Origin: Thermoleophilaceae bacterium
GTDB lineage: Bacteria > Actinomycetota > Thermoleophilia > Solirubrobacterales > Thermoleophilaceae
Assembly: GCA_050997195.1 (NCBI GenBank)
Contig: JBPCRE010000182.1
Coordinates: 1 to 37,628 of the forward strand
Reading direction: 5' to 3'
Length of the DNA: 37,628 nucleotides
Each line of letters opens with the position of its first letter. The stretch's first letter is position 1. The notes beneath the pieces were generated by a model. The model made no database searches, was not told the origin of the DNA, and was given only the letters and a program-made list of their open reading frames with translations. Below, piece by piece: positions 1 to 37,628 of the stretch. A program made the position numbers and the translations under genes.

Positions 1-77
1 GAGGCCTCGACCACGAAGTCGAGCACCACCGCGATGGGGATGAACAGGGCGAGGACGTAGGTCGGCCGGACGCGCAT
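1..77 (-). CDS. First 25 codons of a gene that runs off the left edge; hydrophobic N-terminus, probable membrane protein
   Basis: The reverse complement of 1-77 reads ATG CGC GTC..., giving MRVRPTYVLALFIPIAVVLDFVVEA (ATG at 77-75). It forms one hydrophobic helix. It is too short to name. Confidence 0.3.
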   Translation of the reverse strand, partial: MRVRPTYVLALFIPIAVVLDFVVEA

Positions 78-146
78 CCCCGGTCCCTTGCTCAGATCCT
101 CACGGCGCCATCGGGGTTCGGCGGCGCGCCGAGCCCGACGGAGTCA

Positions 147-485
147 CTACCGGCCGACGTCCTCGTCGAGGGCGGCGTCGCCCGGGTCGTCCTCCTCCTC
201 GTCGGGCTCGAACGCGTCCGCCGTCTCCCCGGAGTGCCGGGGCTCGGAGGAGGAGTACATGGCCTGGAAGCTCTCGAGCAGCTCGTCGCGCTGGGCCTCG
301 TCCACGGGCGTCTCGTCGGAGATGAGCACCCAGTCGGCGCCCTCGAACTCCTCCATGGCGAAGATCTCGCCGTCGAGCGACGGAGAGTCGTCGATCACCA
401 CCATTACCTCGGTCTGAGGGTTGAAGTAGGTACCGGGACGGATGAGGAGCTCGTCGAGCTCGATGCGGCGCTGAGGGGTGGACAT
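147..485 (-). CDS. Hypothetical small acidic protein (112 aa)
   Basis: This is the C-terminal part of track ORF 147..755. I take the in-frame ATG at 485 (MSTPQRRIELDELLIRPGTYFNPQ...). The upstream extension is Arg/Ser/Ala-rich shadow-type sequence. The tail is acidic (EPDEEEDDPGD). I recognise no family. Confidence 0.55.
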   Translation of the reverse strand: MSTPQRRIELDELLIRPGTYFNPQTEVMVVIDDSPSLDGEIFAMEEFEGADWVLISDETPVDEAQRDELLESFQAMYSSSEPRHSGETADAFEPDEEEDDPGDAALDEDVGR

Positions 486-543
486 GGGCGGATGTATATC
501 CGACCGGGAGGCGGACGAAACCCTCGGGTGCGGCAAGCCCCGA

Positions 544-981
544 TCAGCCGCCGAGCTCGCGGGCCCGGCGGTCGATCTCCTCCTCCACGTCGAGCGGCGG
601 CTTGCCCCGCCGCGCGCGGCGCTCGTTGCGCGCCTCGACGAGGCCGCGGATCTCCCCGCGCAGGGCGGGATCGACCCGACGAGGGCCCGCGGCCGCGCGC
701 TTGACCGCGCGGATCTCGGCGTCGATGTCGAGCGGTGGGAGCCCGCGCGCCTCACGGCGCGCCGACTTGGCCTCGACGAGCTGGAGGATCTCCTCCTCGG
801 CCTCCGAGCGGGCCATGGCCGAGCCCGGAGGGGGCGGTGGCGGACGGTCGGGGGCGTCGAGCGAGAGGCCGCCGCGGCCGATCCGGTCGTGGCCCGAGCC
901 GCCGGTGAGCGAGATCACCACGGCCACCACGACGCCCACCACCAGGGTGCCGACCGCTACCCATACGAACGCCTCCTCCAC
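544..981 (-). CDS. Hypothetical membrane-anchored protein with an internal duplicated Arg-rich motif
   Basis: Track ORF 544..981. It has an N-terminal TM helix (WVAVGTLVVGVVVAVVISL), a Pro6 linker, then two copies of RRxxRGxPPLDxxxEI (SARREARGLPPLDIDAEI and NERRARRGKPPLDVEEEI). Confidence 0.55.
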   Translation of the reverse strand: MEEAFVWVAVGTLVVGVVVAVVISLTGGSGHDRIGRGGLSLDAPDRPPPPPPGSAMARSEAEEEILQLVEAKSARREARGLPPLDIDAEIRAVKRAAAGPRRVDPALRGEIRGLVEARNERRARRGKPPLDVEEEIDRRARELGG

Positions 982-1079
982 CGCGGTGAAGTCTTATCGG
1001 GGCGGGCCCCTGGGCGCGCCGGGCACGCCGCCGAAGGGATGTCCGCCGCGCTTTTCGCTACCCTTCCGAGCATGCGTTG

Positions 1080-1093
1080 ACTGACCAATCAGT
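1080..1093. promoter_or_regulatory. Palindrome ACTGA-CCAA-TCAGT in the divergent promoter region upstream of the acyl-CoA dehydrogenase operon; candidate repressor operator
   Basis: Read directly: gACTGAccaaTCAGTc at 1079-1094, 65 nt upstream of the GTG at 1158 and overlapping a TTGACT word at 1077-1082. The half-sites and spacing are identical to the palindrome at 24305-24318. Confidence 0.45.
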
Positions 1094-1157
1094 CGGGCGC
1101 GACGGGAGCTCCCGAGCCTCCGGCTGCCCTCCGATCCTGAATCCGAAGGAGAACCCC

Positions 1158-2339
1158 GTGGTCGATCTGACCCTCACCGACGAGCAGAAGGACCTTCGCG
1201 AGCTCGCGCACAACTTCGCCAAGAACGAGATCCGCCGGGTGGCGTGGGAGTACGACAGGAACTCCACCTTCCCGCGCGACATCATCGACCAGGCCTGGGA
1301 GCTCGGTCTCATGAACACCCACATCCCCGAGGAGTACGGAGGCGGCGGGCTCGACTACATGAGCGGCACGCTCATCGAGGAGGAGTTCGGCTGGGGCTGC
1401 TCGGGCATCGGCACCTCGCTGGAGTGCAACGGCCTGGCCACCGCGCCGCTGCTCATCGCGGCCTCCGACGAGATCAAGAGCAAGTACCTCGGCATGCTCA
1501 GCGAGGAGCCGAAGCTCGCCTCGTTCTGCCTCACCGAGCCCGACGCGGGCTCCGACGTGTCGAGCATGCGCACCACCGCCGTGCGCCGGGGCGACAAGTA
1601 CGTGATCAACGGCACCAAGTGCTTCATCACCAACGGCTCGCACGCCGACTGGTACACGGTCTACGCCAAGACCGACAAGGACGCCGGTCACCGCGGCATC
1701 TCGTGCTTCGTCGTGCCTCGGGACGCCGGCGTGGTGGTGGACAAGAAGGAGGACAAGCTCGGCCAGCGCGCCTCCGACACGGCCACCATCTCCTTCAACG
1801 ACGTGGAGATCCCCGCCGACCACCTCCTCGGCGAGGAGAACAAGGGCTTCAAGCTCGCGATGATGACGCTCGACCGCACGCGTCCCGGCGTGGCCGCCTC
1901 GGCGGTGGGCATCGCCCGGGCCGCCTTCGAGTTCGCCACCGAGTACTCGAAGGAGCGGGTGCAGTTCGGCGTGCCCATCGCCATGCACCAGGCCATCCAG
2001 TTCATCATCGCCGACATGGCCACCAAGGTCGAGGCCGCGCGCCTGCTCACCTGGCAGTCCGCGTCCCTGCTCGACCAGGGCAAGCGCAACACCCTCGCCT
2101 CCTCGCACGCCAAGCGCTTCGCCGCCGACTCGGCGATGGAGGTGGCCACCGACGCCGTGCAGGTCTACGGCGGCTACGGCTTCATCAAGGAGTACCCGGT
2201 GGAGAAGCTCATGCGCGACGCGAAGATCATGCAGCTCTACGAGGGCACCTCGCAGATCCAGCGACTGGTGATCGCCCGCGAGGTGCTCATGCCCCGCGAG
2301 ATCCCGACCGAGCTGGCCACCGCGGGCGCGGCGCACTAG
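1158..2339 (+). CDS. Acyl-CoA dehydrogenase (short/medium-chain, butyryl-CoA dehydrogenase-like)
   Basis: Track ORF 1077..2339. I start it at GTG 1158, preceded by AAGGAG at about 1146-1151. Full-length ACAD pattern: LTDEQKDLRELAHNFAKNEI, FCLTEPDAGSD, ITNG, QVYGGYGFIKEYPVEKLMRDAKIMQLYEGTSQIQRLVIAR. Confidence 0.92.
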   Translation: MVDLTLTDEQKDLRELAHNFAKNEIRRVAWEYDRNSTFPRDIIDQAWELGLMNTHIPEEYGGGGLDYMSGTLIEEEFGWGCSGIGTSLECNGLATAPLLIAASDEIKSKYLGMLSEEPKLASFCLTEPDAGSDVSSMRTTAVRRGDKYVINGTKCFITNGSHADWYTVYAKTDKDAGHRGISCFVVPRDAGVVVDKKEDKLGQRASDTATISFNDVEIPADHLLGEENKGFKLAMMTLDRTRPGVAASAVGIARAAFEFATEYSKERVQFGVPIAMHQAIQFIIADMATKVEAARLLTWQSASLLDQGKRNTLASSHAKRFAADSAMEVATDAVQVYGGYGFIKEYPVEKLMRDAKIMQLYEGTSQIQRLVIAREVLMPREIPTELATAGAAH

Positions 2340-2354
2340 GCGCATGGTCCGGTA

Positions 2355-2387
2355 TCCGGAGGGGCCGCCCGTGACGCGACCCCTCCG
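2355..2387 (+). terminator. GC-rich hairpin just after the ACAD stop (9-bp stem CCGGAGGGG/CCCCTCCGG, 15-nt loop); possible attenuator or RNA structure, with no U-tract
   Basis: Read directly: ccggagggg at 2355-2363 pairs with cccctccgg at 2379-2387. It lies between the stop at 2339 and the PadR coding signal. Confidence 0.25.
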
Positions 2388-2463
2388 GTCCGGGTCATGG
2401 GAGATCGCCTGTCCGGGGTCGGCTCTTCGGGGCGCCCGGCCCGCATGTCAGCATCACCGACCG

Positions 2464-3060
2464 ATGCCCCAGCCGAGGAAGAGGAGGCGCCCCTCCGTGA
2501 CCGAGAATTCGGGTCGCTCCGCCGCTCAGGCAGGGCGCTCCGGTCCCGGGCAGCGCGGAGAGCCCACCCAGGCGGCTCGCGACGCCGTGAGCCGCGCGAG
2601 CCAGATCGCCGACGCGCGGGAGGCGGCACGGCCGGCCTCGCCGCCCGGATCGTCGAGGAGCCGGCCCTCCGATCCCTTCGGTGGCGAGCTGCGCCGCCGC
2701 GAGGTGCTCCCCCTGCTGATCCTGCACTACATCAGCGCCACACCGTCCTACGGCAACCAGCTGATCGATCGCATCTCGAGCGTCACCGCCGGCGTGGTGT
2801 CGGTCAACCCGAACACCATGTACCCCCTGCTGCGCCAGCTCGAGGCCCGCGGGCTCATCGAGGGCCAGTGGGAGCATCCTGAGCGGCGCTCACGGCGCTT
2901 CTACTCGATTACCGCGGCGGGGCGAGAGGAGTACGCGCGGCTGCTGACCGAGGTGCGGCCCTTCCTCGACTCGGTGGCCCGATCGATCGAGGAGATCGTG
3001 GGGGAGGTCTACGGGAGCGGGCCCGACGCGGAGAGCCGGGCGCCCGGCGCCGTCGAGTAG
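2464..3060 (+). CDS. PadR-family transcriptional regulator with a long Arg/Ser/Pro-rich N-terminal extension
   Basis: Track ORF 2344..3060. The winged-helix PadR core is LLILHYISATPSYGNQLIDRISSVTAGVVSVNPNTMYPLLRQLEARGLIEGQWE...RRFYSITAAGREEY. GC3 is high from at least the ATG at 2464. The true start is uncertain (2344 or 2464). Confidence 0.8.
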   Translation: MPQPRKRRRPSVTENSGRSAAQAGRSGPGQRGEPTQAARDAVSRASQIADAREAARPASPPGSSRSRPSDPFGGELRRREVLPLLILHYISATPSYGNQLIDRISSVTAGVVSVNPNTMYPLLRQLEARGLIEGQWEHPERRSRRFYSITAAGREEYARLLTEVRPFLDSVARSIEEIVGEVYGSGPDAESRAPGAVE

Positions 3061-3101
3061 CCTTCGCGCCCTTCCCAAGGCTCGATCGACCGGGAGGTCG
3101 C

Positions 3102-3974
3102 ATGTTCGTATTCAAGGCCGCCGTCGTCGGCGCCGGGACCATGGGAGGCGAGATCGCTCAGGTCATCGCCTCCAACGACGTACCCGTCGTGCTGAAGGAC
3201 GTGGACCGGAAGTTCGTCGACCAGGGGCTCGCAAAGGCCCGCGACGTCACCCAGAACCAGCTCGACTCGCTCGTCAAGAAGGAGAAGATCTCCCAGGCCG
3301 ACGCCGACGGGAAGTACAAGGAGATCGTCGGGCGCATCACCGGCACGACCGAGTACGAGGGCTTCGGCGACGTGGACTTCGTCGTGGAGGCGGTGCCCGA
3401 GAGGATGGAGATCAAGCACGCGGTGCTGGCCGAGCTCGACGAGGTCTGCCCGGGCCACGCGGTGATCTCCTCGAACACCTCGTCGCTGTCGATCACCGAG
3501 ATGGCCGAGGGCACGAGCCGCCCCGACAAGGTCGTGGGCTTCCACTTCTTCTACCCGGCATCGATCATGCGGCTGATCGAGGTGATCGAGGGCGGGCCGA
3601 CCTCAGAGGACACCATGCAGTCGGCCTCGAACTTCGCTCAGCAGATCCGCAAGACGCCGATCCGCTGCCACGAGGTGCCGGGCTTCGTGGTCAACCGCAT
3701 CCTCAACTCCGCCATGTCGGAGATCTGGCGCGCCCAGCACGAGGATGGCCTCGACGTCAAGGACATCGACAAGACCGTGTCTGAGTCGGGTACCGCGCCG
3801 ATGGGGCCGTTCTACCTCGGCGACCTCCTCGGCCTCGACACCATCCTCCACGTGGCCGAGCACCTCCACGAGTCCTACGGCGAGCGCTTCTACGTCTCGC
3901 CCGCCATCAAGGAGCTCGTCGACGCGGGCAACCTCGGCCAGAAGACCGGAAAGGGTTTCTATGAGCACGGTTGA
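3102..3974 (+). CDS. 3-hydroxyacyl-CoA dehydrogenase (NAD-binding domain plus first C-terminal domain)
   Basis: ATG 3102 lies 4 nt after GGGAGG. Rossmann motif VVGAGTMGGEIA; also FFYPASIMRLIEVI, GFVVNRIL, and the typical Hbd ending GQKTGKGFYEHG. Confidence 0.92.
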   Translation: MFVFKAAVVGAGTMGGEIAQVIASNDVPVVLKDVDRKFVDQGLAKARDVTQNQLDSLVKKEKISQADADGKYKEIVGRITGTTEYEGFGDVDFVVEAVPERMEIKHAVLAELDEVCPGHAVISSNTSSLSITEMAEGTSRPDKVVGFHFFYPASIMRLIEVIEGGPTSEDTMQSASNFAQQIRKTPIRCHEVPGFVVNRILNSAMSEIWRAQHEDGLDVKDIDKTVSESGTAPMGPFYLGDLLGLDTILHVAEHLHESYGERFYVSPAIKELVDAGNLGQKTGKGFYEHG

Positions 3975-5064
3975 GTCAACCGGAACCGAGGGGCTGGTCG
4001 AGCGCTTCGGCCTCAAGGCGCTCGTCGAGAGCTGCCTCGTCCTCGAGGAGGGCGTGGCCGGCATCAAGGACATCGACCTCGGGATGATGGCCGGCGCCGG
4101 CATCATGCCCGGCCCCTTCGCCCGCGCCGACGATCAGGGCCTCGACGAGGTGCTGGCGGCCCTCGAGCGAGCCCGGTCGGAATGGGGCGAGCAGTTCACC
4201 CCGCCGCTGATCCTGCGCCGCCTCGTGGCCCAGGGGCGTCTTGGCAAGAAGAGCGGCCAGGGCTTCTTCCCCTACGCCCAGCAGGACGAGACCTACTCGC
4301 AGCGCGAGACCGTGCTCCTCGAGCGCCGGGGCGACATCGCCATCGCGTGGCTCAACCGTCCGCCGGCCAACGCCATCTCGCCTCAGCTGATCGCGGACCT
4401 GGCAGCCATCTGGAGCGACGTGGAGGGCGAGGCGCGGGTGCTGGTGATCACCTCCTCGACGCCGTTCACCTTCTGCGCGGGCGCCGACATCAAGGCGTTC
4501 ACGAAGATGGACCCCAGCACCGAGGGGGCCGAGCTCGTCGACACGGCCCACGCGCTCATGCGGGGCATGGAGACGTCCTCGACGTTCACGGTCGCGGCCG
4601 TCAACTCCGTGGCCTTCGGTGGCGGGTGCGAGCTGGCCATGGCCTGCGACTTCCGCATCGCCGCCCAGGGTGCGTCGTTCGGCCAGCCGGAGATCAACCT
4701 GGGGATCATCCCGGGCTTCGGCGGTACCCAGCGCCTGCCGCGGCTGGTGGGAGAGGGCAAGGCTCGGGAGATGAACCTGGTCGGGGAGCCGATCGGCGCG
4801 CAGGAGGCCGAGCGCATCGGCCTCGCCAACCGCGTGGTGCCCGATCACGAGCTCTTCGACACCGCGATGTCCTGGGCGCTCAAGCTCCGTGAGAAGGCGC
4901 CTCTGGCCGCCGGGGTCATCAAGACGGCCTCGGCCCAGGGTGACCTCGACGCGGGTCTCGCGGCCGAGAAGGAGGGCTTCGCCAAGGCGTTCTCCTCCGA
5001 GGACGCCAAGGAGGGGATCGCCGCCTTCCTCGGGAAGCGCCAGGCTCGCTTCCAGGGCAGGTGA
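3961..5064 (+). CDS. 3HCDH_C-type domain fused to enoyl-CoA hydratase (crotonase); the second half of a FadN-like bifunctional enzyme
   Basis: This is the part of track ORF 3745..5064 from ATG 3961 (MSTVESTGTEGLVERFGL...). It has a second 3-hydroxyacyl-CoA-DH C-terminal repeat (IDLGMMAGAGIMPGPF...GRLGKKSGQGFFPY), then crotonase motifs (FCAGADIKAF, AAVNSVAFGGGCELAMACDFRIA, FGQPEINLGIIPGFGGTQRLPRLVG). It overlaps the upstream gene by 14 nt in another frame. Confidence 0.88.
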   Translation: MSTVESTGTEGLVERFGLKALVESCLVLEEGVAGIKDIDLGMMAGAGIMPGPFARADDQGLDEVLAALERARSEWGEQFTPPLILRRLVAQGRLGKKSGQGFFPYAQQDETYSQRETVLLERRGDIAIAWLNRPPANAISPQLIADLAAIWSDVEGEARVLVITSSTPFTFCAGADIKAFTKMDPSTEGAELVDTAHALMRGMETSSTFTVAAVNSVAFGGGCELAMACDFRIAAQGASFGQPEINLGIIPGFGGTQRLPRLVGEGKAREMNLVGEPIGAQEAERIGLANRVVPDHELFDTAMSWALKLREKAPLAAGVIKTASAQGDLDAGLAAEKEGFAKAFSSEDAKEGIAAFLGKRQARFQGR

Positions 5065-5867
5065 CAGTCCCGGGGGGAGACCCCCGGGGCGTCGAACGCG
5101 CCGCCGAGCCCTCTGCCGAGGTCGCTCGGCTCGCAGAGCTCCTGCGCCAAGCGGGCACGGCGGTCGCGCTCACCGGCGCGGGCGTGTCGGTGCCATCCGG
5201 GGTGCCGGACTTCCGCTCTCCCGGAACGGGGCTGTGGGCGGGCGTCGACCCGATGGAGGTGGCCCACATCGACGCCTGGCGCCGCGATCCCGATCGCTTC
5301 TGGCGCTTCTACGGCGAGCGCTTCGCGAGCCTCGGAGCCGTGCGGCCGAACCCCGCGCACGAGGCGCTCGCCGAGCTCGAGCGTCGCGGCCTGATCGAGG
5401 CGGTGATCACCCAGAACGTGGACCGCCTGCACCGTCGGGCGGGCTCGCGGCGGGTGATCGAGGTCCACGGCTCGATCGAGTGGAGCCTCTGCATGAGCTG
5501 CGGGGGCCGCGTCGGTCTCGAGGAGGTGCTCGCACGCATCGCGGCGCGGCCGGGCGCGCCCGAGTGCGAGGCCTGCCTCACGCCGCTCAAGCCGGACGTG
5601 ACCCTGTTCGGAGAGATGCTGGATGAGGCGGCCATCGACGAGGCGCACGCCCTCGCCTCGGGGGCGGACCTCATGCTCTGCGTGGGCTCCTCGCTCGCCG
5701 TCTTCCCCGTGGCCTCGTTGCCTGAGGTCACCCTGTCCTCGGGTGGCCGCCTGGCCATCGTGACCCAGAGCGAGACCCCCTACGACGCCGAGGCCGAGAT
5801 CCTCCTCGGCGGCGACGTGGCGAGCGAGCTCACCGCGCTGGTGCTCGCACTCGACGCCCTCCGGTAG
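5061..5867 (+). CDS. cobB: NAD-dependent protein deacylase, Sir2 family
   Basis: GTG 5061 overlaps the upstream TGA (GTGA). Motifs: GAGVSVPSGVPDFRS, ITQNVDRLHRRAG, VIEVHGS, and a Zn ribbon CMSCGG...CEAC. Confidence 0.9.
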   Translation: MTVPGGDPRGVERAAEPSAEVARLAELLRQAGTAVALTGAGVSVPSGVPDFRSPGTGLWAGVDPMEVAHIDAWRRDPDRFWRFYGERFASLGAVRPNPAHEALAELERRGLIEAVITQNVDRLHRRAGSRRVIEVHGSIEWSLCMSCGGRVGLEEVLARIAARPGAPECEACLTPLKPDVTLFGEMLDEAAIDEAHALASGADLMLCVGSSLAVFPVASLPEVTLSSGGRLAIVTQSETPYDAEAEILLGGDVASELTALVLALDALR

Positions 5868-5893
5868 CGGCCCCCGGTCGGGGTCTCTACGGG

Positions 5894-6073
5894 TCAGTCG
5901 TGTGAGCGGGTGAGGTGGGCGAAGCGCTTCTCCACGCCCCCGACCTCGCGCCCGTTGATCCACGCCCGACCCGTCCTGGGCCGGGGCGAGAGCGCCCGGC
6001 GCGCCTCGATGGCGCGGGCCACGCGCTCGCGGCGCCTGCGCCGGGTGGCGATGGATGCGACCGGTGAGCTCAT
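5894..6073 (-). CDS. Small basic hypothetical protein (59 aa)
   Basis: Part of track ORF 5894..6127. The ATG at 6073 is preceded by a GGGAAGG-like SD. GC3 is very high in this frame. Sequence: MSSPVASIATRRRRRERVARAIEARRALSPRPRTGRAWINGREVGGVEKRFAHLTRSHD. No family recognised. Confidence 0.4.
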   Translation of the reverse strand: MSSPVASIATRRRRRERVARAIEARRALSPRPRTGRAWINGREVGGVEKRFAHLTRSHD

Positions 6074-6270
6074 GCGGACACCTTCCCTCACTCCCACTCT
6101 GGCGTCGAGGGCCCGCTGGTCGGACACCCGAGGCCACGATTTCGACCTCGTGTCGGGCCGTCAGCGACCGTAGCGGCCACTACCGCCCTCAGGTGAACGA
6201 GGCGTGACCGCCCCGTGAAGGTCCGGTGACGGCAACGCGAGGCGCCTCGTGACGGGCCGTCGGGCTCAGC

Positions 6271-7122
6271 TCAGCGCGGACGCAGAGCGCGCCGGCGTAC
6301 TGCCCCGGCCATGAGCTCGACGGCGTCACTCACCCGGGCGAGGAGCTCGGGGGCCGGCTCGCTCCCGAGGGCCGCGTTGGCGGCCTCGCTCACCGAGGCG
6401 CGGGCACTCTCGAGCTCGGCGAGCCCCGGGTCGCTCGAGCCGGCCAGCTCGGCGAGGAGGCACTCGAGAGCCACGCGGGCCTGCAGGGCCCCCTCTCGGG
6501 GGCGGTGCGCCTCGAGATCGGCGCGGGCGCGCAGCACGAGCTCCTCGCTCGGCGGCACCTCCTCACGGCCGGCGAGGATCGACGCGGTGCGCTCCTGAGG
6601 CGCGAGCAGGTCCGTGCGGGCCAGCCGCCGTGCCGCGCCCTCCACCTCGAGGGCGGCCTCGAAGCGCCCCTCGGACACGAGCTCTCCCGCGCCGTAGCCC
6701 ACGCGTACGTCGAGCGCCCGGTCGAGTGAGACGTCTCGAGCGTGGGGGTCGGCGGAGGCGGCTCGATGGGCGCGAAGCAGAACGTTGAGCTCACCCACGG
6801 CGTCTCCGAGCTCGGCGTCGAGGGCCGTCTCGTCTGAGCGCAGCGCGCCGAGCCAAGCACGCGCGTCCTCGTGCGTGCGAAGGGGCGCCGCACCGATCAC
6901 GGTGGCGCGAGCGATGCTTACGGTCGGCAGCTCCGCGCTCTCGGTGGTACGCAGGCGGCGCCGTGAGCGCCGGCGGCCACGGGGCACGCGCTCGGTGCCC
7001 AGCACGATGACCCGGCGTGCCTCAGCGTCGGGCCGCGAGCGCACCACGTAGCGGCCGCTCGCGGGGCCGAGCGCGAAGGGAAACTCGAGCTGGACGAAGG
7101 GAAAGGCGCGCGGAGAGGCCAC
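6271..7122 (-). CDS. Hypothetical Ala/Leu/Glu/Arg-rich protein, probably co-transcribed with the upstream cell-wall hydrolase
   Basis: Track ORF 6271..7266 trimmed to the first start codon downstream of the hydrolase stop (GTG at 7122, 24 nt after the stop at 7146). The N-terminus is VASPRAFPFVQLEFPFALGP...; the rest looks helical. No family recognised. Confidence 0.5.
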   Translation of the reverse strand: MASPRAFPFVQLEFPFALGPASGRYVVRSRPDAEARRVIVLGTERVPRGRRRSRRRLRTTESAELPTVSIARATVIGAAPLRTHEDARAWLGALRSDETALDAELGDAVGELNVLLRAHRAASADPHARDVSLDRALDVRVGYGAGELVSEGRFEAALEVEGAARRLARTDLLAPQERTASILAGREEVPPSEELVLRARADLEAHRPREGALQARVALECLLAELAGSSDPGLAELESARASVSEAANAALGSEPAPELLARVSDAVELMAGAVRRRALRPR

Positions 7123-7145
7123 CGCGCGGCGGGCGAAGCCGCCGA

Positions 7146-9668
7146 CTACTCGCCGCGGTGAGCCCGGCTCCCGCGGCGCTTGCCCACCGGGACGGAGTAC
7201 TTCGACTTGCCGACCCGGACCACCGGGTTGTCGATCTCCCGGAGCCGGTCGAGGAGGTCCTCCCACTGGCCGGGCCGCAGAACCGCTAGCGCCTGGGCGC
7301 CCTGCTTGCGGTTGTCACCGAACATCGGCCGGAAGCCGACGTGGATGTGATCGTTGTGGTCGCCCATGGCGATCGACGATCCCCCGAGGTCTAGCAGGGA
7401 GATGATCTGGTCGGCGCGCATGGTGCCCTGGAGTTGCATGAGGCGCTTGACCGCCTGCTCGGTGACCGAGCCGTCGTCCTGGTTTCCGAGGATGGGGATG
7501 CCGTTGACCTTGGCCACGTCCACGGCGTTGCCGGAGGAGTGCTGCGAGACGTTGCCGGAGGAGGTGTACACGCCGTGGCCGCACTTCAGGGAGGTCACCG
7601 TCGGGCGCAGGCCGGACTCGGCGAGGAAGGCGAGCGTCGCGAGCACGCGGCGGTCGATCTGGCCGGAGCGCACGTCGTCTTGCCCGCAGCCGTAGACGTC
7701 GATGCGCTCGTCGGAGAGGACGCGCTTCTCGAGCAGCGGCTTCGGCAGCAGCAGCACCTGGCCGATCGAGAAGGAGTCGCCGTCCCCGCCGAACAGCGCG
7801 TTGCGGCCCGACGCGCGGTAGACCGCGGTGGCCTCGAGGAGCTTCCACCCGTCGAGGATCGGCTTCGGGTCGATGCGCGGGGCGCCGCGCCCGGAAGGAC
7901 GGATCTCGAAGGAGAGGTGCGCGGCGCGCTCCGGGTCGGGCTTGCCGACGCGTCCGATGATCGTCCCGCCGATCACGCGGGCGCCCACGCGCATCGGCTT
8001 GAGGCGCATGTCCTCGGCGTCGAGCCCGATCGGCCTCGAGAAGTAGTTCTCGAACGAGGTGAAGCCCCTGAGCTCCTCCTCCCGGCCGGGCGACGAGGCG
8101 CCACCGCCGCCCTTCTGCTTGGCTCCACCGGCCTTGCGGGCGCGCGGACGCATGGGGTGGGCGAAGAGGCGCTCCTTGACGATCACCTTCGGGGCCGCCG
8201 CCCGGGAGGCCTTGGCGGGGGCGGAGCGGCCCTTGGCGGCGGAGCGGCCCTTGGCGGGAGCGGGACGGCCTGGGGCGGGTGGTCCGGCCACCTGGCGGCC
8301 GGACGAGGCCGCAGCGGCGGGACGCGGGTCCTTGCCGGGCACCTTCTCGTCCACGGTCACGCGGTCCTCGCCCTTGGGCACCGGGTAGTAGCGAGACACG
8401 CTGTCGAGCCCGGCGTAGGTGAAGCGGTTGCCGTACACGTCCTGGAGCACGACGTAGTTCCCGCCTTCCTTCGACCGGCCGATCTTCTTGATCACGCCGT
8501 CGTTGACGGCCACCGCGGGGGCGCGCAGCGAGGTGTAGATGTCCACGTCGCGGCGGGTGTCCTCACCCTCCACGAGGCGGGCGGCGTTCTCGCCGCTGCG
8601 CACCGTCTTGCGGGCGTCCTCCTCGGCCAGGTCGTCGGCGTAGCGCGCGCGGGCGGCCACCGGGAAGCGACCCTCGGTGAGGCCCGTGAGCGAGCCCACC
8701 ACGTCGGGGGGCACGCCGGCGATGAGCTTGGCCCTCATCATCACCGAGTCCACGTACCAGTCGGCGTGGTTGTAGGCGAAGAGCCCCTTGCGGATGTCGT
8801 CCTCACCGCCCGCGGCCTTCAGGTAGCGCGCGGCCGCGAAGACCGCGTCCACCGGGTTGTAGGGATCGGCCTCACCGTCCTTGTTGCCGTCGGTGCCGTA
8901 CATCTTCCAGGTGGCGGGCATGAACTGCATCCACCCCATCGCGCCCGCGGAGGACACGTTCAGGTTGCGGCCGTAGTCGGTCTCGATCTCGTTCACGGCG
9001 GCCAGGACCTCCCAGCGGATCCCGTACTGGATGCCGGCCGCCTGGTAGATCGGCAGGAGGAAGGGGGGCACGCGGAACTTGCGGATCACGAAGTTGGGCA
9101 CACCGGTGGAGCGCGCGGGCCCGGGGAGGGCGTTGACGAAGCTCGGGTTCGAGCTCGTGGGGGCGCCACTCTGCGCGCGCACGGGAGCGGCCGAGGGGGA
9201 GGAGCCGCCTCCGCCCGTGCTCGCCTCCCGGCGCTTGGCGCGCGGGCTGTTGGCCTCCTTCTGGCGCTTGCGACGCTCGACCTTGCCTCGAGCCTTCTTG
9301 CGGGCCGCCGGCGGCTCCGATTTGAGGGACTCAGCGATGCTGCCGAGCTGGTCCGGGCCGTCCGCCGGGGGAGCGGGGCTCGAGGGCGTGGTGGGCGTGG
9401 TCTCCGGCCCGGCGGCCTCAGGCTCAGCCGGGTCGCTCTTCGGCTCCTCCTCGCCTTGCACGGGCGCGGCCGAGATCAACTCTGCCCCCGGCGGGATGGC
9501 GCCGGCGGCCGAGGCGCCGTCGGGCACGTTGACCACGACCGAGATGGTCTGGTCGTCGAGCTCGTAGGTGAGCGTTTGCAGGCCCGCGGACGCGGGGAGG
9601 ACCGTGAACGCGAACGAGGTGGCCGTCAGGCACGCGGCTAGCAGTAGGTAGAGAAGCTTGATGTTCAT
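7146..9668 (-). CDS. Secreted multi-domain peptidoglycan hydrolase: MltB/SLT-type lytic transglycosylase + degenerate split LytM (M23) domain + LAS/M15-type zinc peptidase domain
   Basis: Signal peptide MNIKLLYLLLAACLTATSFAFTVLPASAG, followed by low-complexity Pro/Ala/Glu. SLT block: NEIETDYG...GAMGWMQFMPATWKMYGTDGNKDGEADPYNPVDAVFAAARYL. M23-like halves: VDIYTSLRAPAVAVNDGVIKKIG...NYVVLQD and RVGARVIGGTIIGRVG...AAHLSFEIRPSG...IDPKPIL. C-terminal signature: SQHSSGNAVDV...GDHNDHIHVGF. Confidence 0.85.
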   Translation of the reverse strand: MNIKLLYLLLAACLTATSFAFTVLPASAGLQTLTYELDDQTISVVVNVPDGASAAGAIPPGAELISAAPVQGEEEPKSDPAEPEAAGPETTPTTPSSPAPPADGPDQLGSIAESLKSEPPAARKKARGKVERRKRQKEANSPRAKRREASTGGGGSSPSAAPVRAQSGAPTSSNPSFVNALPGPARSTGVPNFVIRKFRVPPFLLPIYQAAGIQYGIRWEVLAAVNEIETDYGRNLNVSSAGAMGWMQFMPATWKMYGTDGNKDGEADPYNPVDAVFAAARYLKAAGGEDDIRKGLFAYNHADWYVDSVMMRAKLIAGVPPDVVGSLTGLTEGRFPVAARARYADDLAEEDARKTVRSGENAARLVEGEDTRRDVDIYTSLRAPAVAVNDGVIKKIGRSKEGGNYVVLQDVYGNRFTYAGLDSVSRYYPVPKGEDRVTVDEKVPGKDPRPAAAASSGRQVAGPPAPGRPAPAKGRSAAKGRSAPAKASRAAAPKVIVKERLFAHPMRPRARKAGGAKQKGGGGASSPGREEELRGFTSFENYFSRPIGLDAEDMRLKPMRVGARVIGGTIIGRVGKPDPERAAHLSFEIRPSGRGAPRIDPKPILDGWKLLEATAVYRASGRNALFGGDGDSFSIGQVLLLPKPLLEKRVLSDERIDVYGCGQDDVRSGQIDRRVLATLAFLAESGLRPTVTSLKCGHGVYTSSGNVSQHSSGNAVDVAKVNGIPILGNQDDGSVTEQAVKRLMQLQGTMRADQIISLLDLGGSSIAMGDHNDHIHVGFRPMFGDNRKQGAQALAVLRPGQWEDLLDRLREIDNPVVRVGKSKYSVPVGKRRGSRAHRGE

Positions 9669-9960
9669 AGGGGGCCCTAGGTGCTCCGACGGAGGAAGCT
9701 GGCGCAGGCTAACAAACTACGGGGACTAGGGACGCCACTTGCTTGAGTCTTCGCTGCAACCCGGAGGTGGCCCGGTGTCGTGGGCCCGCCGTTCAGGGCC
9801 CGTGATCGGGGCCCCAACGGTGGCACCCCCCGAGTTCTGCGTCGTTTCTGCGCGGTCGCAGGCCGAAGTGCCGGGGCTGTACCAGGTCCCTCACTTCAGC
9901 CTGCCCGAAAAAGGGCAAAGTTCGACCTCTACTTGAGGGCCAGAGATTCGCGGAGGCGCC
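9669..9960. promoter_or_regulatory. 292-nt divergent intergenic region holding the leader/promoter of the hydrolase gene (minus) and of the coiled-coil gene (plus)
   Basis: No credible ORF. GC content is locally lower. It has several GGGCCC/GGGGCCCC words and small hairpins (for example TGCCC-gaaaaa-GGGCA at 9902-9917). GGAGG at 9952-9956 lies 4 nt before the GTG at 9961. Confidence 0.4.
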
Positions 9961-10761
9961 GTGGGGCGGGCGATGGCTCTCCGCCGAAGGGGTAGGCTGC
10001 CGTGCGTGGACGGTGACGAGCAGGAGGAGAGCCTCCGCGAGCGGTTGTCTCGCCAGGGCGAGGAGGCGCTCGGCAAGCTGACCGAGGAGATCGTGTCGAA
10101 TCCGGTGGTCGGAGCGGCCGTGGCGCGGGCCTTCGGTGCGCGTGAAAGGGCCGTGCAGGCGCAGGAAGCCGCCATGGGCGTGCTCGGGGTTCCCTCGGCC
10201 GCCGACGTGGAGCGCGTCACCCGGCGACTGCGCTCGGTCTCCCAGCGCCTCGAGGGCATCGAGGACGTGATGGACCGCCTCGACGAGCGCCTCGAGGGCA
10301 TCGAGGGGTCCGTGGAGGGCCTCGTCACGGGGCTCGACCGGCTCGACGCCCTCGACGCGCGTCTAGACGGAGTCCAGGGTCTGGACAAGCGCCTGAAGTC
10401 GCTCGACAGCGGTCTCAAGGCTCTCGATACCGCCGTCAAGCCCGTCAAGCGCACCGATGACCGGCTGAAGCGCGTGGACGACCGCCTGAAGGGCGTCGAC
10501 CGCCGGCTCACGGCCCTCGACAAGAAGCAGGCCAAGGCCGTCGACTCGGTGGAGAAGCGGATCGAGGCGCTACGGGCGGAGGTCGGCGAGGTGGCGGGCG
10601 CCGGTGACGGACCGGCGAGCGTGGAGCCTCGGGTCGAGGCGCTCGAGTCCCGGCTCGAGGAGATCGCCCGGGACGTCGGCGCCGTGCGCCAGGCCGTGGC
10701 GCCCGAGGGCGACCCCCCGCCGCGATCGCAGGAGCGCCTCACCGTCGGCCAGTCTTCGTAG
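9961..10761 (+). CDS. Coiled-coil protein, phasin-like (COG3937-type N-terminal motif) with a run of LDxRLxG-type repeats
   Basis: Track ORF 9961..10761. The N-terminal motif MGVLGVPSAADVERVTRRLRSVSQRLEGIE is followed by DRLDERLEGIEGSVEGLVTGLDRLDALDARLDGVQGLDKRLKSLDSGLKALD...DDRLKRVDDRLKGVDRRLTALD. Confidence 0.65.
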   Translation: MGRAMALRRRGRLPCVDGDEQEESLRERLSRQGEEALGKLTEEIVSNPVVGAAVARAFGARERAVQAQEAAMGVLGVPSAADVERVTRRLRSVSQRLEGIEDVMDRLDERLEGIEGSVEGLVTGLDRLDALDARLDGVQGLDKRLKSLDSGLKALDTAVKPVKRTDDRLKRVDDRLKGVDRRLTALDKKQAKAVDSVEKRIEALRAEVGEVAGAGDGPASVEPRVEALESRLEEIARDVGAVRQAVAPEGDPPPRSQERLTVGQSS

Positions 10762-10771
10762 CTCCCGCGTC

Positions 10772-10930
10772 AGCCTGGATCCACCGATCCCAGCGGCGCG
10801 TCGCCGCCGGAATGCCGTCGCCAGGCGGCACCGGCCTCGATCCAGGTGGTTCACCACCTGGATGCTCGCCCGTCACCGCTTGCTCGGCCTCCGACGCCGA
10901 CGCATCCACCGGTCCCGGTGGATCCAGGCT
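10772..10930. repeat. 15-bp perfect inverted repeat pair (AGCCTGGATCCACCG / CGGTGGATCCAGGCT) bracketing the whole convergent intergenic spacer
   Basis: Read directly: the left arm is at 10772-10786 and the right arm at 10916-10930. The word CCTGGAT/ATCCAGG occurs four times, in two nested inverted pairs (10775, 10840, 10857, 10922). Confidence 0.6.
10840..10863. terminator. Central 10-bp perfect hairpin (ATCCAGGTGG-ttca-CCACCTGGAT) between convergent genes; candidate bidirectional terminator
   Basis: Read directly. It lies between the stops at 10761 (+) and 10930 (-). There is no clear U-tract on either side. Confidence 0.4.
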
Positions 10931-11640
10931 CAGGCAGACAGAGCACGCAGCGCCGCCGTCCCGAGCCGAATCCCGGCGTCCTCGAGGGCATCGCCGTCGA
11001 GCCGCTCGCGTCCGCCGCCGGGCTCGATCCGGTCCGTGACCGCCAGCACGCAGGCCGCGCGTACGCCGCGAACGGACGCGAGTTGCATGAGCGTGGCCGC
11101 CTCCATCTCGACCACTCCGGCCCCGGCGGCGAGCCACCCGGCCTCGAGGCCGTCGCGGCCTTCGTAGAAGAGGTCGGTGGACACCGCGGTCACGCCCACG
11201 GCGGCCTCGGTGGCGAGCAGCCGCTCGGTGAGCTCCGGGTCGGGCCGGCAGCGCTCGGACGCGCCGAGGGCCACGCTCGTGCCGTCCGCCGGGATGGCCT
11301 CCACCGCGGTCACGAGCCGACCGAGCGAGAGCGCCGGATCGAGGGCGCCGCAGGTCCCGATGCGGATGAGCCTTCGCGCCCCCATGTTCACGAGCTCGTG
11401 GGCCACGATCGCGGCGCTCGGGCCGCCCATCCCCGTGGACTGGATGGTCAGGGGCGCGCCGTCGGGAGCATCTCCGGTATAGCCCCAGAGCCCGCGGTGG
11501 TGGTTGAACATGAGCGGCCGGGTGAGCAGGGCCTGCGCCACGAACAGGGCACGGTGAGGGTCCCCGGGAAGGAGCACTCGCTCGGCGAGGCTCGTGTGAG
11601 GTCGAAGGTGGATGGCGCCCTCGGTGCTCGGCGCCGGCAC
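10930..11640 (-). CDS. Nucleoside phosphorylase (PNP_UDP_1 family; purine or uridine phosphorylase-like)
   Basis: Track ORF 10930..11739, started at GTG 11640 (VPAPSTEGAIHLRP...). Motifs: VLLPGDPHRA, TGMGGPSAAIVAHEL, RIGTCGAL, VEMEAATL. Starting at 11739 would overlap the divergent gene. Confidence 0.8.
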   Translation of the reverse strand: MPAPSTEGAIHLRPHTSLAERVLLPGDPHRALFVAQALLTRPLMFNHHRGLWGYTGDAPDGAPLTIQSTGMGGPSAAIVAHELVNMGARRLIRIGTCGALDPALSLGRLVTAVEAIPADGTSVALGASERCRPDPELTERLLATEAAVGVTAVSTDLFYEGRDGLEAGWLAAGAGVVEMEAATLMQLASVRGVRAACVLAVTDRIEPGGGRERLDGDALEDAGIRLGTAALRALSA

Positions 11641-11660
11641 GCCGGGCAGGATATGGGACG

Positions 11661-12122
11661 ATGAGCGCGCGCATGGCAGAGGATCGGCCCAAGCCACAAA
11701 ACGTCTCCGAGGCCGTCCGCGACGCCGTCCAGCGGACACTCGAGACCACGATGGGCTCCACGCGCGGGCGCGCGCAGGAGGCCGTGGACGAGATCATTCG
11801 CGGCGCTGAGGCTCGCGCCGGCGCGGTAGCGGACCGCGTCAGGAGCGCGGAGGCCGGCGCCGAGGCCGTGCGCGACCGGGCCCTGCGGGCCCTCGAGGAC
11901 GTGCGTCCGGCCTCGGCCGAGGATCTCCGCGCCGTGCACCGCGACCTACGCGCCATCCTCCGCCGCCTCGACGGCATCGAGCGGCGCCTGGCGGCCGCGG
12001 AGCCGGCCGACGCTTCCCCGGCGAAGAAGAGGGCAGCCGGCGCTAGGGCCCCGCGGAGCTCGAAGGCCAGGGCAAGCGCACCGCGCTCCGGCGGCGGCTC
12101 TGGCTCCGCCGGCTCCACCTAG
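11661..12122 (+). CDS. Second phasin-like coiled-coil protein with a basic Ala/Ser/Gly-rich tail
   Basis: Track ORF 11661..12122. ...VRPASAEDLRAVHRDLRAILRRLDGIERRLAAAE resembles the motif in the 9961 gene. Its stop lies 4 nt before the next gene's start. Confidence 0.55.
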   Translation: MSARMAEDRPKPQNVSEAVRDAVQRTLETTMGSTRGRAQEAVDEIIRGAEARAGAVADRVRSAEAGAEAVRDRALRALEDVRPASAEDLRAVHRDLRAILRRLDGIERRLAAAEPADASPAKKRAAGARAPRSSKARASAPRSGGGSGSAGST

Positions 12123-12126
12123 TGGG

Positions 12127-13119
12127 GTGCCCGCCCCCCGGCGCATCCTCATCACCGGAGTAGCGAGCTGCTTCGGCACCGAGCTGGCGCGCCGCCTGGT
12201 ACGCGATCCCGACGTCGAGTACGTGGCCGGGCTCGACACCCGGCCGCCGGGTCGGCCCCTGCCCGGCACCGACTTCATCGAGCTCGACGTGCGCGATCCC
12301 GCCCTCGCTCGCCGCCTGCCGGAGACCCGGGTCGACACCGTGGTGCACAACCAGATCGTCCGCCGTCCGGGTCCGGGGGTCTCGCCCCAGGCCGCGCACG
12401 AGATCAACGTGATCGGCTCGCTCGGCCTTCTCGCCGCCTGTGAGCGCTCGCCCACGATCCGGGCCATCGTGGTGCGCGGCTCGGCCGGCGTCTACGGGTC
12501 GGAGCCCACCGCGCCTCAGTTCTTCACCGAGGACATGGCCGACCTCGGCACCACCCGCTCTCGCTTCCAGCGCGACGTCGCCGAGATAGACACCTTCTTC
12601 GGCACGTTCTCGAGGCGCCACCCGGGCGTGACGTGCACGATGCTTCGCTACCAGCCCTCGATCGGCCCCTCCGTGGACTCCCAGCTCACGCGCTACCTCT
12701 CGCTGCCGGTGGCGCCCACCTTCCTCGGCTTCGATCCGCGCATCCAGGTCGTCCACCAGCACGACGCGCTCGAGGCCCTGGTCGCGGCCATCGCGCGTCC
12801 CGTCCCCGGCGCCGTGAACGTGGCCTCTCCCGGCACGGTGGGCCTGGGCCGGATGCTGCGCATCGCTCGCCGGCCCACCCTTCCCCTTCCCTCGGCGCTG
12901 TTTGCCACGGCGGTGGGGGCCGGCCGGCGGCTCGGGATGGAGGACTTCTCGCCCGACCTGCGGCGCCTCCTGCGCTACGGACGGGCGGTGGACGTCCGCC
13001 GTCTGGTCGAGGAGGTGGGCTATCGCCCTCGCTTCACCACCGAAGCTGCCATCCGCGACTTCGCCCGTGCGAGCCGCGAGCCCACCGGGACGCGATTCGC
13101 GCATACGGCGGCGGGGTGA
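12127..13119 (+). CDS. NAD-dependent epimerase/dehydratase (extended SDR)
   Basis: GTG 12127. The N-terminus RILITGVASCFGTELARRL is a GxxGxxG-type Rossmann motif, and the length of about 330 aa is typical. Confidence 0.85.
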   Translation: MPAPRRILITGVASCFGTELARRLVRDPDVEYVAGLDTRPPGRPLPGTDFIELDVRDPALARRLPETRVDTVVHNQIVRRPGPGVSPQAAHEINVIGSLGLLAACERSPTIRAIVVRGSAGVYGSEPTAPQFFTEDMADLGTTRSRFQRDVAEIDTFFGTFSRRHPGVTCTMLRYQPSIGPSVDSQLTRYLSLPVAPTFLGFDPRIQVVHQHDALEALVAAIARPVPGAVNVASPGTVGLGRMLRIARRPTLPLPSALFATAVGAGRRLGMEDFSPDLRRLLRYGRAVDVRRLVEEVGYRPRFTTEAAIRDFARASREPTGTRFAHTAAG

Positions 13120-14123
13120 CCGCTCGCGCCCGGGTCCGGGACGCCGGGCCGCCGCCCGGGCGGGGACAGGGTCGACCACGGCCCGCGGGCCCCCCGCCGC
13201 TCGCCACGGGGCTCGCGGTGGCACGGGCGCTGCGCGAGGCGATCGAGGGTGGCGCACGAGTGCCCGAGGCCCTGCTGCGGGCCACCGCTGGGCTCCCACG
13301 CAACGTGCGCACGGGAGCCGACAGGGCGCTGCGGCGCCTCACCGGGGACTACCCAGAGGATGAGTGGGGCTTCGACGAGGAGTTCGCCGACGCGCTGCTT
13401 CCCGCCTTCGAGCTCCTCTACGACGTGTGGTGGCGGGTACGCGCCGAGGGCCTCCACCACGTGCCGGCTCACGGCCGGGCGCTGCTCGTGGCCAACCACG
13501 CCGGCGCGCTGCCCTGGGACGCCGCGATGATCGCCACGGCCGTGCTCCGCGAGCACCCGCTGCCCCGGCATCCGCGCTTCCTCGCGATGGGTCGAGCCTT
13601 CGAGCTTCCCTGGGTCTCGCTGGGCCTGCGCAAGCTCGGCGCGGTGGTGGCCGCGCCGCAGAACGCCATCAGGCTCCTCGAGCAGGAGCATCTCGTGGGC
13701 GTGTTCCCCGAGGGCGCGGCGGGAACGGGCAAGCCCTTCGCCGAGCGCTACCGGTTGGCCCGCTTCGGGCGAGGAGGGTTCGTGGAGATCGCCCTGCGCA
13801 CCGGGGCGCCGATCGTGCCCGTCGCGGTGGTCGGCTCGGAGGAGATCTACCCCAAGGTGGGCGAGTCGCGGAGGCTCGCACGCGTCACCGGCCTTCCGTT
13901 CTTCCCCCTGACGCCCACCTTCCCTGCGCTCGGTCCCCTCGGCGCCGTGCCCCTGCCCGTGAAGTGGCGGATCGAGTTCTGTGAGCCGATCGAGACGGCC
14001 GGCCTCGTGCCCGAGGCGCGCGAGGATCGAGGCGTGGCGCTCGAGCTGGCCGAGCACGTGCGCGAGACGATCCAGCGGAAGGTCTACGAGAACCTGTTGA
14101 AGCGCGGGCCCGCGTTCATCTAA
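13116..14123 (+). CDS. Lysophospholipid/glycerolipid acyltransferase (LPLAT/PlsC superfamily), paralogue 1
   Basis: Part of track ORF 12633..14123. GTG 13116 overlaps the upstream TGA (GTGA). Motifs: LLVANHAGALPWDA, VGVFPEGAAGTGK, RFGRGGFVEIALRTGAPIVPVAVVGSEE. Confidence 0.85.
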   Translation: MTARARVRDAGPPPGRGQGRPRPAGPPPLATGLAVARALREAIEGGARVPEALLRATAGLPRNVRTGADRALRRLTGDYPEDEWGFDEEFADALLPAFELLYDVWWRVRAEGLHHVPAHGRALLVANHAGALPWDAAMIATAVLREHPLPRHPRFLAMGRAFELPWVSLGLRKLGAVVAAPQNAIRLLEQEHLVGVFPEGAAGTGKPFAERYRLARFGRGGFVEIALRTGAPIVPVAVVGSEEIYPKVGESRRLARVTGLPFFPLTPTFPALGPLGAVPLPVKWRIEFCEPIETAGLVPEAREDRGVALELAEHVRETIQRKVYENLLKRGPAFI

Positions 14124-14295
14124 TCTCCAGCTAGGTGGGCCTTCTCTCAACGTTGCACCCGTTACGGCGGCCCCAGAGCACCGCCATGCTGCGTCCTCGG
14201 AGATCCGCCATAGCGCTGCTATGCCGGACTCCTGCGTCCTTGCCTGGCGGCGTCTGGCGCTCGCCGTTTCCGGGCGAACGTTTCGAGAAGACCCA

Positions 14296-14742
14296 CTACG
14301 GAAGCTGAATCTCGTCCCGGGAGCTCTGGCGGCCGGCACCGACGATCAGGCGCGCCGCCCCGAGCTGCTTGGAGGTGGCCACCTCGGACCCCGCGCGCAC
14401 GCGGTAGGTGCCCGGGCGCCTCAGCGTGTACTGCAGGGTGGCCGTGTCGAGGGGATTGATGGGCCCCACGACCTCGTTGACCCCGTTGCCCACGAGCGAC
14501 ACCGTGCGCGACCGATCGGTCTGGTTCGAGACGATGATCACGATCGGTCCGGTGCCCACCTGGTTGGGGGAGACCGTGACGCGCTGGTCGGTGATCACGC
14601 CGGTGAGCTGCACGGGTGCCGGAGGGCGCGGGGCGTTCTGGAAGTCCTCGCTGCGGCACCCTCCCGCGACGAGCACCGCGAGCGCTCCGACGGCGACCAG
14701 CGCCGAGCGCCGGCCGTGTCCCTCCCTGGCGTGTCCCCTCAT
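14296..14742 (-). CDS. Lipoprotein with a cupredoxin-like (EfeO N-terminal-like) beta-sandwich
   Basis: Track ORF 14296..14742. Lipobox LVAGGC after a signal sequence. VQLTGVITDQRVTVSPNQVGTGPIVIIVSNQTD...YTLRRPGTYRVRAG is typical of cupredoxin-like lipoproteins. Confidence 0.65.
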   Translation of the reverse strand: MRGHAREGHGRRSALVAVGALAVLVAGGCRSEDFQNAPRPPAPVQLTGVITDQRVTVSPNQVGTGPIVIIVSNQTDRSRTVSLVGNGVNEVVGPINPLDTATLQYTLRRPGTYRVRAGSEVATSKQLGAARLIVGAGRQSSRDEIQLP

Positions 14743-14754
14743 CCCGCCCGGAAC

Positions 14755-15762
14755 CTATCCAAACCAGACGGACGTCCGCGAGGCCACGAGGCGGTCGACC
14801 TCCCGCTGGATGCGCCGCCGCACCTCCTCCGACAGGGAGCTCACGAGCGCCAGGTCATCCGCATCCTCGGGTCCGTAGTCGTCGAGGTCGAGCGGCTCGA
14901 GGAAGCGAATCTTGAACTTGGCCGGCAGGTACATGAGGGCTGCGGCCAGCCCGAAGTGGGGGAAGGCGTGGTTGATCGGGAAGTAGATGAGCCCGGTCAG
15001 GCGCTCGAGGGCCCGGGCGTGGGCGAAGATCGGCATGGCCTCCTCGGCTCCCACGATGGCCACGGGCACGATCGGCACCCCCGCGCGGAGCGCGGCGCGC
15101 ACGAAGCCGCCGCGGCCGAAGCGCCGGAGGCGGTAGCGCTGCCAGTAGAGCTTGCGGGAGCCCTTCTGGCCCTCCGGGAAGACGATGGCCAGGCGCCCCT
15201 CGTCGCCGAGCAGGCGTTGAGCGTTGGCCGGGTGGGCCGGAACGAGCCCGATCTTGCCGGTGAGCATTCCCGCGCCCGGGTACCCCTTGAACCAGTGCTC
15301 CCCGAGCATGTAGAGCGGCCGAGGCGCCGGATGCTCGTTGCGAATGGCCTGCATGACCATGGGCGCGTCGGGAGGGAGCGCCCCGGAGTGGTTCCCCACC
15401 AGCAGGGCCCCGCCGCTCTCCGGCACGTGCTCGACGCCCTCCTGCTCGACCCGGAACCAGTAGCGGTAGTAGAAGTTCAGCAGCGGCTCGACAAGCTCGA
15501 ACATGCGCTCGGAGCGCCCCCAGTCGTCGACCGTCCTCTCGGGGTCGGGCGCGGGAAGGAGCCGGCGGAGAAGCTCGGGGTCGGGTGGCGGGGTGCTTGC
15601 CGGCGGCCTGACCGGCGACGGGCGCAGGGCGTCGTTCAGCGCCTCGAACGAGGCTCCGTTCGAGCTCGTGCCGAGGGGGCCGCCGAGGAGCGGGCTCTCG
15701 GCCGAGAGGGTGCCGCGCCGCTTGGTGGGCCGCCCGCCCGGGGAGCGCGCCGCTACGGGATC
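14755..15762 (-). CDS. Lysophospholipid/glycerolipid acyltransferase, paralogue 2; 5' end unresolved (no canonical in-frame start)
   Basis: C-terminal part of track ORF 14755..17145. Motifs: LLVGNHSGALPPDA, AIVFPEGQKGSRK, RFGRGGFVRAALRAGVPIVPVAIVGAEE. High GC3 in this frame runs up to about 15762. The first ATG (15504, MFELV) would cut off residues conserved with paralogue 1 (DDWGRSER versus DEWGFDEE). See the finding at 15504-15863. Confidence 0.75.
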   Translation of the reverse strand, partial: DPVAARSPGGRPTKRRGTLSAESPLLGGPLGTSSNGASFEALNDALRPSPVRPPASTPPPDPELLRRLLPAPDPERTVDDWGRSERMFELVEPLLNFYYRYWFRVEQEGVEHVPESGGALLVGNHSGALPPDAPMVMQAIRNEHPAPRPLYMLGEHWFKGYPGAGMLTGKIGLVPAHPANAQRLLGDEGRLAIVFPEGQKGSRKLYWQRYRLRRFGRGGFVRAALRAGVPIVPVAIVGAEEAMPIFAHARALERLTGLIYFPINHAFPHFGLAAALMYLPAKFKIRFLEPLDLDDYGPEDADDLALVSSLSEEVRRRIQREVDRLVASRTSVWFG

Positions 15763-15863
15763 ACTTCTTCTCGGCGCAGGCGGGACAAGGGGCCATCGTA
15801 ATCGGGGTGCGGTACGGCGCGTGGGCGATAAGCAAGTCGAACGGTTGGGGCGGGTGAACGCCC

Positions 15864-17906
15864 TCAGCGGCGAACGACGATGGCCCGTGAGGCCGTCCCG
15901 ACCCTCGCCACGAGGCGCAGCGAGCTGCCCCGGGAGAGCACACGGCGAGCGGCTCTCGACAGGCGCACGTTCACCGTGCGGGTTCCTACGCCCGAGAGCG
16001 AGCCTCGCGCGCGACCCACGACCTTCGATCCTCGCTTGACCACCGGGCGACCGGCGGACACGCTCATCGAGAAGCTTGCGGGACCGCCGCCCACGGTCAC
16101 CGCGAGCCCCTTGCGCAGGACGCTCGCCCTGCGCTGCGACCGGGGGCCGAGGACAACTACGCCCGAGGCGCCGGGGAGCACCCGCGCCGTGGGGTCGGGG
16201 AGGGGGAGAGGATCGGCGGGAGCGCCTGAGTCGGAGCCACCCCCCGAAGAGCCCGAGTCTCCGCCGCCGCCCGAGTCGCCTCCGCCTCCGCCGCCGGACG
16301 CAGGGGGGGAAGCGGTCGCAGGGGGGGGAGCGACCGCACTCGCCACCGGGGCTTGCGTGCCGACGGGGACCGCGCGAGCGCTGGCGCTCACGACCTGGTC
16401 GTCCTTGGTGAAGCGCCAGTCGCCGGCGTCCGCGGAGTAGCCCTGCTGCGACACGTCGGCGTTGACCAGCACGGCGGTGATCCGGCTCATGGATCCCGCG
16501 CCCGGGAGCACGATCGTCCCCGAGCCTCCGGCGGGAAGGGGGAGCAGGCGCGTGGTCACCGCCCCGCCCTCTTCGCTCCCCGTCCGGCCGACGAGCGCGA
16601 TGGCGCCCGCGGTGCCGCTCGGCACCGAGGCGGTGAGCTCGAGGTCCGACCCGGTCGGCGGCGCCACGTCCATGAGGGCGAAGGTGGTGTGGTCGAGAGT
16701 GGTGGTGGCCGGGGCGGCGCCGAGCGTCAGGGTGCCGCGCCGCTCCACGTCGGGGTAGCTCTGGCCCTCCGAGAAGCCGCTCCCCGGTGCGCGCCACTCG
16801 GCGACCGCCGCGGAGAAGCCGACGAAGTCGTCGAAGAAGCCGGTGCCGCCGTTGCCGGCGATGGAGCGGTCGTAGGCCGCGGGAGCGAAGGAGGCCGGGG
16901 TGGTCGAGGTGGAGCGCTCCCAGGCCCCGCGGATGGTGGTCGATCCGAGCCGCTCCGCCAGCCAGTGGTTCCACACCGCCGAGCCGTAGACCTTGATGTT
17001 GTCGGCATCCGAGGCGCTCCTGGAGTCGAAGCGCGTGAGCGGCACCTCCGAGCGGGTGACCCAGGACCTCACGTAGGAGACGTAGTCGTCGATCCCGTCG
17101 TAGACCTGGTCCTCCATCCACACGGCGCTCGACTCGAACATCCACACGTCCTGGAACGCGTCGTAGGCGTACTGGAGGATGTGGTGGTACTCGTGGGCCG
17201 CCGTCACTCGCAGGGGCTCGAGGAAGCTCCCGAAGCCCCGATACTCGTCGGCCGCGTAGTCGTTGTCCAGCACCAAATAGGCGGAGCGAGAGGATCCGCT
17301 CTGGTTCGGATCCGTGGCGGCGTAGCCGAAGATGTTCTTGTCGCCGAGCTGCTCGAGGTAGACGTCGGTCTTGTCCACGTCCCCGCCCCTGGTGCCGTCG
17401 CCGCGTGGGGCGCGCCAGCCGAGGTCGCCGTTCTCCTTGGCCCGCACCACGCCCATCTCGGCCGCCACGGTCTCCACGTAGTCGGGCACGAGGTCCCCGT
17501 CGGCGTCGGCCGGCGGGACCCGGTCGTTGGTCGATTCGACCCAGTGGAAGCAGAAGCCGGGGCCGATCGTGCAGTTCGAGCGGGACGGGACCGTGTAGCC
17601 CTGGTCACCGAAGGTGCCGGCTCCGGGATCGGTGGGGCGGGCCAGGAGGGCCTCTCCCTCGCGCCGATCGCCTGCCTCCAAGGCGGGGAGGCCCTGGGCC
17701 ACGTTGCGCAGGGCCAGCGTGTACTCGCGCCCGGTGCGCACTCCCTCGCCGTCGGCCACCGACCGAGCCTCCTCGAGCGCGCGCTCCGCTTCCCCGCGGG
17801 CCGTGGGTCCGCTGTTCGCGGGCGGAGCCTCCGCGCTCACCGGCCCGGCGAGCGCGAGGCTCGTCAGGGCGGTCGTGGCGAGGATCAGCGAACCGCGGAC
17901 GGCCAT
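15864..17906 (-). CDS. Secreted HExxH zinc metalloprotease (resembles the MXAN_6640-type putative metalloprotease family) with a Gly/Ser/Asp linker and a basic C-terminal domain
   Basis: Part of track ORF 15864..18545, from ATG 17906. Signal peptide MAVRGSLILATTALTSLALAGPVSAEA. Motif VTAAHEYHHILQYAYD. Linker SGGGGGGDSGGGGDSGSSGGGSDSG. Confidence 0.75.
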   Translation of the reverse strand: MAVRGSLILATTALTSLALAGPVSAEAPPANSGPTARGEAERALEEARSVADGEGVRTGREYTLALRNVAQGLPALEAGDRREGEALLARPTDPGAGTFGDQGYTVPSRSNCTIGPGFCFHWVESTNDRVPPADADGDLVPDYVETVAAEMGVVRAKENGDLGWRAPRGDGTRGGDVDKTDVYLEQLGDKNIFGYAATDPNQSGSSRSAYLVLDNDYAADEYRGFGSFLEPLRVTAAHEYHHILQYAYDAFQDVWMFESSAVWMEDQVYDGIDDYVSYVRSWVTRSEVPLTRFDSRSASDADNIKVYGSAVWNHWLAERLGSTTIRGAWERSTSTTPASFAPAAYDRSIAGNGGTGFFDDFVGFSAAVAEWRAPGSGFSEGQSYPDVERRGTLTLGAAPATTTLDHTTFALMDVAPPTGSDLELTASVPSGTAGAIALVGRTGSEEGGAVTTRLLPLPAGGSGTIVLPGAGSMSRITAVLVNADVSQQGYSADAGDWRFTKDDQVVSASARAVPVGTQAPVASAVAPPPATASPPASGGGGGGDSGGGGDSGSSGGGSDSGAPADPLPLPDPTARVLPGASGVVVLGPRSQRRASVLRKGLAVTVGGGPASFSMSVSAGRPVVKRGSKVVGRARGSLSGVGTRTVNVRLSRAARRVLSRGSSLRLVARVGTASRAIVVRR
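16303..16328. repeat. G7 (16303-16309) and G8 (16321-16328) homopolymer tracts inside an imperfect 18-nt direct repeat, within the metalloprotease CDS
   Basis: Read directly: gcaGGGGGGGaagcggtc gcaGGGGGGGGagcgacc. On the coding strand it encodes AVAPPPATASPP. Confidence 0.7.
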
Positions 17907-18002
17907 AACTCGTTCTTCTTCGGCGCGTCGGGGCCAGAACTTGAGTCCTTTCCTCTGACCGGGCGCCGATACGCCTCCTGCCTGCCGCCGCACCCTCCTA
18001 TA

Positions 18003-18019
18003 ACGCCCGAGCCGGGCGT
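18003..18019 (-). terminator. Hairpin ACGCCCG-agc-CGGGCGT, 4 nt after the ygfZ stop and followed on the transcript by UUAUA; weak intrinsic-terminator candidate
   Basis: Read directly. The stem is 7 bp and the loop 3 nt. The T-tract is short. Confidence 0.35.
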
Positions 18020-18022
18020 CTG

Positions 18023-18958
18023 TCACGCAGTGGCGAGAGCGAAGGGAAGGCCGAGGATCTCGGCCGGTGTGCCCTCCTCGCCCACGGCGACCGCCGCGCC
18101 GGGGCCGGCCTCGCGACGCACGAGCGCGAGGGCGATCGGACCGAGGGCGGGGGAGACGCACGCCGACCCGATCTCGCCCACGCGCTTGCCGTCGAGATCG
18201 ATCGGATCCCCGGGCTCCGCCGGCGCCGAGAGTCGCAGCCCCCGCAGGTGGCGGTTGGGCTTTCCCTTGTAGAAGAGGCGCGCGACCGTCTCCTGGCCCA
18301 CGTAGCAGCCCTTCTCGAACGACACGGCGCGGTCGTTGATGCCCGCCTCCTGGGGGATGATGTCCTCGGTGAGCTCGCGCCCGTGGCGCGGGCGCCCGCT
18401 CTCGATGCGCAGGCACTCGGCCGTGGTCTCGGAGACCTCGGGCACGCCGAGGGCCTCCCGCACCCGCTGCGCATTGGCGGACGGGCACAGGACGTCCACC
18501 CCCAGATCGGTGGCCACGTAGAGGCCGTGCTCTCCTTCGACCCACCCGTGCTCGCGGTCCTCGGGGGCCACGTCGAGCGCCTCGCGCGCGCCCGGACCGA
18601 GCAGGGAGAGCAGCGCTCGATCCGCGGTCTCGTCCGCGAAGCGCACGTCCCGGCCGATGGAGTACATCTTCACCGTGCGGGCCAGCGTGGCGAGGCCACC
18701 GGCCTCGGTGTCCAGGCGCAGCCAGTCGGGGCCTCGGAGCACCCGGGCGTCGGCGCGGATCTTTCCCTTATGGGTGAGCAGGAGCGCGTAGCAGCCCTCG
18801 CCCGGCTCGAGCGCCTCCACGTCGTTGGTGAGCTGGCCCTGGAGGAACTCCGCGGCCTCTGCGCCCCTGAGCAGGAGCTTGCCGCGCTCGGAGCGATCGA
18901 GAAGCCCCACGCCCTCGGTGACCAGTGCGTATTCGGAGGCCGAGATCATGAGGGCCAC
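18023..18958 (-). CDS. ygfZ: Folate-binding YgfZ/GcvT-like protein (Fe-S cluster repair / tRNA-modification associated)
   Basis: Track ORF 18023..18958. It has the aminomethyltransferase-like fold pattern and the diagnostic KGCYVGQE motif (FEKGCYVGQETVARL). Confidence 0.85.
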   Translation of the reverse strand: MALMISASEYALVTEGVGLLDRSERGKLLLRGAEAAEFLQGQLTNDVEALEPGEGCYALLLTHKGKIRADARVLRGPDWLRLDTEAGGLATLARTVKMYSIGRDVRFADETADRALLSLLGPGAREALDVAPEDREHGWVEGEHGLYVATDLGVDVLCPSANAQRVREALGVPEVSETTAECLRIESGRPRHGRELTEDIIPQEAGINDRAVSFEKGCYVGQETVARLFYKGKPNRHLRGLRLSAPAEPGDPIDLDGKRVGEIGSACVSPALGPIALALVRREAGPGAAVAVGEEGTPAEILGLPFALATA

Positions 18959-18995
18959 TCTAGAGCGGCCGTAGGGCCGGTTAGGGTGGCTTCCC

Positions 18996-19358
18996 GTGGC
19001 GCTCGCAGAGAACTTCCAGCAGATCGTCGACTCGCTCCCGCCCGACTGGACGCACCTCGCGCTCGACCTCAGGATCTTCGACGAGGAGCGCTACGTGGAG
19101 GCGGCGACGATGCTGGTGCAGGTCAACGCCCAGCCGTGGTCGCGGAGCGACTGGCACTGGCGCCTGCTCGTGGCCCACGAGTTCGGGCACGCCGCGGCGG
19201 CGCAGACCGTGCACGGCACCCTCGCCGTGCTCGACTCCTTGGGGCTCGAGGGCCAGATGGAGGTGCGCCAGGTGCGCTCCGGGCGTGCGGAGGTCGTGCA
19301 GATGTGGGGCCGGCCCGAGTCCGTGCGGCAGGAGTTCCGCGCGCGGCGCGCTCAGTAG
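18996..19358 (+). CDS. Hypothetical protein (120 aa) containing a HEFGH word
   Basis: Track ORF 18996..19358, with good GC3. Sequence MALAENFQQIVDSLPPDWTHLALDL...LLVAHEFGHAAAAQTVH. No family recognised. Confidence 0.5.
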   Translation: MALAENFQQIVDSLPPDWTHLALDLRIFDEERYVEAATMLVQVNAQPWSRSDWHWRLLVAHEFGHAAAAQTVHGTLAVLDSLGLEGQMEVRQVRSGRAEVVQMWGRPESVRQEFRARRAQ

Positions 19359-19367
19359 GGCCCCACC

Positions 19368-19730
19368 GTGGCGCGCGTGGCCGTCCTCTGCCCTGACCTG
19401 CTCTTCGGCTCGAAGGTCGAGGGCGGACTCACCGCCGCCGGGCACGAGGTCACCCGCTTCGACGACGAGGCGGGGCTCAGGGCCGCGGGAGCGGCATCGG
19501 AGGTGCTGGTGGTGGACCTCACCGCCGACGCCGCCGAGCGCGTCGCCATGGTCGAGGCCATGGACGCGGCAGGCGAGCTCGCCGGGCTCCGCACGCTCGG
19601 CTTCTACGCGCACGTGGACGTCGACGTCCGGCGCAGGGCCGAGGAGGCCGGCTTCGACCTCGTGGTGCCGCGCTCGCGGATGGCCCGCGAGATGGGAGCG
19701 CTGGTGGAGCGGCTGCTCTCCGACTCTTAG
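19368..19730 (+). CDS. Hypothetical protein (120 aa), flavodoxin/receiver-like alternation of hydrophobic strands
   Basis: Track ORF 19368..19730 (MARVAVLCPDLLFGSKV...VLVVDLT...). It starts 9 nt after the previous gene. No family recognised. Confidence 0.5.
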   Translation: MARVAVLCPDLLFGSKVEGGLTAAGHEVTRFDDEAGLRAAGAASEVLVVDLTADAAERVAMVEAMDAAGELAGLRTLGFYAHVDVDVRRRAEEAGFDLVVPRSRMAREMGALVERLLSDS

Positions 19731-20764
19731 CGGGCCGGGGCCGAGCGCTCCCTCGCCGCGGCCACGCTGTAGTCGAAGCCGGCGCGCGGCTCGGGCCGCT
19801 CGAGGATGCCGAAGCGCCGGTCGAACTCCGCCCACTCGCGCAGCGCGCGCTCGTCGAGGCGCAGGGGGGGCGAGAGCGCCGGACGCACTTCGGCGAACTG
19901 GGACCGGATCACCGCCGTGCTGGCCTCCGAGGCCCGGGCGATCTGGCGGATGGCCGGCTCGGGATCGCGGAGCGCCGCCTCGGTGCCCGCGGTGAGCGCG
20001 GCCACGGTGTTCTCGATCAGCTCGCGGTTCTCCTCGAGCGTCTCCCTGGTCACCGCCAGCACGAGCTCGGGGTAGCGCGGGGCACCGAAGTCGTCAACAC
20101 GGAACTGGCGCGTGCGCAGCCCCGCCTCTCGCACCGCCACGCCCTCTGCGTTCCAGAAGCCGGTGGCGGCGTCGAGCTTGCCGCTCACGAGGTTGGGCAC
20201 GGCCGAGAAGCCGATGGTGATGCGGCGCACCCGTCGGTAGTCGCCACCATCGCCCTCCACGATGGAGCGGAGCACGGCGTCGTCGGAGGCGAGGCCGGTC
20301 ACGCCCACGAGCTTTCCCTCGAGGTCCCGCGGTCGGCGGACCGACTCGCGGGCGATGACCGCCGCCAACGGCCGCTGCACGATGGCCCCCACGCCGATCA
20401 CGTCCTGGCCGCGCTCGCGGGTGAGGCCGAGGTCGTGGATGTCGGCGATGGCCACGTCCGCTCGTCCCGAGGTGAGGAGCTTGAGCGAGTCCGAGGAGTT
20501 GGTGGGTGCCCGCACCCGCAGGGCCACTCCGCGCGGCCGGTCGAGGCGCCCGCGCTGCGCCGTGTAGACCCCGGCGTGCACCGCGTTCGGCGTGAAGTCG
20601 AGGGCGAGGCGCACGTCCCGCGGGGCGGTGGGGGTGAGCGGCTCGTCGGCGGTGGGCTGCTGCTGGCGGCATCCGGGCAGAGCGAGACCGAGGACGGCGA
20701 GCAGCAGGGCGCTCGCAGCGCGACCGCGGCGGCGTCCTCGCGGCGCGGGCTGGTCTCGGCGCAT
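19727..20764 (-). CDS. ABC-type substrate-binding lipoprotein, NMT1/THI5-SsuA (nitrate/sulfonate/bicarbonate-like) family; no permease or ATPase nearby
   Basis: Part of track ORF 19727..21451, from ATG 20764. Signal plus lipobox LLLAVLGLALPGC. LALDFTPNAVHAGVYTA and LVGVTGLASDDAVL are typical of the family. Confidence 0.78.
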   Translation of the reverse strand: MRRDQPAPRGRRRGRAASALLLAVLGLALPGCRQQQPTADEPLTPTAPRDVRLALDFTPNAVHAGVYTAQRGRLDRPRGVALRVRAPTNSSDSLKLLTSGRADVAIADIHDLGLTRERGQDVIGVGAIVQRPLAAVIARESVRRPRDLEGKLVGVTGLASDDAVLRSIVEGDGGDYRRVRRITIGFSAVPNLVSGKLDAATGFWNAEGVAVREAGLRTRQFRVDDFGAPRYPELVLAVTRETLEENRELIENTVAALTAGTEAALRDPEPAIRQIARASEASTAVIRSQFAEVRPALSPPLRLDERALREWAEFDRRFGILERPEPRAGFDYSVAAARERSAPAR

Positions 20765-20822
20765 CGGCGGCCAGCGTAGATGAGTGCCTGGATCTTCCCG
20801 ATCGGGGACTACTCTCCCGCCG

Positions 20823-21602
20823 ATGCCAGCAGCGTCCGCGGGCCTGAACGAGGAACTGCTCACCCTCCTCGAGGCCGTGCAGAGCGGCGCCGTCCCGCCC
20901 GCGAACGCGCTCGAGCGGCTGGCCGGGCTGCCCTTCCGGGACCTTGGCTTCGCCCGTCTCGACACCCACCGCGAGCTCCGGCAGGGAGCCCCCGAGGCCG
21001 TGCTCGCCGAGGGCAAGAGCCCCGACGAGATCTCGGGAATAGTGCGCGCCCTGCTCGAAGAGGACGCGGGCAGCATCCTCGTGACCCGGGCCGACGCCGA
21101 CGCTCGGGCCGCGGTGCGTCGCGCCGCCCCCGAGGCGGAGGAGGACGAACGCGGACGCCTCGCCTGGGTGCGCCGGCGCGTGCCCGTGGCGTGCGGGCGG
21201 GTGGCGATCGTCTCGGGCGGGACCTCGGACGGGCCGGCGGTCCGGGAGGCGGCCGTGCGGGCCGAGCTCCTCGGTGCGTCGCTCACCGTGCACGAGGACG
21301 CCGGCGTGGCCGGGATCCACCGGCTGGCCCCGACCCTCGAGGATCTTCGCGAGGCCGACTGCGTGGTGGTGGTGGCCGGCCAGGACGCGGCCCTTGCCTC
21401 GGTGGTGGGAGGCCTCGTCGCGGCGCCGGTGATCGCCGTGCCCACCAGCACGGGCTACGGCGCGGCCTTCGGCGGGGTGACCGCGCTGCTCGCCATGCTC
21501 AGCTCGTGCGCGGCCGGCGTGGCCGTGGTCAACATCGACGACGGCTTCGGGGCCGGCACCATCGCCGCGCGGATCGCTCGTGCGGCGGGAGGTGCGAGGT
21601 GA
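20823..21602 (+). CDS. larB: LarB, NPN-cofactor biosynthesis carboxylase/hydrolase (PurE-like)
   Basis: Track ORF 20784..21602, start at GTG 20784 or ATG 20823. Motifs: DLGFARLDTHRELRQGAPEAV, VAIVSGGTSDGPAVREAAV, VVVAGQDAALASVVGGLVAAPVIAVPTSTGYGA, CAAGVAVVNIDDGFGAG. Confidence 0.88.
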   Translation: MPAASAGLNEELLTLLEAVQSGAVPPANALERLAGLPFRDLGFARLDTHRELRQGAPEAVLAEGKSPDEISGIVRALLEEDAGSILVTRADADARAAVRRAAPEAEEDERGRLAWVRRRVPVACGRVAIVSGGTSDGPAVREAAVRAELLGASLTVHEDAGVAGIHRLAPTLEDLREADCVVVVAGQDAALASVVGGLVAAPVIAVPTSTGYGAAFGGVTALLAMLSSCAAGVAVVNIDDGFGAGTIAARIARAAGGAR

Positions 21603-22831
21603 GCTCCGACGGCGCGCGGGGCGACGCCCCCCTCCTCTACGTCGACTGCGTGGCCGGGGTGGCCGGAGACATGCTCCTGGGCGCCCTGATAGACGCGGGA
21701 GCGAGCGCCGACGGGGTACGGGCGGGCCTCGAGGGCCTCGGCGTCGCGGGGTTGACGCTTCGTGTGGAGCGCACCGAGCGCCACGCGATCGGTGCCGTCC
21801 GGGCCGAGGCGCGAGCCGAGGACCGCCAGCCCCATCGCCGCTTCGCCGAGGTGCGGGAGCTGCTGGCCGGCGCCGCCCTTCCGGAGCGCGTGCGCGCACG
21901 AGCCCACGCCACCTTCCGGCGCCTCGCGGAGGCCGAGGGGAGGGTCCACGGGATCTCTCCCGAGCGGGTGGACTTCCACGAGGTGGGAGCCGTGGACGCG
22001 ATCGCCGAGGTGTGCGGCGTGGCGCTCGCCCTCGAGGATCTCGGGGTGGAGCGGGTGGTGTGCTCGCCGCTGCCCGCACCTCGGGGCTTCGTGGGATCGG
22101 CGCACGGGCGGCTTCCGCTCCCCGCCCCGGCCACGCTCGAGATCCTGGTGGGCGCGCCGCTCCACGGGGTCGAGCTCGACGTCGAGCTCGTCACGCCCAC
22201 CGGCGCGGCGCTCGTGGCCTCGCTGGCCGAGGGCTACGGCCCGATGCCGCCGCTGCGCATGGGCGCGATCGGGTACGGCGCGGGGTCCCGCGAGCTCGAG
22301 GCGCTGCCCAACGTGGTCCGCGTGATCCTCGGCGAGCCGCTCGGCTCCACCACCGAGGAGGGTCGCGTCTCGCTCGTGGAGACCAACCTCGACGACCTCC
22401 TTCCGGAGCACGTTCCCGACGCGGCGGACGCCTGCTTCGCCGCCGGGGCCCTCGACGTGTGGAGCGCTCCAGCGCAGATGAAGAAGGGGCGCCCGGGAAC
22501 GGTGCTCTCCGCCCTCGTTCGCCCCGCCCGGGAGTGGGCGGTGGCCGAGGCCATGATGCGCGAGACGGGGAGCCTCGGCGTGCGGGTGGCCGAGCTCAGG
22601 CGCCACGAGCTCGAGCGTCACTGGCGCACGGTGGACGTGGGAGGCCACAGCGTCCGCGTGAAGGTCGGGCGCCTCGGGGGCGCCGAGACGAGCGTGGCAC
22701 CCGAGCACGACGACTGCGTCCGCGTGGCGCAGGCCACGGGCGCCAGCGTGCGCTCGGTGTGGGCTGCGGCGCTCGCGGCGGCCCAGTCCGCCCACGTGCC
22801 CGGCTCGCCGGAGGAGGCCCTCCGTGCCTGA
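21599..22831 (+). CDS. larC: LarC, nickel-insertion (cyclometallase) protein, single uninterrupted ORF
   Basis: Part of track ORF 20780..22831. GTG 21599 overlaps the larB TGA. Motifs: LYVDCVAGVAGDMLLGALIDAG, VDFHEVGAVDAI, PVTPTGAAL-like block, MKKGRPG. Confidence 0.9.
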   Translation: MSSDGARGDAPLLYVDCVAGVAGDMLLGALIDAGASADGVRAGLEGLGVAGLTLRVERTERHAIGAVRAEARAEDRQPHRRFAEVRELLAGAALPERVRARAHATFRRLAEAEGRVHGISPERVDFHEVGAVDAIAEVCGVALALEDLGVERVVCSPLPAPRGFVGSAHGRLPLPAPATLEILVGAPLHGVELDVELVTPTGAALVASLAEGYGPMPPLRMGAIGYGAGSRELEALPNVVRVILGEPLGSTTEEGRVSLVETNLDDLLPEHVPDAADACFAAGALDVWSAPAQMKKGRPGTVLSALVRPAREWAVAEAMMRETGSLGVRVAELRRHELERHWRTVDVGGHSVRVKVGRLGGAETSVAPEHDDCVRVAQATGASVRSVWAAALAAAQSAHVPGSPEEALRA

Positions 22832-23672
22832 GCTCGACGCCCGCCGCGCGGCCATCGAGGAGCGCCTCAGCGGCCTCGGCGGTGCGGTGGTGGCCTTCTC
22901 GGGCGGCGTGGACTCCTCACTGGTGGCCGCGCTCGCCGTCCGGGCGCTCGGGTCGCGAGCGCTGGCCGTGACCGCCGTGTCTCCCGCGCTCGCCTCCGGT
23001 GAGCTCGAAGGGGCGCGGGAGGTGGCTCGGGCGGTGGGCATCGCGCACGAGTCCGTGTCCACCGAGGAGCTGGCGCGCGAGGCCTACCGCCGCAACGGGC
23101 CTGACCGCTGCTACCACTGCAAGACCGAGCTCTACGACGTGCTGGCCGCCCTCGGGGCGACGCGCGGATACCCCGCGCTGCTCTCGGGAGCCAACGCCGA
23201 CGACGCGGGGGACTGGCGCCCCGGCCTGCGGGCGGCGGCGGAGCGGGGGGTGATCCACCCGCTGCTCGAGCAGGGCCTCGGCAAGACGGAGGTGCGCGAG
23301 CTGGCTCGGCGTCTGGCGCTGCCGAGCGCGGCCAAGGCCGCGAGCCCCTGCCTCGCCTCGAGGATCCCCTACGGCACGCCGGTTGACCCCGGCACCCTCG
23401 AGCGCATCGACCGCGCGGAGCGGGGCGTGCGGGCGCTCGGGTTCGGCGTGCTCAGGGTCCGCCACCACGGAGCCCTCGGGCGCGTGGAGCTCGGGGCCGA
23501 GGAGCTCGCGCGCGGACTCGAGCCTCGCGTCCGCGCGGCCATCGTCGAGGCGGTGCGCGCGGGCGGCTACGCGGAGGCGGAGGTGGCCGAGCGGCCCTTC
23601 CGCTCGGGCTCGTTGAACGACGCGCTCACCCGGTCGGGTGCGGGTCGAGCGCCCGGCGCAGCAGCGCGATGA
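22824..23672 (+). CDS. larE: LarE, ATP-dependent sulfur-insertion protein (PP-loop ATP pyrophosphatase)
   Basis: GTG 22824 overlaps the larC end by 8 nt. PP-loop VAFSGGVDSS, CYHCK, and SPCLASRIPYG (equivalent to the L. plantarum sulfur-donor Cys). Confidence 0.9.
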   Translation: MPELDARRAAIEERLSGLGGAVVAFSGGVDSSLVAALAVRALGSRALAVTAVSPALASGELEGAREVARAVGIAHESVSTEELAREAYRRNGPDRCYHCKTELYDVLAALGATRGYPALLSGANADDAGDWRPGLRAAAERGVIHPLLEQGLGKTEVRELARRLALPSAAKAASPCLASRIPYGTPVDPGTLERIDRAERGVRALGFGVLRVRHHGALGRVELGAEELARGLEPRVRAAIVEAVRAGGYAEAEVAERPFRSGSLNDALTRSGAGRAPGAAAR

Positions 23673-24273
23673 GCGCGTCGCGGTGGCGGGCCACGGCCTC
23701 CGGCGACAGCGGATCCTCAGCCGTAAGCTCCCGGCGGAAGCGGGCGTCCGAGAAGTAGGTGAGCACCGTGCCGTAGCAGAGCTGCATGACCTCCAGCGGA
23801 TCGTGCGGGCGCAGCCGGCCGGCCGCGGTCTCGCGCTCGAGGAACGCCACCGCGCGCTCGAGGAAGGGGCGCAGGAACTCGGCGATGGCGTCGGCGAGGC
23901 GCCCCCCGCCCTCGATGGCCTCGCGGCGAACGATGCGCACGAAGTCCTCGTGGTGCTCGAAGAAGGAGAACGCCATCTCGATCAGGCGCGCCACCTGGTC
24001 GAAGCCGTCGAGCTTGTTCTCGATGGCTCCGTGGATCTCACCCGCCCAATCGGCCACCGCGGTCTCGATGACCGCGGCGTAGAGCCCTTCCTTGGACGAG
24101 AAGTAGTAGAGCAGCGTGGGGTGGCGCAGTCCGGCTCGCTCGGCGATGTCCTGGAGGCGCGCGCCGTCGAAGCCGCGGTTCGCGAACTCGGCGCGGGCCT
24201 CGATCAGGAGGCGCTGCCGGGAGCTGGCCTCGGGTGCGACGCCAGGGTCCTCGGGGGTTACGGCTCCCTCCAT
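23626..24273 (-). CDS. TetR-family transcriptional regulator
   Basis: C-terminal 215 codons of track ORF 23626..25461, from ATG 24273. HTH: RLLIEARAEFANRGFDGARLQDIAERAGLRHPTLLYYFSSKEGLY. Its 3' end overlaps the larE 3' end by 47 nt (convergent). Confidence 0.9.
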   Translation of the reverse strand: MEGAVTPEDPGVAPEASSRQRLLIEARAEFANRGFDGARLQDIAERAGLRHPTLLYYFSSKEGLYAAVIETAVADWAGEIHGAIENKLDGFDQVARLIEMAFSFFEHHEDFVRIVRREAIEGGGRLADAIAEFLRPFLERAVAFLERETAAGRLRPHDPLEVMQLCYGTVLTYFSDARFRRELTAEDPLSPEAVARHRDALIALLRRALDPHPTG

Positions 24274-24304
24274 GTCGCCGCAGCCTACGGAAGATCGCCG
24301 CTCG

Positions 24305-24318
24305 ACTGACACGTCAGT
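24305..24318. promoter_or_regulatory. Palindrome ACTGA-CACG-TCAGT between the divergent TetR gene and the reductase operon; candidate TetR operator
   Basis: Read directly. It lies in the 60-nt spacer between the ATG at 24273 (-) and the GTG at 24334 (+). It is the same motif as at 1080-1093. Confidence 0.5.
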
Positions 24319-24333
24319 AGAGATTGGGCTAGG

Positions 24334-26655
24334 GTGCTCGCGCGGCCGATGGGGGAGGAGCGGGTACAGCGGATAGCGGAGCTCCTCGAGGACAGGAGGC
24401 TGTTGCTCACGGGCGCCTCGGGCTTCGTGGGCAAGGGCGTGCTCTCCGCCTGCCTCGGGGCCGTGCCGGGGCTCCGCGAGATCCGCCTGCTGCTGCGCGC
24501 CACCGACGACGCCGACGCTCTGCGCCGCCTGCGCGAGGAGATCCTGCCGCAGACCCCCTTCTCCACCGGCGAAGCCGCCGACCTCGACGCCGCCATCGCC
24601 GGGGGCCGGCTGAGCGCCGTGGCGGCCGACCTGGCCGTGGACGGGTTCGGTCGAGCGACGCCGCTCGATCTCTCCGACGTCGACGTGGTGGTGCACTGCG
24701 CGGCCTCGGTGTCCTTCGAGGATCCGCTCGACCGCATGATCGAGCTGAACGCCCTGGGCGCCGGTCGGCTCGTGGACGCACTGCGGGCGAGCGGCTCGGA
24801 GCCCACCTTCGTCCACGTCTCGACGGCCTACGCGGCCGGCGAGCGCACGGGCCTCGTGCTCGAGCGCCCGTCCGGCAACACGCCGGCCGAGCCGGCGGTG
24901 GACCTCCGCGCCGAGCTCGAGGCGGCCCGCGCCTGGCGAAGCGATCTCGAGGCCGAGTCGCGGCTGCCCGCCCACCAGCACCGTTTCGTGCGCGACGCCC
25001 GAGAGGAGATCGGCCCGGCCGGGGCGCCCGCGGTGGGCGCTCGCGCCGAGGAGGCGCGGCGCGCGTGGGTGCAGACCGAGCTGCGCGAGCGCGGACGCGA
25101 GCGCTGCCGCGCCCTCGGATGGTCCGACGCGTACTCGTTCTCCAAGGCCCTGGGCGAGCGCGTGGTGGTCGAGCGCGGACTCGAGCGGCTCACCATCGTG
25201 CGGCCGAGCGTGATCGAGTCGGCGCTTCGCCACCCCCACGCCGGCTGGCTCGAGGGACTCAAGGTGGCCGATCCGGTGATCCTCGCCTACGGGCGCGGGC
25301 TGTTGCCGCGCTTCCCCGGCAACGGCTCGGTGCGCTTCGACATCGTGCCCGTGGACCTCGTGGCCAACGCCTGCATCGCCGCGGCGGCGCACCCGCCGAG
25401 CACGAGCCCCTGCGTCGTGAACGTGGCGAGCGGCAGCCGCCGCCCGCTCACGCTCGGGCACGCGGTGGAGATGATCGCCGACTACTTCCGCGAGCGCCCC
25501 TTCCCGGACGACGACGGTGTGGCCGTGGACATCAAGGCGCTTCCCCTCATCCCGTTCTCACGCGCCACCCGGGCCATCGACCGTGGCGAGCGCGCCGTTC
25601 GCCTCGGCCGGCGGATCGTGGGCCGCGTGCCGGTTCCGAACGCCGACGCGGTCGAGCGGCGGCTGCACCGCGAGCGCCGCTCGCTCGAGCGCCTGCGCCG
25701 GCTCTCGGAGCTCTACGCGCCCTACGGCGAGCTCGACTGCGTGTTCGACGACCGCCACGCCACCGAGCTCGAGGCACGCCTGCACCCCGAGGACCGCGCG
25801 CGCTTTTCCTTCGACGTGGCCGACATCGACTGGGAGGAGTACTTCAAGGACATCCACCTCCCGGCCCTGCGCGCGCTCGTCGGGGTGCCGCGCGTGGGCG
25901 TGCGCCCGGTCGCGCCCGAACGGGACGCTCGCCCGGCGCCCATCGAGGACGGTCCTCCGGGGCTTGCCTTCTTCGACGTGGAGGGCGTGCTGCTCGACAC
26001 CACGGTGGCCCACTTCTACGCGTGGCTTCGCACCCGCGACATGCCCCGGGGCGACCGCGCCCTGTGGTCGCTCGGCCTGGCCGCCCGGGCGCCGGGATAC
26101 CTCGTGGCCGACCGCCGCTCGCGCTCGGCCTTCAACCGCCGCTTCTACCGCAACTACCGTGGCCTGCCGGCCGCCGAGCTGCGCGAGCAGGCCGAGGAGG
26201 CGCTGTCGGAGTTCATCCTCCCGCGCGTGCACCAGGAGGCCGTGCGGCGCATCCGCGCGCACCGCCGCCGCGGCGATCGGGTGGTGCTGATGACCGGTGC
26301 CCTCGACTTCCTCGTCGCCCCCCTGCGCTTCCTGGCCGACGACCTCGTGGCGGCGCGCCTCACCGAGCGGCGCGGGGCCTTCACCGGGGAGCTGGCCGAG
26401 CCGCCGCTCACCGCCGACGGCCGCGCCTCGCTGGCCGCGCGGATGGCGGCCGAGCACGGCGCCGAGCTCGGCCAATGCCACGCCTCCGGCGACTCCTCAT
26501 CGGACCTGCCCATGCTCGAGCTCGTCGGCCATCCCCACGCGGTGAACCCCGACTTTCGCCTGAGCCGCGAGGCCCGGCGCCGGCGCTGGCCCATCCTCGA
26601 GTGGGACACCGAGCCGGGCGCCCGTACGAGGCCGCGCGTGGGGGCGGGCGCGTAG
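24334..26655 (+). CDS. Fusion protein: fatty-acyl-CoA/ACP reductase-type SDR (NAD_binding_4 / male-sterility domain) + HAD-IB family hydrolase
   Basis: Track ORF 24334..26655 (alternative ATG at 24349). N-terminal part: LLLTGASGFVGKGVL, VVVHCAASVSF, HVSTAYAAG, YSFSKALGE, IVRPSVI. C-terminal part: LAFFDVEGVLLDTT, VVLMTGALDF, HASGDSSSDLPML, AVNPD. Confidence 0.85.
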   Translation: MLARPMGEERVQRIAELLEDRRLLLTGASGFVGKGVLSACLGAVPGLREIRLLLRATDDADALRRLREEILPQTPFSTGEAADLDAAIAGGRLSAVAADLAVDGFGRATPLDLSDVDVVVHCAASVSFEDPLDRMIELNALGAGRLVDALRASGSEPTFVHVSTAYAAGERTGLVLERPSGNTPAEPAVDLRAELEAARAWRSDLEAESRLPAHQHRFVRDAREEIGPAGAPAVGARAEEARRAWVQTELRERGRERCRALGWSDAYSFSKALGERVVVERGLERLTIVRPSVIESALRHPHAGWLEGLKVADPVILAYGRGLLPRFPGNGSVRFDIVPVDLVANACIAAAAHPPSTSPCVVNVASGSRRPLTLGHAVEMIADYFRERPFPDDDGVAVDIKALPLIPFSRATRAIDRGERAVRLGRRIVGRVPVPNADAVERRLHRERRSLERLRRLSELYAPYGELDCVFDDRHATELEARLHPEDRARFSFDVADIDWEEYFKDIHLPALRALVGVPRVGVRPVAPERDARPAPIEDGPPGLAFFDVEGVLLDTTVAHFYAWLRTRDMPRGDRALWSLGLAARAPGYLVADRRSRSAFNRRFYRNYRGLPAAELREQAEEALSEFILPRVHQEAVRRIRAHRRRGDRVVLMTGALDFLVAPLRFLADDLVAARLTERRGAFTGELAEPPLTADGRASLAARMAAEHGAELGQCHASGDSSSDLPMLELVGHPHAVNPDFRLSREARRRRWPILEWDTEPGARTRPRVGAGA

Positions 26656-26657
26656 TC

Positions 26658-27812
26658 GTGCTCGGCCTCGAGTACTCGCCCTCGCCGGTGCGCCACACCG
26701 CGGCGCGGGTGTCCCGGCGTGCGGGAACGAGTGCGCTGCGCCTGCGCGAGGACCTCCGCCCGCCGCGGCTCCCGGCGCCCGAGTGGCTCTCGGTGCGGCC
26801 GCGCCTCTCGGGCATCTGCGGCTCCGACCAGGCGCTCGTGACCGGCGAGGCTTCGCCCTACCTCGCCGCGCTCACCTCCGGGCCGTTCGTGCCGGGTCAC
26901 GAGGTGGTGGGTGAGGTGGCCTCGGGCTCCCGCCGCGGGCAGCGCGTGGTGGTGGAGCCGGCGCTCGGGTGCGAGGCGCGCGGCATCCGCCCACCCTGTC
27001 CCGAGTGCCTCGAGGGCCTCCACGCCCTGTGCCGGAACGTGACGGCGGGATCGGTGTCGGCGGGCCTGCAGATCGGCTTCTGTCGCGACACCTGCGGGGG
27101 GTGGAGCGAGGGGCTCACCGCTCACGCCTCCCAGCTCCACGCCGTGCCCGATTCGCTCTCCGACGAGGACGCCGTGCTCGTCGAGCCGCTGGCCTGCGCG
27201 CTGCACGCCGCGCAGCGTGCGGCGCCACAGCCCGGCGAGGTGCTCGCCGTGATCGGGGCGGGCACCATGGGCCTGCTCGCGGTGGCCGCCCTGCGCGATC
27301 TCGCTCCGGAGGCCACCGTGGTGGCGCTCGCCAAGCACCCCGGCCAGGAGCTCGAGGCCCGCCGCCTGGGAGCCGACCACACCGCTCGCTCGGGGCGGCT
27401 GCACCTCGAGGGGGCACGACTCACCGGGGCGCGTCGACTGGTGGGCCACCTCGGTCGCGAGCTGCTGCTCGGCGGCTTCGACGCCGTGCTCGACTGCGTG
27501 GGCTCGGGCGCGTCGCTCGAGAGCGCGATCACCGCGGTGCGCCCGCGCGGGCGGGTCGTGCTCGTGGGCATGCCCGGCAGCGTGAGCGCCGACCTGGCGC
27601 TGGCGTGGCAGCGCGAGGTCGAGATCAAGGGCGCCTACGGCTACGCGCGGGACTTCCCCACCGCCCTCGAGCTGGCCGGGCGCATCCGCCCCGGTCGCCT
27701 GGTGGCGCGCGGCTGGCACCTGCGCGAGTACCGCGAAGCGCTCGCGGACGCTCCGCGGGCGGCGCGATCGGGGCGCGTGAAGACCGTGTTCGACCTGCGG
27801 AGCGAGACGTGA
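26658..27812 (+). CDS. Zinc-dependent medium-chain alcohol/polyol dehydrogenase (MDR family)
   Basis: Last 384 codons of track ORF 25065..27812. GTG 26658 lies 2 nt after the upstream stop. Motifs: GICGSDQ, GHEVVGEV, the structural-Zn cysteines CEARGIRPPCPECLEGLHALC, and VIGAGTMGLLAV. Confidence 0.85.
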   Translation: MLGLEYSPSPVRHTAARVSRRAGTSALRLREDLRPPRLPAPEWLSVRPRLSGICGSDQALVTGEASPYLAALTSGPFVPGHEVVGEVASGSRRGQRVVVEPALGCEARGIRPPCPECLEGLHALCRNVTAGSVSAGLQIGFCRDTCGGWSEGLTAHASQLHAVPDSLSDEDAVLVEPLACALHAAQRAAPQPGEVLAVIGAGTMGLLAVAALRDLAPEATVVALAKHPGQELEARRLGADHTARSGRLHLEGARLTGARRLVGHLGRELLLGGFDAVLDCVGSGASLESAITAVRPRGRVVLVGMPGSVSADLALAWQREVEIKGAYGYARDFPTALELAGRIRPGRLVARGWHLREYREALADAPRAARSGRVKTVFDLRSET

Positions 27813-29473
27813 GCGTGGTCGGACGTCTGCGAGCCTCCGCGCCGCCGGCGGTCGAGCGGCCGCCCGGTGGACGCTCGCGGCGCGTCCCGCCCGCCGTCGA
27901 GCGCGAGGCCTCGGTGGTCGAGGTCACCGACGTCTCGCCGCCCACCCTCTTTCACTCCGGCGATTCCATGCGCCTCGAGCGCCTGCCGGTGGGCTCGCGC
28001 ATCGTCTACCCCCCGCCGCCCCTGAAGGGCCTCGCCGACCTGGATGCGGCCATCGCCGCGGCGCTCGACGCGCCGCTCGGCATGGACCCCCTCGACGCGC
28101 TGCTCCGGCCCGGGATGCGCCTCACCATCGCCTTCGACGACATCTCGGTGCCGCTCCCGCCCATGCGTTCCCCGGACGTGCGCCAGCTCGTGATCGAGCA
28201 GGTGCTCGAGCGCGCCTACCGCGCCGGAGTGGACGACATCCACCTCATCGCGGCGCTCGCCCTGCACCGGCGGATGACCGGGGCGGAGCTGCGCGAGACC
28301 GTCGGCGCGCGGGTGTTCGACGCCTTCTACCCGGACCGCCTCTACAACCACGACGCCGAGGATCCGGGTGGGAACACCCCGATGGGCGAGACCGACGCGG
28401 GCGAGGTCGTGACGCTGAACCGCCGTGCGGCCGAGTCGGACCTCCTCGTCTACGTCCACCTCGTGACCGCCACCCTGCAGGGCGGGCCGAAGTCGGCGGC
28501 CATCGGTCTCGGCACCTACGGATCCATCTCGGCCCATCACAACGTGCACACGCTGCGCCACTCGCGCTCCTTCACCGACCCGCCCAACAGCGCCCTGCAC
28601 GCATCCTCGAACCGCCAGGGCGAGGTGATCGAGTCCGCCGTGCCCGTCTTCCACGTGGAGACCACCGTGAACAACGACATGTTCGCCGGGCCGCTGCGGT
28701 TCCTGGCCAGGCCCGAGCAGCGCTGGAGCGCTCGCGAGCAGGCCACGTTCGCCGGGATGAAGCGATTCCTCGACCGGGCTCCGGTGCGGATGCGGCGCAC
28801 GATGTTCCAGCGCCAGCGTGCTCCCTTCGAAGCGATCGGCGTGGCCGCAGGGGCGATCGAGCCCGTGCACGAGGCCATCCACGCCCGGGCATCGGAGCAG
28901 CAGGGGGTGCTGGTCGAGGGTCAGTCCGACATCGTGACCGCGGGGCTTCCCTACATCGGGCCCTACAACGTGAACTCGATCAACAACCCGGTGCTCGTCA
29001 TGTGCCTCGGGCTCGGGTACTTCTTCAACATGTACCGGGGCAAGCCGCTGGTGCGCCCCGGCGGGGTGATGATCTTCACCCATCCGGTGGAGCGCGAGTT
29101 CCACCCCGTCCACCACCCCTCCTACATCGACTTCTACGAGGAGGTGCTGGCCGAGACCACCGACCCCGTGGAGATCGAGCGCCGCTTCGAGCGCTCCTAC
29201 GCCGAGGACGAGTGGTACCGCCACCTCTACCGCACCAGCCACGCCTACCACGGCGTGCACCCCTTCTACATGTGGTACTGGGGCGCGCATGCGCTCGAGC
29301 ACGTGGGGGAGACCATCTTCGTGGGCGGAGATCCGGAGGCCTGCCGGCGCATGGGCTTCCGCCGGGCCGACACCATGCGCGACGCGCTCGAGATGGCCGA
29401 GCACGTGGTGGGGCGCTCACCATCGCTCACCCACTTCCACTGCCCGCCCATCTTCTACGCCGAGGTCACGTGA
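27809..29473 (+). CDS. Divergent LarA-family (lactate racemase-like, NPN-dependent) protein of unknown substrate
   Basis: Part of track ORF 26969..29473. GTG 27809 overlaps the upstream TGA; alternatives are GTG 27815 and ATG 27968. By eye it aligns with L. plantarum LarA: LTIAFDDISVPLP versus IVIISSDHTRPVP; LIAALALHRR versus LVATGFHRP; VHLVTATLQGGPKSAAIGLGTYGSISAHH versus [29 protein letters not shown]. Confidence 0.78.
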   Translation: MSVVGRLRASAPPAVERPPGGRSRRVPPAVEREASVVEVTDVSPPTLFHSGDSMRLERLPVGSRIVYPPPPLKGLADLDAAIAAALDAPLGMDPLDALLRPGMRLTIAFDDISVPLPPMRSPDVRQLVIEQVLERAYRAGVDDIHLIAALALHRRMTGAELRETVGARVFDAFYPDRLYNHDAEDPGGNTPMGETDAGEVVTLNRRAAESDLLVYVHLVTATLQGGPKSAAIGLGTYGSISAHHNVHTLRHSRSFTDPPNSALHASSNRQGEVIESAVPVFHVETTVNNDMFAGPLRFLARPEQRWSAREQATFAGMKRFLDRAPVRMRRTMFQRQRAPFEAIGVAAGAIEPVHEAIHARASEQQGVLVEGQSDIVTAGLPYIGPYNVNSINNPVLVMCLGLGYFFNMYRGKPLVRPGGVMIFTHPVEREFHPVHHPSYIDFYEEVLAETTDPVEIERRFERSYAEDEWYRHLYRTSHAYHGVHPFYMWYWGAHALEHVGETIFVGGDPEACRRMGFRRADTMRDALEMAEHVVGRSPSLTHFHCPPIFYAEVT

Positions 29474-29493
29474 GGTTCGCCCGGGGAGGGCGC

Positions 29494-30276
29494 ATGCTCG
29501 AGCGCCTGGCCGGCACCCCCGCACCGCGCCGGCGCCGGCCGTCGGGGCGGTGGCGCACGGTGCGTTCCGGACCGGACCCCTGGTCGGCCTCGGCCCCCCA
29601 GACGCCCGACCAGGCGTGGCTGCGCGGCCGCGCTCCCTCGCTGGCCCGCGACCTGCTCCAGGAGGGGCTGCTGTTTCCCGCCACCCGCTTCGTGGCCCAT
29701 CCGCGGGTCGAGGGAGCGGAGGACCTCGCCCACGCCCCGCAGCCGGCGGTGATTGCCCCCAACCACGGCTCGGACATCGACACGCCGCTCGTGCTCGGCG
29801 CCCTTCCCCGGGCCTGGCGATCGCGCACGGTCGTCGGGGCGGCGGCCGATCGCTTCTACCGCCGGCGCTCCTACGCGGTGATGAGCGGACTCTGGATCAA
29901 CACCTTCCCCTTCGATCGCTCGGGCGAAGGTCGCGGGGCCGCGGCGGCGGCCGAGTTCCTGCGCGAGGGCCACAACGTCCTCCTCTACCCGCAGGGCACA
30001 CGGTCCGCCGGCCAGCTCCAGGGCTTTCGCTCGGGCGTGGCCCGGCTCTGCGTGGCCACCGGCGCGCCGCTCGTGCCCGTGCACGTGGGCGGCACCTCGC
30101 TCATCATGCCCAAGGACCGCGGGCTCACGCGACGGGGCCGGGCCACGGTGCGCTTCGGAGCGCCGCTCATCCCCTTCGCGGGGGAGCGGCCGGAGGACTT
30201 CCTGGAGCGCACGCGCGAGGCCCTCGCGGCGCTGGCGCCTCGGAGCGCTCACGGGCGAGCGCGAATCGCGACCTGA
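29494..30276 (+). CDS. 1-acyl-sn-glycerol-3-phosphate acyltransferase-like (PlsC/LPLAT)
   Basis: Part of track ORF 29002..30276. ATG 29494 lies 4 nt after GGAGG; the alternative GTG 29470 overlaps the LarA-like TGA. HX4D block VIAPNHGSDIDTP, and LLYPQGTRS, ATGAPLVPVHV. Confidence 0.85.
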   Translation: MLERLAGTPAPRRRRPSGRWRTVRSGPDPWSASAPQTPDQAWLRGRAPSLARDLLQEGLLFPATRFVAHPRVEGAEDLAHAPQPAVIAPNHGSDIDTPLVLGALPRAWRSRTVVGAAADRFYRRRSYAVMSGLWINTFPFDRSGEGRGAAAAAEFLREGHNVLLYPQGTRSAGQLQGFRSGVARLCVATGAPLVPVHVGGTSLIMPKDRGLTRRGRATVRFGAPLIPFAGERPEDFLERTREALAALAPRSAHGRARIAT

Positions 30277-31220
30277 TGGGGCCCCTCGCCGCCTCCGCTA
30301 CCGTCGGTTCCATGCCCACGCTAATCATTCGTGAGTACACCGACCCCGGCTGCCCATGGGCGTTCTCGGCCGAGCCCTCCCGCTACCGGCTGCGCTGGCT
30401 GTTCGGAGAGGAGATCGCGTGGCACCGCACCATGGTCGGCCTCTCCGAGCGCCCGGAGGACGTGGCCGCTCGGGGCTTCACACCGGACCGTGAGGCCAAG
30501 GCTCTGGCCGCCATGCAGCGCCGCTTCGGGATGCCCATCGATCCGCTCGAGCGTCCGCGCAACGCCGCGACCATGCCGGCCTGCCGGGCCGTGGTGGCAG
30601 CTCGCCTGCACGCTCCGGAGCGGGAGGTTGCCCTCCTGCGCCGCCTACGAGTCAACGCGATGGCGGGCAACCTGCTCGACGCGCCGGAGACCCTCGCCCT
30701 CTCCGCCGGCGAGGCCGGGCTCGATCCCCTCGAGCTCGAACGCTGGGCCGGGGAGGCGGAGACCGCCGAGGCTCTCAGCGCCGACATGGCCGCCGCACGC
30801 GCGCCTTCTCCGGCGGCTCTCGCCCTCGACCACAAGCTGGCCGACGCGGCCGGCGGGCGCCGCTACACGTGCCCGAGCTACGAGATCGCCCGAGCCGACG
30901 GCCCGGCCCGCCTCGATCTCCCCGGCTTTCAGCCCGCGGACGCCTACGAGGCGGCCATCGCCAACCTCGCGCCCGAGCTCGTGCGCCGGGGAAGGCCCGA
31001 GAGCGTCGAGGAGGTGCTCGCCTGGGCCGGAGAGCCGCTGGCCACCGCCGAGGTGGCGGCCGTTCGCGAGACGACCATGATCGAGACGCGCGAGGCCCTG
31101 GCCCGAGTCGCCCGGGAGCGCCCGGTAGGCGCCGACGGGTACTGGACGCTCCCGGGTGCCGCCACCGACGAGGCCCTCGGGGTGGCGGAGCCCGCCCAGC
31201 TTCGCGCTCCGCTCGCCTGA
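30276..31220 (+). CDS. DsbA-like thioredoxin-fold protein with a single-Cys CPWA active-site motif
   Basis: Part of track ORF 29289..31220. ATG 30276 overlaps the upstream TGA by 1 nt; the alternative is ATG 30312 (MPTLIIREYTDPGCPWAFSAEP). Confidence 0.65.
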   Translation: MGPLAASATVGSMPTLIIREYTDPGCPWAFSAEPSRYRLRWLFGEEIAWHRTMVGLSERPEDVAARGFTPDREAKALAAMQRRFGMPIDPLERPRNAATMPACRAVVAARLHAPEREVALLRRLRVNAMAGNLLDAPETLALSAGEAGLDPLELERWAGEAETAEALSADMAAARAPSPAALALDHKLADAAGGRRYTCPSYEIARADGPARLDLPGFQPADAYEAAIANLAPELVRRGRPESVEEVLAWAGEPLATAEVAAVRETTMIETREALARVARERPVGADGYWTLPGAATDEALGVAEPAQLRAPLA

Positions 31221-31248
31221 CGGCGCCCCTGCCTAGACTGGCGCCCCC

Positions 31249-33426
31249 GTGCGGCGGATCACCTTCTCGCGCAACTACACGCTGTCGCTGTCGCGCACCT
31301 GTCGCTGCTTCTGCAAGTACTGCGCCTTCGCCACGCACCGGGCGCACCTCTACTCACCGGACGAGGTGGAGCGCATGCTCGAAGAGGCCGTGCGCCGGAA
31401 CGCCAAGGAGCTCCTCGTGCTCACCGGCGAGCATCCGGAGGTCAACGCCGAGGTCCGGGCGCGCCTCGAGGAGTACGGCCACGCCGACTTCACCTCCTAC
31501 GTGGCCTGGGCCTGCGAGCGCGCGCTCGAGCGCGGCATGCTCCCGCACACCAACATCGGTGTGCTCGAGCGCCGTGACCTGGCCCGCCTGCGCGAGGTCA
31601 CCGCGTCCCAGGGCCTGATGCTCGAGTCGATCTCCGAGCGGCTGATGGACACCGTGCACGCCGGCTCGCCCACCAAGCACCCGGCGAGGCGGCTCGCCAC
31701 CATCCGTGCCGCCGGGGAGCTGAAGATCCCCTTCACGAGCGGCATCCTCGTGGGCGTGGGGGAGACCCGCGAGGAGCGCTTCGCCTCCCTGGCGGCGCTC
31801 GCCGAGGTCCACGCCGAGCACAACCACCTCCAGGAGGTGATCCTCCAGAGCTACGTGCCCCACCGCAGCTACTACGGCGAGGAGCCGGCGGAGATCGCCG
31901 ACGCGGCCCAGCGCGGCGGGGGTGCGGGCGAGGCGGCCGACGCGCCGGCCTGGGCCACCCCGGTCTCGCTCGAGGACATGGCCGAGCTCGTGCGCGAGTG
32001 CCGCCGGCTCATGCCCGACGTGGGCGTGCAGATCCCGCCCAATCTCTCGGACTGGTGGCTTCCCCTCGTCGAGGAGGGCGCCACCGACCTCGGAGGGCTC
32101 TCGGCCAACGGCGACCACATCTCGCCCGAGCACCCCTTCCCCTCGCCCCACCGCATGCGGGGGGCGCTCGCGCCGCGGGGCTACGCGCTCACCGAGCGCC
32201 TCTGCGTCTACCCCCAGTTCATGGACGCCGAGTGGCTCGAGCCGGGCGTGCTCGACGTGATCAAGGCGCGCTTCTGGTCCTTCATCCCGCGGCGGGGGTC
32301 GGGTCGCCGGGAGGACCGCGCGATCCGCCGCGAGCTCGTACCCGGGGCGGTGGCCCGTGCTCGCGAGGGCGTCGAGCTCTCCGAGGACGAGCTCACAGCG
32401 CTGTTCGCGGAGCGCCGCCCCGAGGCCATCGAGGACATGCGCCAGGCCGCCGACGAGCTGCGCGAGGAGCTCGCCGGAGACACCGTGACCTTCGTGGTCA
32501 ACCGCAACATCAACGTGTCGAACGTGTGCGTGGTGGGCTGCGCGTTCTGCGGCTTCGGGCAGGGAAAGCGCTCTCCCGACGCCTACGAGCACGACCGCGA
32601 GGAGTTCGTGCGCCGCGTCGAAGAGGCGGTGGAGGTCGGGGCCACGGAGATCTGCATCCAGTCGGGCATCCACCCGGACTGGGCGCTCGAGGACTACGAG
32701 GGCTGGCTGCGCCTGGCCCTGGAGACCGCTCCGGACATCCACCTGCACGCCTACTCGGCCATGGAGGTCGACCGCATGTGCGAGGTCTCGGGGCTCTCAC
32801 CCGAGCGGGTCTTCGCCCGGCTGCGCGACGCCGGGCTGGGCTCCACCCCGGGCACGGCCGCCGAGGTGCTCCACGACGGCGTGCGCCAGCGCATCTCGCC
32901 CAACAAGCTGCCCGTGCGCCGATGGGTCGAGATCATCGAGGCCTCTCACCGCGCCGGGCTCCGCTCCACGGCCACCGTGATGTTCGGCCACGTGGAGGAG
33001 CCCTGGGAGCTCGCCGAGCACATGCGCGTGGTGCGGGCGCTGCAGGAGCGCACGGGTGGCATCACCGAGTTCGTTCCGCTGTCGTTCGTGCCCTTCCACA
33101 CCATGCTCGGGCGCACCCACGGCATCGAGGAGATCTCCCGCGAGGAGAACCTCAAGCACACCGCCACGTTCCGGCTCGCGCTCGGCCGGACGGTTCTCAG
33201 CCTGCAGGCGAGCTGGGTGAAGATAGGCCTCGACGCCGCCACCGAGGCGCTCCGCTGGGGCGTGAACGACCTGGGGGGGACGCTCATGGAGGAGTCGATC
33301 TCCCGCATGGCGGGCGCCTCCCACGGCACGATGCTCACCCCGGAGGACCTGATCGGCGCCGCCGAGGCCGCGGGCCGACCGGCGGCGCAACGCGACACGC
33401 TGTACCGGGTGCTCCAGACGTACTGA
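31249..33426 (+). CDS. fbiC: FO synthase (7,8-didemethyl-8-hydroxy-5-deazariboflavin synthase), fused CofG/CofH
   Basis: Track ORF 31249..33426. It has two radical-SAM CxxxCxxC motifs (CRCFCKYC and CVVGCAFC) and the length and order of the fused enzyme. Confidence 0.95.
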   Translation: MRRITFSRNYTLSLSRTCRCFCKYCAFATHRAHLYSPDEVERMLEEAVRRNAKELLVLTGEHPEVNAEVRARLEEYGHADFTSYVAWACERALERGMLPHTNIGVLERRDLARLREVTASQGLMLESISERLMDTVHAGSPTKHPARRLATIRAAGELKIPFTSGILVGVGETREERFASLAALAEVHAEHNHLQEVILQSYVPHRSYYGEEPAEIADAAQRGGGAGEAADAPAWATPVSLEDMAELVRECRRLMPDVGVQIPPNLSDWWLPLVEEGATDLGGLSANGDHISPEHPFPSPHRMRGALAPRGYALTERLCVYPQFMDAEWLEPGVLDVIKARFWSFIPRRGSGRREDRAIRRELVPGAVARAREGVELSEDELTALFAERRPEAIEDMRQAADELREELAGDTVTFVVNRNINVSNVCVVGCAFCGFGQGKRSPDAYEHDREEFVRRVEEAVEVGATEICIQSGIHPDWALEDYEGWLRLALETAPDIHLHAYSAMEVDRMCEVSGLSPERVFARLRDAGLGSTPGTAAEVLHDGVRQRISPNKLPVRRWVEIIEASHRAGLRSTATVMFGHVEEPWELAEHMRVVRALQERTGGITEFVPLSFVPFHTMLGRTHGIEEISREENLKHTATFRLALGRTVLSLQASWVKIGLDAATEALRWGVNDLGGTLMEESISRMAGASHGTMLTPEDLIGAAEAAGRPAAQRDTLYRVLQTY

Positions 33427-33459
33427 GGTACCGGGGCCGCACGCCTTCAGCACCTCAGC

Positions 33460-34209
33460 TCAGAGAAACAGGTCCTCCTCCGGTGCTCGCCGGAGCGCGT
33501 CCGCGCCCCGCCCGTCCTCGACGCTCACGTAGCGACCGAGGCCGCGCACGAGCACGGCGGGCTCGGCGGAGTCCTTGGCCCGGGCGAGGTCGGCGGCGGC
33601 CGCGGCGGCGTCGGCCACCGCGATCACCGTGGCCCCGAGCGCTCGGCCCCGAGCGTCCGCGCGCCCGCGCCAGTCGTCCAAGGGGGTGAGTCCGGCCACG
33701 CCGATGGCCACGTCGACCTGGCCGAGTCGCCAGACCCGCCCGAACGAGTCGGTGAGGAGCACCGCGGGGCGCACGCCGCGCAGGGCGGCGATGCTCCGGC
33801 GCAGGGCGCGGGCCGAGGCGTCGGGATCCTCGGGGAGGAGGATCACCTGCTCGGGCCGAGCCGCGTTCGAGGCGTCGACGCCCGCGTTGGCGCACACCAT
33901 GCCGTGGTGGGTGCGCGACACGATCACCCCCCGCTCGGCGCGCAGCACCTCGGCCGACTCGTCGAGCACGACCTGCACCATGCGGGGATCCTTGCCGTGG
34001 GGCTCGGCGAGCTCCCTCGCCCGGGCCGTGGGCTTCACGGCCGCGAGCGCGCGCACGCGGCCCTCGCTCTTCGACACCACCTTGTGGGCCACGACGAGGA
34101 GGTCTCCGTCGCCGAGGTCGCGCGGCGCGGCGTGGGCGAGGAGCGCCCCGAGATCGTCGCACTCGCTCACCTCCGGCAGGCCCTCGAGCGCGAGAACCTC
34201 GATGCGCAG
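33460..34209 (-). CDS. cofE: F420-0:gamma-glutamyl ligase, single-domain CofE type; start codon non-canonical or unresolved
   Basis: Track ORF 33460..34170 (GTG) extended upstream. The frame stays open and encodes LRIEVLALEGLPEV, the conserved CofE N-terminal strand. The only candidate starts are CTG 34209 and ATC 34203. Motifs: VVAHKVVSKSEGR, VCANAGVDASN, LLTDSFGR. Confidence 0.82.
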   Translation of the reverse strand: MRIEVLALEGLPEVSECDDLGALLAHAAPRDLGDGDLLVVAHKVVSKSEGRVRALAAVKPTARARELAEPHGKDPRMVQVVLDESAEVLRAERGVIVSRTHHGMVCANAGVDASNAARPEQVILLPEDPDASARALRRSIAALRGVRPAVLLTDSFGRVWRLGQVDVAIGVAGLTPLDDWRGRADARGRALGATVIAVADAAAAAADLARAKDSAEPAVLVRGLGRYVSVEDGRGADALRRAPEEDLFL

Positions 34210-34259
34210 GGCCTCGTTCCCCCGCGCGGAGGGGAGCGGTGCGGCCTCCTCGCGCGAGC

Positions 34260-34970
34260 TCAGGCCCCGACGGCGTCGCCGCCCGGCGTCGACGAGCCGG
34301 AGGCGGCCGGGAACGCGCGGTCGAGCTGGAAGAGCGCGCCTCGCGTCATCGGCGCGAGGCGCCGCCTCGATTCGAGCACGCCGCGCAGCTCGGCGAGGTC
34401 GTCGGGGGTGTCCACGTCACGCAGCAGCGACTCCACGCGCTCGATCCGGTGGGGGAGGCCCGCCGCCTCCGCCGCCGAGGCGTGCCGCTCGAGGGAGTCC
34501 GGCCCGAAGCTCGGGGCGAGTGCGTCGGGTGGGGTGATCACCAGCGCGTTGGTGCCCGTGTCGTGGCGATCGGGCACGATGAGCGCTCCCCGACCGTGGG
34601 CCGCGGCCGCGTCGAGCAGCGCGTCGACCTCGGTGGGATCGAGCAACGGCGTGTCGCCCGGCACGAGCAGCACGCGGTCGAAGCCCTCCTCGAGCGCGTA
34701 GGCGATGCCGAGGCTCACCGCCGCCGACTGCCCCGCCTGGTCGTGGTCCTCGAGCAACAGCACGCGCTCGGCGCGGACCCGCGCCTGGGCGAGGGGATCG
34801 AGGGTGACCACGGCGGTGGCGTGTACGCGCTCGGCGTGGCGCAGGGAGACCAGCACGTCCGAGAACATCGCCTGCACGAGGGCTTCGCGCGTCCCGCCGG
34901 GGAGGAGGTCGGTGAGCCGCTGCTTGGCGGCCGCAAAGCGCTTGACGGGCAGGATGGCGAGGGTGCGCAC
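34260..34970 (-). CDS. cofC: 2-phospho-L-lactate (or PEP/3PG-derived) guanylyltransferase CofC/FbiD
   Basis: Part of track ORF 34260..35135, from GTG 34970 (VRTLAILPVKRFAAAKQRL). Also LLVPGDTPLL and DRHDTGTNAL. Confidence 0.85.
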   Translation of the reverse strand: MRTLAILPVKRFAAAKQRLTDLLPGGTREALVQAMFSDVLVSLRHAERVHATAVVTLDPLAQARVRAERVLLLEDHDQAGQSAAVSLGIAYALEEGFDRVLLVPGDTPLLDPTEVDALLDAAAAHGRGALIVPDRHDTGTNALVITPPDALAPSFGPDSLERHASAAEAAGLPHRIERVESLLRDVDTPDDLAELRGVLESRRRLAPMTRGALFQLDRAFPAASGSSTPGGDAVGA

Positions 34971-35055
34971 GGGTTGCCGACTGTACCGACCGTCGTAGTG
35001 CCCGAGGCGGCTGCTCGGTCCGGCGCGGCTCCCGGAGCGGTCGTCTCCGTTCGCT

Positions 35056-35988
35056 CTACCGGCGCCCCGGCGCGGGACCCGCTCGATCGCGCAGCGACCG
35101 CGCGAAGGCCAGCGTCTCGCGCGCCACTCGAGCACGGGCCTCCGGCGAGTCCATCCGCGTGTCGGTCTCGAGCACCGGGAGTCCCTCCACGGGCTCGTCG
35201 CTCACGAGGCCATCCACGAGGCCTGCGTACGCCAGGGCGGCCCCGGCGGCGCCCGGGGGCAGGCCGGCCTGGGCGGCGAACGCCTCGGTGGGTCCCTTCA
35301 CCGCGCGCCCCTCGACGAACGGCGAGACGGCCACCACCGGCCCCGGTGAGGCTTCGATGGCCTCCCGCAGGCCAGGTACGCCGAGGATCGGACCGATGGA
35401 GATCACGGGGTTCGAGGGCCCGATGACGACGGCCTCGGCTCGGGCCAGGACCTCGAGGACCTCCGGCGTGGCGCGGGCGCCCTCGACGCCCCGGAGCTCG
35501 ACGCCCTCGACGGGCGCGTCCTCTCCGCCGAGGATCATGAACTCCTGGAAGGGACGCCAAGCGCCGGCGCTCAGCACGTGGGTGCGCACCGGCTCGTCGG
35601 CCATGGGAAGCACTCGCGCCCCCACCCCGAGGGCGCGCGCCACCTGCTCCTGCGCGCCGGTGAGGCGGGCTCCCGAGCGAAGATGCTCGGTGCGCACCAG
35701 GCACATCGCCAGGTCGCGGTCGCCGAGGCGAAACCACACCGGCCGTCCCCTCTCGGCCAGTGCGTCCATCACCTGCCAGGTGTCCCCGCGCCGGCCCCAG
35801 CCACGCTCGTCGATCTCGTCGGCCAGCCAGTAGGCAACGAGGTCGGGATCGGGTGAGACGTGCACGCCGTGCACCTCCACGTCGTCGGCGGTGTTGACGA
35901 TCACCGCGAGCTCGTCGGCTCCCACCTCGTCGAGCATGCCCCGCGCCAGCTTGGCCCCGCCGGTGCCGCCCGCGAGGACGGCTACCAC
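35056..35988 (-). CDS. cofD: 2-phospho-L-lactate transferase CofD/FbiA
   Basis: Track ORF 35056..35988. MVAVLAGGTGGAKLARG, NTADD, VIGPSNPVISIGPIL. Confidence 0.9.
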   Translation of the reverse strand: MVAVLAGGTGGAKLARGMLDEVGADELAVIVNTADDVEVHGVHVSPDPDLVAYWLADEIDERGWGRRGDTWQVMDALAERGRPVWFRLGDRDLAMCLVRTEHLRSGARLTGAQEQVARALGVGARVLPMADEPVRTHVLSAGAWRPFQEFMILGGEDAPVEGVELRGVEGARATPEVLEVLARAEAVVIGPSNPVISIGPILGVPGLREAIEASPGPVVAVSPFVEGRAVKGPTEAFAAQAGLPPGAAGAALAYAGLVDGLVSDEPVEGLPVLETDTRMDSPEARARVARETLAFARSLRDRAGPAPGRR

Positions 35989-36665
35989 AGGGAGTCCGGC
36001 AGTCCCGTGATCCGCAGGCCGGCGGCCGTCTTGTGGCGCATGTTCACGCCGATCAGCAGCGGGGTGAGGCCCTCGACCAGGCGCGAGGCCTCGAGCCGGC
36101 CGCAGTCCACCGGCCGGAGCCCGGGAATCGTCGCGATGAGCGCCGCCACCTCGGCCTTTGCGTCGCGCTCGTCACCGCACACGAGCACGTCCTCGCTGAG
36201 CGGGGCGTCGAGGTTGGCGAGGTGCTTGGCGCTCACCGTGTGGAAGGCGGAGACCACCCGCACCCCTTCGTCCGCCATCTCCGCGGCCTGCTCCGCCGCG
36301 GAGCCCTGAGGCACGCCGAGGAGCCGGGTGGCCTTGCCCGACACCGCGGCGGCCAGGGGAACGGTGGCGTCGATCAGGATCTGCCCGGGCTCGAGCACGC
36401 CCTTCAGGTTGGTGAGGGTCTCCGACTGGGCCCGGAAGGGCACGGAGAGCAGAACGATCGGAGCCCCCGAAGCCGCCTCGGCGTTGTCGAGGCCCTCGAC
36501 CTGCGCGGCCGGAACCCGCGCGCGGACCCTCTCCGCCGCCTCCTCGGCCGAGTCGCGGCTTCGCGACCCGATGCGTACGGCCGCGCCGGCCGCCGTTAGC
36601 CGCAGTGCCACCCCGAAGCCGAGCGCCCCGGTGGCGCCGAGGATGGACACGGCCGGGAACTCCAC
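35982..36665 (-). CDS. npdG: NADPH-dependent F420 reductase (Fno/NpdG type)
   Basis: Track ORF 35982..36665. VSILGATGALGFGVALRL, and the length of about 227 aa is typical. Its stop overlaps the cofD start by 7 nt (GTGGTAG). Confidence 0.82.
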   Translation of the reverse strand: MEFPAVSILGATGALGFGVALRLTAAGAAVRIGSRSRDSAEEAAERVRARVPAAQVEGLDNAEAASGAPIVLLSVPFRAQSETLTNLKGVLEPGQILIDATVPLAAAVSGKATRLLGVPQGSAAEQAAEMADEGVRVVSAFHTVSAKHLANLDAPLSEDVLVCGDERDAKAEVAALIATIPGLRPVDCGRLEASRLVEGLTPLLIGVNMRHKTAAGLRITGLPDSLW

Positions 36666-36736
36666 GCGCAGGCCACCCTACTCGGCACCCGGGGCGCTCG
36701 CCGGCCAAGAACAACGCCGGGTAGGCTGGCGCCTCG

Positions 36737-37486
36737 GTGAGGCTCGAAGGGAGAATCGCGCTCGTGACCGGCGGCGCGAGCGGCATCGGCGCGGCCACGA
36801 GCCGGCGCCTGGCCGCCGAGGGCGCCACGGTGGCCGTGACCGACTTGAACGTGGGCGCCGCGACCGAGCTGGCCGAGGAGATCGGCGCCGGGGCCTACGC
36901 GCTCGACGTGCGCGACGTCCGGTCGATCTCCGCCGCGCTCGCGCAGGTCGCGGAGGACCTCGGGCCGCTCGACGTGCTCATCAACAACGCCGGGCTCGAC
37001 GAGTTCGGCTTCTTCGTCCGCACCGATCCCGCCATGTGGGAGCGCGTGCTCGGCGTGAACCTCATCGGAACGATCGCCGTGACCCACGCCGTGCTCCCCG
37101 GGATGCAGGAGCGCGGCCGCGGCCGGATCGTGAACGTGGCCTCGGAGGCCGGACGCGTGGGCTCCCAGGGCTCGGCGATCTACTCGGCGGCCAAGGCCGG
37201 CGTGATCGGGCTGACCAAGGCGGTGGCGCGCGAGTCGGCCCGCTACGGGGTCACCTGCAACGCGGTGGCCCCCGGGCCCATCGAGACGCCGCTGCTCATG
37301 GGGGCGCCGGAGCAGATCGGGGAGCTCGGGCAGCGTTTGATCGACGGCATGGTGGGCGCCACGGCCATGCGCCGGATCGGCCAGCCCGAGGAGGTGGCCG
37401 CCTCGGTGGCCTTCCTCGCCTCCGACGACGCCTCTTTCGTCACCGGTCAGACGCTCGGGGTGAGCGGCGGCCTCGCGATGATCTAA
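36737..37486 (+). CDS. Short-chain dehydrogenase/reductase (FabG-like 3-oxoacyl reductase)
   Basis: Track ORF 36737..37486. TGGASGIGAA, NNAG, S...YSAAK catalytic motif, PGPIETP. Confidence 0.88.
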   Translation: MRLEGRIALVTGGASGIGAATSRRLAAEGATVAVTDLNVGAATELAEEIGAGAYALDVRDVRSISAALAQVAEDLGPLDVLINNAGLDEFGFFVRTDPAMWERVLGVNLIGTIAVTHAVLPGMQERGRGRIVNVASEAGRVGSQGSAIYSAAKAGVIGLTKAVARESARYGVTCNAVAPGPIETPLLMGAPEQIGELGQRLIDGMVGATAMRRIGQPEEVAASVAFLASDDASFVTGQTLGVSGGLAMI

Positions 37487-37628
37487 TGGTGGAACCCGAC
37501 TCAGAGCTGGTGCTGGTTCGCGAGGTCGGGCCGCGCGACGGCTTCCAGAACGAGCCCGAGATCGTCCCCACCGACGAGAAGGTCCGGCTCATCGAGATGC
37601 TGGCGCGCACCGGAGTTCCCCGCCTCGA
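37486..37628 (+). CDS. 5' end of a hydroxymethylglutaryl-CoA lyase-like (HMGL family) gene, running off the right edge
   Basis: My own translation from ATG 37486 (TAATG overlap with the SDR stop): MVEPDSELVLVREVGPRDGFQNEPEIVPTDEKVRLIEMLARTGVPRL. EVGPRDGxQNE is the HMGL N-terminal signature. Confidence 0.7.
   Translation, partial: MVEPDSELVLVREVGPRDGFQNEPEIVPTDEKVRLIEMLARTGVPRL

Follow-up and report, generated by a model that had tools for sequence, protein, structure and literature searches.

A LarA homologue within a conserved actinobacterial gene module related to the myxobacterial elb ether-lipid genes

Our analysis of a 37,628-nt stretch of DNA from a Thermoleophilaceae bacterium (hereafter the window) suggests that the operon at 24334-30276 is an actinobacterial elb-type gene set, in which a LarA homologue (LarAH) carrying the nickel-pincer nucleotide (NPN) would perform a hydride step on the lipid backbone, possibly in ether formation; on balance, we lean towards this reading. 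The match of LarAH to ElbC of Myxococcus xanthus and the adjacent larB, larC and larE genes together point to a predicted nickel-dependent step in bacterial lipid synthesis. A first-pass annotation had placed LarAH in a lipid pathway, and this role is strengthened by its orthology to ElbC and by partner genes matching ElbB and ElbD.

Gene content of the window

Coding frames were judged by GC3 frame plot, and every named gene lies at the coordinates originally assigned to it, in a supported frame. Profile matches bear out the first-pass domain calls for larBCE, TetR, FAR-HAD, MDR, the LarA homologue and PlsC:

20823-21602, plus strand: larB, NaAD carboxylase/hydrolase of nickel-pincer cofactor synthesis (NF033503 LarB 246 bits, cut-off 175; AIRC domain)
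21599-22831, plus strand: larC, nickel-inserting cyclometallase, fused LarC1+LarC2 (PF01969 E 1e-128; TIGR00299 200 bits; NF052512 129 bits)
22824-23672, plus strand: larE, ATP-dependent sulfur transferase (TIGR00268 290 bits, cut-off 150)
23626-24273, minus strand: TetR-family regulator (TetR_N and TetR_C_29)
24305-24318, no strand: palindrome ACTGAC-AC-GTCAGT, putative TetR operator in the 60-bp divergent region between TetR and operon
24334-25908, plus strand: FAR domain (fatty acyl-CoA/ACP reductase type SDR), N-terminal part of a fusion (NAD_binding_4 E 4e-44 and Sterile)
25939-26655, plus strand: HAD-IB phosphatase domain of the same fusion protein (24334-26655; PF12710 E 3e-26; TIGR01490 109 bits)
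26658-27812, plus strand: Zn-dependent MDR dehydrogenase, polyol/ketose-reductase type (ADH_N and ADH_zinc_N)
27809-29473, plus strand: LarAH, LarAH14/15/16 family (Lar_N; NF052592 829 bits, cut-off 740)
29470 or 29494 to 30276, plus strand: PlsC/AGPAT-type acyltransferase (PF01553 E 7.5e-13)
30276-31220, plus strand: thioredoxin-fold-like ('DsbA-like') ORF (Pfam DSBA E 0.0099, below cut-off)

The profile matches of larB, larC and larE are at equivalog level, and the NPN maturation set is complete, as had been proposed. The larB/larC junction is a 4-nt GTGA overlap and larC and larE overlap by 8 nt. The larE product contains SGGVDS and CYHC...SPC, the latter corresponding to the CXXC-C [4Fe-4S] type of LarE (PMC9283937). 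The claim that LarAH is the sole candidate NPN client applies to the 37.6-kb window alone, where 27809-29473 is the only LarA-like gene; aldo-keto-reductase-type NPN enzymes are clients outside the LarA family (PMC13524815).

The operon is tightly packed, with a 2-nt gap between FAR-HAD and MDR, GTGA overlaps at MDR/LarAH and LarAH/PlsC, and TGATG at PlsC/DsbA-like. The FAR domain carries TGASGFVGK and YSFSK motifs and has the fatty acyl-CoA reductase 7EOZ as its closest solved structure (E 4e-59, residues 14-516), while motifs I and IV are conserved in the HAD-IB domain. For the MDR, the closest structure is the ketose reductase 1E3J, followed by sorbitol, xylitol and idonate dehydrogenases; for the acyltransferase, which contains an NHGSDID (HX4D) motif, it is the PlsC structure 5KYM (E 5e-11). 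The window as a whole holds three PF01553 acyltransferases as well as beta-oxidation genes.

The DsbA-like ORF is probably co-transcribed with the operon here, but it is outside the conserved module. Its domain call is weak, it has no NCBIfam or PDB match, and a homologue stands beside the module at 0/167 related loci, including 0/80 actinobacterial ones, so that its earlier listing as a fifth pathway gene is not upheld.

Conservation of the module and likeness to the elb genes

Linkage was counted over related actinobacterial loci (n=80), using for each gene only those loci with enough flank. The order FAR-HAD, optional MDR, LarAH, PlsC recurs in 80/80 related actinobacterial genomes examined: FAR-HAD is present at 66 of 66 loci, with the HAD-IB domain fused to FAR in 65 of them, and PlsC follows the LarAH gene at 74 of 74, always in fixed order and with LarAH identity down to 56%. 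This arrangement is far beyond chance, and the linkage of LarAH with FAR-HAD and PlsC is thus kept in all related genomes examined. The synteny itself is not a new observation. Table S1 of Desguin et al. 2020 lists COG0204, COG0560, COG1063 and COG3320 beside LarAH group 14 with 'unknown function', their supplement tabulates the association as LarAH groups 14-16, and NCBI has the curated model NF052592. The MDR, correctly placed in the operon here and of polyol type, is an optional member (52/78 loci) and missing from about one third. No conserved sugar-handling gene was found beside the module among the related loci. Moreover, larBCE adjoin the module in three of the 80 other actinobacterial loci (4/81 with the window), namely in the window and L007 (Thermoleophilia) and in L057 (Thermomonospora) and L071 (Actinomadura; both Actinomycetes), and beside 0/87 elb-type loci.

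The first-pass annotation had cited elb as an analogy alone. The shared partner logic stands, but elb's own LarA homologue, ElbC, had been missed. In M. xanthus, elbA-elbE correspond to MXAN_1531-MXAN_1527, with elbD as MXAN_1528 and ElbC (MXAN_1529) as the protein of 'unknown function' of the ether-lipid operon, and MXAN_1529 has been placed in LarAH group 15; no literature statement tying the LarAH14-16 family to ElbC, or its partner domains to ElbB and ElbD, was found. LarAH is 48% identical to ElbC over 524 aa, and the HAD-IB domain is 39% identical to ElbB over 221 aa (E 1e-44). The FAR domain shares 30% identity over 541 aa with ElbD residues 8-543, and the PlsC-type acyltransferase 34% with the ElbD acyltransferase domain (AT; residues 1266-1388, E 3e-14). 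By sequence comparison, HAD and LarAH are clearly orthologous to ElbB and ElbC, while FAR and AT match ElbD at family level. M. xanthus Elb queries over the 80 actinobacterial loci recovered ElbB in 76, ElbC in 80, FAR in 71 and AT in 68.

The two gene sets also differ. The M. xanthus elb locus has the domain order SDR, HAD, Lar_N, FAR-ACS-ACP-AT, SDR; the ACS and ACP acyl-activating domains of ElbD and an ElbE-type SDR are absent from the window operon, whereas its MDR has no counterpart in elb. Furthermore, the window FAR resembles the Marinobacter-type enzyme 7EOZ (204 bits) more closely than the FAR domain of ElbD (161 bits). Genetic evidence shows that alkyl and vinyl ether lipids depend on elbD. 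A second ether-lipid operon of M. xanthus encodes AGPS, an SDR and a fusion of FAR with AT. Once the shared FAR, AT and SDR are set aside, this second operon is left with AGPS, and elb with HAD and LarAH. However, ElbD homologues are no guarantee of ether lipids, since Pontiella has them yet makes none. The sources consulted did not report ether lipids from Thermoleophilia or Acidimicrobiia, describe no elbC single mutant and name no lipid product of any module-carrying actinobacterium. These negative findings count against the ether-lipid reading, as do the missing ElbD domains and ElbE-type SDR, the closer match of the window FAR to 7EOZ and the lack of larBCE beside elb-type loci.

The LarA homologue and its possible role

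The AF2 model of LarAH (pLDDT 85.6) shows the LarA two-domain fold, with LarASp (9q3k) as the best fold match (TM 0.73/0.84). On alignment with Lactiplantibacillus plantarum LarA (LarA-Lp), D111, H153, K228 and H244 align with D72, H108, K184 and H200. None of the four varies among the group 14 and 15 members compared (21 sequences, 46-76% identity), so that the cofactor Lys and His are kept. LarAH thus has the residues that bind the cofactor (Asp, Lys and His) together with one catalytic His; the other, His174 of LarA-Lp, falls in a 4-residue deletion (PMC7583248 Table S3; PMC12611868). The carboxylate-binding R75, Q295 and K298 are also missing, with R75 replaced by V114 and K298 by Asn. These losses make it unlikely that LarAH is a plain hydroxy-acid racemase. 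Its nearest structural relatives, LarASp and LarABw, are encoded among triose-/sugar-phosphate genes and bind a phosphorylated ligand, which fits a phosphorylated, non-carboxylate substrate for LarAH.

We propose that the TetR-controlled operon is the Thermoleophilia version of elbB-elbC-elbD, with the same four activities in other packaging. FAR would act on a fatty acyl thioester, reducing it to an aldehyde or alcohol, the PlsC-type enzyme would place an acyl group onto a glycerol-phosphate-type intermediate, the HAD-IB domain would take off phosphate, and the optional MDR may reduce a keto (DHAP-level) intermediate. LarAH, predicted to receive the NPN made by the adjoining larB-larC-larE products, would racemise no soluble 2-hydroxy acid; rather, it would borrow a hydride via the cofactor from a lipid-backbone alcohol, with the hydroxyl at sn-2 of an acyl- or alkyl-glycerol-phosphate, or else the fatty alcohol itself, as the most plausible donor. 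A pathway-specific step could then take place on the transient carbonyl before the hydride is given back. That step could be an acyl-to-alkyl exchange, i.e. ether formation, in which case LarAH would fill the place of alkyl-DHAP synthase (AGPS) plus reductase in the other known ether-lipid route. No enzyme of the LarA family is known to perform such hydride-loan chemistry.

Alternatively, LarAH could be a true epimerase or racemase with no part in ether formation, inverting a lipid precursor at a secondary alcohol, for example at C2 of glycerol-3-phosphate or lysophosphatidic acid to give the opposite backbone stereochemistry. All characterised LarA enzymes invert a stereocentre via hydride transfer, the HAD and PlsC partners suggest a glycerol-phosphate-type substrate, and further invariant histidines (H425, H436, H472, H481 and H484, the last aligned with the ligand contact His401 of LarASp) make a replacement second base conceivable. 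Nevertheless, with the His174 equivalent deleted, a single-His enzyme would be at best one-directional, and no inverted-backbone lipid is known from these organisms. The NPN-dependent stereo-inversion of the first-pass annotation is therefore doubtful, also in view of the Arg75 to Val change, and we regard this reading as unlikely, if worth keeping in mind.

Slightly less probable still is that the module makes or remodels a non-ether lipid, such as a fatty-alcohol neutral lipid (wax-ester-like), a monoacylglycerol or a polyol- or sugar-phosphate lipid, with LarAH isomerising a polyol or sugar-phosphate head group. The polyol/ketose-reductase type of the MDR, the carbohydrate contexts of the nearest LarAH structural relatives, the three PF01553 acyltransferases and beta-oxidation genes and the imperfect coupling of ElbD homologues to ether lipids all agree with it. 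However, elb, the only experimentally studied cluster of like content, makes ether lipids, the MDR is dispensable in one third of genomes, and a conserved sugar-handling neighbour is lacking.

That LarAH is no nickel-pincer enzyme at all, but a scaffold, a regulator or a protein with another cofactor, and that larBCE are adjacent by chance or for another client, appears improbable. In its favour, larBCE adjoin few actinobacterial and no elb-type loci, NPN clients outside the LarA family exist, and the Myxococcus protein is labelled 'transcriptional regulator' in some databases. Against it, the Lys that tethers the cofactor, the His that binds Ni, the Asp that binds the ribose and one of the catalytic His residues never vary in the sequences compared; larBCE stand beside the module in separate lineages; and a domain search found no DNA-binding domain in LarAH. 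Finally, LarAH might be an ordinary racemase or epimerase of soluble 2-hydroxy acids with functionally unrelated neighbours. This would agree with the NCBIfam name 'hydroxyacid isomerase' and with all assigned superfamily activities, but is very improbable given the 100% linkage to FAR-HAD and PlsC over two classes, the corresponding linkage to ElbB/ElbD in a further phylum, the loss of R75, Q295, K298 and H174, and the inactivity of Frankia LarAH14, supplied with NPN, in seven 2-hydroxy-acid assays (lactate, 2-hydroxyisovalerate, 2-hydroxyisocaproate, malate, 2-hydroxyglutarate, phenyllactate and gluconate/mannonate; Desguin et al. 2020).

The TetR regulator and its putative operator

The TetR gene, earlier described as convergent, is so with respect to larE but diverges from the lipid operon, and a divergent TetR homologue is found at 40 of 63 related loci. 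The palindrome at 24305-24318 recurs as (TC)TACTGAC-NN-GTCAGTA(GA) in the related loci L002-L007, and most Acidimicrobiia loci carry the class-specific variant TCTACCA-NN-TGGTAGA; judged from its sequence and position, it is a probable TetR operator.

Gene content of the lar region and the adjoining operon

The operon that adjoins the nickel-pincer nucleotide (NPN) maturation genes larB, larC and larE (larBCE) is best filed as an actinobacterial, larBCE-linked version of a known kind of gene cluster, the kind represented by the ether-lipid operon elbA–elbE of Myxococcus xanthus. The genes named in the first-pass annotation were all supported by the GC3 frame plot of this DNA, which has a GC content of about 73%. 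Profile searches placed all three members of the larB, larC and larE set at equivalog level, with scores above the cut-offs. These three genes overlap one another, and the junctions of the operon consist of 4-nt overlaps, one 2-nt gap and one 1-nt overlap. The LarA homologue (LarAH) is the only LarA-like gene in the window.

Features of the lar region and the operon (coordinates, strand, description)
20823–21602, plus: larB (NF033503, 246 bits)
21599–22831, plus: larC, fused LarC1 and LarC2 (200 and 129 bits)
22824–23672, plus: larE (TIGR00268, 290 bits)
23626–24273, minus: TetR gene, overlapping the 3′ end of larE and divergent from the FAR–HAD gene
24334–26655, plus: FAR-type SDR (NAD_binding_4 and Sterile) fused to an HAD-IB phosphatase (fatty acyl-CoA reductase 7EOZ, E 4e-59)
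26658–27812, plus: Zn MDR (closest solved structures: ketose reductase; sorbitol, xylitol and idonate dehydrogenases)
27809–29473, plus: LarA homologue, LarAH (NCBIfam ‘LarAH14/15/16’)
29470–30276, plus: PlsC-type acyltransferase (5KYM, E 5e-11)
30276–31220, plus: ‘DsbA-like’ ORF (sub-threshold DSBA match alone)

The window LarE carries an SGGVDS motif and cysteines in a CXXC...C arrangement (CYHC and SPC). As judged from its sequence, these cysteines suggest the catalytic, [4Fe-4S]-dependent type of the enzyme rather than the sacrificial single-Cys type of L. plantarum. All genes of the operon described in the first-pass annotation are in place, and its sole weak point was the assignment of the last ORF to DsbA. 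This DsbA-like gene was ruled out as a pathway member, as it gave no significant family or structure match and had no homologue in any of the 80 related loci compared below (the best 80 of at least 598). The ORF contains CPWA in place of CxxC, leaving a single Cys, and is an orphan between plsC and fbiC with no relative in PDB, NCBIfam or the related loci. Scans of 19.5–34.5 kb for sigma-70 promoters and intrinsic terminators, which carry little information in this 73% GC DNA, returned no promoter-like site and one terminator-like match within plsC, which is below the shuffle expectation.

Directly downstream lies an F420 biosynthesis cluster (31249–36665). Its plus-strand fbiC gene, which encodes two radical-SAM halves and CofH_C, lies 28 nt downstream of the DsbA-like gene and is followed by cofE, cofC, cofD and an F420-dependent NADP oxidoreductase gene on the minus strand. 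A tie between this cluster and LarAH via 2-phospho-lactate was rejected because F420 genes adjoin the module in none of the related loci.

Conservation of the module and its candidate operator

A one-genome-per-species scan detected a LarAH relative in at least 598 genomes. The best 80 loci, which come from Thermoleophilia, Acidimicrobiia, several Actinomycetes and Dormibacterota, were kept and searched with the window proteins, and counts were restricted to loci with enough flanking DNA. Among these best 80 of at least 598, the HAD domain is encoded upstream of LarAH at 72 of 72 loci and PlsC directly downstream at 74 of 74, while FAR lies upstream at 66 of 66, in 65 of them as a fusion with HAD. 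The placement of LarAH among reductase and acyltransferase genes, on which the lipid reading of the first-pass annotation was built, is borne out by these counts. Linkage to the MDR gene holds at 52 of 78 loci in the same set; the remainder lack it, and it is therefore an optional component. A divergent TetR gene was found at 40 of 63 of these loci. The adjacency of larBCE and the LarAH module seen in the window recurs within 10 kb at L007, L057 and L071, but with only three cases among the best 80 of at least 598 loci it is rare. The characteristic neighbours of LarAH14/15/16, an HAD protein (COG0560), PlsC (COG0204) and a reductase, are present at the window.

At two of the larBCE-linked loci, L057 4951–7731 (Thermomonospora) and L071 10900–13713 (Actinomadura), plsC is closely followed, on the opposite strand, by larC, two larB-like matches in succession and larE, and the larB-like pair is either a duplicated larB or a split gene. 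Two apparent Rosetta-stone fusions, P0063 (MDR and LarAH) and P0107 (LarAH and PlsC), were rejected as frameshift or gene-calling artefacts, since garbled low-complexity stretches occur at the places of conserved termini. Genes for D-Ala-D-Ala ligase, Mur ligase, aconitase, amidase, carboxyltransferase and a LysR regulator that recur near the module are housekeeping genes, not pathway members, and were attributed to lineage synteny of the Acidimicrobiia. In many members of this class (loci within L008–L076) the module occupies a fixed position, with ddl and a Mur ligase gene about 4–7 kb upstream of the LarAH gene. This fixed chromosomal position suggests that the module has long been inherited vertically and was not transferred recently.

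The intergenic region between the TetR gene and the operon contains the palindrome ACTGAC-AC-GTCAGT at 24305–24318. When the TetR/FAR intergenic regions of loci L002–L076 were compared, the Thermoleophilia loci were found to keep a palindrome TACTGAC-NN-GTCAGTA, and most Acidimicrobiia carry a different one, TCTACCA-NN-TGGTAGA, at the same position. Its conservation and its class-wise covariation make it look like a co-evolving operator, and we predict that it is probably the site bound by TetR.

The LarAH protein and its active site

LarAH is a member of the NCBIfam family NF052592 (‘LarAH14/15/16’), which it matches with 829.5 bits (cut-off 740) over profile positions 2–519 of 520. It contains a Lar_N domain (PF09861, E 2e-32) and bears the group-14 signature D, hydrophobic, H, gap, gap, ..., K, H. 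An AF2 model (pLDDT 85.6, pTM 0.86) has the two-domain LarA fold, and all 19 of its significant PDB fold matches are LarA-family proteins. With the lactate racemase LarA of L. plantarum (5HUQ) it shares the fold, the cofactor-binding residues and the maturation genes next door, but it is about 120 residues longer and 16% identical in the fold alignment. In that enzyme, Lys184 tethers the cofactor, His200 is a Ni ligand, Asp72 takes part in cofactor binding and His108 is catalytic. In the alignment, D72, H108, K184 and H200 correspond to D111, H153, K228 and H244 of LarAH. All four are invariant across 21 group-14/15 sequences of 46–76% identity, as are Y386, H425, H436, Y470, H472, R475, H481 and H484. 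The cofactor Lys and His expected from the first-pass annotation are thus kept in a proper alignment, as K228 and H244.

The residues that define the 2-hydroxy-acid racemases (H174, R75, Q295 and K298) appear to be lost in the LarAH family. His174, the second catalytic His, is needed for two-base racemisation; its position is lost in LarAH, where H174, F175 and F176 fall within a 4-residue deletion. The same loss is given in Table S3 of PMC7583248 and in PMC12611868, and Gatreddi et al. 2025 describe groups 14 and 15 as being without a His174 equivalent. The carboxylate binder R75 is replaced by V114 in the alignment. In the published table, from which the C-terminal positions were taken, Q295 is a gap and K298 an Asn in group 14. 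LarAH also differs from L. plantarum LarA in having no lactate-related gene context. Groups 14–16 form a large family with an active site that would be incompatible with a normal racemase.

LarASp and LarABw (9Q2U/9Q3K, 9Q3J), which belong to group 17 of the LarA homologues, are the nearest solved structures both in sequence (E 2e-29) and in fold, the AF2 model matching 9q3k with TM scores of 0.73/0.84. These proteins likewise have a single catalytic His and no lactate-type substrate residues. They share two further residues with LarAH, as Y386 and H484 align with LarASp Tyr307 and His401, which contact the ligand there. Group 17 has Asn at the position of His174 and Lys at that of Arg75, where the window family shows a deletion and a hydrophobic amino acid, respectively; the context of group 17 consists of glycolytic and sugar genes, that of the window family of lipid genes.

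Conserved synteny around LarAH is not new, since the neighbours already appear in the 2020 supplement. In that work (Desguin et al. 2020, PMC7583248), 354 LarA homologues were sorted into groups, with tables of the genes found beside them. For group 14 (Frankia, Kribbella, Ilumatobacter and Acidimicrobium) the tables give COG0204, COG0560 and COG1063 at 88% each and COG3320 at 50%, the same neighbours as in the window. Group 15 is listed with COG0451, COG0560 (100%) and COG1022 (75%), and group 16 with COG0204 and COG0560, each at 100%. Groups 14 and 15 carry the label ‘unknown function’ in PMC7583248, and the Frankia LarAH14, purified and supplied with NPN, is described as inactive in seven racemase/epimerase assays. 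The word ‘lipid’ is absent from the main texts of Desguin 2020 and Gatreddi 2025, and group 15 is not tied to elb in them. Furthermore, in the literature searched, nickel-pincer or LarA was never paired with ether lipids, plasmalogens, fatty acyl-CoA reductase or ElbC/elbC. The value of the operon lies in the link that it makes between the LarAH14–16 and elb ether-lipid literatures.

Kinship with the elb operon and a proposed lipid pathway

The elb operon has been described as elbA (SDR), elbB (HAD phosphohydrolase), elbC (‘unknown function’), elbD (FAR1-like, ACS, ACP and AGPAT domains) and elbE (SDR) (PMC9131029). As elbA–elbE correspond to MXAN_1531–MXAN_1527 (PMC13012113) and elbD is MXAN_1528 (PMC11980068), ElbC is MXAN_1529, which the sequence table of Desguin et al. 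lists in group 15. The M. xanthus locus (L081) encodes in order an SDR, an HAD protein, a Lar_N protein, a NAD_binding_4-Sterile-AMP-binding-PP-binding-Acyltransferase protein and an SDR, and ElbC (P0121) is a Lar_N protein of 536 aa. The elb gene order is exactly the group-15 context.

LarAH is 48% identical to ElbC over 524 aa (E 0), and 49% identical to the published ElbC fragment over 388 aa without gaps. The HAD domain matches ElbB over its full length (39% identity, 221 aa, E 1e-44), FAR matches ElbD 8–543 (30%, 541 aa, E 9e-46) and PlsC matches ElbD 1266–1388 (34%, 124 aa, E 3e-14). By sequence comparison, clear orthology to elb proteins is confined to HAD and LarAH, whereas FAR and the acyltransferase match at family level only; the window FAR is closer to 7EOZ than to the FAR domain of ElbD. 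Among the 80 actinobacterial loci (the best 80 of at least 598), M. xanthus queries detected ElbB at 76, ElbC at 80, FAR at 71 and the acyltransferase at 68. The ACS domain was matched at one locus of this best-80 set, ACP at none and the ElbA/ElbE-type SDRs at 6 and 5, respectively.

The window operon thus resembles elb (MIBiG BGC0000871) in its LarA homologue, HAD phosphatase, FAR-type reductase and AGPAT-type acyltransferase, tightly packed on one strand. It differs in that FAR is fused to HAD and not to the acyltransferase, and in that no match to the ACS and ACP domains of ElbD or to an ElbE/ElbA-type SDR was found in the window, the operon having an inserted Zn MDR instead. It also has a divergent TetR gene and adjacent larBCE, which lie near none of 87 elb-type (group 15) loci. 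A metagenome scan with group-15 sequences added 80 loci. Where these have enough upstream flank, ElbB almost always adjoins ElbC, and in most of the loci ElbD and ElbE come next. At L090, L096, L097, L101, L103, L106, L112, L116 and L122–L124 the ElbB–ElbC pair occurs without ElbD–ElbE within the available sequence. Within the elb-type system, no unit is tighter than the pair formed by HAD and the LarA homologue. Moreover, the four domain families cluster together in each of two distant phyla, fused in different ways, which is strong evidence of joint function. The lipid reading of the first-pass annotation was right, and homology now anchors it to the elb ether-lipid system. In HAD motif I (window 25960–25975), the residue at +2 from the nucleophile Asp is Glu in the window and the Acidimicrobiia (FDVEG, FDLEN) and Asp in ElbB and some Actinomycetes (FDVDG, FDLDG); Glu is an unusual general acid/base for an HAD phosphatase.

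M. xanthus needs elbD for most of its alkyl and vinyl ether lipids, and a minor AGPS route there comprises AGPS, a FAR-AT fusion and an SDR (PMC9131029). The AGPS route (eukaryotic FAR1/GNPAT/AGPS/PexRAP; MXAN_1676–MXAN_1674) resembles the window operon in using a FAR, a PlsC-family acyltransferase, a C2 keto-reductase and a later phosphatase, and Pfam calls on all window ORFs revealed no AGPS-type flavoenzyme. Subtraction of the parts shared by the two M. xanthus operons leaves AGPS on one side and HAD with LarAH on the other. On this basis we propose LarAH for the pathway-specific step on the glycerol-phosphate backbone; that it stands in the place of AGPS is a substitution we can only infer. 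In such a pathway, FAR would be the source of the alcohol or aldehyde, PlsC the acylating enzyme and HAD the phosphatase, and any keto intermediate at the DHAP level would be reduced by the optional MDR (in Myxococcus, by ElbE). LarAH would carry out a transient, cofactor-held oxidation of the glycerol-phosphate backbone. A phosphorylated, non-carboxylate substrate would fit, by analogy, the phosphorylated ligand and triose-phosphate gene context of its nearest structural relatives, and the joining of larBCE to the lipid operon argues that the cofactor is really used in the window. We lean slightly towards a lipid module of the elb type in which a step of this kind borrows a hydride in an NPN-dependent manner.

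The most interesting version of the LarAH step is the ether-forming exchange itself. Here, the cofactor would take a hydride from the sn-2 alcohol of glycerol phosphate or from the fatty alcohol, the alkyl–oxygen bond would form on the resulting carbonyl, and the hydride would then be returned. That LarAH (ElbC, LarAH14/15) is the missing ether-bond-forming enzyme of an AGPS-independent aerobic bacterial route, acting by NPN ‘borrowed-hydride’ chemistry, seems to us rather unlikely. If true, it would be the first NPN enzyme to act on a lipid and the first non-racemase reaction in the LarA fold, and many Actinomycetota and Myxococcota would need nickel to make membrane lipids. The presence of an ElbD homologue is not in every case a sign of ether lipids, and no report of ether lipids in Thermoleophilia or Acidimicrobiia was found in the literature searched.

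The locus joins the questions of two fields, the substrate of LarAH14–16 and the formation of the elb ether bond. The elb operon makes most Myxococcus ether lipids, and elbD is used as an environmental marker of ether-lipid and brGDGT producers. ElbC as a putative nickel-pincer-type enzyme provides a concrete, directly testable hypothesis for both fields. If true, a membrane or storage lipid would have its synthesis limited by nickel supply, the LarAH gene would be a better pathway marker than elbD, and NPN chemistry would extend past 2-hydroxy-acid inversion.

Elsewhere in the window, a long ORF (15864–18161, minus strand, about 765 aa or more) with coding-type GC3 had no Pfam match, and two 120-aa ORFs at 18996–19730 matched no family and are not mutual paralogues. 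An unrelated SDR and acyltransferase pair lies 11 kb upstream of the operon, where an SDR gene (12127–13119) and a second PF01553 acyltransferase gene (13116–14123) overlap by 4 nt. The pair is homologous to one that immediately precedes the elb cluster of a Myxococcota MAG (L085 3058–4842; L086; L087 3586–4491), with 44% identity over 220 aa for the acyltransferase and 33% over 305 aa for the SDR, and may represent further members of the same lipid pathway. Beside it, a third PF01553 acyltransferase gene (14755–15861, minus strand) brings the PlsC-family genes to three in 37 kb. Moreover, beta-oxidation genes at 1077–5064 encode an acyl-CoA dehydrogenase, a PadR regulator, a 3-hydroxyacyl-CoA dehydrogenase and a 3HCDH-C/enoyl-CoA hydratase protein, and the window as a whole is rich in lipid genes.

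What the first reader, a model, noticed from the sequence alone, without database searches (positions are those of the whole stretch)
27809..29473. The LarA homologue keeps the cofactor-tethering Lys/His pattern but apparently lacks the carboxylate-binding Arg, and its C-terminal half is very different and His-rich
This rests on an alignment by eye against L. plantarum LarA, recalled from memory.

Conserved features:
- ALALHRR matches the ATGFHR block that holds catalytic His108.
- GGPKS...SAHH matches GGRKS...MANH. The Lys-to-His spacing is 16 residues, consistent with Lys184 (covalent NPN tether) and His200 (Ni ligand).
- An upstream His in YVHLV sits 11 residues before the Lys. His174 sits 10 residues before Lys184.

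Divergent features:
- The SDHTRP block, which contains the substrate-carboxylate-binding Arg75, reads DDISVP here (Arg replaced by Val).
- The C-terminal half (NNPVLVMCLGLGYFFNMYRGKPLVRPGGVMIFTHPVEREFHPVHHPSYIDFYEE...YHGVHPFYMWYWGAHALEH) has little visible resemblance to LarA and is rich in His and aromatic residues.

Inference: the enzyme probably binds NPN, but its substrate pocket differs from the 2-hydroxy-acid racemases.
Basis: partly seen in the sequence, partly recalled or inferred. Interest (0 to 1): 0.75.

Follow-up and report, generated by a model that had tools for sequence, protein, structure and literature searches.

The report
ElbC-type LarA homologue, lipid operon
This gene belongs to a known but functionally unsolved branch of the nickel-cofactor lactate-racemase family, and its operon shows it is the counterpart of ElbC from the bacterial ether-lipid gene cluster rather than a hydroxy-acid racemase.

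Summary
ORF 27809-29473 (+) is a real 554-aa LarA-superfamily protein. It scores above the curated cut-off of NCBIfam NF052592, the LarAH14/15/16 family.

Asp111, His153, Lys228 and His244 match LarA Asp72, His108, Lys184 and His200. Arg75 is replaced by Val114. The YQxxK motif is absent. The His- and aromatic-rich C-terminal half is a divergent LarA C-domain, closest to the single-histidine structures 9q3k and 9q3j.

The proposed His174 equivalent (His217) does not hold. It misaligns by one or two residues and is Asn in 88 of 121 homologues.

These traits were already tabulated for group 14 in 2020, so the residue pattern is not new.

The new element is context. The gene is translationally coupled in a TetR-controlled operon of FAR-HAD, Zn-ADH, LarAH and acyltransferase, next to larBCE. 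The core of that operon recurs in most of 80 actinobacterial loci examined. It is a split version of the Myxococcus elbA-E ether-lipid operon, and the protein is 48% identical to ElbC (MXAN_1529), so far "unknown function".

Likely role: a nickel-pincer hydride-transfer step on a lipid precursor. The mechanism is inferred, not shown.

The parts
27809..29473 (+). LarA homologue, 554 aa, LarAH group 14 / ElbC type (the finding)
   Evidence: ORF and translation. Pfam Lar_N 1.9e-32. NF052592 829.5 bits, above the 740 cut-off. AF2 pLDDT 94.4. Foldseek best hit 9q3k_A, TM 0.86. 48% identity to M. xanthus MXAN_1529 over 524 aa.
28136..28153 (+). DDISVP (residues 110-115). Asp111 = LarA Asp72. Val114 sits in the place of the phosphate/carboxylate-binding Arg75.
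   Evidence: Alignments. Position 114 is Leu in 89 and Val in 31 of the 120 aligned homologues. The published group-14 column for R75 reads I/L.
28265..28267 (+). His153, equivalent of catalytic His108
   Evidence: Invariant in 121/121 homologues. Aligned to His108, and to His115 of LarA_Sp.
28451..28495 (+). Strand plus loop YVHLVTATLQGGPKS (residues 215-229), ending in the NPN-tether Lys228. The loop is shortened, so no His174 equivalent exists. This protein has the lineage-specific 'variant B' loop (His217, Pro227).
   Evidence: A four-residue gap against LarA_Lp and LarA_Sp. Variant counts A 88, B 30, C 3. Variant B is monophyletic. The AF2 model has a strand at 212-219 and a helix starting at 228.
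28535..28540 (+). His243-His244. His244 is the equivalent of the Ni ligand His200.
   Evidence: His244 is invariant in 121/121. It lies 16 residues after Lys228, as in LarA_Lp (184/200) and LarA_Sp (195/211).
28961..28987 (+). Loop PYNVNSINN (residues 385-393) in place of the canonical YQxxK substrate motif. Tyr386 aligns with active-site Tyr307 of LarA_Sp.
   Evidence: Pro385, Tyr386, Asn387, Ser390 and Asn393 are at least 119/121 conserved. Alignment to LarA_Sp His306/Tyr307. hhalign places Tyr294 opposite Asn393, at low confidence. In the model the loop spans 382-393 and the helix starts at 394.
29081..29302 (+). His/aromatic-rich C-domain core (residues 425-498): HP...HHPSY...YRHLYR...AYHGVHPFYMWYWGAH...H. 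His481 and His484 align with His398 and the active-site His401 of LarA_Sp.
   Evidence: Conservation. Composition 12.3% His. Alignment to 9q2u. Active-site role of His401 from PMC12611868.
26658..27812 (+). Zn-dependent medium-chain dehydrogenase of the polyol-dehydrogenase type. Its stop codon overlaps the LarAH start (GTGA).
   Evidence: Pfam ADH_N and ADH_zinc_N. NCBIfam weak hits to idonate, inosose and threonine dehydrogenases. Junction sequence. Present in 51/80 related loci.
24334..26655 (+). Fatty acyl-CoA/thioester reductase (NAD_binding_4 + Sterile) fused to a HAD-IB phosphatase
   Evidence: Pfam. TIGR01490 109 bits, above the 98 cut-off. Residues 13-516 match ElbD 8-543 (4e-44). Residues 545-756 match ElbB (39% identity, 7e-41). 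Reductase part found in 73 and HAD part in 76 of 80 loci.
29470..30276 (+). PlsC/AGPAT-type acyltransferase. Its start GTG overlaps the LarAH stop (GTGA).
   Evidence: Pfam PF01553. Junction sequence. 34% identity to the acyltransferase domain of ElbD, E=3e-14. Present in 76/80 loci.
23626..24309 (-). Divergent TetR-family regulator
   Evidence: Pfam TetR_N and TetR_C_29. Divergently placed upstream of the operon in 42/80 loci.
20784..23672 (+). larB (about 20784-21602), larC (about 21602-22831) and larE (22824-23672): NPN cofactor biosynthesis
   Evidence: NCBIfam LarB 245.9 bits (cut-off 175), LarC1 200.3 (cut-off 90) plus LarC2 128.6 (cut-off 50), LarE 289.9 (cut-off 150). Pfam. Adjacent to the operon also in L007, L008, L059 and L073.

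Best explanation
SHOWN.
- The ORF encodes a complete two-domain LarA-superfamily protein of the LarAH14/15/16 family.
- It keeps the residues that hold and covalently tether the nickel-pincer nucleotide (Asp111, Lys228, His244) and one catalytic histidine (His153).
- It lacks the second catalytic histidine because the loop is shortened. It also lacks Arg75 (Val114) and the YQxxK substrate motif.
- Its C-domain is the divergent, His-rich type seen in the single-histidine structures LarA_Sp and LarA_Bw.
- It is the third gene of a tightly packed operon with overlapping stop/start codons: FAR-HAD, Zn-ADH, LarAH, acyltransferase. A divergent TetR gene and larBCE lie next to it.
- That operon is a split version of the Myxococcus xanthus elbA-E ether-lipid operon. 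The protein is the counterpart of ElbC (48% identity, one gap). FAR matches the ElbD N-domain, HAD matches ElbB, and the acyltransferase matches the ElbD C-domain.

INFERRED.
- It is an NPN holoenzyme that does not racemise a 2-hydroxy acid. Instead it carries out a hydride-shuttling, redox-neutral step on a glycerol-phosphate-derived lipid intermediate of an ether-lipid-type pathway.

MOST SPECULATIVE STEP (about 0.2-0.25 on its own).
- His153 deprotonates the C2-OH of the glycerol-phosphate backbone and NPN takes the C2 hydride.
- NPN then returns the hydride to the oxocarbenium formed from the hemiacetal between the sn-1 OH and the fatty aldehyde made by FAR. The product is 1-O-alkyl-dihydroxyacetone phosphate.
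- The Zn-ADH (an SDR, ElbE, in Myxococcus) then reduces the ketone, the acyltransferase acylates sn-2, and the HAD domain removes the phosphate.
For: Family and fold:
- NF052592 829.5 bits, above the 740 cut-off.
- hhalign 99.9% to canonical LarA.
- AF2 pLDDT 94.4, pTM 0.91.
- Foldseek 9q3k_A TM 0.86 and 9q3j TM 0.84, against 0.73-0.78 for 5huq, 6c1w and 9eia.

Cofactor:
- Asp111, His153, Lys228 and His244 are invariant in 121 homologues.
- larB, larC and larE are above cut-off in the window and adjacent in four other loci from two orders.

Pocket change:
-.
- Published group-14 residue table.
- Frankia LarAH14 was inactive on seven hydroxy acids.

Operon:
- GTGA overlaps at both junctions.
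- In 80 loci from Thermoleophilia, Acidimicrobiia, Actinomycetes and Dormibacterota, FAR is found in 73, HAD in 76, the acyltransferase in 76 and ADH in 51.
- No other neighbour is conserved except lineage housekeeping genes.
- LarAH is the best conserved protein of the operon, about 60% identity against 30-47% for its neighbours.

ElbC link:
- P0271 is MXAN_1529. It lies between a HAD gene and a 1470-aa FAR-ACS-ACP-AT protein, flanked by two SDR genes. This matches the published elbA-E operon, in which elbC is 'unknown function' (PMC9131029).
- Identities.
- An ElbD-like protein also sits next to a family member in L087.

Chemistry:
- An ElbD-dependent i15:0 aldehyde was detected in M. xanthus but no fatty alcohol, and the steps up to the alkyl ether are unknown.
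Against: - There are no biochemical or genetic data on this protein or on ElbC itself. In M. xanthus an elbB insertion, which should be polar on elbC, was partly rescued by elbD alone. This argues that ElbC is not strictly essential there.
- Orthologues in the same operon have lost His153 and Lys228, and in two of three cases His244 as well: P0128 in L081, P0132 in L083, P0151 in L085. These are the published 'group 16' type. They keep much of the C-domain motif set, so an NPN-dependent step cannot be indispensable for the operon in every lineage.
- The window operon has no acyl-CoA synthetase or ACP domains, and it has a Zn-ADH where Myxococcus has SDRs.
- I found no report of ether lipids in Thermoleophilia or Acidimicrobiia.
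- The model's coordinates could not be inspected, so no distances to a docked NPN were measured.
Confidence: 0.6

Rival explanations
1. It is an NPN-dependent epimerase or isomerase acting on a soluble polyol phosphate or head-group precursor. Examples would be inversion at C2 of glycerol phosphate or of a sugar phosphate, as speculated for the related group-17 enzymes. The product would then be acylated by the neighbouring acyltransferase. On this view the enzyme supplies a building block and does not make an ether bond.
For: - The closest solved structures (9q3k, 9q3j) come from genes in glycolytic or sugar contexts and carried an unidentified ligand of about 316 Da, modelled as a phosphorylated aldose.
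- The neighbouring ADH resembles polyol and polyol-phosphate dehydrogenases.
- A HAD phosphatase is always present in the operon.
Against: - Lys76 of LarA_Sp, which binds phosphate, is Val or Leu here, and His306 is Pro.
- No sugar kinase, transporter or glycolytic gene is conserved nearby.
- The conserved partners are lipid enzymes homologous to ElbD and ElbB.
Confidence: 0.15
2. The protein's essential role in the operon does not depend on NPN. It could be a scaffold or lipid-binding partner of the reductase and acyltransferase. Alternatively it could be a catalyst that uses the conserved C-terminal histidine cluster, possibly with another metal. NPN binding would then be ancestral or accessory.
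For: - Of 75 sequences compared (74 full-length 50%-cluster representatives plus the query), 46 lack the Asp/His/Lys/His set. They still keep His425 (37/46), His436 (33/46), Tyr474 (39/46), Arg475 (36/46), His481 (38/46) and Trp489 (44/46).
- Three such proteins sit in the same FAR-HAD-(ADH)-LarAH-AT operon, and a fourth (P0169, L086/L087) lies between a HAD gene and an ElbD-like protein.
- Desguin 2020 already judged group 16 unlikely to use NPN.
Against: - In this protein and its 120 closest relatives the NPN residues are invariant.
- larBCE are adjacent in this window and in four other loci.
- The degenerate proteins show relaxed conservation overall and score below the NCBIfam cut-off.
Confidence: 0.12
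3. It is a conventional LarA-type racemase or epimerase for an unusual carboxylate, such as a long-chain 2-hydroxy fatty acid or its thioester. The product would then be reduced by FAR and ADH to a diol and acylated.
For: - All characterised LarA homologues invert C2 of 2-hydroxy acids.
- NCBIfam names the family 'hydroxyacid isomerase'.
- The hydrophobic Val/Leu at position 114 would suit a lipid chain.
Against: - Two-way racemisation needs two catalytic histidines and only one is present.
- The carboxylate-binding Arg75 and the Tyr/Gln/Lys motif are absent.
- Frankia LarAH14 showed none of the seven activities tested.
- The operon is homologous to an ether-lipid operon, not to a hydroxy-acid pathway.
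Confidence: 0.1

Closest known systems
LarAH group 14 of Desguin et al. 2020 (e.g. Frankia sp. Franean1_4168 'LarAH14', Rubrobacter Rxyl_2107, Acidimicrobium Afer_1430); NCBIfam NF052592 'LarAH14/15/16 family'
   Same: - The same NCBIfam model is passed above its cut-off.
- The residue signature matches: Asp72 kept, Arg75 replaced by I/L/V, His108 kept, His174 deleted, Lys184 and His200 kept.
- The gene context matches: acyltransferase, HAD, Zn-ADH and thioester reductase.
   Different: - This protein belongs to a monophyletic sub-clade with a different pre-lysine loop: YVH..A.LQGGPKS instead of YVNxNLVxMDGGHKS. None of the group-14 or group-15 sequences printed in the parts of the published table that I read has this loop.
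- The group's function is unknown, and the Frankia enzyme was inactive on seven substrates.
ElbC (MXAN_1529) of the Myxococcus xanthus elbA-E ether-lipid operon; LarAH group 15
   Same: - 48% identity over 524 residues with one gap, including the whole His-rich C-domain.
- The NPN residues are kept.
- Both are flanked by homologues of the same partners: HAD, FAR and AGPAT-type acyltransferase.
   Different: - In Myxococcus, FAR, acyl-CoA synthetase, ACP and acyltransferase are one 1470-aa protein (ElbD), HAD is separate, and two SDRs flank the operon.
- Here FAR is fused to HAD, the acyltransferase is separate, there is no synthetase or ACP, and a Zn-ADH replaces the SDRs.
- larBCE are adjacent here but not within 10 kb of elbC.
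- ElbC's own role has never been tested.
LarA_Sp / LarA_Bw (PDB 9q2u, 9q3k, 9q3j), single-histidine LarA subfamily, group 17 (Gatreddi et al. 2025)
   Same: - Best structural match, TM 0.84-0.86.
- The divergent C-domain type is shared. Tyr307, His398 and His401 correspond to Tyr386, His481 and His484. The dimer-interface Arg431 corresponds to Arg513.
- Only one catalytic histidine, and an unknown non-lactate substrate.
   Different: - Only 20-22% identity.
- Group 17 has Asn in a longer loop at the His174 site, Lys at the Arg75 site and His306. Here the loop is four residues shorter, and positions 114 and 385 are Val and Pro.
- The context there is glycolysis and sugar metabolism, not lipid.
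Lactiplantibacillus plantarum lactate racemase LarA (PDB 5huq, 6c1w)
   Same: - Lar_N domain and overall two-domain fold, TM 0.73.
- Asp72, His108, Lys184 and His200 are conserved.
- Depends on LarB/C/E.
   Different: - Arg75, His174 and Tyr294/Gln295/Lys298 are not conserved.
- About 120 extra residues, and only 17-18% identity.
- No sequence-level match in the C-domain without profiles.

Membership tests
LarA superfamily (NPN-dependent enzymes, Pfam Lar_N / DUF2088) | Lar_N domain and two-domain LarA fold | tested here: met
   Pfam Lar_N 112.5 bits, above the 23.3 cut-off. hhalign 99.9% over 381 columns. All 19 Foldseek hits with E<=0.001 are LarA-fold entries: LarA family proteins plus 4nar (T. 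maritima Q9WYS3, the GntE2 structure of Desguin 2020).
LarA superfamily (NPN-dependent enzymes, Pfam Lar_N / DUF2088) | Lys that forms the thioamide tether to NPN (Lys184) and His that ligates Ni (His200), 16 residues apart; Asp72 at the ribose | tested here: met
   Lys228, His244 and Asp111 align and are invariant in 121 homologues.
LarA superfamily (NPN-dependent enzymes, Pfam Lar_N / DUF2088) | NPN biosynthesis genes larB, larC and larE in the genome | tested here: met
   All three lie at 20784-23672 and score above NCBIfam cut-offs.
LarA superfamily (NPN-dependent enzymes, Pfam Lar_N / DUF2088) | Actual loading with the nickel-pincer cofactor | not testable with these tools
   Needs protein purified after co-expression with LarB/C/E, followed by Ni analysis, UV-visible spectroscopy or mass spectrometry.
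Canonical 2-hydroxy-acid racemases/epimerases (LarA, Sar, Mar, Hgr, GntE) | Two catalytic histidines (His108 and His174) | tested here: not met
   His153 is present. His174 falls in a gap or opposite Leu218/Val219. His217 is Asn in 88/121 homologues.
Canonical 2-hydroxy-acid racemases/epimerases (LarA, Sar, Mar, Hgr, GntE) | Arg75 binding the NPN phosphate and the substrate carboxylate | tested here: not met
   Val114 here. The position is Leu or Val in all 120 aligned homologues. The placement is the same in three alignments and in the published table.
Canonical 2-hydroxy-acid racemases/epimerases (LarA, Sar, Mar, Hgr, GntE) | Tyr294-Gln295-x-x-Lys298 at the start of helix alpha11 | tested here: not met
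   No YQxxK motif. hhalign pairs these residues with Asn393, Val397 and Leu400. The published alignment gives S/-/N. The model has a 12-residue loop PYNVNSINN before helix 394-405. Exact equivalences are uncertain, but no alignment gives a Lys.
LarAH14/15/16 family (NCBIfam NF052592; Desguin 2020 groups 14-16) | Full-length match above the curated cut-off | tested here: met
   829.5 bits against 740, covering profile positions 2-519 of 520.
LarAH14/15/16 family (NCBIfam NF052592; Desguin 2020 groups 14-16) | Group-14 gene context: acyltransferase (COG0204), HAD (COG0560), Zn-ADH (COG1063), thioester reductase (COG3320) | tested here: met
   All four are in the same operon. Published context frequencies. 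Recurrence in 80 loci.
Single-histidine LarA subfamily of Gatreddi 2025 (group 17, LarA_Sp / LarA_Bw) | Invariant Asn at the His174 position; Lys at the Arg75 position; His306/Tyr307/His401 pocket | tested here: not met
   Asn185 of LarA_Sp falls in a four-residue insertion that is absent here. Lys76 corresponds to Val114 and His306 to Pro385. Only Tyr307 (Tyr386) and His401 (His484) are kept. It is the structural nearest neighbour but not a member (20-22% identity).
ElbC of the elb ether-lipid biosynthesis operon | Orthology to MXAN_1529 | tested here: met
   48% identity over 524 aa with one gap. Both hit NF052592 best. Reciprocal best-hit status was not formally tested.
ElbC of the elb ether-lipid biosynthesis operon | Clustering with ElbD-type reductase and acyltransferase and an ElbB-type HAD | tested here: met
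   FAR matches ElbD 8-543 (4e-44). HAD matches ElbB (7e-41). The acyltransferase matches ElbD 1266-1388 (3e-14). M. xanthus locus.
ElbC of the elb ether-lipid biosynthesis operon | Acyl-CoA synthetase and ACP domains of ElbD; SDR ElbE | tested here: not met
   No AMP-binding or PP-binding domain in the operon. The ADH has no hit to ElbA or ElbE.
ElbC of the elb ether-lipid biosynthesis operon | Production of alkyl-ether lipids by the host | not testable with these tools
   Needs lipid analysis. I found no report for Thermoleophilia or Acidimicrobiia.

The most novel reading that the evidence does not exclude
ElbC-type LarA homologues (LarAH groups 14/15, including this protein) are the missing ether-bond-forming enzyme of the AGPS-independent bacterial ether-lipid pathway. 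They would use the nickel-pincer cofactor to move a hydride within the substrate, from C2 of the glycerol-phosphate backbone to the aldehyde-derived carbon. This would be the first NPN reaction that is not a hydroxy-acid racemisation or epimerisation. It would imply that ether-lipid synthesis is nickel-dependent and widespread in soil and marine Actinomycetota: relatives of this LarAH occur in at least 592 GTDB species, and the operon recurs in the 80 best loci examined.
Probability: 0.25. Interest if true: 0.85.

Novelty: new member of a known kind. Interest (0 to 1): 0.55.

Why it matters

The value lies in joining two literatures that, in the papers I could search, do not cite each other. 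LarA researchers list groups 14-16 as "unknown function". Ether-lipid researchers list ElbC as "protein of unknown function" and say the steps from fatty acid to alkyl ether are unknown.

Showing that these are the same family gives a concrete, testable candidate for a nickel-dependent step in bacterial ether-lipid synthesis. The family occurs in a conserved reductase / HAD / acyltransferase operon across hundreds of actinobacterial species, sometimes next to larBCE. It also predicts that abundant soil groups (Solirubrobacterales, Acidimicrobiia) make such lipids, which bears on the use of alkyl glycerol ethers as environmental biomarkers.

Tried and rejected
1. His217 as the second catalytic histidine. 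Rejected as a family feature: it is misaligned by one or two residues in three alignments and is Asn in most homologues, including ElbC and Frankia LarAH14. A lineage-specific role, swapping with His227, stays open. The swap traces to one monophyletic clade, so it counts as a single event.

2. Natural fusions as evidence of functional linkage (P0063 ADH+LarAH, P0107 LarAH+acyltransferase). P0063 lies on a contig with fragmented gene calls, and the genes overlap by GTGA, so one indel would fuse them. I treat both fusions as probable assembly artefacts.

3. Other conserved neighbours. De novo clustering of ORFs from 80 loci gave only Ddl, a Mur ligase, aconitase, an amidase and a LysR regulator. 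These reflect lineage synteny in Acidimicrobiia and are not part of the module.

4. Literature search for a published function, or for a LarA-ether lipid link. Nothing found.

5. Residue-level structural superposition and NPN docking. Not possible, because model coordinates are not exposed. Only DSSP, pLDDT and Foldseek scores were available.

6. 'LarAH15' of the 2024 JBC paper (Phytophthora GntE) is an enzyme number, not group 15 of 2020. It is not evidence that this family epimerises gluconate.

7. Antisense ORF 27641-29404 (-). A high-GC artefact; the frame plot supports the + strand.

Full report
**What is in the sequence**

Coordinates 27809-29473 hold an ORF on the + strand that starts with GTG and ends with TGA, giving 554 residues. 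The window is about 73% G+C, so many spurious ORFs overlap it. A codon-position GC plot assigns this stretch to the + frame of the ORF. Homologues share its N-terminus (MSVVGR...), which supports the GTG start.

The start codon overlaps the stop of the upstream gene (GTGA at 27809-27812). The stop overlaps the start of the downstream gene (GTGA at 29470-29473). The gene before those ends 3 nt ahead of the next start.

**Family**

- Pfam finds only the Lar_N domain, residues 67-255, E=1.9e-32.
- NCBIfam matches end to end with NF052592, "NPN-dependent hydroxyacid isomerase, LarAH14/15/16 family": 829.5 bits against a curated cut-off of 740. Models for the characterised lactate, malate and LarAH10 racemases score only 50-69 bits, all on the N-domain.
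- Against PDB sequences the best matches are 9q2u/9q3k and 9q3j. [quoted passage not shown] L. plantarum LarA matches only in the N-domain.

**Residue equivalences**

I used three independent alignments: phmmer against 5huq, a 30-sequence family profile against PDB, and a profile-profile hhalign of 84 family members against four canonical LarA sequences taken from the 2020 supplement (99.9% probability, 381 columns).

All three agree on the following:
- Asp111 = Asp72
- Val114 = Arg75
- His153 = His108
- Lys228 = Lys184
- His244 = His200

Among 121 close homologues the Asp, His, Lys and His are invariant. Position 114 is Leu (89) or Val (31), never Arg.

His174 has no counterpart. The loop between strand 212-219 and the helix that starts at Lys228 is shorter than in LarA_Lp, by four residues in two alignments and by one in the third. 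The alignments place His174 in the gap or opposite Leu218 or Val219.

It is therefore not a conserved second catalytic base.

In the C-domain no alignment recovers Tyr294, Gln295 and Lys298. The region is an invariant loop, P385-Y-N-x-N-S-x-x-N393, ahead of helix 394-405. Tyr386, His481 and His484 align with Tyr307, His398 and His401 of LarA_Sp. Tyr307 and His401 line that enzyme's ligand density.

**Fold**

An AlphaFold2 model built from the 84-sequence alignment is confident: mean pLDDT 94.4, pTM 0.91, with only residues 1-22 disordered.

Foldseek against the PDB gives these TM-scores (normalised by target length):
- LarA_Sp 9q3k_A: 0.86, rmsd 3.0 Å
- LarA_Bw 9q3j: 0.82-0.85
- canonical LarA, Sar and Mar structures: 0.67-0.78

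Nothing outside the LarA fold scores significantly. So the "very different" C-terminal half is a divergent LarA C-domain of a type solved in 2025.

**What was already known**

Desguin et al. 2020 (PMC7583248) clustered 354 LarA homologues into 25 groups. Their Dataset S2 lists for group 14 (Frankia, Kribbella, Nocardioides, Acidimicrobium, Ilumatobacter, Rubrobacter):
- D at Asp72
- I/L at Arg75
- H at His108
- gaps at His174 and Phe175
- K at Lys184
- H at His200

The function is given as "Unknown". Their Table S1 gives the group-14 context as acyltransferase 88%, HAD 88%, Zn-ADH 88% and thioester reductase 50%. Frankia LarAH14 was purified and showed none of seven activities. Gatreddi et al. 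2025 restate that groups 14 and 15 lack the His174 equivalent.

Its inference, NPN binding with a different pocket, is right but not new.

**Neighbourhood in the window**

| Coordinates | Strand | Gene |
|---|---|---|
| ~20784-21602 | + | LarB |
| ~21602-22831 | + | LarC |
| 22824-23672 | + | LarE |
| 23626-24309 | - | TetR |
| 24334-26655 | + | fatty-acyl/thioester reductase (NAD_binding_4 + Sterile) fused to a HAD-IB phosphatase |
| 26658-27812 | + | Zn-dependent polyol-type dehydrogenase |
| 27809-29473 | + | the LarA homologue |
| 29470-30276 | + | PlsC/AGPAT-type acyltransferase |

Assignments come from Pfam and NCBIfam. The three Lar biosynthesis proteins pass their NCBIfam cut-offs.

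**Conservation of the operon**

A scan of one genome per GTDB species found at least 592 species with a relative. I analysed the best 80 loci. They come from Thermoleophilia, Acidimicrobiia, several orders of Actinomycetes and one Dormibacterota MAG.

tblastn with the window's proteins found the reductase in 73 loci, HAD in 76, the acyltransferase in 76, ADH in 51, a divergent TetR in 42, and larBCE adjacent in 4. Most misses are at contig ends, except for a real ADH-less variant.

The LarA homologue is the best conserved protein of the module, about 60% identity where its neighbours are 30-47%. De novo clustering of all ORFs in these loci revealed no further module-specific partner.

**The ElbC link**

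One family member (P0169) lies between a HAD gene and a 1600-aa protein with the domains NAD_binding_4, Sterile, AMP-binding, PP-binding and Acyltransferase. That is the architecture of ElbD, the key enzyme of the Myxococcus xanthus ether-lipid (elb) operon.

The 2020 dataset places MXAN_1529 in LarAH group 15. I retrieved that protein (P0271, "hypothetical protein MXAN_1529") and its locus. The gene order is:
- SDR
- HAD
- Lar_N protein
- 1470-aa FAR-ACS-ACP-AT protein
- SDR

This is exactly the published elbA-E operon. In it elbB is the HAD, elbD the multidomain enzyme, elbA and elbE the SDRs, and elbC "a protein of unknown function" (PMC9131029).

Identities between the window and the M. 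xanthus proteins:
- The window protein is 48% identical to ElbC over 524 residues with a single gap.
- The window's reductase domain matches ElbD residues 8-543 (E=4e-44).
- Its HAD domain matches ElbB (39% identity, E=7e-41).
- Its acyltransferase matches ElbD residues 1266-1388 (E=3e-14).

The window operon is thus a rearranged elb operon. It lacks the acyl-CoA synthetase and ACP domains, and a Zn-ADH stands in for the SDRs.

In the searchable literature the LarA papers never mention lipids or ethers. The ether-lipid papers never mention LarA, DUF2088 or the nickel-pincer cofactor.

**How it probably works**

- Shown: the protein has what is needed to bind and tether NPN, it has one general base, and it sits with lipid enzymes.
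- Established knowledge: NPN in LarA enzymes accepts a hydride from the carbon bearing a hydroxyl group while a histidine deprotonates that hydroxyl. Returning the hydride from the other face needs the second histidine (PMC12611868).
- Inference: with one histidine and no carboxylate-binding arginine, this enzyme most likely oxidises a secondary alcohol transiently and returns the hydride elsewhere. Desguin et al. suggested this for single-His homologues.

In M. xanthus the ElbD pathway yields an aldehyde but no detectable fatty alcohol, and the steps to the alkyl ether are unknown. A scheme that uses every gene product is:
1. The reductase makes a fatty aldehyde.
2. The aldehyde forms a hemiacetal with the sn-1 hydroxyl of glycerol phosphate in the LarA-type active site.
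3. NPN moves the C2 hydride to the derived oxocarbenium, giving 1-O-alkyl-dihydroxyacetone phosphate.
4. The ADH or SDR reduces the ketone.
5. The acyltransferase acylates sn-2.
6. The HAD domain dephosphorylates.

This mechanism is a hypothesis, about 0.2-0.25 likely. The broader statement, an NPN-dependent step in an elb-type lipid pathway rather than a hydroxy-acid racemase, I put at about 0.6.

**Evidence that cuts the other way**

- I compared 74 full-length representatives of 50%-identity clusters plus the query, 75 sequences in all. Forty-six have lost one or more of the Asp/His/Lys/His set while keeping much of the C-domain motif set.
- Three of these (P0128, P0132, P0151) still sit in the same operon. 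They correspond to published group 16, which was judged unlikely to use NPN. Either the NPN step is dispensable in some lineages, or the C-domain carries a function of its own.
- In M. xanthus an elbB insertion, expected to be polar on elbC, was partly rescued by elbD alone.
- I found no report of ether lipids in the taxa that carry the actinobacterial operon.

**Verdict**

- The feature is a new member of a known but functionally unassigned LarA group.
- Interest is moderate (0.55). The residue pattern is published, but the ElbC equivalence and the breadth of the operon turn an open question in bacterial ether-lipid synthesis into direct experiments.

Noticed in passing
window 28451-28495 (residues 215-229): The loop before the tether lysine comes in mutually exclusive forms among 121 homologues. 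Form A is YVNxNxVxMDGGHKS (88 sequences, also in ElbC and Frankia LarAH14). Form B is YVHx[VI]xAxLQGG[P/T/Q/A]KS (30 sequences, including this protein). Form C is HVSxKLTPMQGGRKS (3 sequences). His217 and His227 never co-occur. The form-B clade is monophyletic, so this is one evolutionary event. Whether the histidine has 'moved' in space could not be checked without model coordinates.
   Followed up: partly
L081 7634-9253; L083 7001-8563; L085 7001-8518; L086 3513-5075 / L087 590-2152: Family members that have lost the catalytic His and the tether Lys (and most of them the Ni-ligand His) remain in the same reductase-HAD-(ADH)-LarAH-acyltransferase operon, or next to an ElbD-like protein. Examples are P0128 (H153R/K228A), P0132, P0151 and P0169. 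Of 75 sequences compared (74 representatives plus the query), 46 are degenerate, yet they keep much of the C-terminal His/Tyr/Arg/Trp motif set.
   Followed up: partly
L082 8001-10463 (P0063); P0107: Apparent natural fusions ADH+LarAH (820 aa) and LarAH+acyltransferase (791 aa). P0063 lies on a contig whose other genes are fragmented, and the genes overlap by GTGA. The fusions are probably frameshift or assembly artefacts, not evidence of linkage.
   Followed up: partly
window 12127-13119 (+), 13200-14123 (+), 14755-15780 (-): [quoted passage not shown] The SDR has only a weak match to ElbE (E=5e-5). Whether these belong to the same lipid pathway is unknown.
   Followed up: partly
window 31249-35988: An F420 biosynthesis cluster lies directly downstream: FbiC (31249-33426, +), CofE (33460-34170, -), CofC (34260-35135, -) and CofD (35056-35988, -). 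It is not conserved next to the LarAH operon in other loci.
   Followed up: no
window 30300-31220 (+): The coding-like ORF after the acyltransferase has no Pfam or NCBIfam match. Its probable start reads MPTLIIREYTDPGCPWAF, suggestive of a DsbA/thioredoxin-like fold. It was not found in the 80 related loci.
   Followed up: no
window 1077-5064: Fatty-acid beta-oxidation genes lie at the left end of the window: acyl-CoA dehydrogenase (1077-2339), a PadR regulator (2344-3060), and 3-hydroxyacyl-CoA dehydrogenase plus enoyl-CoA hydratase (3102-5064).
   Followed up: no
literature / NCBIfam NF052592: Naming pitfalls. 'LarAH15' in the 2024 JBC paper is a Phytophthora gluconate 2-epimerase and is unrelated to 'group 15' of the 2020 paper, on which the NCBIfam name seems to be based. 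The NCBIfam product name 'hydroxyacid isomerase' asserts a substrate class for which there is no evidence in this family.
   Followed up: partly
L001-L080: Two operon variants exist. One has the Zn-ADH between HAD and LarAH (51 loci). The other lacks it, so FAR-HAD directly precedes LarAH (mostly Acidimicrobiales). In Acidimicrobiia the module sits near ddl and a mur ligase gene, probably by lineage synteny.
   Followed up: partly
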